Of a stretch of DNA of 64,000 nucleotides, positions 1-64,000 are shown piece after piece; position 1 is the first letter of the stretch, and every line of letters starts with the position of its first letter. A program made the position numbers and the translations under genes. The notes under the pieces were generated by a model, which worked only from the letters and a program-made list of their open reading frames with translations, was not told the DNA's origin and did no database searches. Source of the stretch: Eledone cirrhosa (taxonomy: Eukaryota); contig OZ024756.1 of the NCBI GenBank assembly GCA_964016885.1, positions 6,758,001 to 6,822,000 of the forward strand, in the 5' to 3' direction.

Positions 1-1035
1 ACATACACTTATAAATACACACACACACACATAAACACACACACATAAATAAACATACACTTACAAATACACACACACACACACTTCAACACACATACAC
101 TTAAACATACACACACACACATCAACACACATACACTTATAAATACACACACATACACATCAACACACATACACCTATAAATACACAAACACACATCATC
201 ACACTCACATAAACTTATAAATACACACACACAGACATCAACACACATACACTTATAAATACACACACACACTTCAACACACATACACTTAAACATACAC
301 ACACACACATCAACACACATACACAGATAAATACACACACACACACATCAACACACATACACTTATAAACACACACACATCAACACGCATACACATATAA
401 ATACACACACATACATCAACACACACATCAACACACATACAATGATAGATATACACACACACACATCAACACACATACACTTATAAACACACACACATCA
501 ACACACATACACATCAACACATACACTTATAAACACACACATCAACACATACAATTATAACTACACACACACACACATCAACACACATACACTATAAATA
601 CACAAACACACATCAACACACACACATACACTTATAAATACACACACACACACATCAACACACATACACTTATAAATACACACACACACACATCAACACA
701 CATACATTTATAAATACACACACACACATAAACACACACACCTGAACACACATGTATTTATAAATACACACACACACTTGAACACACATACACTTATAGA
801 TAAACACACACACACACACACACACATAAACAGACAGAGAAAGAGAAAAGAGAGAGAGAGAGAGAGAGAGAGGGAGGAACGAGAGAGGGGGAGCGAAAGA
901 GAGAGCGGAGCGAAAGAGAGAGCGGAGCGAAAGAGAGAGCGGAGCGAAAATAAGACAGAGAGAGAGGGGGAGACACAAGGAAGAGAGAGGAGAGAAGCGA
1001 GAGCGGGGGGGGGGACGATGGAGAGGAATAGTGAG
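1..1035. repeat. CA-rich degenerate minisatellite followed by a GA-rich tract
   Basis: Recurring ACACATACACTTATAAATACACAC..ATCA units to about 830, then (GA)n with GAGCGAAAGAGAGAGCG units. Confidence 0.9.
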
Positions 1036-1222
1036 AGAGAGAGAGGGAGAGAGACATTTTCTAATTACTACCACCTACGGATCTCAATACTAAGGGCTTT
1101 GGTTTCCTTGGTGATGACACCCCTCTCGGCAATTGCTCTTTTGCTCTTCATTATATTCCACAGAATTTCAAATCTTAAACCTTTTGGCAAAAGTAACCAG
1201 CCATTAGTGAAATTATTGAATT

Positions 1223-2169
1223 AGGTGTGTGTGTTAGTTTGGGTGTGTGTGTTTGTGTTAGTTTGTGTGTGTGTGTGTGTGTATGTGTGTGTGTGTGTTA
1301 GTTTGGGTGTGTGTGTATGTGTTAGTTTGGGTGTGTGTGTATGTGTTAGTTTGGGTGTGTGTGTATGTGTTCGTTTGTGTCTGTGTGTGTGTCTGTATTA
1401 GTTTGTGTGTGTGTGTGTTAGTTTGGGTGTGTGTGTATGTGTTAGTTTGGGTGTGTGTGTGTTAGTTTGTGTGTGTGTGTGTGGTATTTTGGGTGTGTGT
1501 GTTTTAGTTTGGGGTGTGTGGTATTTTGGGTGTGTGTGTTTTAGTTTGGGGTGTCTGTGAGAGAGCTAGTTTGGAAGTGCTTGTGTGTGTGTGTGTGTGT
1601 GTTTGTGAGTTTATGTGTGTGTGTGCTTGTTTGAGTGTGTGTGTGTGAGTTAGTTTGGAGGTGTGTGTGAGTTAGTTTGGAGATGTGTGTGTGTGTTAGT
1701 TTGGAAGTGTGTGTGTGTGTTACTTTGGAAGTGTGTATGTGTGTGTGTTAGTTTGGAGGTGTGTGCGTGTGTGTTAGTTTGGAGGTGTGTGTGTGTTAGT
1801 TTGGAGGTGTGTGTTAGTTTGGACGTGTGTGTGTTTGTGTTAGTTTGGAGGTGTGTGCGTGTGTGTTAGTTTGGAGGTTTGTGTGTGTGTTTGTGTGTGT
1901 TAGTTTGGAGGTGTATGTGTGAGTTAGTTTGGAGGTGTGAGCGTGTGTGTTAGTTTGGAGGTGTGAGTGTGTGTTAGTTAGGTGTGTGTGTGTGTTAGTT
2001 TTGAGGTGTGTGTATGTGTTTGTGTGTGTTAGTTTGGAGGTGTGTGTGTGAGTTAGTTTGGAGGTGTGAGCGTGTGTGTTAGTTTGGAGGCGTGTGTGTT
2101 AGTTTGGAGGTGTGAGTGTGTGTTTGTGTGTGTTAGTTTGGAGGTGTGTGTGTGTGCGTGTTAGTTTGG
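1223..2169. repeat. GT-rich minisatellite (GTTAGTTTGGAG(GT)n) between 31-bp direct repeats
   Basis: Unit seen dozens of times; AGTAACCAGCCATTAGTGAAAT(T/C)ATTGAATT at 1192-1222 and 2170-2200. Confidence 0.9.
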
Positions 2170-2215
2170 AGTAACCAGCCATTAGTGAAATCATTGAATT
2201 TGCTTCATATCAATA

Positions 2216-2407
2216 TTTGTTTCTACTATTGGCAGAAGGCCAGCAATTACCCAGGCCATTACTGGTACTTTATTTTATCGACCCCCGTAAGGATGAAAGG
2301 CAAAGTTAACCTCGGCGGGATTTGAACTCAGAATGGAAAGGGATGTAACTCTTTGCGTCAAAGCATGGCGTCCGACCCTCTACCGATACTGCCAATTCAC
2401 CGCCCTG
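2216..2407 (-). mobile_element. tRNA-head SINE with 14-bp TSD
   Basis: A box TGGCAGTATCGG and B box GAGTTCAAATCC on minus strand; core GCCTTTCATCCTTACGGGGGTCGATAAAATAAAGTACCAG; TSD GCTTCATATCAATA at 2202-2215 and 2408-2421. Confidence 0.9.
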
Positions 2408-3003
2408 GCTTCATATCAATAATTGCTATAACATTTACACAGAAAGGTTTCAAAGTTTCGCCCTCAAAGCTTATCCTTCATACCAGGAGACAGGACTTAT
2501 ACGATACATGAAACATTATCTCCCTGCGTATCTCTGAGGTTGTTTAACGTGTGTCTATTGATTATGGAAAAATGAAGTGTAGAAAATTCTACAAAGAAAA
2601 AGACAATTGAATGACCAATAATTATTTACAATATCTATCTATCTAGCTATCTATCTCTCTATACATATATCGATCTAGCTGTCGTCTGTTCTACAGTGTG
2701 GATGTAATTCACTTCGCGCAGAAGTTTTGTTCAAATTTATTGCGGAAATTTTGTGAGTTCAAATTTAATTTTGATACGATTGTGTAGCTTGAACCCCCGT
2801 CTGAACTGCCAGGCGGTGGGTCAGCTCATCTTTACCCCTCCTAGAGGTGAAAAACCTGTTTTAAAAAATTTTGTGGCAAAAAAATTTCAATCGTCTAACA
2901 GAAATGTTAAACGCAGCGAACGAAAATAGTGGTGGGGGGACAGCGGTAAGAGTTGTAAGCTCGCACGCTTTAGTGCCCCCCTTCCTTCCCAACAAACGTC
3001 ATA

Positions 3004-4803
3004 GTGAAGGAAGGAAAAATTAAAATAAAAACAGACGAATCTGCGGAGAAAAAAAATGACGAAAACACAAATCTGGACATGGATTCCAACAACGAAAAAA
3101 AAAAATTTGAAAAATTGCATGACAATACTAATAACACAAACAAAGACACAACAAACACAAAAATAACATTTGAAAATAACACCATAACAGAAAGCAAAGC
3201 AGACGACAAGATTTCATTTGCACAGACAACAAAGAAATCTTTGACTTATATACCCGAAAATATTTCAGATGTGGCACGAAGAATCACAGACGCCAAACAA
3301 TACATAAGTGAAGGAGAGAATGGTATTGTATCGGTAAAAATGCCTCAAGAATTCACCAAAGACATTGAAAGCCGAACGGTCAAGTTCCGCACCATCAACA
3401 ACACTACAAACAAACCTGAACAACCTTCTCAAGCAGATATCAAAACAGTACTCACAGAAGTACTTAATGAAACCACTTTCATAAGAAAAGACAGACTGTA
3501 TGGAAGCCTAGCAATTATGATGAAGAACGAATCGGCGGCAAAAAAATGTGCTTTGTCACCGATTCGTTCGAAAAAATTTACCTTTTATCCATCTTATATG
3601 GGAAAAGAACTCAACGCATATGGCTGGATGCAATGATGCCAGATGTGGACTACTGCTGGCTCATAGCTGGCTTCATCGATCCAGTGAATGACAACGTGAT
3701 TTCCATTGGGAAAACCACAGGCAATGCGTTCAGTGGAACAGGTATAGAGCTGGTAGTGCAAATGAAGCCTGAACGCATCGCCCAAATACCCGACAGAATC
3801 CTATTAGAGGGCCACGGGTATATAAACATTAGCGTGGAGGGGAGAAGGCCGTCCTGCCATATCTGTGCAGGCAGAGGGCACCTGAAGGCCGCTTGTCCCC
3901 AACTCAACAAAAAAGAAAACCCTGCTACCAACACCAGCTCCACCACCACCACCACAACAGATAAACAAACAACAAAACTCAGTCCCACCCAACCCGTCCC
4001 TCAGTAAAACCACACCACCACCACAACACAAACAGTCACAACACATTACCCCAAAACAAAATACAGGCCCACCCAACCTCTCACTCAATAAAACAACACA
4101 ACCACCGCAAACACAACACACAACACAGTCTAACATAGTGACATCCATCTCCCCCACAAAGAAAACCAACACGGAAACATTACCAGCAAACATACCTCTT
4201 CCCTCCAACACTGAAGATAACCCAACGAATTCGGAGGAAGAAACGGAGTCCTTCAGACAGATTAAAAGGAAAAAAAGAAAACATGTGCAAAACACACAAG
4301 GCCAAACAACCCCCACCCAAATCTCAACACAATCGAACAAAACAGAAAACACCCCTCCAGCAACAAACAAAACCAAACCTGCCCCTCCCCTCTTCGAAAC
4401 ACTCACACCATCCGAAAAAAAGACATTATACTATACTTACATCAACAGAAACAATAATAAATTAAATGAACTCATAAACAATAATCCTTCGGTACAAACC
4501 GAAGCTGTAAACTTTGTTTCTTCAGAAAACTACCCACATTTAAAATTAATAAAGATCCCCATGAACCTCTACCAAAAACTAAAAAAGGATTTTAAGGAGG
4601 ACGTAGGACCACCCTCTGTCAAACCCATAAACCGCGTCCTACTAAAAAGCTTTCCCCCTCCCCTTCCCCTCTCCAACACAACTCCAAACACCCCAACCCC
4701 ACCACACACTGACGACCCCACACCACCACAAGACACCCCTTCACCCAACACCCCCGACCCCATGGAAGTCGTGCAACCCGAACCCCGGGAAGCGGAAAGG
4801 TAG
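3004..4803 (+). pseudogene. LINE copy 1 ORF1 (nucleic-acid binding, CCHC knuckle), frameshifted
   Basis: ORF pieces 3004-3636, 3546-4007 and 4138-4803 are colinear with ORF1 of copy 2; CHICAGRGHLKAAC fits CX2CX4HX4C; frameshift near 3605 and another around 3950-4010. Confidence 0.85.
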
Positions 4804-4836
4804 GTCTCTACACTCTCCTTTGGCTCTGCTGCCCAC

Positions 4837-7800
4837 ATGGATGTGTTAAGAGTAGGATGGTTGAATGCACGTGGCCTGGGCTCAACTTGGAAGCAAGCAA
4901 AGCTTCTAAATGACCTCAGGTCATGTAGTATAAATGTAATGGTTATCTGTGAGACTCGAATCAGCGTCGTGCGGCAGCTGGCCCCCACCTTCGATGACTT
5001 TGAGGTGCATGCATCTCTCTGTCAACCTGGAGGTGGGGGTGGGGTTGTCGTACTGCTGAAAAAACACCTGGGTCTTGCCGTGCAGGTTGTGCACTCGGAC
5101 CCGGAGGGTCGTTTGTTGGTGCTAGACGTTGGCAGTAGTGAAAGTGCGGCCTTGAGACTGGTCGCCGTCTACTCCCCTTTCGGAGCTGAACGGCCCGACT
5201 TCTTCCAGCGTTTGGAGACTTTTCTGGGAACGTCGCGTTCCCTGCTTCTAGCGGGGGATTGGAATGACATCCTAGATGCTCGTTGGGACTATGCAGGAGC
5301 ATGTCCTAATAGAGGGGGGTGTAACAGCCTCAAGGGGTTACTCGACCGTTTTAACTTGGTCGATAGATATCGACTAGATTTTCCAACTGTGCCTACCTGG
5401 ACTTGGAGAAACCACAGTGGTCAATCTAGATCGTACTTAGATAGATTCTTAGTTAGAAGTAAGGATAGGGACATATTAAGCTGTCCAGAAATGCGCACGG
5501 TTGGCTACACGGATCACAAATTAGTGACCTGCGTAGTCAATCTTGAGAAAACACATAAACAGGGTCCCGGTTACTGGAAACTTAATTTGTCTTTACCGGC
5601 AAAAGAGACTTACAGAAACCGGATTAGCAGATTAGTTAAGGAGAGGTTGACGGGTGCAATCGTCAACAACCGATGGTGGGCATCTCTCAAAAGAGAGATT
5701 AAAACAGAATCAATAAGTTATAGCAAGATGTTAGCTGCCGATAGGAATAGAAACGAGAAAGAATTAACAGGTAAATTAGAAGAGGCAATCAAGAGCGAAG
5801 ATGTGGCCAGAGTGCTGGCTCGAGGACGGCCTTGAACCAGTTTTTCGATGCAAAGCACGAAGGCTGCGTCATTCGAAGTAAAATACGTGCTCTAGGTAAT
5901 GAGGGGGCCAAAGCCGTTGGCTGGGCCCGCGTGACAGAAGCTAAGAGTGGAAATCGATCCACCATCCGGTCTTTGCAAGACGAAGATGGACGGGTGATCC
6001 GGGAGCCTAAGCAGATGTGCGAGGCCTTTCAAAGGCACTTTGCCCGATTGTTCGGGGGAGGCGAGGGTCCGGGCGGGGGCGTGGATTTCGGTCCATACCT
6101 CGACGGCCTGCCGCGTCTCTCGAGCGAAGAGGCAGAGTCCTGCGAGGGATCAATCTCGGCTGATGAGATCGGAGATGCGCTGAGCCAATGCAGCAGACAC
6201 AAATCTCCAGGTCTCGACGGTATACCTTACGAACTTTATTTAGCAATGCTGGTCTTCTTCTCCGAACTCCTCGAAGCGGTCTACTGCAATTGGCGGCAGA
6301 ACGGGAGAATTCCTTGTTCTGTAGCCAAGGGCGTAGTCACGCTGGTGAGGAAGGACGAGAACAAGGGAGATAGTATAAATAATTTTCGGCCCATAAACCT
6401 GCTAAACACAGAGTTAAAGATTTTGGCCAAGGTGTTAGCAAAGAGGTTGGCGCTTGTCGTGGGTGGCCTGGTGGGAGATGCGCAGACATGTGCTATCCCA
6501 TCCAGGTCCATTCACGATAACCTCCACCTCATGCGATACATCATAGAGAGGGTTGGCAACAAACCCGGCTTCGGTGGGGCCCTGATCAACTTGGATCAGT
6601 CTAAGGCCTTCGATAGGGTCGACCATGGTTACCTGGATGCGGTGCTAGCGGCGGCTGGGTTCGGTCCTGTTTTCAGAGGCTGGATCACTGCCTTACATAG
6701 CAACCACATCTGTTCTAGGAACAAGGTGAACGGCTACCTTTCGAAGCCGTTCGAAATCACACGATCCATTCGACAGGGGTGCCCTCTCTCCTCCCTTCTG
6801 TACGTATTGACTCTCGAGCCTTTACTGAGGAAGTTGGAGTTGTTGCAGGGTAACCCCCTGGAACCAGGATTGAGCAAAGCTTTGTCGGCCTACGCCGATG
6901 ACGTAACAGTAATGGTATCGACCGACTCGGAGATCGAGGCGATCGGTACCTTACGAAAGGATTACGAAAGGTTGTCAGGAGCGAAACTGAACCGGGAAAA
7001 ATCCATCGGGCTGCAACTCGGAACGTGGAGAGGCAGACCGATGCCTCCTGACGGTGTTGTCGGTCACTGGACGGAGGGCCCGGTAAAGTTGCTTGGGGTC
7101 TGGTTTGGACCGGACCTCCAGGTGGAAAAGGACTGGATCGAGGTTACGAACAAGGTGTTTGCACTAACCCAGAAATGGGCCAAGTGTAAGCTGTCCCTAA
7201 AAGGCCGGGCGGAGGTGGCGAACATTTACATAGCGTCCGTCACTTACTACCGCCTGACTGTCGTGCCTTGCCCTAAGGAAACACTCACCACCATGGAACG
7301 CATGCTCTTCCAATTTCTTTGGAAGAAGCGCCCTCCTATGGTGAGAAGATCCATCTGCTGCCAACAACCTTCGAAAGGAGGGCTGGGGATTCTGTGGTTG
7401 ATGATGCGTAGGCACGCATTAAGGCTACGGCACCTACAGGTATTCCTCACTGGTCAACCGGTGTGGGCTCCGTTCGTGAAACGAGCCTTTCCGAGACTCG
7501 TCTCGCTCACCGAGCTACAGTCCTGGGTCAAGCAAAGATCCGGAAAACTGGGAGACTTGCACACTGAGTGTGCTCAGGCGCTCAGGGCTCTCTGGCAAGC
7601 GGGCCAGGCCATCGGTGGAGAATCCACCTCATCATTCTATAGAGGGCTGGTGGCTAGCAGGGGCGATGACACCCTTGGAGAGTCGCTGGACATGGAAGAA
7701 GACGAACTGGCCAGCCTGTTCGGTAGGACTTTCAGCCCAGGACCAATGGACAACTTCCAGAAGTCACTGGCCTGGCAGTGCTACCGGGGGGCTCTACCCG

Positions 7801-8273
7801 TTCGAGAGAGGCTCTACAGACACGGGCGCCCGGGCAGGGATCCCTCAAAAAAGATTTGCCCTAGATGCGTGCGTCACGAAGAAACCGTTGCGCACGCATT
7901 GGTGCAATGTCCGGGCGTGGCTGATCTGTGGGGCTACGCCGAACGACTGCTGTCGCGGGTGGCGCCGATTCAATTGACCGCCGAGTCCGTGATGACAATC
8001 AAACCGCCTCCCATCTTCACAAAGGAAGCAAAGGCGGTTTTTCTGTGCGTAATAGCCATGTTGAAAGAGGTTGTTTGGTGGACACAATTGAAAGGTCTGA
8101 GGTCAGGCAACTTCCTCTCTGGCCATAGTCTGGTCTACTTCTTCCGATATCACTTCGGAAGAAGGATAAGAATGGAGAGAGAGGTGCTTGGCCACAGGCA
8201 GTTTTATAAAAGGTGGGTGATAGTGGCGAAAATGGATCGTGTAAATGGGCCTTCTCTGTATACCATCCTGTAG
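4837..8273 (+). pseudogene. LINE copy 1 ORF2: AP endonuclease + reverse transcriptase + C-terminal CCHC, one frameshift near 5820
   Basis: APE motifs LNARGL, ICET, GDWN, YLDRF, TDH; RT motifs KSPGLDG, FRPINLLN, KAFDRV, QGCPLS, YADD; CPRC..ETVAHALVQC. Confidence 0.95.
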
Positions 8274-8502
8274 GTAAAGAAGTAAGGGAGAGGGAGCACC
8301 TTCTCCATGTGCTCCCCGGGCAAAGGATTGCACACTTTTTCGTGGGTGTGTGCAACCCCCATCACGTCCCCTCCCTTTTGAGGTTATTTTCGATTATTTT
8401 CCTGTTACACCCTTTTTACTCGATTGTATGTAAACTCCCCCTTTGTATTTGTCCCTTCTTTTTATGCCTTTATGGTAAATAAAGAAATATATCTATCTAT
8501 AT

Positions 8503-8560
<58 letters not shown>

Positions 8561-8894
8561 TTTCTGAATTTGTTTAGCAAGATTCTTTATCTGAAATCGT
8601 GTGTTGAAACCGATATCTGGTTGTGGAATCAACCAACCAACCAGAAATTTATAAATTTATAAATTTGTAAATTTATGAATATATAATAAATTGAAGTGAA
8701 TGCAACTGGTGCGTGTGTTTCTTATTGGCAACATGACCCTCCCAAAGTATAACAATATATATATATATATATATATGCAAAAGTTCTATTTAAAATTGTT
8801 GGGATACAACAAGTAAATATTTTATAACTGATACAAAGCACTCGACAAGTTTTTGGAGTAGATATACGATATTAAAAAAACTGTATATATATTG

Positions 8895-8959
8895 TATTTT
8901 GTCTGATGAAGGCATACCATATTTTAATTTGGTATCCCTGAAATATGTATAATGAAATA
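8895..8959 (+). ncRNA. Type I hammerhead ribozyme motif (family A)
   Basis: TATTTTGT-CTGATGA-stem II (ATACCA/TGGTAT)-GAAA-TATGTA-TA-ATGAAATA inside a roughly 220-bp element between (TA)n tracts. Confidence 0.75.
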
Positions 8960-8999
8960 AATATGGTTTTATAAATATAGTTTCCATTTATTTAATATC

Positions 9000-9070
<71 letters not shown>

Positions 9071-9072
<2 letters not shown>

Positions 9073-9455
9073 CAAAAAGGAATATTCAATTTGTTGACAA
9101 TTCAACAAATATAAAGGTTTATAACTGATTCAGAGCACTCGACAGTTTTCTGGAGTATAATATTCAATGATATTAAATAAATGGAAACTATATTTATAAA
9201 ACCATTATATTCTATTATATATATTTCAAGGGTACCAACATTTGGAACGCTTTCATCAGATAAAATAAGTTAACTATCCAAGGAAAACTTGAACCGTTAA
9301 GGAATTTTTCTTGGTTATGTGAAAATTTATAAAACAAAGTTTGTATTTTATCTGATGAAAGCGTACCAAAGTTTTGGTACCCTTGTAATATGTATAATAG
9401 AATAAATATGGTTTTATAAATATAGCTTCCATTTATTTAATATCATTGAATTGTA
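9071..9455. mobile_element. Family A hammerhead element with inverted duplication
   Basis: Inverted arms about 9165-9267 and 9344-9450; hammerhead 9208-9267 (minus, intact core) and 9344-9404 (plus, GAAA changed to GTAA); flanked by (TA)n. Confidence 0.75.
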
Positions 9456-9531
9456 TATATATATATATATATACATTATAAAGTGAAATGACAGGAGGCC
9501 AAATATGTTGAATTTCCTTAATTTATATATA

Positions 9532-9984
9532 TACTAGCAGAGGTACCCGGCGTTGCTCGGATATTAAATAGCAGTTGTGTATACCATTTGTATCAATACT
9601 TCAGTGCTGCTTCGAAAAGTATACTTTTACAAAATCATCGGCTTTTTCCAAAAGGTTGTTCCTGCCCCCAGGGGTTCCCTACCTAATATGTGCCAATTCT
9701 GAGAGTTCACATTCATCTGTAGGACAAACGTAGCCCATGTCTCAAGTATTGTGAAAATCAGTTGCGAACTCCAGAAGTTATGACGTTTTGTTGCATTGCA
9801 CTGCAGTGCTTCAGTCGACTCCAAGGATGTGGTTAAAATGGTTATCTGCCGGTGTGCCTTATAATCAATATCTGGAAAAATGACAGTGCCCATGACCATC
9901 CGGAGTACATAAGTAACCAATGTCTTAAGTTTGGTGAAAATACTCTAGAAATGCATGAGGTTTATACATACGCGCGTGCGTTCG

Positions 9985-10015
<31 letters not shown>

Positions 10016-11025
10016 ATGTATTTGTGTGTGCGTATGTATGTGTGTGGGGGGGTTGTGTATGTATTTGTGTGTGCGTATATATGTGTATGTCCGTCGGAGC
10101 ATACGTATGTACTGGCCTAAATCTTCACTATTTAATTTTACTATTTTAATAACTTCTGTCATTTTCGTTTTCAATTTTATTTACATCATTCTTAAACTCC
10201 GGGGCTGGAAATCATTCTGTTATTTTAAATAGTATATTAGTCTAACGACTCCATTTATACCATAAATTTGGTCTTGTCTTTGGATGAAATTCTTCTTCAG
10301 GCTCCACATAACGACGTATTATCCTCACTTTTTTGGCGTTAATTGCCAGAGAACATCTTCACGAACCAAAATATTGTTTTCCTGTTTTCGTTCGGTTGCA
10401 ACGTTTCTCGAAATATTTACTTCTGCGTTCACAGATTACTCTCAGTTCAATTTGAATGGGAAATTCCTGTTTCATCGATTTCCTCCGTAACCATGGAAGC
10501 TTGTAGTAGCCAAAAGTTTATTAACAGCGAAATAACGTTGTGTTTGATATGTTATTTTAAATAAGACAATGACTTGAAAAATACTACTTACTGTTAGTGG
10601 TGGTTAACATGTATTAGAAATAAAATGAAAATGATATCTAAAAAAACGTACTTGAGAACATGACACCCTTCTTCGCATTTTAAGGGTTTTATATCTTTTG
10701 AAGGAAAACAGTGACCGTTTTCGGATTGGCATTTCGTAAAATGGTACTGTATGTTAACAGCGAAAGAAAGCTGCGAAAGAACGCAGCGAAATAAATTGAT
10801 GAGTTAGTATTAGAACAGGGGGAAATAACTCACCGAACGCGATAGTTTTGGGGCCCCAAGGGACCACATTTTTCAAGTTAGTGATTTGAACCCTCGTCTA
10901 TTTGCTTCCTTGGCACTTTTTACATAGGTATGTAAATTTGCATGTCAGTCCGACCACGTCTACTACCATTTAACCGTGCACATCTGAATTTCAACCACCG
11001 CCCATTTCACAATAATATATTAGAT
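9532..11025 (+). mobile_element. Non-autonomous Helentron/DINE-1-like rolling-circle element
   Basis: Starts TACTAGCAGAGGTACCCGGCGTTGCTCGG, ends AATAATATATTAGAT, internal (GT)n; an inverted relative lies at 18362-20097. Family call is from terminal motif resemblance only. Confidence 0.55.
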
Positions 11026-11098
11026 ATATACATATATACACACACACGCAGACACACACACAGTCACACACACATATACACACACATACACACACACG

Positions 11099-11138
<40 letters not shown>

Positions 11139-11357
11139 AACAAATAGAGGTGTGACACACGAGTTGTGGTATATTAGTAAAAAGGAAAAAAAAATGGTGA
11201 TAATTTTTTCTCAGTGAAAAATAGTTTAATTAGGAATAAGTATAAATTACTAATAAGTATTAGTTAGTATTCAGTTTTAGTTTTAAGTTTTTACCGGTTG
11301 CGCATTTCTTATGCTTTTCAAAAATAATGTTGAGATAGATTGCTCGTGATTTTTGCA

Positions 11358-11408
<51 letters not shown>

Positions 11409-11411
<3 letters not shown>

Positions 11412-12106
11412 CAAGGTTTAGCAAATAAGAAAAAGTTTCAAAATAAATTTCAAAAAATTCACTGTACTCACTATGGTTACCTTTGCCGAATCGTTTTCGA
11501 GTCTCAAAAGTAAAAGGACAGTCCTTGCGGCCTTCCACTGAAAAGATAAACTATCGTCAGAAGGTTCTTTTCACTCGGAGAATATAAAATTCCCGAGTTC
11601 AAATTACGAACTGGCGCTATTCAAAATTGTTCCCGAGATGAGAATGAATGATGTGGAAGCAATTCTGTCCAGTGCGGTGTGTGAAGATAGAAGTAGAGGC
11701 AGGGAGGTCAATCTACTACCACTATAAATAGCAGCAGTCAGAACGACTAAATTTTATCTCGACCAAGATGAGTATAATAATAATAAAGTATATATCCCTA
11801 CACGCAAAAAGCATCCAGGGACACATGTATTGTCCAACCATATGCCAATGTGGTTCAATGGAAGGTTAATAAATTAACGAGCCAGAACATATATAATCAA
11901 GGTTTAGCAAATAAGAAAAAGTTTCAAAATAAATTTCAAAACATTCACTGTACTTACTATGGTTACCTTTACCGAATCGGTTGTGAGTCTCAAAAATAAA
12001 TGGTCAGTCCTTGCAGCCTTCCATTGAAAAGATAAACTCTCGTCAGAAGGTTCTTTTCACTCGGAGAATATAAAATTCCCGAGTTCAAATTACGAACTGG
12101 CGCTAT
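11409..12106 (-). mobile_element. 486-bp-period hammerhead element (about 1.4-mer; retrozyme or Penelope pLTR-like)
   Basis: 212-bp direct repeat at 11409-11620 and 11895-12106; each carries a minus-strand motif with consensus CCTT-CTGACGA-GAGT..ACTC-GAAA-CCG ATT CGG-TA-AAGG (11480-11564, 11966-12050). Confidence 0.75.
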
Positions 12107-12115
12107 ATATATATA

Positions 12116-12861
12116 TTGGTAAAAGGAAAAGAAAATGCTGACAAATTGTTCCCAGTGAAAAATAGTTTAATTAGGAATAAGTAAAAATTAGTAATAGTAT
12201 TGGTTAGTATTCAGTTTTGGTTTTAAGTTTTTACCGGTTGCGTATTTCTAATGCTTTTCAAAAATAATTTTGAGATAGAGCGCCCGGGATGTTTGCTCTA
12301 ATCTGATTAGTTTGGGAAATTCTACCTGTTTTATGTGAAAAAAGTGGCTCCAGATATATTAAAACTTATTTCGCGCCAATTCGTGTTGCAAAAATTCTTG
12401 TGGTCAAAACAATTTTGATTGGTTGGTAGAGGTCATGTGAATGTTAAAAATTGATTTAGCGCCAAGTGTAGGTTTGTCTCTGCTGATTGAGAAGTCACTG
12501 AAAAATAAGTCTTTTAAGACAAATATGTGTGTGTGTGTGTGTAGTAGTAAAGAGGTTCATTGTTGTGATAATGGTCAGTAGGGATGTGTGTGTGAATTGC
12601 AGTCATGTTGACAGGTCAACAGTTCAGGTGCCTATTAAGACAAGTGTGTGTGTGTGTGTGTCTGTGTGTGTAGCAGAGTAATTCGTGGTAGAGGGATCGG
12701 ACAGTAGGAATGTGTCTGTACGTGTGTGGGGGGTAATATTTTAACATGTTAATGATATTTGTCAGCTCTTGTCTTATACGGAGAAGTGTGTGTGTGTATA
12801 TGTCTCTTTGTATGTTAGTGTACGCGTGTGTATGTGTGTGTGTATATATGTGTGTATATGT

Positions 12862-12915
<54 letters not shown>

Positions 12916-12930
12916 ACCAGTATTTTTGTG
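12116..12930 (-). mobile_element. Penelope-like long 3' region (family B, diverged paralogue of 15311-16320)
   Basis: Colinear motifs with 15311-16320; first about 190 bp also repeated at about 11170-11360. Confidence 0.5.
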
Positions 12931-13446
12931 ATACTGGTAAAAATGTTGTACATTATTCGATATTTTCAGTAAAAAACGATTCTCTCAATAGAACATCAAA
13001 AATCTTAATAATAAAAGGTGTGAAATGATATATAGTATTGTCATAACACCAAGGTGTGTGTGACTTGCATACTTATTTATATATATATATATATGTGCGC
13101 TAAACAGTCTTTTTAAATATTTTGAAGTGAAACACCAATTTTTCTGGTGCTTGGTGAGGAGATACAAATGCGGTATTCTTTCACTTTCATTTTTCGAAAT
13201 TTATTTGGATTTTAAGGTTTAAACCAGTCTAAGGAACAGGTTTGATTTTGAAATTTAAATTTGTCCAAGCACCACGGAAATTTGCCAATATGCTTTGTTT
13301 TTATTGATTTATTATTTTAAATCGAGACAGGCAAACTGTATTATTATAATTAGTATTTTTCAATCTATCTAACTTAGTCATTTACAATACAAACATAGAT
13401 ATGTTGGTATTTGTGTTTATCAAATATATTAATTTATATTAACTTG

Positions 13447-13519
<73 letters not shown>

Positions 13520-13561
13520 CAGAATATTAATAAATAAAGACATTCACATAATCAAAATATA

Positions 13562-13627
13562 TGTTTTATTATATATATTTCGAAGGTACTGTGCTGATTT
13601 TTCAGTGCGTCCTCGTCAGATAAAATA
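13562..13627 (-). ncRNA. Type I hammerhead motif (family A-like)
   Basis: Minus strand TATTTTAT-CTGACGA-GG..CCTTC-GAAA-TATATA-TA-ATAAAA. Confidence 0.65.
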
Positions 13628-13685
13628 CATGAATTGTTGTATGGCATACCTCAACTGTCTTGATAGTTCAATTCCAGTATTGGCA

Positions 13686-13723
<38 letters not shown>

Positions 13724-13740
13724 TTCAAGGAGTATTGGCA

Positions 13741-13824
<84 letters not shown>

Positions 13825-13828
13825 AACA

Positions 13829-13898
<70 letters not shown>

Positions 13899-13962
13899 CA
13901 AGGAGACAACAAAAAAGAGGTACACAAAATCTCACGCTTTATAGTGGAAAGATGAAAGATAG

Positions 13963-13996
13963 TTTGACGTGTCGGGTTTAAGCCCTTCTTCAGAAA
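13963..13996 (-). ncRNA. Minimal hammerhead with mutated core
   Basis: Minus strand TTT-CTGAAGA-AGGG CTTAAA CCC-GACA-CG-TC-AAA (GAAA changed to GACA). Confidence 0.55.
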
Positions 13997-14658
13997 TACA
14001 AAATAGAGTAAGGGTCAAAAGGAGAAACAGAAAAAAAGGTTCGAGTCAAGACACAATACATATATATACACCCTCGGATCTCGATAAATCAACCTCCACC
14101 ACCCCGCCGCTTATTAATTTTTCAGATCCTCTATCCACACTTATCAAATTTTGCTTATCTATCTCCGACAAAATTTTAATTTAAATTTCGTTACACCTTA
14201 AGAAACATTTTAGATGACAAAAAAACGTATATTACTAGAAATCTCATAGAGTATGAAATCAATAGGATGGTTTGGGGATCTCAATATGTAAACTAAACTA
14301 ATATTGGGTTTTTTTTTAAATTAAACGGAAACAACCTAGAAGAATTACCGAATTTTCTACCATTACCCCATACTTATTTCACTCCCATCCCCACCCACTT
14401 ATTTCACCACACCCTCCAGTTATTCCACCCCGCTCCTATTATTTGGGGCTCAAGAGTATATTAAAATGGCGGTATTTAACACGTTCAAACATTAAATAAA
14501 TAAGCATGCAAGCCTTACGTGTAGATAGATTGTAAATGGTGTTTTTAGTGTTGAAAGGTAGCAGTGACTTCGAAGTTTTGTTTCGGTTGTTTCATCTAGC
14601 TCCCACAAGAAGCGACTAAGCTGAGACCCAGAAGTCACTACCTCGTTTCTATTTAGTA

Positions 14659-14718
<60 letters not shown>

Positions 14719-14812
14719 ATTAAAATACTTGAGTGCGTTAGAGTTAAACACACTCGTCGTATTAGAGAAATGACAGTATAAGATATAGCTCAATGTAATC
14801 CAACAGAGCCGA

Positions 14813-15158
14813 AAAATTATAAAAAATAAACAAAGAAGCCTTCAATACATCAAAAGTCTTTATTAGCCGACAATGTTTCGTCCCATTAATAAGGACTCAT
14901 GAGGGCAAGCAAAGAGACAAGAAGCATTAACGGCCAGAACAGTACAAAACTCAGAAGAACAGGGAATTTATATCTATGAAAACTTAGGAAAGACATGCTA
15001 AAGCTAAAAGTGTGCATTTGCAAATATAGACTATAGGGCAAGAGAGCAGGTAATATGTCAAACCCACGTTGAAAGAACAAAACAATATAAGATAAATACA
15101 TGAAATACAACATGGTAATACAATATGAGAATTATAATATGATATAGAAAACAATATA
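14813..15158 (-). mobile_element. Family C hammerhead element (copy with inactivated core)
   Basis: Reverse complement of 39285-39636; hammerhead 14866-14906 has CTCATGA instead of CTGATGA. Confidence 0.8.
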
Positions 15159-15272
15159 ATGGATAATAAGAAATAGTATATATGTATATATATATATCCA
15201 TATATATACACATTTACACAAACACATACTAACACTTGTTTAAATATTTAAATATAAGTATACTCGTTAAAG

Positions 15273-15309
<37 letters not shown>

Positions 15310-15310
15310 T

Positions 15311-16075
15311 AGAAAGTGATGAGGTTTTTTTACAAAATGGAAAATAAACGAGGTGTCCTACACGAGTGAAAGTATAAGGAAAAAAGATGAAATCGAAAAT
15401 GCAACTGGAGTCTTTTTTTAAAAGAATATATTTATTTGGTTCCTTTACCGGTTTCGCAGTTCTTGTACTTTTTGAAAGTGGAATTGGGATGGAGGGTTTG
15501 TGGTTTTTCTCACATCTGGTTGGTGTTCGAATTTTACTTCTGTTTTATATGGAAAAAAGTGGCTCGAAATGCTAGGTTTTTAGAGAAGTAATGAGGCTGG
15601 TTGGTGAATAAGTATAATACATTTCGTGCCACTTCGCGTTACAAAGTTCTTATCATATTTGCCTTAAAAAAGGGAGAGGGGGGCTCAGATTGTTTTTTCA
15701 TATATGAGTGAAGTTTGGTTGGTTGATGCAGTCACGTGAATAAGCACATCAGCTTTCCCGCCAGTTTGTGTTTGAATTTCTTTTTACTTAAAAAAGAGGG
15801 TGACTCACGGAAGCTTTTTTTTATAAATGTGATTTGATTGGTTATAAATTAAATTATGAGGGTCACGTGAACAAGTACATTAAATTTCGCTCCCGTATTT
15901 GGGAATTTCTTTTGTATCCATTTAGCGAATTTTGTGCTAAGTAAAAGATAATGGTCAAGAGAAATGGGATGGGGAGAATTGTTCTGGTTCAGTGAATATG
16001 GCTGGTGTGCTGGGTGTCAGAATCCAGACCTATTGAAATAAAGAAAGTAGAGATATGTATGTTTATCTGTGTGCT

Positions 16076-16128
<53 letters not shown>

Positions 16129-16606
16129 GAAAATAATTCCGTTAGTAGAAATGGGGAGGGAGTTATGTGTGTGGGGTGTGGTTAGAATGTTAAAGTGTTA
16201 GAGTATTAACGTATGTTAAAGTTTTTTTAGCTCTGGTGATTATTTTCGAAAATAGGTGTTATATGTGTGTATATGTATGTGTCTGTTTGGATGGTTAGCA
16301 AGTTATGGTGTTGACATAATGTATATTAAACTATATTTAATGCTGGTCTATATTTTTGAATGAACATGTTTTCCTTATTTATTCGTATTTGTTCTGTTGT
16401 ATTGTCAGCGAATTTCGAGCCACATTTTTCCATATAAAACAGAAGTAACATTCGAACACCAACCAGATGTGAGAAAAACCACAAACCCTTCATCTCAATT
16501 CTACTTTTGGAAAGCACAAGAACTGCGAAACCGGTAAAGGAACCAAATACATATTTAAAAAAAAAAAAAGACTCCAGTTGCATTTTCCATTTCATTTTTT
16601 TTCTTT
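15311..16606 (-). mobile_element. 5'-truncated Penelope-like element with inverted terminal segment (family B)
   Basis: 16326-16410 (minus) encodes EQIRINKENMFIQKYRPALN, resembling a GIY-YIG C-terminus; 16410-16600 is an inverted copy of 15380-15570; flanked by (TA)n. Confidence 0.7.
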
Positions 16607-16786
16607 TTATATATATATATATTTATATATATATACATATATATATTTAAAAGTTAAACAAGGTTCAATGAATGAATCAAAGAATTAGTTTTACAATAGA
16701 TTGGAAGCACTCAACAGTTTGGTTTTCCGGAGTCATTAATATTAATTAAAAATATTTACAAAAATAGAACTTCTTGTGATCAAGTA

Positions 16787-16853
16787 TATTTTATTATACA
16801 TATTTCAGAGGTAGTGAGCTAACTTCAACAATACGTCCTCATCAGATAAAATA
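16787..16853 (-). ncRNA. Type I hammerhead motif (family A-like)
   Basis: Minus strand TATTTTAT-CTGATGA-GG..CCTCT-GAAA-TATGTA-TA-ATAAAATA; 8-bp stem I. Confidence 0.7.
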
Positions 16854-16883
16854 AGATTATGCATCTACCTGTTATTATTCATT

Positions 16884-16918
<35 letters not shown>

Positions 16919-17173
16919 GAATGAATAATAACAGGTAGACATGATAAAAAGGTAATTTATTTTTTATAAATATATAAATTACCTTTTTATGATGTCTACC
17001 TGTTATTATTCATTCTTTATCTACACTCCTGAATACAGAAGGACCAGGAACTGAGTTTCTTCAACTATTCTTCCATAACTCGTTGAGTAACCACTCACCG
17101 TACGTCAACTCTATCCAGTGTAGTAATTAACCATTACTTCATCCAGGATAATCCCAAGCGTTGCTTGCATAAC

Positions 17174-17271
<98 letters not shown>

Positions 17272-17806
17272 TTTATGTATACATTTACATTATACATGTG
17301 TATCTGTGTATATGTAGAAAGTACACAGAAATAACAAAACAAACGACACGGTACAATCAAGAAATATATTAGTTTAACGCTTGAAATAATAGTAAAATAT
17401 TCTTAATATTTCGGACAATGGACCTTCATGAGAAGATGAAATAAGATGATGAAATAGAATGATAGAGTGTGTGAAGAGCAAGGAACGGAATAAAATTGCG
17501 AACAAGACACACGTGCGTATTCAGTCAGCTATTTTGTATATATATATATATATATATATACATTCATTTAAGTTTGCTGATTCACCACTGGATAGAACTG
17601 GTCATTCCGTATGGTTAACCTCGATGTAATATTATGGAGAGCACTCAACGTAATGCAACTCACCCACCTTCGTTTGTGTTGTTGGTGGTGGTACGAGTAC
17701 GGAGTTAATTATTATAAAATAACAGGAGGCTGGACTGGTGTAATTCCTTAAAGGTTTATTATACTAGCAACATTTCAATGATCGGGTTCAGTATGAATCC
17801 GGTGAT

Positions 17807-17991
17807 GGTGGATTGGCAGTATCGGTGGAAGGTCGGACGCCATGTTTTCCAGCATAGTTACGTCCCTTTACGATCTGAGTTCAAATCCCGCCGAGGTTGA
17901 CTTTGCCTTTCATCCTTACTGGGTCGATAAAATAAAGTACCAGTAATGCACTGGGTAATTGCTGGCCCTGTGCCTAAAGTAGAAACAATTA
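17807..17991 (+). mobile_element. tRNA-head SINE
   Basis: A/B boxes and core as in 2216-2407 and 48691-48872. Confidence 0.9.
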
Positions 17992-18164
17992 TCATGTATT
18001 CAAAATTTAACAAAGGAATATAATCCATGGGGCTGGAAAGGCAGAGCGACAAAATGGCACCCTTGTGGGCGGCCGACCGAACTAGAAACTGCTAGATGTG
18101 TGGCCGCCTTCTTGTCGCTCTGCCTTTTCAACCCCATGGATTATATGCCTTTGTTAAATTTCGA

Positions 18165-18222
18165 ATACCTGATGATGTCACCGGATTCATACTGAACCCG
18201 GTAATTGAAATGTTGTTAGTAT
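18165..18222 (+). ncRNA. Type I hammerhead motif
   Basis: ATAC-CTGATGA-stem II (ACCGG..CCGGT)-GAAA-TGTTG-TTA-GTAT; stem III imperfect; partial inverted copy at about 17711-17807. Confidence 0.6.
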
Positions 18223-18265
18223 AATAAACCTTTAAGGAATTACACCAGTCCAGCCTCCTGTTATT

Positions 18266-18361
<96 letters not shown>

Positions 18362-18362
<1 letters not shown>

Positions 18363-20097
18363 TTTGTGAAATGGGTGGTGGTTGAAATTCAGATTGCAAG
18401 GTTAAATGGTAGTAGACGTGGTCGGACTGACATGAAAATTTACACACCTATGTACAAAGTGCCAAGGAAGCAAATAGACGGGGTTTCAAATCACTAACTT
18501 CAAAAATGTGGTCCCTTGGGGCCCCAAAACTATCGCGTTCGGTGAGTTATTACACCCTGTCCTAATACTTTTGTCTTATTTACAATTTCATACAAATAAA
18601 GCAGTAAATAAAGGATTATGAGTTCATGCAATTGACTTATGTTTCGTCACTATATATATATATATATATATATTTAATATGAAAAATATAATTAAAAAAA
18701 ATATCAACTGTAATGTATGTATGCATGTATTTATGTGTTTATATGAGCGGGGATATGCAAGTAAATCTTACTTTGTGGACAGCTTATCCTAAGCATAATA
18801 TTCATGCTAGAACAGCATATATTTGAAAGTTTTCAGGGGGTTGAATTACTGATTTTGGATCGGCAGCTTTAGCTTTGAAAAAATGAAATGTGCAGTGTAA
18901 ACATTTTTTATTATTCCTCCGGGGATGAATCTTCTCTGCATTTTTTCCATCTCTTTCTTTCTCTCTGGAAGAAATCAGCCGTAGTAAGACCTAAAAAGAT
19001 GGTTAGATACACCATGACGCACCGTGCATCACGGTGGAGTTGAAAAGCAGACTCAGAACATGGCGTTGTGTGGGGGTGGCTAGCAGCCTAATGTTCCAGG
19101 GGGAGCAAAAGAAGAAGAAGTAGAAAAATTGAGCTGGAGTCCTATCAAAGATGTAGGTTGTGTCTTAAATTGAAGATTTAGTAGAAACAATTCATGTATA
19201 GTTTTGTACTTTTCTTTTGTCATTCATATATAAACTAATCTACTATATAAATTGGAAGTGGTCGGACGCTGTATATGTTACTCTAGTCGGATAAACGTCG
19301 AAACGGCTTGGTGGAATGCAGCGAAAATTTCCACAGTTATGCAGAATGACACGAGGAGGCGTTGGGTCGACATTCAAGCTACAATCTTCCATGGTTACGG
19401 AGGAAATCGATGAAACAGGAATTTCCCATTCAAATTGAACTGAGAGTAATCTGTGAACGCAGAAGTAATTATTTCAAGAAACGTTGAAACCGAACAAGAA
19501 CAGGAAGATGATATTTTGGTTCGTGAAGACGTTCCCTGGCAATGAACGGGAAAAAAGCGAGGATAATACCTCGTTATGTGGAGCGTGAAGAACAATTTCA
19601 TGCAAAGACAAGATCAAGTTTATGGTATAAATGGAGTCGTTAGACTAATATTCTATTTAAAATAACAGAATGATTTCCAGCCCCGGAGTTTAAGAATGAT
19701 GTAAATAAAATTGAAAATGAAAATGACAGAGGTTATGAAAATAGTAAAAGTAAATAGTGAAGATTTAGGCCAGTACATACGTATGCCCCGACGACATACA
19801 CATACATACGCACACACAAACACATACACACGCACACCCACACACACACACACAAACACACACACGAACGAACACACAGACGCACGCGCATATGTATAAA
19901 CCTTACTGCGGATGGTCATGGCACTGTCATTTTTCCAGATATTGATTATAGGGCCCCCTGGGGGCAGGAACCCTCTTTTGGAAAAAGCCGATGATTTTGT
20001 AAAAGTATAGTTTTCGAAGCAGCACTGAAGTATTGACATAAATGATATACACAATTTGTATTTAATATCCGAGCAACGCAGGGTACCTCTGCTAGTA
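18362..20097 (-). mobile_element. Second Helentron/DINE-like element, composite interior
   Basis: 18362-18565 and about 19375-20097 are reverse complements of the two ends of 9532-11025. Confidence 0.55.
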
Positions 20098-21117
20098 TAT
20101 ATATATATATAAATATATAATGCAACAAACATATATATGACGTTGAGAATTCGTAAATGTCTGTCATTCATGATAAGCTCCTATTTCCCACAATAACTGA
20201 CACAGATAGTCTGTCCTTCGAAAGATACTGAATATATTATATAACCAGGAATATTCTGGACAATATAATATACTTATACAATTCAGGAATAAAGTCATAC
20301 CTATAATAATAAGGCATGATATCAAAACAGTTCTGAATCTCCATATTATATTCCTGTCCCGTATTTGGGGTGCTACTATCACAATTGTAATTATTATTTT
20401 GAAGATAGTTCTCGCTTTGTCTTTCAGAGCATTCCATATTGCGTATTTGATTATTTTTCGGACAATAAAATTGTCTATGATTAGATCGACAAAATCTCTG
20501 CTCATAATTTATACTGCAAATCTATTTCTCTGTTCAGTTCAACAGTTTATGATGGATCATTCGTTGGATTGGTCTCAATTGAAATATATAAGTTTGAAAA
20601 ATAAAATTCCAATAAGAAATACACAATGCCTTCTCAATCTCTATTGCATCAATTCGTATTTCAGATATTTAAAGTTTCCGATTTAGACTTTTGATTTATA
20701 TTCATTCATTCAATGAAGGAATATAAAGAAAGATGCCGTTTCAAAACTGTTATGACATCACCAACAACAACGGACGTCATAACGACACGACATCCACTGC
20801 GATATTTTTCCCCATTAAACGGAAATTTCAATTTTGGTATGTTATCTATATATCTAAAACAGAGAATGTCTGTCTGTCTGTCTCCCTCAAAACACTAGAT
20901 CCACTCAATCGATTGTGTTCAACCTTTACACATGTAATAATTAGGGTCCTGTGAGTGTTTTGAGCTAAGAATATTTCAAATTTGCAAATCCCTAGGGATC
21001 GCATTAGGCGCCAGAACGTGGCGCCCTTATAATATCTGTCGGTATGCCTGTCTGTCTGCATTACGACATTATGGCTTCACTATCTGTGTGTGTGTATATA
21101 TGTATATATATATAGTG

Positions 21118-21665
21118 TGTCACCCTCCTCACCAAGATACCTTGTTGAGGAAGGTGACACACTATATATATAGTTGGACATCCTGCAGGACTAAAAACAA
21201 AACTTGTCAAAGAGCAAAGGAGCTCTTAAGAGTCAATGGCCATCCCAAATCACCGGGAGAGATGACCCCTTAGCCTTTGTCAAGGCATAATTCTAGGAGA
21301 AGGAAAACTCTGATATAACACCTGCAACCTTGATGGTATCCAATGATGTTGACTTGTTCTTCTTTTTGGTAAATATCATCTTGGTTAAGAGAGTGGGACT
21401 GGCTTTGTGCAGTGCCTTTGCTCACTATAAAAGCTTCACGGCACAGGCATTGTTTTATATCTGGAGATCTCTCTGCACTTGTCGTCACATGGTACCATGG
21501 GCCCAGCACTATGTGTCAATAATTGTCACAAGTGTAGTGTTTGTACCAGAGATTTCAAGTTGCTGGCTGGACTAAAAAGTCACACTTGTTCAGCGCATCG
21601 GTAGGGGTTCTCCTACATGGATATAAAGTAGTGGCCGTACTCGATAACGAGTTGGCAGCCATGAT
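21118..21665 (+). mobile_element. Internally deleted RTE-like LINE derivative
   Basis: 21527-21604 encodes HKCSVCTRDFKLLAGLKSHTCSAHR* (C2H2-type end typical of RTE ORFs); 5' part and tail ACTCGATAACGAG..GCAGCCAT shared with 58332-58800 (minus). Confidence 0.6.
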
Positions 21666-21912
21666 ATATTGTGTGTATATATATATTCTTCTCATTGCTG
21701 ACGTATTATGTTCGTTATTTTCAGTTCCTTGCCAGGGAACGTCTTCACGAACTAAATTAGCATCTTCCTGTTTTCTTTCGGTTGCAATGTTTTTCGAAAT
21801 ATTTACTTCTGCGTTCACAGATTGATTTTTTTCTGTTTCAGAAGATCCCGTTAAGGGTGAAAGCAGCGATTCTTTGCTTAAACTTTAATCTGTTATTTTA
21901 ATATATATATAT

Positions 21913-22039
<127 letters not shown>

Positions 22040-23295
22040 TATATTCGTGTACAGGTATTTTTGCATGCACCAAAAACAAAATATAAACAAACGTATTTAT
22101 TTCACGAGGCTCGATAAGGATAAATATATATCAAATATATAAGAACCCTAGAGCAATCCCGAACAACGCCTGTCCATTCTGCTAGTGTAACATAAAGTGA
22201 TAGATGTTTTGTGACATTTGTTTCAGCTCTCCGAAGTCTGTATTCAAATCACGCTGAAAGAGGTCAACTTTGCCTTTCATTCTTTAATGGTTGATGAACT
22301 AGCAGCTAGTCCAAGCAGTGGATTGTCGAAAATATCAGCGCCTCGGATGGGATGTATTCTCTGTTCTGGTTCTTTGTGTTCTGAGAGGAACGCCTTCGAC
22401 GACTCTGTGGACTCTACTAAACCATAGAAAACATCCTTTAGAAGAAAAAAAAAGAACACTTTGGCTAATACCAACTGAAAAACCTGCATTGTCATGACTG
22501 GAATGGCTTTGATCATAGGTTTGCCCAAATTGGCAGAGTCGCTAGAGCTTAGCCCGAAATGCCTTGGACTCGTAATTATATCCTCGTCGTCGAATGATGA
22601 AAGACAAAGTTAATGTCGGAGTGATTTGAAATCAGAATATGAATGCGGGAACATACGAGGCATTTAGTCCGACACAGCTGCCTTATGCACACAAGATGGT
22701 GTCAACTTTAAGTATCGATGTATCGGTTTTGTGAAAAACTAAATTGATGTGCCAGCGTTTGTGGAAGTCATCAATAGCCTGAGTGATCTGAAACGGCTAC
22801 AGGCCTAATCGAAACCGATGGAAATACTCGCGTCTATCTTACGGAAATAAATTCATTGAAAGACAAAAAATGTCAATTGAGGGATTTGAACTTAGCGCAG
22901 AGAGAACTAGACGAAATACCGGCAAATAATTTAATCTAAGTCCCTAGCGATTCTACCAAGTCCGACATACTACTGAATCTGCCAATACACAGCTCTACCT
23001 TCGCTGATAATGACATGACGGAACAAGCAAAAGATAAAACCGAAAGGATTTCTAAGGCTTCGTACACTATTTCTAGGATTTCACTCGTTCACCAAGCAAT
23101 ATGTAAAAAGAAATACGTGTGCAAACTGTCAGTGTTTATTCCAGAATATTCGTAGATGTAATATGGACATTTTTATAGCTTCTTCAATTAGAAAGAAAGT
23201 GAAGATATCAAGATCTGCTTCTGACGTACTTTCCCTATTTATTTAAGGCCAGAAAGTAAGCCCAGGAACCTATCGTCAGATCTCTAGTTGTAGCT

Positions 23296-23560
23296 TATAA
23301 CGAGATCTCCTGCTACAGAAGTAGTATCTACCTCACATTGTCTTTATAACGAGATCTCGTCCTACAGCAGTGGTTTCTACTTCACGTTGTCCTTATAACG
23401 ATATCTCTTGCTACAACAGTAGTTTCTACCTCTCATTGTCCTCATAACGAGATCTCGTACTATGGCAACAGTTTCTACCTCTCGTTGTTCTAATAATGAG
23501 ATCTCGTGCTATGACAGTAATTTCTACCTCTCATTTGTCTTATAACGAGATATCGTGCCA
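23296..23560. repeat. 49-bp minisatellite, about 5.5 copies
   Basis: ATAACGAGATCTC..TTTCTACCTC..TTGTC recurring at 49-bp spacing. Confidence 0.85.
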
Positions 23561-23572
23561 CAGCCTGAAGGT

Positions 23573-23636
<64 letters not shown>

Positions 23637-23704
23637 ATTTAGCTTCAGGCTTCCAAACGACTTAAATATATATATATATACATACATATATATATGTATG
23701 TATG

Positions 23705-23759
<55 letters not shown>

Positions 23760-23835
23760 ATATACATATGTATATATATATATATATTCATATATAAATA
23801 TATATATATATATGTATGTATATATATACAAACAC

Positions 23836-23930
<95 letters not shown>

Positions 23931-24000
23931 AATATATATATATAAATATACACCCGTGTATATTTATCTATCTATATATGTATACATATATATATATATA

Positions 24001-24174
24001 GAAAAAAAGATGAAATCGAAAATCCAACTGGAGTCTTATTTATTTTTTTTAAATATATATATTTAAAAAATAAAATAAGACTCCAGTTGCATTTTCGATT
24101 TCATCTTTTTTTCTTTATACTTTCACTCGTGTAGGACACCTCGGTTATTTTTCATTTTGTAAAAAAACCCTCAC

Positions 24175-24180
<6 letters not shown>
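24001..24180. mobile_element. Family B terminal fragment with foldback
   Basis: Reverse complement of 15311-15420 plus an inverted copy of GATGAAATCGAAAAT.CAACTGGAGTC. Confidence 0.7.
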
Positions 24181-24207
<27 letters not shown>

Positions 24208-24279
24208 CATGCATAAATACATAGATAAAAGCAGCCATCACCACCACACACACTCACACACACATTATTGCATAGAGTA

Positions 24280-24590
24280 CCTGTAAGAATGTATTTTGGA
24301 ACTATTACTATATAGTACAGAAACCAGCACGAACTTTGGGTACACATGTCTTCATCAACAGTCACTTGATATCTTATTAAATATGGTGTTGTTACACCCT
24401 GTTTTCCGCAATGAAAAGCCTCACAAATACCGAACCAGTGATCCTGTAATCCCTATAGATTAATGCTTGTTTTGTTAACTAATCCTGACTCCATTCAGAT
24501 CTAGCTCTCCTTTGACAATAATTTATTGTGATTTCCATCTAACATCTACAAGATATTGATTAACATTTCTCTCTTTTACTGACGGGAGAT
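24280..24590 (-). pseudogene. Possible fossil piggyBac (PGBD-type) transposase fragment
   Basis: Minus-strand translation ..TPYLIRYQVTVDEDMCTQSSCWFLYYIVIVPKY resembles the LTVDE..GRC.F.QY.P.KP.KYG block; by-eye only. Confidence 0.35.
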
Positions 24591-25183
24591 AGAAAACTAT
24601 GTATCAACATAAGTTTACCTTTAACAGTTGTACACTGTTTATACAAAATGACTTACTATATGATTCATAATTCAAGATTTATATCAATAAATATTATTCC
24701 TCAACGAGAGGAAGATAATAAGGCTCGGGGTTTGTTGTGTACTCAGTGATGTTTGTTATTCAATGCTATGTAAGATCAACAAACGTTAGGGTTTATAGTT
24801 GAAACAGTTGGTTTCTTTAAAACTGTTATTTGTGCATGGATAGGGTGAACGTAGACACAGGTATGGTTGGGTGGTTGTGTGGTTAAGAGTCTCTCTTAGT
24901 AACCATGAGATTCAGGGTTCGTTCTTGCGGAATGGCTCCTATATATATATATATATATGTGTGTGTGTGCGCGGGTGTGTGTGCGTGTGGATACATTCAT
25001 ACACACATACATATATACGTGCCTCCATACATCTTTTACGTTAACTAATATTTTATTGCGTAGGTTGGTGTGTGTTCATATAACTATCTACCTGTGTCGT
25101 ATATATACATATTTATATTTCGTTTCTGAATTTGTTATTGGCAACATGACCCTCCCAAAGTATAACAATATATATATATATAC

Positions 25184-25214
<31 letters not shown>

Positions 25215-25459
25215 AGTTTCAAGTTGTCTGTGGCTATGGGGTTGTCACAGTTGCACTGTTAACTCTCACACCAACTCTTCGATAATGAGTTTCAAAGTGT
25301 TCGCTAGAATTCCTTTGAAGTATAGGAATCTAATTAAGACAAATTTACATTTTTATTAACCTTTGACGGTTCCTTATTCTATTTGCTTCTGTAAACATCG
25401 TTTGTAATATACCTCACTCTCTATTATATCATGTTGTACTTCTCCCCACTATGGCAGAC

Positions 25460-25485
25460 TGCTACTGCTGCTGCTGCTGCTACTG

Positions 25486-25535
<50 letters not shown>

Positions 25536-25646
25536 GCTGCTGCTACTAGTACTACTATTACAACCACCAACATCACCACCAAAATCAACACCGCTGTAGT
25601 AGTAATATAACAACCAATACCATCACCATCAACAATAACACTGCTT

Positions 25647-25699
<53 letters not shown>

Positions 25700-25806
25700 G
25701 CTGCTGCTGATGCTGCTTCTACTACTACTACTACTACTACTACTGCTACTGCTTCTACTACTACTACTACTGCTACTGCCACCAGCACCACCAATTTCAC
25801 CCCCAT

Positions 25807-25867
<61 letters not shown>

Positions 25868-26054
25868 GCCACTGCCACCACCACCAACTTCACCACCATC
25901 ACTACCACTACTTCTACTACTACTGCTACTGCCAGCAGCACCACCAATTTCCCCCCATCACTACCACTACTACTACTACTACTGCCACCACCACCAACTT
26001 CACCACCATCACTACCACTACTACTACTACTACTACTAATGTTACTGCCATCAA

Positions 26055-26132
<78 letters not shown>
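25460..26132. repeat. (CTA)n/(CCA)n trinucleotide complex
   Basis: Direct reading. Confidence 0.95.
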
Positions 26133-26134
<2 letters not shown>

Positions 26135-26204
26135 ATATTGATTGTTTTCTCCTCGCATTCATGTAATGCATTTCGCCTTTACATTTTTTTAACCTCATCC
26201 TCGC

Positions 26205-26570
26205 CTTCATTTCTTCTCATTGACAAAATACTATTTCCCACCAGTCCGAAATATAATAGGTATAATATAAAAGTTAGCTACAGTAGTCAGGAAAATGTGT
26301 ATCTAAATTAACTCACCTTAAACAAGATTATCAACAGGAAGGACGAGAAAGAAATTGTAGCATCATTCCGTCATACCAACGGAATGGCAAAAATGTTTAA
26401 CGTAGAGAAGTAAAGTAGCATACACGGGTGACAATAAACAGGAGTGTGTAGAATTAACGAAGAATACATTCAAAGCTAGATACAAACATCACACGTACTA
26501 GTTCCGTTCCAGAGATAAATATATTCCACATCTCTATCTTGAAAGTCCTGAAACTGAAGTAGAATAAAAA
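26205..26570 (+). pseudogene. Degenerate Penelope linker/GIY-YIG fragment
   Basis: FLLIDK..FP..NRYNIKVSYS and FKARYKHHTY*FR..STSLS match the Penelope linker and endonuclease pattern also seen at 29923-30483. Confidence 0.6.
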
Positions 26571-26808
26571 GCATCCCTATAATCTTCTTGACATACACTT
26601 TCTAAATTTATCTTAACTACACGAGGGCGACGTCTACTCCCTCTTTCTGTCACACACACGCTCCCACCTCTCTCACTAAACAAATGACGCTCCTTTTCTC
26701 TCTATATGTATGTTCATCTCTTTCGCTTGGCGCTCTCTCTCCCTCTACAGACGTCGTAACTTTCTGTTTATCTATTTCTTTCTGCCACAGAAAAAAAAGA
26801 CGGCGTTC

Positions 26809-26907
<99 letters not shown>

Positions 26908-27132
26908 CATATATTTCGCTTGGCGCTCACACTCTCTATATAAAGTGAACCTGACGTACGGACGGACGGACAGACAACGATCTTATTATAATAAAGATTA
27001 TGCAAGCACGTGAGATCATATACCAAGGTATTGTGAGGAAGCATATTAGGGTATTTGTGCTATTATACATCTGTGTTACAGAGGGAATGCCTGGGCAAAC
27101 AATTTCAATATGTTTCTTCTATTCTTCAATAT

Positions 27133-27350
27133 GGCGGTGGATTGACAGTATCGGTAGAGGGTCGGACACCATGCTTCGTAGCATACTGTTACGCCCCTTT
27201 ATGAAATGAGTTCAAATCCCGCCCAGGTTAAATTTGCCTTTCATCATAAAGGGGGACGATAAAATAAAGTACCAGTCAGGCACTGGGGTCGATTTAATCG
27301 ACTTTCCCCTCCCGAAAATTGCTGGCATTGTGTCTAAATAAGAAACCAAT
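27133..27350 (+). mobile_element. tRNA-head SINE (longer tail variant)
   Basis: A/B boxes, core, plus GGGGTCGATTTAATCGACT tail segment. Confidence 0.85.
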
Positions 27351-27503
27351 ATTTTTCTTCTATTCAATTATAAAATTTACAAATAAATCATATTTTAATA
27401 ATAGTAATCCTACATTCTTAAATATGATCAATAAATTGCTTATATCTTATCTTGTCGTCTTGTTCGTATAGAAGGAACCATCTCTCCTTTGCCAACATCA
27501 ATG

Positions 27504-27544
<41 letters not shown>

Positions 27545-27548
<4 letters not shown>

Positions 27549-27686
27549 AAAATGTTTAACTCCGACAAGCAGAGCTCAAGCCGTTTCGACGGGGTTAAGC
27601 ATTTTCCTATTACCCACTCTACTACTCTACGTATTAAGTACTCTGGTGCGTTATGGTGCATCTGTTTCCTTACCACACCTCCTTCG

Positions 27687-27690
<4 letters not shown>
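27545..27690. mobile_element. Family D foldback element
   Basis: Same sequence as 39072-39262, 44213-44407, 45921-46105 and 61334-61495; between (TA)n tracts. Confidence 0.75.
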
Positions 27691-27740
<50 letters not shown>

Positions 27741-27887
27741 GGCTTCTACAGTACAATAACTGGTTCATTCGAATGAAACAGTTCTACTCCTGTAGAAGAC
27801 ATTTCTATATTAAATATTTATACTCTGCTATGTATTGAGTACCTTACTTACTGTGGTTACCCCCGATTGAACGTTGGGGACACACAG

Positions 27888-27939
<52 letters not shown>

Positions 27940-28088
27940 AAGTGTGTGTGTATGTATGAAAATATGTATGCCTGTTTGTGCATTACTATATAATATAAAT
28001 ATACATCTATATGTATATATATTTATACATAAATATATAATGTAAATATATATATATATATATTAACATTATATATTTGTGTGTATAA

Positions 28089-28130
<42 letters not shown>

Positions 28131-28308
28131 GTGTGTGTGTTTGTGTGTGTCTGTGTATATATATATATGTGTCTGTATACGTATTTTTTGTTTATATATA
28201 TGCATTCGTTCATACACATATACAGCTCAAACACATGTATGTGTGTGTATGAGTTTATATGTGTGTGAGTGTCTATGTATGTGTCTATGTATATATATGT
28301 GTGTGTGT

Positions 28309-28361
<53 letters not shown>

Positions 28362-28591
28362 AGTGTCTATGTAAGTATGTATCTGTACGGTATGTTATTG
28401 CCACTTGTAAGCAATCACTAGTCTGTTATGTTCAATACTGTAATGGATGCCCTTTGATATATACTTGCTTTTTAAGGTTACAATTCCTCTCTCTCTCTCT
28501 CTCTCACACTCTCTCCCTCACACACATATATATGTCTGTGTGAGTATATATATATATATATAGAGAGAGAGATATATATATGGATATATAT

Positions 28592-28708
<117 letters not shown>

Positions 28709-28715
28709 TATATAT

Positions 28716-28774
<59 letters not shown>

Positions 28775-28829
28775 TATGGATATATATATATAGAGAGAGA
28801 TATATATGGATATATATATGTATATATAC

Positions 28830-28933
<104 letters not shown>

Positions 28934-28959
28934 AACTTCTTTAACAATATTTTAATTTG

Positions 28960-29015
<56 letters not shown>

Positions 29016-29149
29016 GAGACAGAAGGAGAGAAGGAAAGAAACAGAGAGAGAGAGAGAAAGGGCGAAAGGCATATACAGACACAGACAGACACACATCCAT
29101 CTTAAAGACGAAATATATTGATAGACAGAGGTAAAGACAGAAGAAATAA

Positions 29150-29151
29150 AT

Positions 29152-29196
<45 letters not shown>

Positions 29197-29340
29197 GTCT
29201 TTTGAAAAAATTAGGAGAGAAAAAAGAACTTCTTTCCTTTGAGATAATCTCTCAAAAAAAGAAGTTATTTTTCCTCTCCTAATTTTTTTCAAAAGACATC
29301 TTTCTTTCGTCCTTTCTTTCTTTCTTTCTTTCTTTCTTTG
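29150..29340. repeat. Foldback palindrome with (GAAA)n/(TTTC)n outer arms
   Basis: AAAGATGTCTTTTGAAAAAATTAGGAGAG.. mirrored by ..CTCTCCTAATTTTTTTCAAAAGACATCTTT. Confidence 0.8.
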
Positions 29341-29495
29341 TGAAGAAAAAATATGGAAAAGTAGGATTTATATGTATATGTATGTAAACATAGATTTATG
29401 TTTGTAAACATGGAGGTATATATATATATATGTATATGTATGCAAACATAGGTATATGTATATATGTAAATGTATGTAAACATAGAGGTATATAT

Positions 29496-29628
<133 letters not shown>

Positions 29629-29857
29629 TATATATATATATGTGTGTGTGTGCTTGTGTGTGTGTAATTATATTAATACATGTATACACGCACACAGGAA
29701 GACGATACTTTGGTTCGTGGAAACGTTCCCTTGCAAAGAACGGGAAAAAAACGAAGATAATTCGTCATAAATTGGAGCAATGAAAACGATTACAGGCAAA
29801 GACAAAGCCACGTTTATGGTACAAAGGAAGTTGTAGACCCTATGTTTCCCCACTTCG

Positions 29858-30483
29858 ACCCTGAAGGATCACAAATCCAATTTCCGGAATAACCATTCTA
29901 TTCGGCTTATTAACCCTTCTAACTTCTTACTATTAACATTTCTTACTCTACGACACCTAACCTTGCACATAACATCACAGCCTCAAATTTAGCTAAACTA
30001 CCTAGCCGTAGGAACACGTGCAACCCTGTAGCTAGTACTAACTGTAATTGTAGGAATCGGGTTGACCGCCCCCTATCCGGGAAATATCTCTCTAGTAGCA
30101 TTGTCTACAAATGTAAGGTTGAAACACCCACGTCCCGTAGGGCCTACATAGGGTTAACCGTCAATAGATTCAAGCAGCGTCTTTACATGCATACCCATTC
30201 TTTTCGTTACCCTCTAAGAAGGAATATGACGTCACTCTCAGCTTATATCTGGAGTCTAAAAGACAACCACACCCAATATAAGTTACACTGGGAGATCCTA
30301 GCTAGGGCTAGATCGTATAACGGAAATAAAAGACCATGTGACCTCTGCGCCGCCGAGGCCCTGGAAATACTCTATGCCAAAGACCACATCTTAAACAAAA
30401 AATCTGAGGCAATTTCGGCTTGTAAACATAAATTTCACAAAACTTTCCTGTATTACAGCCCCACATTATACCCTAACGGATAG
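29858..30483 (+). pseudogene. Penelope-like element remnant: RT N-terminal motif joined to linker + GIY-YIG endonuclease
   Basis: TLKDHKSNFRNNHSIRLINPS (29858-29920); open frame 29923-30483 with INISYSTTPN, CNCR, SIVYK..AYIGLT..FKQR..H, TSLSAYIW, CDLCAAE, LNKKSE..CKH. Confidence 0.88.
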
Positions 30484-30880
30484 TACGAACTATACGCGGA
30501 TATTTTACGTCTTAATGTGGTAGCTAAGTATATGTTATGTTTATACCATTACTTATTTGAATAGGTAAGTATGTTTACCTGTATGTTTTGTGAAGGTACG
30601 TATACTTTCTCGTACGTATATTTACTTGTATATGTTATGGCGTATATATATCATATATAGTGGTACATGTGCATATGGTTATGTGTATACGTGAGTTCTG
30701 CGTCTGTGTGAGTATGCGGGTTCGTACGTATGTAGGGTGCGTGTATATGTGTACTTCGTGTTTTGGTTGACCTACGTCTGTGTACATATGTGTATTTACA
30801 TGTAGGTATGTGTGTGAGCGCGTTATATACGTTTTTACGTGTATATTTATATACGTTTATATAATTATATGTATACACGT

Positions 30881-30927
<47 letters not shown>

Positions 30928-30933
<6 letters not shown>

Positions 30934-31350
30934 ATATTAACAAATGGAAACTATATTTATAAAACCATATTTATTTCATTATACATATTTCAAGGGTCAC
31001 CAAGGCAAACTATGGTGCGCTTTCATCAGATAAAATATAATATATGTTAGTTTTATAAATAAATATTGACATACCCTGAAAAAATTGCAACCATTGTGGT
31101 TGGAATCTCCAGGAGATTCCAACGAGAATGGTTGCATTGTCAATATTTATTTATAAAACTAACTTATATTATATTTTATCTGATGAAAGCGCACCATAGT
31201 TTGCCTTGGTGGCCCTTGAAATATGTATAATGAAATAAATATGGTTTTATAAATATAGTTTCCATTTGTTAATATATTGTATATTTACTTCAATAATTTG
31301 TTGAGTGCTTTATATCAGTTATAAAAATATTTTGCTTGTTGTATCCCAAC
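30928..31350. mobile_element. Family A element with two opposed hammerheads
   Basis: Inverted arms about 30930-31070 and 31137-31280; hammerheads at 30972-31037 (minus) and 31172-31237 (plus), both with intact CTGATGA and GAAA. Confidence 0.8.
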
Positions 31351-31367
31351 AAATTAAATATAACCTC

Positions 31368-31430
<63 letters not shown>

Positions 31431-31786
31431 ATCTGGTGTATACGTCCGTATGTGTGCGGGTACGGAATTTTGTGGGTTCTGTATGTGCGTGCGTGTTTTT
31501 TAAAATGTTTTTTTATTTGTTGTGTACATGCTTGTATTTGCATACCCATTGCGGGTGTTTTCGCGTATGGTTGTGTATGTACGTATATGGATGCGTGCAT
31601 GTATATATTTAATTTCAATTACCTCTGTTATTTATTTACTTTATTCTTAACTCTGAAGCCGAGAATCATTCGATTTCCTAAATAGAATTTTACACTACGA
31701 CTTCAATTATACCATAAACGTGGTTTTGTCTTTGCGTGTAATTGTTTTCACTGCTCCAGTTAATGATGTATTATCTTCGTTTTTAT

Positions 31787-31924
<138 letters not shown>

Positions 31925-32399
31925 AAGAGTGAGGTGTGTATAATAGAATAGAAACTGGCGAAATGTAAAAAGATATGAAAGATAACGAAGGAAGTTGAAT
32001 TCTTATTATTTTCCGTTCATATATAACACACAACAACACAACATACAACACACAACATATAACAACATATAACAACATAACACAACATACTATAACTCAC
32101 ACAACACACACAACATATCACAACATATAACACACAACATATCACAACACATAACAACATATCACAACACATACAACATATCACAACATTTCACAACAAA
32201 TAATTACAACAAATATTTACAACACCCTGATGGCGTCTTCTTTCCACTTAATTTGTCACACACACACACACCCACACATAAATATGTACTGTATATACAC
32301 ACAGAAATATACACTCACACATATACACGCACATACACACACATACATACACTCACATACACACACATACAAACACTGTCAAACACACGCATATATACA

Positions 32400-32502
<103 letters not shown>

Positions 32503-32623
32503 GAGTGTAAATATGCGTGTATATATGCGCATTTATATACACATACATACACATAAATATACACACACATATATATATACATACGCATATACACACACAT
32601 ATATATACATTCACAAATATACA

Positions 32624-32777
<154 letters not shown>

Positions 32778-33104
32778 CACTCACACATATAAATTCACAT
32801 ACACACACTGTCAAACACACATATATACACACACACACATACCTACCCTGTCAAACACACATACATATACACACCAACACCAATATATTTACAGGTTTCT
32901 TTCCCCTTGTACTTTCGGCACACCCAACAAAGAATATATTCTTTAAAGCAATACGTACTTCAAAGTTTCCGATATTCTTTCATGTTTTAATTATCGATAA
33001 TATTATTCCCGCCAGTAAATAACAATGCTATTTTCTTACGATTGATGAGATAAAAAAATGAAATGGAAAATTGAATTTATTTAGTGAATCAATTTTATAT
33101 CCTC

Positions 33105-33180
33105 CACCACCACCACCACCACCACCACCACCAACAACAACAACATCAGCAACACAACGACCAGCACAAGAATCCCTACC

Positions 33181-33212
<32 letters not shown>

Positions 33213-33328
33213 CAACAACAACGACAGCAACAACAACAACAACACCACCACCACCAACAACTAAAACAACAACACCTACGACCAGCCCCAGCATCCCTAC
33301 CACCACGACTACGACCACAACCACCACC

Positions 33329-33359
<31 letters not shown>

Positions 33360-33400
33360 CCACAACCAGCACCACCACCACCACCAACACGACCATCACT
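33105..33400. repeat. (CCA)n/(CAA)n tract
   Basis: Direct reading. Confidence 0.9.
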
Positions 33401-33635
33401 TCAAGATAAAAACAAGATTCATCTTTGGTGTGGTTTGATTACCCATGTAGAACAAACATTTTTACCAGGTGTGTGTGTGTATGTGTGAGCGACTGTATGT
33501 GTATGTGACTGTGTGTGTGCATGTGTGTGTGCATGTGTGTGTGTATGTGTGTATGTGTGTGTGTGTGTGCGTGTGTGCGTGTGTGCGTGTGTGTGGGTGT
33601 GTGGTTTGTGTGGGTGGTGGGTGTGTGTGTGTGGT

Positions 33636-33666
<31 letters not shown>

Positions 33667-33867
33667 GCATAGCAGAGACAAAACAAAATGGCCGGTATTT
33701 TAATGTATTTACCGCCTAGTTCAGCTGGGAGTTTAACCCTGTGATGGACTGGCGTCCTCTCCAGGCAGGATTATTTTATTCTCAATCGCTTCACGCCGCG
33801 ATAACCTGGATATGTACTTGCCTGATAGGCCTCGAAGCTCGACACAGACTTTAGACTTTAGACTACA

Positions 33868-34290
33868 TCACCTCCCTAGTCACTGCTATGGAGGCGGAGT
33901 TGATCACCCAAAGGAGTGAGTCCCATAAACTGAAGATGCTTCTTGTGATACTTATAGTGTTGGAGAGTTCTGGAGATCTTGGCCCCCGTCTCACCTCCCT
34001 ATTCACTGCTATAGGGGCGGAGTTGGTCACCCCGAGGACTGAGACCCATAAACTGAACTGGCTTCTTGTGAAACTTATAGTGTTGCAGACTTCTGGCATT
34101 CTTCGTCCCCATATCACCTCCCTAGTCACTGCTATCGAGGCTTAGTTGAACCCCCATTGGAGTTAGTCCCATGACGTACACTGTCTTCTTGTCAAACCTA
34201 TAGCGGTAGAGACTTCTGACGTTTTTGGTCCTCATACCACCTCCTTAGTCACTGTTAACTGAGCAAATTTGGCCACCCGCAGGAGCGAGC
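33868..34290. repeat. About 123-bp tandem repeat, 3.5 diverged copies
   Basis: CACCTCCCTAGTCACTGCTAT near 33870, 33992, 34115 and 34238. Confidence 0.8.
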
Positions 34291-34809
34291 CTTGTGATTT
34301 CATATGTCTCTCTCGCTATCCTCCAAGGTAAGGCTACTCACATCTTATCAACTGGGACTAAGAGGCAGCTTGCACGTGAGGTCCTGCACGATAGTGAACA
34401 TTCTCCCACACTGTTCGCTCTTGTATTATTTGCTAGTCTCTTTACGTTCTGAGTTCAAATCCCGCCCAGGTTAGCTTTGTGTGTTTCATGCTTATGGGGT
34501 CAATAACGTAAAGTACCAGTAATGCACCGGGCTCGATATAATCGAATCCCCCTACCAAAACATTGTTGGCCTTGTGTTTCAATCGTAAACCACTCTTAGG
34601 TAGACATGATAACTGCTGTTAATTTGTGTGAGGGCAAGACTCGATTCAATCGACCCATAGTTCTTTCCTGGTCCTTTAATTTATCGATCTTGAGAAGGAT
34701 GAAAGAGGACCTCAGTAGGATTTGTAAATCAGAAAGTAAAGATCTGGAATAAATACTGTTAATCATTTGATCGAAGTTCGATCTAGTCAGCCAATCAATA
34801 ATTATAATG

Positions 34810-35020
34810 ATTTCTACTATAGGCACAAGGTCACACATTTGAAGGGGGGGGGGTCGATTTAATCGATCCCAGTGCATTACTGGTACTTTATGTTATCGAT
34901 CCCGTAAGGATGAAAGGCAAAGCTAACCTCGGCGGGATTTGAACTCAGATCATAAAGGGATGTCACTCTATGCCGCAAATCATGCTGTCCAACGCTCTAC
35001 CGATTCCGCCAATCCACCGC
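34810..35020 (-). mobile_element. tRNA-head SINE (degenerate partial copies also at about 34440-34740)
   Basis: Reverse-complement A/B boxes and core. Confidence 0.85.
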
Positions 35021-35044
35021 AGATTTAATAATATGCTGATGATG

Positions 35045-35046
<2 letters not shown>

Positions 35047-35091
<45 letters not shown>

Positions 35092-35095
35092 CAGC

Positions 35096-35134
<39 letters not shown>

Positions 35135-35689
35135 TGTAGTAGTATTAGTAGTAGTGGTAGTAGTAGCAGTAGTAGCAGTAGCAGCAGCAGTAGTAGTAGT
35201 AGCAGTAACAGTAGCAGCAGCAGTAGTAGCAGCAGCAGCATTAGCAACAGCAGCAGTAGTAGCAGTAACAGCAGCAGAAGTAGTAGCAGCAGCAGTAGTA
35301 GCAACATTATTAGCAGGAGCAGCAGCAGCAGCAGCAGCAGTAGTAGCAGCAGCAGTAGTAGGAGCAGCAGCAGCAGCAGTATTAGCAGCAGCAGCAGTAG
35401 TAGCAGTAACAGCAGCAGTAGTAGTAGTAGTAGTAATAGTTGTAGTAGTAGTAGTAGCAGCAGTAGCAGCAGCAGCAGCAACAGCAGTAGTAGTAGCAGT
35501 AGCAGTAACAGCAGCAGTAGTAGTAGTAGTAGCAGCAGCAGTAGCAGCAGCAGTAGTAGTAGTTGTAGTAGTATTAGTAGTAGTGGTAGTAGTAGCAGTA
35601 GTAGCAGTAGTAGCAGCAGTAGCAGTAACAGCAGCAGTAGTAGTAGTAGTAGCAGCAGCAGTAGCAGCAGCAGTAGTAGTAGTAGCAGC

Positions 35690-35723
<34 letters not shown>

Positions 35724-36020
35724 GTAGCAGCAGCTGCAGTAGTAGTAGTAGTAGTAGCAGCAGTAACAGCAATACCAGCAGCAGTAGTAGCAGCAGTAGT
35801 AGCAGTAGTAGCAGTAGTAGCAGTAGTAGCAGTAGTTGCAATACCAGCAGCAGTAGTAGTAGCAGCAGCAGTAGTAGCAGCATCAGCAGCAGTAGCAGCA
35901 GCAGCAGTAGTAGCAACAGTATTAGCAGGAGCAGCAATAGCAGCAGTAGTAGTAGCAGCAGCAACAACAGCAGCAGTAGTAGCAGTAGCAGTAGCAGCAG
36001 CAGCAGCAGCAGCAGTAGCA
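35047..36020. repeat. (AGT)n/(AGC)n compound trinucleotide array
   Basis: Direct reading; source of the poly-S, poly-L and poly-A/T ORFs. Confidence 0.95.
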
Positions 36021-36144
36021 GGAAGGGGAGGGGGTGATAGACCAATACATATATGGCAGTTGTTTACTTTTCCTACAGTAAACAACCTACATTACATTAA
36101 GTGTACAATATTAAGCTGTTCTACTCTGTTAACTACGGACTTAT

Positions 36145-36740
36145 GGGTTGGCAGAATCTGTAGAGCGTCGGACCCCATGCTTTACAGCATAGACTTCTGG
36201 CCCCTTACATTCAGAGGTTAAATCCCGCTGAGGTTAAAGTTGACTTTAATCCTTACGGGGTCGATAAAATAAAGTACCAGTAATACACTGGTGCGTTTAA
36301 TCAACTTTCCCTTCCTCCAAAATTACAGGCCTTGTGTCTATTGTAGAAATCAGGTGGATTGGCAGTATCGGTAGAGGGTCGGACGCCATGCTTTCCACCA
36401 TAGTTACGTCCCTTTACGATCTGAGTTCAAATCCCGCCGAGGTTGACTTTGCCTTTCATCCTTACGGGGTCGATAAAATAAAAGTACCAGTAATGCACTG
36501 GCTAATTGCTGGCCTTGTGCCTAAAGTAGAAACAATTATTTATATGCAGGGCGGTGGAGTGGCAGTATCGGTAGAGGGTCGGACGCCATGCTTTCCAGCA
36601 TAGAGTTACGTCCCTTTACGGTCTGAGTTCAAATCCTGCCGAGGTTAACTTTCCCTTTCATCCTTACGGGTCGATAAAATAAAGTACCAGTAATGTACTG
36701 GGTTTGTGCTGGCTTTGTGCCAAAAGTAGAAACAATTATT
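36145..36740 (+). mobile_element. Three head-to-tail tRNA-head SINE copies
   Basis: Copies at about 36145-36350, 36352-36540 and 36549-36740. Confidence 0.88.
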
Positions 36741-37521
36741 TATATGCATAAAATAAATATATATCAAATATACGAACGGTTTTATATATACAGTATATAT
36801 ATATGTGTGTGTGTGTATCGTGTGTGTGTGTGTATGTGTGTGTGTGTGTGCGTGTATGCGTATGTGCGTGTGTGTGTGTGTGCGTGTATGCGTATGTGCG
36901 TGTATGCGTGTGCGCGTGTGTGCGTGCGTGTGCGTGTGTGTGTGTGTGTCCGTGTATGCGTGTCTGTGTGTGTGTGCGTGTATGCGTGTGCGCGTGTGTG
37001 TGTGCGTGTATGCGTGTGCGCGGGTGTGTGTGTATGTGTGTGTGTGTGTGCGTGTATGCGTATGTGCGTGTGTGTGTGTGTGCGTGTATGCGTATGTGCG
37101 TGTGTGCGTGTGTGCGTGTATGCGCGTGTGTGTGTGTATAAATGCTACACTCTCACAGCAACATTTCTTGTTTTAAAATTGCTATAATGAGGGATTCTTA
37201 TCCCAGTTATTGAACAAGGATAAGACTTTAGTATTTAGGGTGAGAAGCAGTCATTATCGTGACTTCATAATTAAGATTTGTTGAGCTGTAATAAAACTGT
37301 CATCTATACGGTTCAAAGTTAATAGAGTGGCCACCAAGAAAGCATCCATTTATAAGCCATAAATATCTCCAGACACACCACACATAGTAATATATAGCCT
37401 GGCTTTCATGGATTAGTCATCTAATTAGTAAATAACGAACATACTAGCTTCAAATCTCACATACCAAGTTCAGATCCTTTCCAGGAGAATGACGTCTCCT
37501 AAGAGTCTTATTGTATTTGAT

Positions 37522-38445
37522 ATTCTTCTTCTTCTTCTTCTTCTTCTTCTTCTTCTTCTTCTTCTTCTTCTTCTTCTTCTTCTTCTTCTTCTTCTTCTTC
37601 TTCTTCTTCTTCTTCTGCTTCTCCTTGTTATTCTTCTTCTTTGCCCAATTATTCCTGAGAGGGTCGTGGGGGCAGAGTCCACCTCAAACACTCCCTCCAG
37701 CGGGTCTTGTCAGTAGCAACGGTTTCCAACTGATTCGGTTGGATCCCCAAGCGAGACCAGCCAAGCTCATAGATGTTATCCAACTATCTTGCTCGAGATT
37801 ACCCTTGGGTCTCCTACCAGTTAGTTTTGTCCGTAAAATCTGTCCAGCGATACTTTCCTGAGACATTCTAACCGCATGTCCATAGTATCGGAGCTGTGAT
37901 CTCTCAATTCAGAGAGTAGCTCCAGAATACCTGGAGTAACTCTCTGATCACTGAGTTACGTACTTTATTGAGTAACGTTAATCTAAAGACCTTTCGGAGG
38001 GCCCCATTCTAACAACATGACCATAGTATCGAACCTGTGATCTCACTAACGAGTAACGTTACTCTAAAGACCTTTCGGAGGGATCCCATTCTAACAACAT
38101 GACCATAGTATCGAAGCTGTGATCTCACTATCGAGTAACGTTACTCTAAAGACCTTTCGGATGGACCCCATTCTAACCACATGATCATAGTATCGAAGCT
38201 GTGATCTCACTATCGAGTAACGTTACTTCAAAGACCCTTTTGCGGAATCCAATTGCAAGTCGGAGATCACCTTCTTTCGAGTTAAGTAACACCATGCCCT
38301 CTGTAAAATCCAGCCAACAGATTTTACACCCGGATAAATGGTATTAAATCGAAACCATTCAACGTGGAGGTCGGACTCCACTAAGGGTACGTACTGTCAT
38401 CTCTCATGTTCATTATTTTCATGAACAGAACTGACAGACATGCGC
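37522..38445. mobile_element. RTE LINE 3' end (minus) with (GAA)n tail, derived 82-bp tandem repeat and an inverted RT fragment
   Basis: Minus strand GRRPKG..LAW..LPPRPSQE* then (GAA)n; GAGTAACGTTA units at 37970, 38051, 38133, 38215; plus strand 38340-38445 SKPFNVEVGLH*GYVLSSLMFIIFM (RT QG block). Confidence 0.7.
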
Positions 38446-38682
38446 AGCCGGAAGTGTAGTAGATAAGGGTGATAACTCCAGAAAAAATGTGGTATATTCT
38501 ACTAGGACAATAGGATTTAAGGACCCAACGGGTGTAAGAAAACTGTGTAGTGAGAACACCTAGAGGACCAATGTTTTATGGGTGAACACAATATAGGTGC
38601 CGAGAGGTGGAGAAAGTAAAGAGGTGGGTTGTCATAGCGGAGGTGGCATGAAACCATGTATAGCTCTCTGTAATATAACTCA

Positions 38683-38737
<55 letters not shown>

Positions 38738-38738
<1 letters not shown>

Positions 38739-39031
38739 GATATTAACAAATGGAAACTATATTTATAAAATCATATCTATTTTATTATACATATTTCAAG
38801 GATACCATGTTAAATTATTTATAAAACTGGTATATATTGTATTTTGTCTGATGGAAGCACACCATAATTTAACATGGTATCCTTGAAATATGTATAATAA
38901 AATAGATATGGTTTTATAAATATAGTTTCCATTTGTTAATATCGTATGTTTACTCCAAATACTTATTGAGTGCTTTATATCAGTTATAAAAATATTTGCT
39001 TGTTGTATCCCAACAATTTAAATAGAACTTT

Positions 39032-39032
<1 letters not shown>
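38738..39032 (+). mobile_element. Family A hammerhead element with 5' inversion
   Basis: Hammerhead 38840-38904 (CTGATGG variant); 38738-38817 is an inverted copy ending inside stem II. Confidence 0.75.
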
Positions 39033-39071
<39 letters not shown>

Positions 39072-39074
<3 letters not shown>

Positions 39075-39262
39075 CGAAGGAATTGTGATAAGGAACCAGG
39101 TGGACCATAACGCACCAGAGTACTCAATACTTAAGGTAGTGGAGTGGGTAATAGGAAAAGGTATGAGCCCGACGGTAGAGCTTAAGCCGTTTCGACGGTT
39201 ATTTCTGGACTGAAATAGCCGTCGAAACGGCTTGTGCTCTGCCGTCGGGGTCATACCTTTTC
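39072..39262. mobile_element. Family D foldback element
   Basis: Palindrome centred on GACGGTTATTTC-TGGACT-GAAATAGCCGTC. Confidence 0.8.
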
Positions 39263-39538
39263 GTATATATATATATATATATATTGTATTCTATATCATA
39301 TTATAATTCTCATATTGTATTACCATGTTGTATTTCATGTATTTGTCTTATATTGTTCTTTCAACGTGGGTTTGACATATTACTCGCTCTCTTGCCCTAT
39401 AGTCTATATTTGGAAATGCACACTTTTAGCTTTAGCATGTCTTTCCATGATGTCTTTCCTAAGTTTTCATAGATATAAATTCCCTGTTCTTCTGAATTTT
39501 GGTGGTTCTGGCCGTTAATGCTTCTCGTCTCTTTGCTT

Positions 39539-39579
39539 GCCCTGATGAGTCCTTATTAATGGGACGAAACATTGTCGGC
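39539..39579 (+). ncRNA. Type I hammerhead ribozyme (family C, element 39285-39636)
   Basis: GCC-CTGATGA-GTCCT TATTAAT GGGAC-GAAA-CATTG-TC-GGC; canonical core with GUC cleavage triplet, followed by AATAAA. Confidence 0.88.
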
Positions 39580-39631
39580 TAATAAAGACTTTTGATGTAT
39601 TGAAGGCTTCTTTGTTCATTTTTTATAATTT

Positions 39632-39715
<84 letters not shown>

Positions 39716-40136
39716 CAATATAGAGAGGAAAAACGCAGGAGAGTGTGTTTTCATTACAGGATTTTAACCACTAGCGTGAAGAGAATCTAAGCTAAGAGAG
39801 TTGTAGGAGAAACATAATAATTAAACGGATAAATTCAAATGAAAAACCTACCTCATAACTAATCGTACATGTACAAACTCACTAGCAGGCTGTTTCACCG
39901 TATCAGTGGGTTCAAGTTCAGCTTTGAGGATCATCAGCAAGTGATCAAGCTGGTATTGTTCCCACTACTAAAGAGAACTATAGTAACTGACCTGTAGAAC
40001 GTGTGAATAGAGGGAAATACTTGCGCGAGGCATTGACCGGTGGTATGAACAGAACAAGCCGCTAGAAATGGCAACCTATACTATTCAATTTATCGTGCTC
40101 TACTGCAGAGAAAATGCAACGAGCAAATATTTTACT

Positions 40137-40250
<114 letters not shown>

Positions 40251-40468
40251 AATTAAGTTAAAGTGTACATCTACATATGTATACGGAAGTATTAGTATGC
40301 ATATAAATACACACATGTATACATATGTACATGTACTCAGCTTTTCACTAGACACTTTACAGTGAGTGTCAGCTAGTCTGTATGTAACCACACAGGCGGA
40401 CCGGGTTTTAGAGTCATACGAGTTTTCAAGGAAACACATTTCCTCTATTCTCCAGAGGGCCACACAGG

Positions 40469-40513
40469 AATATTGGACTAGTTTCGATGTTATTACATCT
40501 CATCAGCAATATT
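40469..40513 (-). ncRNA. Minimal type I hammerhead (repeated at 40938, 41407, 41876, 42345, 42814 and 43283)
   Basis: Minus strand AATATTG-CTGATGA-GATGT AATA ACATC-GAAA-CTAG-TC-CAATATT. Confidence 0.92.
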
Positions 40514-43500
40514 TACCCATCTTCCGGCTTCTCTGGAGAATTGTAAAAGCACATATCGTTATATGCTTTTTCTATGAAAATTAGTAGTGGGTAGACTAAT
40601 TTGCATAGAACGTGAGTCATTGTACGCACCGGTTCAGCGGAAACGATAAAAACAAATAACGAAACGAAATTAAATTTTGTTTCGCTTCTAACTCACTTTT
40701 GTATGACTGACGCTTAAACAATTAAGTTAAAGTGTACATCTACATATGTATACGGAAGTATTAGTATGCATATAAATACACACATGTATACATATGTACA
40801 TGTACTCAGCTTTTCACTAGACACTTTACAGTGAGTGTCAGCTAGTCTGTATGTAACCACACAGGCGGACCGGGTTTTAGAGTCATACGAGTTTTCAAGG
40901 AAACACATTTCCTCTATTCTCCAGAGGGCCACACAGGAATATTGGACTAGTTTCGATGTTATTACATCTCATCAGCAATATTTACCCATCTTCCGGCTTC
41001 TCTGGAGAATTGTAAAAGCACATATCGTTATATGCTTTTTCTATGAAAATTAGTAGTGGGTAGACTAATTTGCATAGAACGTGAGTCATTGTACGCACCG
41101 GTTCAGCGGAAACGATAAAAACAAATAACGAAACGAAATTAAATTTTGTTTCGCTTCTAACTCACTTCTGTATGACTGACGCTTAAACAATTAAGTTAAA
41201 GTGTACATCTACATATGTATACGGAAGTATTAGTATGCATATAAATACACACATGTATACATATGTACATGTACTCAGCTTTTCACTAGACACTTTACAG
41301 TGAGTGTCAGCTAGTCTGTATGTAACCACACAGGCGGACCGGGTTTTAGAGTCATACGAGTTTTCAAGGAAACACATTTCCTCTATTCTCCAGAGGGCCA
41401 CACAGGAATATTGGACTAGTTTCGATGTTATTACATCTCATCAGCAATATTTACCCATCTTCCGGCTTCTCTGGAGAATTGTAAAAGCACATATCGTTAT
41501 ATGCTTTTTCTATGAAAATTAGTAGTGGGTAGACTAATTTGCATAGAACGTGAGTCATTGTACGCACCGGTTCAGCGGAAACGATAAAAACAAATAACGA
41601 AACGAAATTAAATTTTGTTTCGCTTCTAACTCACTTTTGTATGACTGACGCTTAAACAATTAAGTTAAAGTGTACATCTACATATGTATACGGAAGTATT
41701 AGTATGCATATAAATACACACATGTATACATATGTACATGTACTCAGCTTTTCACTAGACACTTTACAGTGAGTGTCAGCTAGTCTGTATGTAACCACAC
41801 AGGCGGACCGGGTTTTAGAGTCATACGAGTTTTCAAGGAAACACATTTCCTCTATTCTCCAGAGGGCCACACAGGAATATTGGACTAGTTTCGATGTTAT
41901 TACATCTCATCAGCAATATTTACCCATCTTCCGGCTTCTCTGGAGAATTGTAAAAGCACATATCGTTATATGCTTTTTCTATGAAAATTAGTAGTGGGTA
42001 GACTAATTTGCATAGAACGTGAGTCATTGTACGCACCGGTTCAGCGGAAACGATAAAAACAAATAACGAAACGAAATTAAATTTTGTTTCGCTTCTAACT
42101 CACTTTTGTATGACTGACGCTTAAACAATTAAGTTAAAGTGTACATCTACATATGTATACGGAAGTATTAGTATGCATATAAATACACACATGTATACAT
42201 ATGTACATGTACTCAGCTTTTCACTAGACACTTTACAGTGAGTGTCAGCTAGTCTGTATGTAACCACACAGGCGGACCGGGTTTTAGAGTCATACGAGTT
42301 TTCAAGGAAACACATTTCCTCTATTCTCCAGAGGGCCACACAGGAATATTGGACTAGTTTCGATGTTATTACATCTCATCAGCAATATTTACCCATCTTC
42401 CGGCTTCTCTGGAGAATTGTAAAAGCACATATCGTTATATGCTTTTTCTATGAAAATTAGTAGTGGGTAGACTAATTTGCATAGAACGTGAGTCATTGTA
42501 CGCACCGGTTCAGCGGAAACGATAAAAACAAATAACGAAACGAAATTAAATTTTGTTTCGCTTCTAACTCACTTTTGTATGACTGACGCTTAAACAATTA
42601 AGTTAAAGTGTACATCTACATATGTATACGGAAGTATTAGTATGCATATAAATACACACATGTATACATATGTACATGTACTCAGCTTTTCACTAGACAC
42701 TTTACAGTGAGTGTCAGCTAGTCTGTATGTAACCACACAGGCGGACCGGGTTTTAGAGTCATACGAGTTTTCAAGGAAACACATTTCCTCTATTCTCCAG
42801 AGGGCCACACAGGAATATTGGACTAGTTTCGATGTTATTACATCTCATCAGCAATATTTACCCATCTTCCGGCTTCTCTGGAGAATTGTAAAAGCACATA
42901 TCGTTATATGCTTTTTCTATGAAAATTAGTAGTGGGTAGACTAATTTGCATAGAACGTGAGTCATTGTACGCACCGGTTCAGCGGAAACGATAAAAACAA
43001 ATAACAAAACGAAATTAAATTTTGTTTCGCTTCTAACTCACTTTTGTATGACTGACGCTTAAACAATTAAGTTAAAGTGTACATCTACATATGTATACGG
43101 AAGTATTAGTATGCATATAAATACACACATGTATACATATGTACATGTACTCAGCTTTTCACTAGACACTTTACAGTGAGTGTCAGCTAGTCTGTATGTA
43201 ACCACACAGGCGGACCGGGTTTTAGAGTCATACGAGTTTTCAAGGAAACACATTTCCTCTATTCTCCAGAGGGCCACACAGGAATATTGGACTAGTTTCG
43301 ATGTTATTACATCTCATCAGCAATATTTACCCATCTTCCGGCTTCTCTGGAGAATTGTAAAAGCACATATCGTTATATGCTTTTTCTATGAAAATTAGTA
43401 GTGGGTAGACTAATTAGCCCTCTGGAGAATAGAGGAAATGTGTTTCCTTGAAAACTCGTATGACTCTAAAACCCGGTCCGCCTGTGTGGTTACATACAGA

Positions 43501-43832
43501 CTAGCTGACACTCACTGTAAAGTGTCTAGTGAAAAGCTGAGTACATGTACATATGTATACATGTGTGTATTTATATGCATACTAATACTTCCGTATACAT
43601 ATGTAGATGTACACTTTAACTTAATTGTTTAAGCGTCAGTCATACAAAAGTGAGTTAGAAGCGAAACAAAATTTAATTTCGTTTCGTTATTTGTTTTTAT
43701 CGTTTCCGCTGAACCGGTGCGTACAATGACTCACGTTCTATGCAAATTAGTCTACCCACTACTAATTTTCATAGAAAAAGCATATAACGATATGTGCTTT
43801 TACAATTCTCCAGAGAAGCCGGAAGATGGGTA

Positions 43833-43877
43833 AATATTGCTGATGAGATGTAATAACATCGAAACTAGTCCAATATT
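43833..43877 (+). ncRNA. Minimal type I hammerhead in the inverted arm
   Basis: AATATTG-CTGATGA-GATGTAATAACATC-GAAA-CTAG-TC-CAATATT; predicted cleavage after 43870. Confidence 0.92.
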
Positions 43878-44162
43878 CCTGTGTGGCCCTCTGGAGAATA
43901 GAGGAAATGTGTTTCCTTGAAAACTCGTATGACTCTAAAACCCGGTCCGCCTGTGTGGTTACATACAGACTAGCTGACACTCACTGTAAAGTGTCTAGTG
44001 AAAAGCTGAGTACATGTACATATGTATACATGTGTGTATTTATATGCATACTAATACTTCCGTATACATATGTAGATGTACACTTTAACTTAATTGTTTA
44101 AGCGTCAGTCATACAAAAGTGAGTTAGAAGCGAAACAAAATTTAATTTCGTTTCGTTATTTG

Positions 44163-44212
<50 letters not shown>

Positions 44213-44215
<3 letters not shown>

Positions 44216-44407
44216 CGAAGGAAATGTGGTAAGGAACCAGGTGGACCATAACGCACCAAAGTACTCAATACTTAGAGTAGTAGAGTGGGTAATAGGAACG
44301 AGTGGGACCCCGACGGCTGAGCTCAAGCCGTTTCGACGGCTAATTCTGGACGGAATTAGCCGTCGAAACGGCTTGAGCTCAGCCGTCGGGTTCCCACTCG
44401 TTCCTAT
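44213..44407. mobile_element. Family D foldback element
   Basis: Near-perfect palindrome 44292-44407. Confidence 0.8.
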
Positions 44408-44428
44408 ATATATATATATATATATATA

Positions 44429-45039
44429 TAAATATAAGAAAAATGGAGTGCTGCGTGGTTGCACATGGGTTACATATGAATAAAATTAGTCCTTCATCAA
44501 TGATCTTCCAACCTTCATTGGTATTTCATCGCTTTAAAAATCATATACCTCTGGTTGGTACGAGCAATAACTAAATAAAGTTATAGGGACAATTAATATA
44601 GCGTGAAGCGATCGAGACATGTAAACAAACAAATATGGTATTGCAACGGAAAGATAGGAAGAGACAAGTACATGATATCTATAAGCTTAAGCTTGGTGAA
44701 TTCATGGACGAGAGATACAGACGATCCGACATGGATGGGATGTGAGCGAGAAAAGGATTTCACACAGGTCAAACGGGAGGAAGTCAGAGAGGAGGAGAGG
44801 CAGACAGTCAGTGAGTGAAGTATGAGGAAGAGGCCAGCCGAGAGAGAGTGTGACTGGCAGAGGGGGTAAAAAGAAGGTGAGAGATAGAGAGAGAGGGGGG
44901 AATCAGTAAGAAATAAACAGACAATCGCAGCTGAGTAAAAAAATAAATATAAGAAAAATGGAGTGCTGCGTGGTTGCACATGGGTGACATATGAATAAAA
45001 TTAGTCCTTCATCAGTGATCTTCCAACCTTCATTGGTAT
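44429..45039. mobile_element. Element with about 95-bp terminal direct repeats (period about 515 bp)
   Basis: TAAATATAAGAAAAATGGAGTGCTGCGTGG..CCTTCATTGGTAT at about 44429-44524 and 44944-45039. Confidence 0.6.
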
Positions 45040-45073
45040 ATGCACTTATAAATACATACATATATATACACAG

Positions 45074-45104
<31 letters not shown>

Positions 45105-45146
45105 CATATATTTATATATACACACACACATATATATATTTCAAAT

Positions 45147-45205
<59 letters not shown>

Positions 45206-45360
45206 AATATATGTATATATATGTATATATGTCGAAACCGCTCGAGCTATACCGTCGGGGTCATACGTTTTCCTATATATATATATATATACACACTTAT
45301 AAATACATACATATATATACAGAGATATATATACATATATACATATATTTATATATACAT

Positions 45361-45411
<51 letters not shown>

Positions 45412-45448
45412 TTTCACATATCTATACACACACACAGACACATGTATG

Positions 45449-45497
<49 letters not shown>

Positions 45498-45645
45498 CAC
45501 ATATCTGACAAGGATGACTAAGCACAATTCAGGAGGTGTGACCTTATTAATATTCTTTTCATGAAGATCACCAGAGTGTGACACATGTTAATTTGTTTAT
45601 ATACATATATATATATATATGTGTATGTGTGTATGTATGTCTGTG

Positions 45646-45710
<65 letters not shown>

Positions 45711-45762
45711 ATATATATATATATATGTGTTTGTGTCTATATATATATGTGTGTGTGTGTGT

Positions 45763-45806
<44 letters not shown>

Positions 45807-45807
45807 A

Positions 45808-45838
<31 letters not shown>

Positions 45839-45849
45839 GTGTGTGTATG

Positions 45850-45880
<31 letters not shown>

Positions 45881-45882
45881 AA

Positions 45883-45920
<38 letters not shown>

Positions 45921-46102
45921 CAATGGAATTGTGGTAAGGAACCAGATGTAACGCACCAGAGTACTCAATACTTAGGGTAGTAGAGTGGGAAATAGGAAAT
46001 TGTATGACCCCGACGGCAGAGCTCAAGCCGATTCTGGACCGAAATAGTCCAGAAATAGCCGTCGAAACGGCTTGAGCTCTGCCGTCGGGGTCATACAATT
46101 TC

Positions 46103-46105
<3 letters not shown>
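45921..46105. mobile_element. Family D foldback element (short fragment also at 45231-45275)
   Basis: Sequence match to the other D copies. Confidence 0.75.
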
Positions 46106-46142
<37 letters not shown>

Positions 46143-46173
46143 GTGTGTGTGTATATATACATATGTGTGTGTG

Positions 46174-46221
<48 letters not shown>

Positions 46222-46417
46222 CGTGTCTCTCTATATATATATATATGTATATATATAAATATATATATATATATGTGTGTGTATATATATATATATATAT
46301 GTGTGTGTCTGTATATATATATACATGTGTGTGTGTGTCTGTATATATATATATATATATATATATAAATATATATATGTGTGTGTCTGTATATATATAT
46401 ATACATGTGTGTGTGTG

Positions 46418-46476
<59 letters not shown>

Positions 46477-46653
46477 CTGTGTATATATATACATGTGTGT
46501 GTGTGTCTGTATATATATATATATATGTGTGTGTGTGGATGTATATAATTATGTGTGTATATATATATATATATATGTGTGTGTGTGGATGTATATAATT
46601 ATGTGTGTATATATATATATATGTGTGTGTGTGGATGTATATAATTATGTGTG

Positions 46654-46686
<33 letters not shown>

Positions 46687-46824
46687 AGTCCTACCTGTCT
46701 ACCAAGACGAGTCACTCCCCTCCAGGTGGTCTAATTAGTAATATTGATATAGATAATTAATCATTCTTAATATCTTGAAGTCTTCTGGCTACGGCGTTGC
46801 TATTGGAAACGCACGAGTATTGTA

Positions 46825-48235
46825 CTATATATACTTTATATACACACTTTATATATACACTTTATATATACACGTTATATATACACTTTATATATACACT
46901 TTATATATATATATACACTTTATATACACATTTTATACGCACATTATATATACACTTTATATATACACTTTATATATACACTTTATATATACACTTTATA
47001 TATATATATACACTTTATATATATACACTTTATATATACACTTTATATATACACTTTATATACACACTTTATATATTACACTTTATATATACACTTTATA
47101 TACACACTTTATATATACACTTTATATATATACACTTTATATATACACTTTATGTATACACTTTTTATACACACTTCATATACACACTTTATATATACAC
47201 TTTATATATATACACTTTATATATACACTTTATATATACACTTTATATTCACACTTCATATACACACTTTATATACACACTTTAGATACACACTTTATAT
47301 ATACACTTTAGATACACACTTTATATATACACTTTATATATACACTTTATATGCAGACTTTATATATACACTCTTTATATATGCACACTTTATATATACA
47401 CTCTTTATATATACACTTTATACACTCTTTATATAACACTTTATACACACTTTATATATACAAACTTTATATACACACTTTATATATACACTTTATATAT
47501 ACACTTTATATACACACTTTATATACACACTTTATATACACACTTTATCTACACACGTTATATACACACTTCATAAACACTTTATATACACACTTTATAT
47601 ATACACTTTATATATACACACTGTTTATATATTGTATATATACACTTTATATATACACTTTATATATACACTTTATATACACACTTTATATACATTTTAT
47701 ATATACACACTTTATACACACTTTATATATACACTTTATATATACACACTTTCTACACACTTTATATACACACTTTATACATACACTTTATATATACATT
47801 TTATATATATACACTTTATATATACACCCTTTATATATACACCCTTTATATATACACACTTTCTATATACACACTTTATATATACACACTTTATACATAC
47901 ACACTTTATATACACACTTTATATATACACTCTTTATACACACACACTTTATATATACACACTTTATACACATACACTTTATACACACTTTATACACACA
48001 CACTTTATACACACTTTATATATACAACTTTATACATACACACTTTATACACACTTTATATATACACACTTTATATGTCATACACTTTATACACACTTTA
48101 TACATACACACTTTATACACACACACTTTATACACACTTTATATATACACACTTTATACATACACACTTTATATACACACACTTTATACACACTTTATAT
48201 ATACACACTTTATATATACACACTTTATGCACACA
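46825..48235. repeat. Degenerate (TATATACACTT)n satellite
   Basis: Direct reading. Confidence 0.9.
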
Positions 48236-48690
48236 TTTGTGTATTATAGTCACGTGATCATATCACAAGTGAGGTAACAAGAAAGGACCATGTCAACAGT
48301 GTTATCCTAATAAGATGTCCCTACCCCCCGGGGTCTTAACCCCACCCCACCCCCCTCATAGATATCTACCTTATTACCATTAATACTTGTACAGTCTTCA
48401 GTCTAAGCATGACGCAGGTTATCTCCCTTCTCGTCTCCACTTCAACAAAGGGGTGTGCCTCCCCCCTTTTCACTCCTACATATAAGTGTACCAGGCATAC
48501 AGACAGACGGACAAATAGCTCTTCTTTTATAATATAGATTGAGTACACGTCTTTTCTAAGTGAGAATACCTATTTCGAAGTGAGCACTTGCCACTTAGAA
48601 TAAGAACATATCACATCAAAGTGAGAAGGGCGATTTCAAAGTGATCTCAACAAGACTTAAACTTTATTTAATTAACCAAAAGTAAATAAT

Positions 48691-48872
48691 TGTTTCTACT
48701 TTAGGCACAAGGCCAGCAATTACCCAGTGCATTACTGGTACTTTATTTTATCGACCCCGTAAGGATGAAAGGCAAAGTCAACCTCGGCGGGATTTGAACT
48801 CAGATCGTAAAGGGACGTAACTATGCTGGAAAGCATGGCGTCCGACCCTCTACCGATACTGCCAATCTACCG
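48691..48872 (-). mobile_element. tRNA-head SINE with perfect 16-bp TSD
   Basis: TSD ACCAAAAGTAAATAAT at 48675-48690 and 48873-48888; A/B boxes intact. Confidence 0.93.
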
Positions 48873-49060
48873 ACCAAAAGTAAATAATACATGGGCACAA
48901 GACTTTGTCAGCTGGAGAATGCGATGTTATAAGCAAAACAAAAGAAAAAACACCTTTTAATTCATAGTTATAATAGTTCACGAAGAGATTGCTATTGCCA
49001 CCTGAAGTATTATGTCCATCTTTGAAGTGACAGGCTTCACCTTTAACCCTTTAGCATTTA

Positions 49061-50545
49061 CATTACTCAATATATACTATTGTATTTTCACAGTAAAGGC
49101 TTTACCTCACATAATATCTCACATAGCATTTACATTACCCCTTGTATCTGTCCCTACCTTTTGTGCCCTAGTGGCAAATAAAGAAACCACTCTATGTATA
49201 CTATTGTATTTTCACAGTAAAGTCTTTACCTCACATAATACCTCACATAGCATTTACATTACTTTATATATACTATTGTATTTTCACAGTAAAGGCTTTA
49301 CCTCACATAATATCTCACATAACATTTACATTACATTATATATACTATTGTATTTTCACAGTAAAGGCTTTACCTCACATAATATCTCACATAGCATTTC
49401 CATTACTCTATATATACTATTGCATTTTCACAGTAAAGTCTTTACCTCACATAATATCTCACATAACTTTTACACTACTCTATATATACTATTGTATTTT
49501 CACAGTAAAGGCTTTACCTCACATAATATCTCACATAGCATTTCCATTACTCTATATATACTATTGCATTTTCACAGTAAATACTTTACCTCACATAACA
49601 TCTCACATAACATTTACATTACTCTATATATACTATTGTATTTTCACAGTAAAGGCTTTACCTCACATAATATCTCACATAACATTTACATTACATTATA
49701 TATACTATTGTATTTTCACAGTAAAGGCTTTACCTCACTTAATATCTCACATAGCATTTCCATTACTCTATATATACTATTGCATTTTCACAGTAAAGTC
49801 TTTACCTCACATAATACCTCACATAACATTTACACTACTCTATATATACTATTGTATTTTCACAGTAAAGGCTTTACCTCACATAATATCTCACATAGCA
49901 TTTCCATTACTCTATATATACTATTGCATTTTCACAGTAAAGTATTTACCTCACATAATATCTCATATAACATTTACATTACTCTATATATACTATTGCA
50001 TTTTCACAGTAAATACTTTACCTCACATAACATCTCACATAACATTTACATTACTCTATATATACTATTGTATTTTCACAGTAAAGACTTTACCTCACAT
50101 AACATCTCACATAACATTTACATTACTCTATATATACTATTGTATTTTCACAGTAAATGCTTTACCTCACATAACATCTCACATAACATTTACATTACTC
50201 TATATATACTATTGTATTTTCACAGTAAATGCTTTACCTCACATAACATCTCACATAACATTTACATTACTCTATATATACTATGGTATTTTCATAGCAA
50301 AGGCTTTATTTCACATAATATATCACATAACATTTACATTACTTTATATATACTATTGTATTTTCACAGTAAAGTCTTTACCTCACATATCTCACATAAC
50401 ATTTACATTACTCTATATATACTATTGTATTTTCATGGTAAAGGCTTTACCTCACATAACATCTCACATAACATTTACATTACTCTATATATACTATTGT
50501 ATTTTCATGGTAAAGGCTTTACCTCACATAATATCTCACATAACA
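49061..50545. repeat. 72-bp tandem satellite (about 20 units; resumes at 56197-56320)
   Basis: Unit CACAGTAAAGGCTTTACCTCACATAATATCTCACATAACATTTACATTACTCTATATATACTATTGTATTTT. Confidence 0.95.
49138..49188 (+). mobile_element. 51-bp 5'-truncated copy of the 3' end of LINE copy 2
   Basis: Identical to 56146-56196 (CCCCTTGTATCTGTCCCTACCTTTTGTGCCCTAGTGGCAAATAAAGAAACC). Confidence 0.9.
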
Positions 50546-50757
50546 ACTCGTATACGAGAGACGTGTGTTGACGTATGTGAACAAGCTCGGCTACCGAGTC
50601 GGATTTACTTACTCAAAAGTGAGTTTTGATAAAAAAATTTTATACTGTAATATACGTTAACCCCTTGCCTTGGTCGTCAAACTTTGAGTTTATTTATTTT
50701 CGCCCCTTTTTGGGGCGAATTTTCCAGTTAAAAATTTATTACGGCAAACTAATAGAA

Positions 50758-52500
50758 ATGGACGGAATTTTCACATCTCATCCTAACGTGAAAGCCACGC
50801 CCCCTAAGAAAGGTGATACAGAGAAGCTAGAAGCACAAGGCTCTAAGTCTTCCCTCCTCACTTCTGCAAAAGAAACATGGAACACGGAATTAAAAGAAAA
50901 ATTTGTAAAAATGGGTGAAAACCCAGAAAGTCACATAAACGCAGACAAAAACAACAACGACAATAACAGCAATAGTCACAACACCAACCAAGGAAAAAAT
51001 AACGATAACACCAAACAAAGCGAACCCACTACTGGTGCCTCCTTTGCACAGGCGGACGGAAAACACAGACCTGCAAGCAACTGGACATTACAACTCTGAG
51101 AGAAAAGATGAAGGAAGCAAAACAGTATGTAACTTTCAAAGAAGGAGGAGACTACACAATCACCTCCCCACAAGAAATCAAAAGAGACACGACACTAAGA
51201 ACGATATCTTTCAGAACAATTTCCAACATAACAAGGAAACCAGCTCAATTTTCCCAAAAAGAAATTGAGCTGGTCCTAAAAAATGTGTGGAGGGATATAT
51301 CGTTCATACAAAAAGGGCCACTCTATGGGAATATAACGGTGCTTATGAAGGATCAATTGACGGCCAGGAAATACTCTGTGGCGCCAATTGTTTCCAAGCT
51401 ACACACATTTTTCCCCACATATTTAGGGAAAAGAACGCAGAAAATAAGGGTCTCCGGAATCCGGCCAAATGCATGCATTTCCTGGGTACTAACAGGATTT
51501 TTAGAAGACGAGGACGGAATCCTCTCAGTAGGAGAAGTCACAACAGAAGTTTTCGGCGGTTTGAGCGTGGAGGTTCTGGTCCAAATGAGACCAGAACGAA
51601 TAGCTAGAATACCACAGAGGGTGTCCCTCGATGGAGAAACATTTATATACATTTCAGCCGAGGGTAGGAGGCCCATATGTTACTACTGTTCAAGCAGGGG
51701 TCATCTAAGGGCTACCTGTCCTCAATTGACAAAAAAAAGGCTCTTTTGCCTACACCCCACACACCACCACCGCCGCCACCACCACCTCCACCACCACCAC
51801 CACCACCACCACCACAACAACAACAAAAACAACACGGAAAAATAACACACACACGGCCCCACCCAAAACAAGTCCAAAAACACACACAAACACAACAAAA
51901 CCCCAAAATACACCACTACCCGACAGCACGGACGAGGACCCAGCTGAAACGGCACCTAGTGACGAAGAGGGGGGACCCTTCCAACCTGTAAAAAGGAAAA
52001 AAAGAAAGCACCATTCGAACATAAACGAAACAAACACACAACCACCAACAAAAACAAAACAAACAGAACAAACAAAATCCGCCCCACCCCAAAACATAAC
52101 ACATACAACAAAACGTAAGCACACACAAGAACAACAAACAAACACAACACAAATAAAACAGTATACATACATTAACACAAATAACAAAGAACTAGTAAAA
52201 ACAATACACAAAGACCCTTCGGTGGAAACTGAAGGGCAATTCTTTGCAAGCGCGGCCAACAAACTGCATTTTAAAATGATAAGACTCCCAATGGACACCT
52301 ATGCAAAACTAAGAGAGAACTTTCCTGAGGATGTGGGGAAAACATGTACTCGACCCTATAACCGCGTCCTCTTGAAACGTTTCCCCACCCACACCTCACC
52401 AAACACCCCCAATCCGCCACAGAACAACACCCCACCAAACAACCCCTCCAATACGCCCATGGATATTGTGCAACCTGCTCCTCAGGAGCCGAACAGGTAG
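50758..52500 (+). pseudogene. LINE copy 2 ORF1, several frameshifts
   Basis: CYYCSSRGHLRATC knuckle; blocks LGKRTQ, VQMRPERIA, NRVLLK.FP and PMDIVQP match copy 1. Confidence 0.85.
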
Positions 52501-52521
52501 GTCCTTCCTCTTTTAACCAAC

Positions 52522-55500
52522 ATGGCTGATATAAGATTTGGGTGTCTGAATGTACGCGGCCTGGGACTGTCTTGGAAACAAGGCAAACTTTTAAACGATC
52601 TCAGGTCGCATAGAATGGATGTAATGGCTATTTGCGAGTCCAGGATCAGCAGCCAGCACCAACTGGCGCCCCTCTTCGACGACTTTGAGATCTTCGCATC
52701 TCTCTGTCAACCGGGGGGTGGGGGTAGAGTTGTCATTCTGCTGCGAAAACACCTGGGCCTCGCCATACAGAAGGTGCACCTGGACCCGGAGGGTCGACTG
52801 GTGGTTTTAGACGTCGGCAGTCGTGAAAGTGGAGCCCTTAGACTAATAGCTGTGTACGCCCCTTTTTGGGCAGCACGGCCGGAATACTTCCAACGTCTGG
52901 AAACTTTTCTGGGAACGTCCCGCTCCTTGCTTTTAGTGGGGGACTGGAATGGTATCCGGGATGCACGTTGGGACTATGTAGGGGCATGTGCCAATAGAGG
53001 GGGGTGTAAAAGCCTCAAAAGGTTAATCGGCCGATTTGAACTGGCTGATAGATATCGACTAGATTTTCCGACTGTACCACTATGGACGTGGACCAATCGC
53101 AGCGGAACATCTAGGTCGTACCTAGATAGGGTTCTAGTTAGAGAGAAGGATAGGGACACATTTAGCTGTCCAAAATTGTTCATGGTTGACTATTCGGATC
53201 ACAAGTTAGTGACCTGCATAGCCAACCTTGATAGAACCCATAGACAGGGACCCTGTTACTGGAAGCTGAACTTGTCCTTACCGACAAGCAAAGCTTACAG
53301 TAAACGGATTAGCACGTTAGTTAAGCAGAGTTTGACAGGGGCAATTGTCAACAACAGGTGGTGGAGCTCTCTTAAGAGAGCAATTAGAATAGAATCGATA
53401 GGTTTTAGTCAGGAATTAGCAAGGGATAGGAACAAGACGGAAAGGGAATTAGTAGATAGAGTAGAAGAGGCGATTAGGAGTGGCAATGTAGCCGGCGTGC
53501 TGGCATCAAGAATAGCCTTAGACCAGTTATTTGAGGTGAAGCATGAAGGCTGCGTTGTCAGAAGTAAAATACGTGCTCTGGGTAATGAGGGAGCCAAAGC
53601 TGTGAGCTGGGCCCGAGTGACAGAGGTAAAAAGTGGGAACAAGTCCACAATTCGGTCTTTGAAGGACCAGGATGGGCGTGTGATCCTTGAACCTGGGCAG
53701 ATGTGTGCGGCCTTTCAGCGGCACTTTGCACGACTGTTCGAGAGGGGCGGCGCGCCGGGTGAGACTATGGATTTCAATCCATACCTCGACGGCCTGCTGC
53801 GCCTCTCGGACGCGGAGGCGAAGTCCTGCGAAAGGACGATTTCAGCTGCTGAGATAGGGGCGGCGCTGAGCCAATGCGGCAAACGCAAATCCCCGGGTCT
53901 CGATGGTCTACCATACGAGCTATATGTAGTGATGCCGGACTTGTTCTCCGATATCCTCGAAGCGGTCTACTGCAACTGGCAGCAGAACGGCAGAATTCCC
54001 AGTTCTGTGACCAAGGGCGTAGTTACGCTGGTGAGGAAGGATGAGAACAAGGGGGATGACATAAGTAACTTCAGGCCCATAACTCTGCTAAATACAGAGT
54101 TAAAGATTTTGGCCAAGGTGTTAGCGAAGAGGTTGGCGCTTGTCGTCGGAAACCTGGTGGGAGAAGCGCAGACATGCGCAATCCCGTCCAGGTCCATTCA
54201 CGACAATCTCCACCTTATGTGATACATCATAGAGAGGGTAGGGAATGAACCCGGCTTTGGTGGGGCCCTGATCAACTTGGATCAATCTAAAGCTTTCGAT
54301 AGGGTTGACCATCGTTACCTGGATGCGGTGCTCGCGGCGGCAGGCTTCGGACCCGTTTTCAGGGGTTGGATTACTGCGATGCACAGCAGCAACGTCTGCT
54401 CAAGGGTCAAGGTGAACGGCCACCTCTCGGAGCCGTTCCAAATCATGCAATCCATCCGACAGGGATGCCCTCTCTCCTCCCTTCTGTATGTGCTGGCTCT
54501 TGAGCCACTACTGCGGAAGTTGGAGCGGTTGCAGGGCACCCCTTTGGAAACGGGATTGCAGAAAGCGGCGTCGGCCTACGCCGATGACGTGACAGTAATG
54601 GTGTCGAAAACCTCGCAAATCGGTGAGATCGGCACCTTACTGGAGGAATATGAAAGGTTTACAGGAGCCAAGCTGAACCGGGACAAGTCCGTCGGTTTGC
54701 AACTCGGAACATGGAGAGGCAAACCGATGCCCTCCAGTGACGTCGTCGGACGCTGGACGGAGGGCCCGGTGAAGCTGCTTGGGGTCTGGTTCGGACCAGA
54801 CCTCCAGGTGGAGAAAAACTGGAACGAGGTAATGGCCAGGGTGTTTGCACTCACCCAGAAGTGGGCCCAGTGCAAACTATCCCTGAAAGGTCGAGCGGAG
54901 GTGGCGAATACTTATATAGCATCCGTCATCTACTACCGCTTGACCGTCGTGCCTTGCCCAGTGAAAAGACTCGCCAAAATGGAGTGCGCGCTGTTCCAAT
55001 TTCTTTAGAACAAGCGGACCCCTTTGGTGAGGAGATCCATCTGCTGTCAACACCCTTCGAAAGGAGGGCTGGGGATGCCGTGGCTACAGATGCGTAAACA
55101 CGCATTAAGGCTACGGCACCTCCAGGTATTCCTCACCGGTCAACCGGTGTGGGCCCCGTTTGTGAGGCGAGCCTTTCCCAGACTCGTCTCGCTCACCGAG
55201 CTGCAATCCTGGGTCAAGCAAAGACCGAGAAAAGTAGGCGACTGGCACATTGAATGTGCCCAGGCGCTCACGGCCCTCTGGAAAGCGGACCCGGCAATCA
55301 GTGGAGACTCCACCTCGACATTCTATAGAGGGTTGGTACGCAGCAGGTGCGACGATGCTCTCGGAGAAGCTCTAGGCATGGAGGAAGATGAACTGGCCAG
55401 TCTGTTCGGTAGGACGTTTGGCCCTGGACCGATGGACAACTTCCAAAAGTCCCTGGCTTGGCAGTGCTACTGAGGGGCTCTACCCGTTCGAGACAAGCTC

Positions 55501-55959
55501 CACAGGCATGGGAGCCTGGGTAGGGATCCTTTGAATAAGATCTGTCCGAGATGCGTGCATGACGACGAAACCGTTTCGCACGCATTCGTACACTGCCCAG
55601 GCATTGCTGACCTGTGGGGCTATGTGGAACGACTACTGTCGAGGGTGGGACCAATCCGGTTGACCACCGAGTCCATTGTCACGATGAAACCACCTCCCCG
55701 TTTCAAAAACCAAGGAGAGGCGGTTTTTCTCTGTGTGATAGCCATGGCTAAAGAAGTTGTATGGTGGACGAGGCTGAAAGGGCTGAGGTCAGACACCTTT
55801 CTCTCCGGCCAACAACTGGTCCCCTTTTTCAAATACCATTTTAAAAGAAGAATCAGAATGGAGAGAGAGGTGCTCTACCCCAGCAAGTTTTATGAAAGGT
55901 GGGTGAAAGTAGGGAGAATGGCCAGAGTGAATGGGTCTTCTCTCTATATCAGCCTGTAG
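52522..55959 (+). pseudogene. LINE copy 2 ORF2 (APE-RT-CCHC) with three in-frame stops
   Basis: Pieces all in one frame; stops ending at 54222, 55008 and 55473; motifs GDWN, SDH, QGCPLS, YADD, CPRC..H...C. Confidence 0.95.
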
Positions 55960-56787
55960 GTGAAAGAAGAGGAAAAAGAGGAGACGAGGGAAGCACCTAC
56001 TCTTTGTGCTCCTAAGGAGAAGGGTTGCACATTTTTTCCGGGGTGTGCGCGACCCATGTTAATGCCCCCTCCCTATTGAGGACTTCGTTTGTTGTTGTTA
56101 TTTCATTGTTATATTTTTGTACTCGTTAATTATATGTAAACTTCCCCCCTTGTATCTGTCCCTACCTTTTGTGCCCTAGTGGCAAATAAAGAAACCACTC
56201 TATATATACTATTGTATTTTCATGGTAAAAGCTTTACCTCACATAATATCTCACATAACATTTACATTACTCTATATATACTTTTGTATTTTCATAGCAA
56301 AGGCTTTATTTCTCATAATCATCTGACATAATATCGAATTTAAGATATTTTGATATTATATGTTTGGAGAATAATACTTTAACATCAGTATGAGCGGCCG
56401 TTTACGACCAAATTGAACAGAAAGAGGTGAGAGAATTTTGGCTAGATATGACCTGTTTAAATGCTAAAGGGTTAAAAAGCTATTCTCGCTTTGAAAAGAC
56501 ATGAACTCACTTAGAACTCTAAAGGTAGTTGCTATAGAGGTTGTAATCGCATTCGTCCCGATAGAGCTTAGAGGTTAAATTGACAAGATAAGATAACAAA
56601 TTGCAGTAAAGTATTAACTCAATATATAGCCTCTATATAGGTAGAGCTGATCGTTGGTAATCCTATTCAGATAAAGACCATTTTCGGCTTAGATTTAGGA
56701 ATAGAAATCACTTAAAGGGAGTATGAAAGTAAAAATCACAAATCATCCGTTGAGCAGCAGAGAACGCGGTAATATTTGTTTGATTGG

Positions 56788-56965
56788 TGGTCTGGCAGTA
56801 TCGGTGGAGCGTCAGACACCATACTTTGCGGCATGGTTATGGCCCTTTGCGTTCTGAGTTCAAATCCGCCGAGTTTAACTTTTCCTTTCATCCTTACGAG
56901 GTCAATAAAATAAAGTATCAGTGATGCACTGGGGTAATCGCTCGCCTTATGCCAAAAGCAGAAAC
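56788..56965 (+). mobile_element. tRNA-head SINE
   Basis: A/B boxes and core. Confidence 0.8.
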
Positions 56966-57782
56966 TTAAATAAAGAAAGATATCTTGAAGAGCTATTTTC
57001 TGAGTGAGGGCAATACATTTCTGAAAGGAACTTGCTGTGGTAGTTATTATTTTACACAAGAAAAAGTGTAATTATTTTGTCATATTATACTTCAACATAC
57101 TTCGTGGCTTTATAAAGAAACTACAAGGAGTTTTATAGTCATTTAAATGTATATATTCGAAGAAAAAAAGAAGAAATAATTTGATCAAATTATTCAGCTG
57201 TTACATTTGACGAAGAAAGCTCATGGCAGCTAGAGTCTGCGACTCAGTTTCTGTTACCATTTGTATTGAAGTTCAGTGTTGTGCGAAACACAATTATTCC
57301 AGTAAGCCAAGAAGATCACGGCAGACATTTCACTTCTTAAACAAACAGTTCTGAAATACGACAAGGTATAAACAGTAGAGCGACGAAAGGAGAAATATAT
57401 GGTTGATAGTATAGAAGCTCTGGCGTCCATTTACATCCTGAGATAAAATCTTGTGAAGCTCTACTTAGCTATCTTCTCCCACCACGGGAGGTCGATAACA
57501 TAAATTAACACTGAACGGGATTTAATCCAATACCCTGTTCCTCTTTAAAGTTAAAGCCTCCATTTGGATGAAGTTAAAGTTGAGTCGGGTTTGGGGGGTG
57601 GGCGTTCGAGACTGAAGTGTTGTAGTGGTACTATCTAAGATATTTGGTCATATCTTATACATGAGATTTGAAGAGGATAAGCAACTAACTGATCAAGAAT
57701 GAACTGTTTTTTGGTCGTGAAAAAAAGCTTAGGTTTGGGGGTTTGGAAAGTAGTTTGGCAATGTTCTCTATATTAGAGGTCA

Positions 57783-57970
57783 GTGGATTGGCAGTATCGG
57801 TAGAGCGTCAGACACCATCCTTTGCAGCATAGAGTTATGGCCCTTTACGTTCTGGGTTCAAATCACACCGAGGTTAGCTTTGTCTTTCTTCCTTACGGAG
57901 TCGATAAAATAAAGCCCCAGTAATAAACTGGGGGTAACTGCTGGCCTTGTGCCAAAAGTGGAAACAATTA
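57783..57970 (+). mobile_element. tRNA-head SINE
   Basis: A/B boxes and core. Confidence 0.82.
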
Positions 57971-58079
57971 TGAATGCTCGGACGGGCGGGGGATTGGTGG
58001 AGGCATTAGAGCGTCGGAGAAATGCTAAAGAGTTTGTGTTCTGAGAGTTTACTTTCTAACTGAAAATTCAATTCAGTAT

Positions 58080-58233
58080 TAGTACCAACCCTTACCTATG
58101 GTCACGAATCTTGGGTAATGACTGAACGAATACGATCGCGAATACAAGGGCAGAAATGGGGTTTCTTCGAAAGGGTTTTGGAGTAACGTTACTCGAGAGA
58201 GTGCGTAGCTCGGAGATCAGAGAGTCACTCCAG

Positions 58234-58235
<2 letters not shown>
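58080..58235 (+). pseudogene. RTE LINE ORF fragment
   Basis: [47 protein letters not shown] (with frameshifts). Confidence 0.7.
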
Positions 58236-58312
<77 letters not shown>

Positions 58313-58331
58313 CATACATATATATATACAC

Positions 58332-58800
58332 ATGATGGCTGCCCCTCGTTATCGAGTATGGCTATTGCACGATATACCATTATTAATAATTATTTATTAA
58401 TTCTCTCGTGCAATGCTTATGCGTGAAAATATTTTTGAAAGTGAGGAAAGACTGTGCACGGAGCCAATCCCACTCTCTGAGCGACAGTAGCTATAACCCG
58501 AAAAGAAGAAAAGATCAACATCATCGGTAACTACTGAGCCGCAGGTTTTATATCGGAGTTATCCCAGTTTCCTGAGTTGCCTTCTTCTAGAAGAATATCC
58601 TGCCAAAGGCTAGGATGGCCGTTGACTCTTACGAGTTCTTCCACCATTTGTTTTTGTTTTTTGTCCTGCAGGGTGTCCAAAATCACCCTCCTCATCAAGT
58701 AAACTTGGTGGAGTTGTCGGGTTAGTCGCCGACGACCCGAACATGCGACAGGTTGTACTGGGTTACATGTTACCAGGAGCACTCAAGAGTGACCTGACAT
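58332..58800 (-). mobile_element. RTE-derived non-autonomous element
   Basis: Shares 5' block and 3' tail with 21118-21665. Confidence 0.55.
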
Positions 58801-58865
58801 AATATATACACATACACACATACGTACATACATATATATTACATACACACATATATCACATATAT

Positions 58866-59233
58866 CTAAGTCGGGTAAAATTCCCGAGATCCATCGACGA
58901 GTTCTCTGCAGCGGTCTCTGTCCCTCATTATCGCTGCCATGTCCTGCGTCTCCAACAGTCAAGTGTCTGTCCTTAGGGCATCAATGTAGGCTAACCTTGG
59001 TCTTCCTCTTCCAGTGTGTCCATGTAGGGGCTCCTACAAGAGCACTGAGTGCAATGTCAACTCTGGATGTCGGTGAGCATGTCAAGCTAATCTCAGCCTC
59101 CTCTGTGTCACTTTGAGCTGACTTTTGGTGGGTGCTACACGAGAATGCTGAGGATGGCTCTGAACATTAATCCATATACACTGAGGATGAAAAACTCAGA
59201 GTTGTATGGGAGCCTCCCAAAAGTCAGCTCAAA
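58866..59233. mobile_element. RTE-like LINE 3' end (minus) with 5' inversion (plus)
   Basis: 58866-59127 matches 60726-60914; 59130-59233 plus strand GCYTRMLRMALNI..NSELYGSLPKVS; 16-bp overlap TTGAGCTGACTTTTGG / CCAAAAGTCAGCTCAA. Confidence 0.75.
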
Positions 59234-60580
59234 ATATCACATATATATGTATATATATTTGTGTACGCGGGACAGTAAAAGACATCCTCAACATATCACT
59301 ACATCCATAATCAGCACCATCATCACCACCATCATCACCACCATCATCACCACCATCATCACCATCATCATCACCACCGTCATCACCACCATCACCGCAA
59401 CGATATCTATTTCGTCACAACTCCCTAAAATGTCTACAGGGACAACAACCACAACTACACTAATTAACTAAGTTACAACAACAACAACACAAACCACCAC
59501 CACAACAAAAACAACTACAACACAAATCTGTAAAGTTAAAAAGACAACATCTCATTCCTCTCCTCCTTCTTCTTCTTATTATTATTCCTCTTCTCCTTCT
59601 TCTTCTTCTTCTTCTTCTTCTTCTTCTTCCCCTTCGCCTTCTTCTTTTCTTCTTCAACTTCTTCCCCTTCTTCATCTTCTTCCCCTTCTTCACCTTTTTT
59701 ACTTCTTCTTCTTCTTTTTCTTTTTCTTTTTCTTTTTCTTCTTCTTCTTCCCCTTCTTCTTCTTCTTCTTCTTCTTCTTCTTCTTCTTCTTCTTCTTCTT
59801 CTTCTTCTTCATGAAGTGTTTATATTTACCAGATATCCAACGACATTTAAATATTTAGCTGAGGGGTGAGAGGTGAAGTGTTAGAGGGCGCCCCGTGGGG
59901 ACGGGAGCTTGTAAATGGGACAGACTTCTACTGGAACTATTTCTATATACAAACCACCACCACACACTCACACACACATATAAACACACACACTCACACA
60001 TATACATAGGCACACACAACAAACACATGCACACACACACACATAGGCACACACAACAAACACATGCACACACTCACACTCACACATACGCACACACAAC
60101 AAACACATGCACACACATACTCAGACACAACAAACACATGCACACACTCACACACACATACGCACACACAACAAACACATGCACACACCCACACACACAC
60201 ATACTCACACACAACAAACACACACTCACACACATACATACTCACACACAACAAACACACACTCACACACACACACTCACACACATACATACTCACACAC
60301 AACAAACGTACACACACACATATGTGTGTGTATCGAACCTCGGCCGATTCCCACGACTAGTGTTCCAGTTCCTCAGTAAACGTTACAACACTCTCATGAA
60401 ATTAGCATGAAAGTGGCTGAGTATTCCACAGATGATTGCACACTTAATGCAATTCTCAGGGAGATTCAACTGGAGCAATAAGAAATGAAATGTATTGCTC
60501 AAAGACAAAACTTACCATTTATGATTGAACTCTTACGATTGTAAATCAATAAGCCAGCCACCTTCACTATACAGTCACGT

Positions 60581-60622
<42 letters not shown>

Positions 60623-60668
60623 TAACAAACACGCACACATATATATGTGTGCACTATGTGTATATATA

Positions 60669-60721
<53 letters not shown>

Positions 60722-60725
60722 ATAT

Positions 60726-60914
60726 CTAAGGTGGGTAAAATTCCCGAGATCCATGGACGAGTTCTCTCCAGCGGTCTCTGTCCCTCATTATCGCTGCCAT
60801 GTCCTGCATCTCCAACAGACCAGTGTCTGTCCTTAGGGCATCAACATACGTTAACCCTGGTCTTCCTCTTCTAGTGTGTCCATGTAGGGGCTCCCAAAGG
60901 AGTACTGAGTGCAA
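60726..60914 (-). mobile_element. RTE-like LINE 3' end
   Basis: [37 protein letters not shown]; ends in (TA)n. Confidence 0.8.
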
Positions 60915-61063
60915 TATATATATATATATATATATATAGAATAAGGTTAATATATATATGAGGGTACAATGTACGCCCGGAAATATATAGTGTGTCTATG
61001 ATTTAAGGTGGTTCTATGGTAATAATTTGATATACCAGAACTTAATATCAAGATAAGCAGAAC

Positions 61064-61141
61064 TTCTCTGATGATCGTTGCTTTTCCATTAATATCCACG
61101 TGATATCTAATGTTTTGCAACGTGAAACTGTACAGTTAGGG
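61064..61141 (+). ncRNA. Hammerhead motif with long stem II
   Basis: TTCT-CTGATGA-TCGTTGC..GCAACGT-GAAA-CTG TA CAG-TT-AGGG; stem I weak. Confidence 0.6.
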
Positions 61142-61258
61142 CCATTTGAATAGGTAAATATTTATATTATATTTTTTAATTTTGATTAATTTTAATTGTA
61201 TATTAATTTTGATTTATTTTGAAAAATTGATTGAATTTTACTTGTTCTGCTTATCTTG

Positions 61259-61328
<70 letters not shown>

Positions 61329-61333
61329 GTATA

Positions 61334-61492
61334 TAGGAAAAAGTATGACCCCGACGGCAAACGTCAAGCCGTATTGACGGCTTGAGCTCTGCCGTTGGGG
61401 TCATACTTTTTCCTATTTCCCACTCTACTACCCTAAGTATTGAGTACTCTGGTGCGTTAAGGTCCATCTGGTTCCTTACCACATTTCCTTTG

Positions 61493-61495
<3 letters not shown>
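61334..61495. mobile_element. Family D foldback element
   Basis: Sequence match to the other D copies. Confidence 0.75.
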
Positions 61496-61563
<68 letters not shown>

Positions 61564-61962
61564 GGTATACACAGACGCACACACATACAAACAACAAGAT
61601 AAACACCAACACCAACACACATCCACACACATACACACATATATATATATGTGTTCCACATTAAACATTATCCGATACAAAATTCAATATATACAATATG
61701 GTTATATTTATTTTATTCTATATAAAAGACAGTTACCTACTTACAGACAAACACTTACACCAACTCACACACTCACACACACACTCACACACACGCATAC
61801 ACATCCATACATACGCACACCAACACACTCACACACCGACACACACTCACACACACACACACGTCTTTTATTAACTTTTCCCCCGGAAGTATGAACCAAA
61901 CAGTACTAGTGTGTTAACTTTTTTTAACCTTGATATATATGTGTATGTGTGTGTATATGTAC

Positions 61963-62058
<96 letters not shown>

Positions 62059-62140
62059 ATACTCACAGACACACACACACACACACACACAAAGAGACAC
62101 ACAGGCGTACACACGTCTGTATTTGTGTGTGTGTGTATAT

Positions 62141-62188
<48 letters not shown>

Positions 62189-62236
62189 TTAAAAAAATAT
62201 ATATAGTGAAAGACTGAAAAAATAATATGGTCAACA

Positions 62237-62494
62237 GTACAAAAAGGGTTTCATTTACAGTATTAACAATTGTTTCACTGATTAAGTTGTTTAAAAATTG
62301 CTAATCACTTGAAGTCGTGTCACTCAATTTTAAATACGATGTATACTTAACAAAATCATCAGAGAAACTGATGATTTGGTTAAGTATACATTTGTATTTA
62401 AAATTGAATGACACAACTTCAAATGATTATCAGATTTTAGACAACTTAATCAGTGAAACAATTGTTAATACTGTAAATAAAACCCTTTTTGTAC
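62237..62494. repeat. 258-bp palindrome made of two opposed hammerhead cores
   Basis: TCATCAG-AGAAA-CTGATGA at centre (62356-62374); TTGGTTAAGT/ACTTAATCAG stem II; GAAA-CAATTG-TT. Confidence 0.75.
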
Positions 62495-62886
62495 GATAAA
62501 ACCCTTTTTGTGTGTATGACTGACACTCATACACACACACACACATATATACACATATATATGTGTATATAAATACACATATACACATACATATACACAT
62601 ACATACATACGCACATAAATATCAACACATCCATACATACACATATACAAGCACACACACATATATACACACATATATATATGGAAAAATAAATATATAT
62701 ATATATACACTCTTTCACTATTATTACTCCAAGATTAACTTGCATAGGAATTCCCGACAACTCACGAACTCGCTACCTAAGGAAAACCTCTTGTTGAGTC
62801 AAACAACGCCGTACGCTAAAACTATCCAGAATACGGAGTATTCACAACGTCTAACTGGATTACCTATAACGATAATTTGTTACGCC

Positions 62887-62952
<66 letters not shown>

Positions 62953-63219
62953 GAAGTAATTCCGTCGGAAAAGTCCAGGAAAAAAGAGTGCTCTATGTAG
63001 GTAACAGAGCTTAATAGTTATGTAATAAACAACATAAAGCAATTATTACATTTACCAGTGGTTTCTTAAAAGCAAAAAAATTTGCTTTCATTCCTCAGAA
63101 GGAAAAAATCCTGGTCTGTTTATTAAATTTGGATTTTAAAAACAAAAATGCAATCTATATGAAAGTGAGGCTTGAGAAAGAAGAAGGAAAGGAAAAATGA
63201 AATAAAACCACACATGCAA

Positions 63220-63250
<31 letters not shown>

Positions 63251-63259
63251 CAAAAGCAT

Positions 63260-63318
<59 letters not shown>

Positions 63319-63323
<5 letters not shown>

Positions 63324-63851
63324 AAATAACGAAACGAAATTAAATTTCGTTTCGCTTCTAACTCACTTTTGTATGACTGACGCTTAAACAATTAAGTTAA
63401 AGTGTACATCTACATATGTATACGGAAGTACTAGTATGCATATAAATACACACATGTATACATATGTACATGTACCGAGTTTTTCACTAGACACTTTACA
63501 GTGAGTGTCCAGCTAGTCTGTATGTAAACAAACAGACGAACCGGGTTTTAAAGTCATACGAGTGTTCAAGGAAACACACTTCCTCTATTCTCCAGAGAGC
63601 CAGACAGGAATATTGGACTAGTTTCGATGTTATTACATCTCATCAGCAATATTTACCTATCTTCCGGCTTCTCTGGAGAATTGTAAAAGCACATATCGTT
63701 ATATGCTTTTTCTATGAAAATCAGTAGTGGGCAGACTAACTTGCATAGAACGTGAGTCATTGTACGCGCCGGTTCAGCGGAAACGATAAAAACAAATAAC
63801 GAAACGAAATTAAATTTCGTTTCGCTTCTAACTCACTTTTGTATGACTGAC
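63319..63851 (-). mobile_element. Dispersed diverged 1.1-mer of the 469-bp unit; hammerhead at 63609-63653
   Basis: Same unit with scattered substitutions, about 62-bp terminal redundancy, hammerhead unchanged. Confidence 0.9.
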
Positions 63852-64000
63852 ACTCATACACACACACACACATATATACACATATATATGTGTATATAAA
63901 TACACATATACACATACATATACACATACATACATACGCACATAAATATCAACACATCCATACATACACATATACAACCACACACACATATATACACACA

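Follow-up and report, generated by a model that had tools for sequence, protein, structure and literature searches.

A young Tx1-like LINE of Eledone cirrhosa that probably inserts by preference into a satellite derived from a piggyBac-type MITE

The LINE Tx1L of Xenopus laevis reportedly inserts into internal tandem repeats, a result said to be that of Garrett in 1989 and Christensen in 2000. Its target-site duplication (TSD) is about 23 bp, and multiplication of the composite was once considered for Xenopus Tx1C. According to the available text of PMC4494074, Tx1L is an APE-type LINE residing in Tx1D, a non-autonomous piggyBac family, and the crocodilian Tx1 elements (Tx1-Mar, Tx1-9_AMi and the Kibi/Koshi group) are biased towards Mariner-N4, Harbinger or LTR elements or towards microsatellites, and targets differ between relatives; copies of Tx1-Mar are 85–87% identical to their consensus. 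Xenopus and several crocodilian lineages thus far provide the documented cases of Tx1 families with non-autonomous DNA transposons as targets. The endonuclease of Tx1L is sequence-specific and has an extended bB6-bB5 loop (RDGH), as described in the accessible part of PMC1950540. Moreover, the melanogaster-type R1A shows a precise 9-bp target deletion in 75% of its full-length copies while its truncated copies have TSDs, and this split is ascribed to an RNA that carries target letters from upstream (PMC2718515). For the DNA elements, piggyBac/TTAA MITEs such as the coral CMITE have TIRs of 12–19 bp beginning with CC[C/T]T and a TTAA TSD (PMC2872659).

The locus described here lies in a 64-kb window (the whole stretch of DNA that was analysed) and forms a TTAA-to-TTAA unit of 7.4 kb with TIRs and TTAA intact. 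Its features, and a sister LINE in the same window, are as follows, with the basis of each in brackets.

49043..49046, no strand: TTAA target-site duplication on the left side of the MITE (sequence)
49047..49060, plus strand: left 14-bp TIR of CCCT type (matching; the CCCT type is a piggyBac hallmark according to PMC2872659)
49065..50545, plus strand: 72-bp satellite, about 20 units (TRF, unit comparison)
49138..49188, plus strand: extreme 3′ end of the LINE, 51 bp, likely a 5′-truncated insertion (junction comparison)
50546..56196, plus strand: full-length Tx1-like LINE, dead copy (sequence, domains, junctions)
50758..52500, plus strand: ORF1, in three frames, with a CX2CX4HX4C zinc knuckle (reading frames, cluster likeness)
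52522..55959, plus strand: ORF2, 1145 codons, with AP endonuclease, reverse transcriptase and zf-RVT (domain search)
55960..56196, plus strand: 3′ UTR of the LINE (sequence)
56197..56331, plus strand: satellite, 1.9 units, the last being the MITE's own subterminal copy (TRF)
56332..56457, plus strand: MITE body, non-coding (sequence)
56458..56475, minus strand: right TIR (56458–56471) and TTAA (56472–56475) (sharp boundary)
2690..8487, plus strand: sister LINE subfamily, surrounded by (TATC)n/(TA)n (comparison; 5′ boundary approximate)

Both ends of the element at 49043–56475 carry a flanking TTAA and a TIR within the 12–19-bp class beginning CC[C/T]T; the two ends agree in 18 of 18 letters of TTAA plus TIR, the 14-bp TIRs being perfect, and no further match with up to three mismatches occurs in the 64 kb. 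The TIR and TSD type is the same as in coral CMITE. As in Xenopus Xmix and Xstir, an internal segment has been amplified into tandem repeats, whereas Xmix has Kolobok-type AGGRR ends; assignment of the MITE to Kolobok was rejected because its ends are CCCT and not AG/AGGRR. Matches to the TIR pattern elsewhere (one viral, two prokaryote) are chance matches of 18–25 letters with no MITE body. The array arose through tandem multiplication of the left subterminal 72 bp of the MITE itself, and the unit contains part of the TIR. TRF finds 18.9 copies at 49189–50545 and 1.9 copies at 56197–56331, and an additional single unit lies at 49065–49136. Unit variants reveal a 360-bp higher-order repeat and local duplications within the array. 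A local 'TG' variant, carried by 3 of 22 units listed, borders the full LINE on both sides. The motif TCTAT[AC]TATA occurs 16 times inside the MITE versus 11 times elsewhere in the window, ACTCTATATATAC occurs 16 times inside and not once outside in the 64 kb, and TATATATA is located 60 bp upstream of the 5′ junction of the LINE.

The LINE ends in a short A-rich stretch without poly(A). Its ORF2 has the AP endonuclease (PF03372), reverse transcriptase (RT; PF00078) and C-terminal zinc motif (PF13966, scoring under the cut-off on the broken piece) that characterise ORF2 of the Tx1 clade, and among solved structures human L1 ORF2p comes closest (E 6e-49). Stop codons at codons 567, 829 and 984 of ORF2 and the three frames of ORF1 make this copy dead, while the endonuclease part, at 52522–53250, is free of interruptions, as is that of the sister LINE at 4837–5570. 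In the Tx1 clade ORF1 is Gag-like and carries a CCHC zinc knuckle, and this holds for the present LINE, the CX2CX4HX4C knuckle being found in ORF1 of both the full LINE and the sister. ORF1 resembles zf-CCHC and ZCCHC3-RBD clusters (Atlas leads, 0.90–0.92), and a Pfam match of zf-CCHC type is absent from it. An extra base near 51055 of ORF1 was seen in the read runs X4 and X1. In a tree of 38 RTs (one of 39 candidates was dropped as too short), made up without named Tx1/L1 references such as Tx1L, an octopod group of four is nested in a group of 15 rows, each with 100% ultrafast bootstrap. The RT is 37–41% identical to named fish and turtle proteins, and no cluster in the look-ups carried a Tx1 or L1 clade name. 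Folding gave no sign of a structured RNA or ribozyme at either end of the LINE (z −0.94 and +0.90), and there was no Rfam match up to E 1 across 48500–57500. The sister is 80% identical to the full LINE in ORF2 nucleotides and 82% in RT amino acids, and the endonucleases of the two subfamilies share 177 of 241 residues (73%), with 3 of 9 residues changed in the bB6-bB5 loop. The 3′ flank of the sister matches 9 of the 10 letters of the TCTAT.TATA motif at the same offset.

The 51 bp at 49138–49188 are identical to 56146–56196 in all 51 letters, and ACTCTAT of a satellite unit directly follows both 3′ ends. Two independent insertions would have a register of the 72-bp unit in common by chance in 1 of 72 cases. 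The unit that follows the 51-bp piece and the one that follows the full LINE are unlike at 7 of 72 sites. At its 5′ junction the full LINE has lost 8 bp of the satellite unit, whereas the 51-bp piece has an intact target, with 1–2 letters shared. An earlier note, made from the letters alone, had claimed a Tx1-type LINE of an invertebrate host, present as a full copy and a 51-bp 3′ piece at one satellite register inside a piggyBac-type MITE: the CCCT-type 14-bp TIRs and TTAA flanks confirm the MITE type, the APE, RT and zf-RVT domains are in keeping with a Tx1-like LINE, the host belongs to the octopod lineage, and the junction alignment agrees on the register.

Like Tx1L in Tx1D (composite Tx1C; PMC4494074), this is an APE-type LINE in a non-autonomous piggyBac-type element with TIRs. 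It lies in internal tandem repeats of that element, as Tx1L reportedly does. In comparison with Tx1D, the Eledone unit is 72 bp long and derived from the MITE's own end. The bB6-bB5 loop aligns with human L1 without gaps, i.e. it has L1 length and lacks the RDGH extension, and the full-length junction is an 8-bp target deletion against the TSD of about 23 bp in Tx1L, so that neither the loop nor the TSD of Tx1L proper is found. The crocodilian families, as far as the same source describes them, are vertebrate and old; the Eledone LINE is octopod and about 1% diverged. R1A is another APE-type LINE, a site-specific one, whose full-length copies have lost target letters and whose truncated copies carry TSDs (PMC2718515), and it differs in belonging to the R1 clade with a 28S rDNA target, the parallel being mechanistic only.

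Read data came from four runs (X1, X2, X4 and X9) of 11 listed. Of their 117,753 pieces 24 were listed, as were 15 of the 950 joints and 24 of the 5,129 loose ends. The MITE is present as scattered, sharp-ended copies: behind 56475, among the loose ends listed, 2359 read ends have unlike flanks (agreement 0.39), and the TIR-to-unit joint at 56197 is present in all four runs, in X9 with 1407 reads and 133 starts. A variant of the MITE body with an internal deletion was seen in X2 and X9. Among the pieces listed for X4, five ORF1 contigs have depths of 1959–2244 versus 5.31 for the flank contig (about 370–420 times, contig depth being only a rough guide to copy number) and differ from the window copy at 12 of 1081 letters (1.1%), which indicates a young, high-copy family. 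In X4 the contig that covers 50575, with depth 1952, extends upstream past the first letter of the LINE by at least 14 letters, as deduced from the end distance, so most full-length copies should have upstream letters in common; depth at the 5′ end is about 75% of that in the 3′ UTR (1952 versus 2577–2595). In X1, which has another organism label, belongs to another study and has a unique-flank depth of 0, contig 50517–51118 (depth 10.2) spans the 5′ junction, includes 29 letters of satellite and lacks the same 8 bp, and contig 55881–56218 (depth 12.2) spans the 3′ junction and includes 22 letters of satellite; the remaining ORF1 contigs have depths of 9–11, and the copy count may be low. Both end-crossing pieces listed for X1 enter the satellite. 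The association of LINE and satellite extends beyond the window locus: all three 3′ junctions observed lie in the satellite, and so do both full-length 5′ junctions whose individual letters were seen. A target-specific LINE, for which this one is a candidate, has by the Kojima criterion more than 20% of flanks in one repeat type, truncated copies included. No loose end at either LINE terminus was among the 24 of 5,129 listed. X2 shows only a more diverged relative of ORF1 (25 differences in 206), and the RAD run X9 has a depth of only 9–51 at 55960–56169, which is uninformative on the LINE ends, and a pile of 36,964 molecules at 51472–51727, between GCATGC and AATT sites. A degenerate LINE 3′-end pattern gave 0 matches in metagenome contigs, four related-locus pattern matches in metagenomes were not confirmed, and viral contigs held no related loci.

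Independent, satellite-preferring insertion of a young octopod Tx1-like LINE, likely owing to a bias of its AP endonuclease for that site, is probably the right explanation. It is improbable that the endonuclease recognises only TCTAT.TATA-like DNA (generic TCTATATATA), common at microsatellite edges, with a satellite that is merely motif-rich and a common 5′ junction made of satellite that the RNA of a master copy brought along. The 3′ flank of the sister, the 11 motif occurrences outside the MITE, the similarity of the two endonucleases and the ability of R1A to bring 7–28 bp of upstream target along to non-target sites (PMC2718515, portion available) are all compatible with such a short target; however, every 3′ junction observed for the subfamily enters the satellite, both in the window and in the X1 contig, which is at body depth and continues for 22 letters, and ACTCTATATATAC is confined to the MITE. 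About as small a chance is given to a history in which one or few LINE-in-MITE insertions spread through piggyBac transposition or because the array underwent unequal crossing-over. The intact unit, the uniform 5′ junction, the full-length share and the near-identity of the copies suit it, but it leaves unexplained a second, truncated insertion with the same register, another junction and another neighbouring unit, and the lack of a 51-bp-junction joint among the 15 of 950 listed, where single-contig joints of depth 124–940 were retained, speaks weakly against it. The accepted way to argue against hitch-hiking is to find 5′-truncated copies inside the target (PMC4494074), of which a single one was seen here. 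A common 5′ junction is also expected with satellite-carrying RNA at any site or with composites copied whole, and the high full-length share also suits DNA-level copying.

That the 51-bp piece is what a local duplication and a deletion left behind, or else a tract of gene conversion, the locus recording a single insertion, is very improbable. Its complete identity and the local duplications of the array would fit, although a family with about 1% divergence would show this identity in any case; the downstream units differ as described, the piece retains 8 target letters absent from the full copy, and a random breakpoint would fall within 2 bp of the register only about 7% of the time. The earlier note had itself named local duplication as a possible refutation, which the unit differences and retained target letters disfavour. 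Under independent insertion, a dispersed MITE with its left-end 72 bp tandemly amplified, as is seen, would supply the target, and an endonuclease nick at CATT/ACTCTAT would give the constant 3′ junction observed. Each copy was likely inserted separately through target-primed reverse transcription. Full-length RNA likely starts in upstream satellite, so that its cDNA could anneal to the target and leave the fixed junction lacking 8 bp, and 5′-truncated cDNA would join through microhomology with no deletion. Given a nick in the satellite, we lean slightly towards this RNA-borne satellite as the cause of the junction split, by analogy with Drosophila R1A, where target sequence carried on the RNA would produce deletion in full-length copies and none in truncated ones. 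Specificity may derive from a TCTAT.TATA microsatellite preference retained by the sister subfamily, as its one copy suggests, and co-transposition of the whole composite may occasionally occur and is not required.

Considering the shared TCTAT.TATA core, we tentatively raise the possibility, which we do not favour, that the octopod LINE evolved the Tx1L/Tx1D strategy independently and recently, moving from TCTA/TA microsatellites to a MITE-born satellite via few endonuclease changes, with the satellite as landing pad and 5′ leader or promoter and with hundreds of copies, a parasite of a parasite. In the literature no mollusc case of a transposon-targeting Tx1 element and no such 72-bp satellite was found, and the supplements of PMC4494074 may list invertebrate Tx1 families that target transposons or satellites. 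The finding would carry transposon-targeting Tx1 elements into molluscs and the R1A junction pattern into another clade, and it would help the annotation of a young, high-copy fraction of octopus genomes. Furthermore, two LINE subfamilies with 73% identical endonucleases and different targets around a common core motif offer a natural pair on the gain of AP-endonuclease specificity, which is relevant to retrotransposon-based gene insertion.

The 51-bp piece at 49138-49188 is identical letter for letter to the 3' end of the full LINE (56146-56196), and ACTCTAT follows directly after both. The units behind the piece and behind the full LINE differ at 7 of 72 sites, and the unit variant common to both sides of the full LINE is present in 3 of the 22 units printed. 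Of the unit, 8 bp are missing at the 5' junction of the full LINE; at that of the piece nothing is missing, and 1-2 letters are common to piece and target. The LINE opens with the same four letters as the downstream target, which leaves up to 4 bp of uncertainty in where exactly its 5' end lies. There is also a perfect 12-bp palindrome at the LINE start (50547-50558). Judged from these letters, an independent 5'-truncated insertion is the simpler reading of the piece. Had local duplication and deletion made it, the break would have to fall no more than about 2 bp from the register, which chance gives about 7% of the time, and the neighbouring unit would have to be altered as well.

All the elements claimed by the earlier note, namely the TTAA-flanked terminal inverted repeats (TIRs) of the piggyBac-type MITE, the 72-bp array, the LINE and its 51-bp copy, are found in the window. 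The TTAA and 14-bp TIR at 49043-49060 match the reverse complement at 56458-56475 in 18 of 18 letters, and this pair is the sole match in the window at three or fewer mismatches. TRF gives 18.9 units at 49189-50545 and 1.9 at 56197-56331. Because the unit includes the inner TIR part and the last unit continues into the MITE body, the array has arisen by tandem amplification from the left end of the MITE itself; a MITE with one unit would measure 229 bp, both TTAA counted. Among four sequencing runs, out of 11 listed, compared with 50500-56780 (the best 24 of 117,753 pieces, 15 of 950 joints and 24 of 5,129 loose ends listed), the joint from left TIR to unit is seen in all four, and 2359 reads leave at the right end, 56475, with an agreement of 0.39. 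The MITE is dispersed. It carries the piggyBac hallmarks described in the accessible text of PMC2872659, and a Kolobok assignment was rejected, its ends being unlike those in the accessible text of PMC6004289.

Several other repeats occur in the window. To the left of the MITE, at a distance of 800 bp, a 13-bp minisatellite (46833-48228) has about 105 copies. At 40246-44169, between two (TA)n tracts, 469-bp units that are 99.5-100% identical follow one another, 6.8 copies direct and the next 1.6 or so inverted, which suggests a foldback or TIR element of very recent origin, one of its arms tandemly amplified; the stretch 63290-63943 is 91% related to it. A 186-codon ORF at 29923-30483, without a match in Pfam, has a YIG-like motif that we take to resemble the Penelope GIY-YIG endonuclease. 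A SINE-like repeat of 140-200 bp has eleven matches (query counted, three in tandem) at 74-84% identity, one copy lying on either side of the MITE; a search for tRNAs called none.
2258-2394, 17814, 27143, 34442, 34812-35011, 36149-36748, 48724-48864, 56793-56932, 57789: SINE-like repeat

The coding parts of the LINE, and the place of its sister copy, are as follows.
50758-52500: ORF1, spread over three frames, with a CX2CX4HX4C knuckle
52522-55959: ORF2, with AP endonuclease, reverse transcriptase (RT) and zf-RVT domains and three stop codons
2690-8487: Tx1-like sister LINE, within (TATC)n/(TA)n sequence

Atlas leads for ORF1 are zf-CCHC and ZCCHC3-type RNA-binding clusters (0.90-0.92). Human L1 ORF2p aligns with ORF2 at the catalytic motifs and, without gaps, over the bB6-bB5 loop. 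The Tx1-type assignment of the earlier note is supported by domain architecture; the label 'Tx1 clade' rests on this, by the criteria for the clade, and not on phylogeny, because the tree of 38 RTs held neither a Tx1 nor an L1 reference. There, the two LINEs of the window group with an unnamed NCBI protein and Argonauta (100% bootstrap), and 11 unnamed proteins make up the sister group; the window RTs are 37-41% identical to named fish, turtle and lancelet RTs. Among named relatives, one from Argonauta hians is closest (63-64% identity), which makes the host an octopod. Ten near-identical relatives in Coilia grayii (P0188, P0243-P0251), with neighbouring locus tags on one contig, suggest a tandem array of a Tx1-like LINE. 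The reading frame of the sister LINE is shifted in ORF1 and also from the endonuclease part to the RT part, and compared with the full LINE the sister shows 80% nucleotide identity in ORF2, 177 of 241 identical endonuclease residues and three of nine loop residues changed.

The LINE-in-satellite feature is real and extends past this locus. In run X1, from another study and under another organism label, two of the eight listed pieces span a LINE end, and both continue into satellite: the 5'-end piece has 29 satellite letters and the identical 8-bp loss, and over 603 letters it differs at 8 and has 3 gaps of one letter, each gap within the LINE; the 3'-end piece has 22 satellite letters and 2 differences in 338. 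Because their depth (10.2 and 12.2) matches that of the other ORF1 contigs (9-11) while that of the unique flank is 0, they probably come from a different locus, although the zero by itself proves nothing. In run X4, the contig over the unique flank has 0 differences at depth 5.31, and five listed ORF1 contigs have depth 1959-2244, with 12 of 1081 letters differing from the window. The ratio of 369-423 is one of depth, not of copy number, and the family would have roughly 200-400 young copies in X4, as estimated from contig depth rather than a copy count. In X4 the contig that covers 50575, at depth 1952, ends 44 letters from there on its nearer side, and a length variant near 50614 places that end on the right; by deduction from distances, not letters, the contig extends beyond the LINE start, in the upstream direction, by 14 letters or more. 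Pattern scans of sequence collections for LINE- or MITE-related loci found nothing useful.

Our reading, which we hold to be probable, is target-primed insertion at a position of the 72-bp unit that the LINE prefers. The LINE 3' junction is constant, and the endonuclease would nick there; the fixed deletion in full-length copies would come from upstream satellite carried on the RNA, by analogy with R1A, a site-specific LINE. According to the accessible text of PMC2718515, melanogaster-type R1A has a precise 9-bp deletion in 75% of full-length copies, attributed to upstream target on the RNA, and its truncated copies carry target-site duplications; the LINE shows the same split, its full-length copies missing a fixed stretch of target and its truncated copy (n = 1) missing none. 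For R2, upstream target RNA is linked with uniform junctions (PMC3774820, accessible text). TATATATA lies 60 bp upstream of the 5' junction, and it is speculation that it drives LINE transcription. A satellite leader on the RNA would travel to any site, and this weakens the 5' junction evidence; the real test of satellite preference lies in the 3' junctions, of which three are observed. The depth of the LINE 5' end is about 75% of that of the 3' UTR, and we count this high full-length share against the preferred site. In the 3' flank of the sister LINE, 9 of the 10 letters of TCTATATATA are present at the corresponding offset; the target may therefore be a short motif, which we consider unlikely, or the satellite preference may have grown out of a short-motif preference. 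Hitch-hiking of the LINE with the MITE as a composite is consistent with the uniform junction and intact TIRs, but it leaves the truncated copy unexplained and also seems unlikely to us.

The system has known counterparts. In the accessible text of PMC4494074 (Kojima 2015), Tx1 of Xenopus resides in Tx1D, a non-autonomous piggyBac, Tx1 families of crocodilians occupy Mariner, Harbinger and LTR elements, and microsatellites and satellites are targets too; hitch-hiking is excluded there on the strength of truncated copies. The Tx1 clade is one of the three main target-specific groups in the accessible text of PMC4640811. A repeat annotation of O. vulgaris has 421 recently active L1-Tx1 insertions of 13 families (2.29 Mb), with nothing on targets in the accessible text (PMC13282606). 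In the literature, Repbase and Dfam not being covered, we found neither a mollusc case of a transposon-targeting Tx1 nor this 72-bp satellite. The LINE in the MITE works like Tx1L in Tx1D, yet it is not Tx1L, whose RDGH loop extension (PMC1950540, accessible text) it does not have. It is probably a separate octopod lineage, and the endonuclease pair that it forms with the sister LINE makes the origin of target specificity testable.
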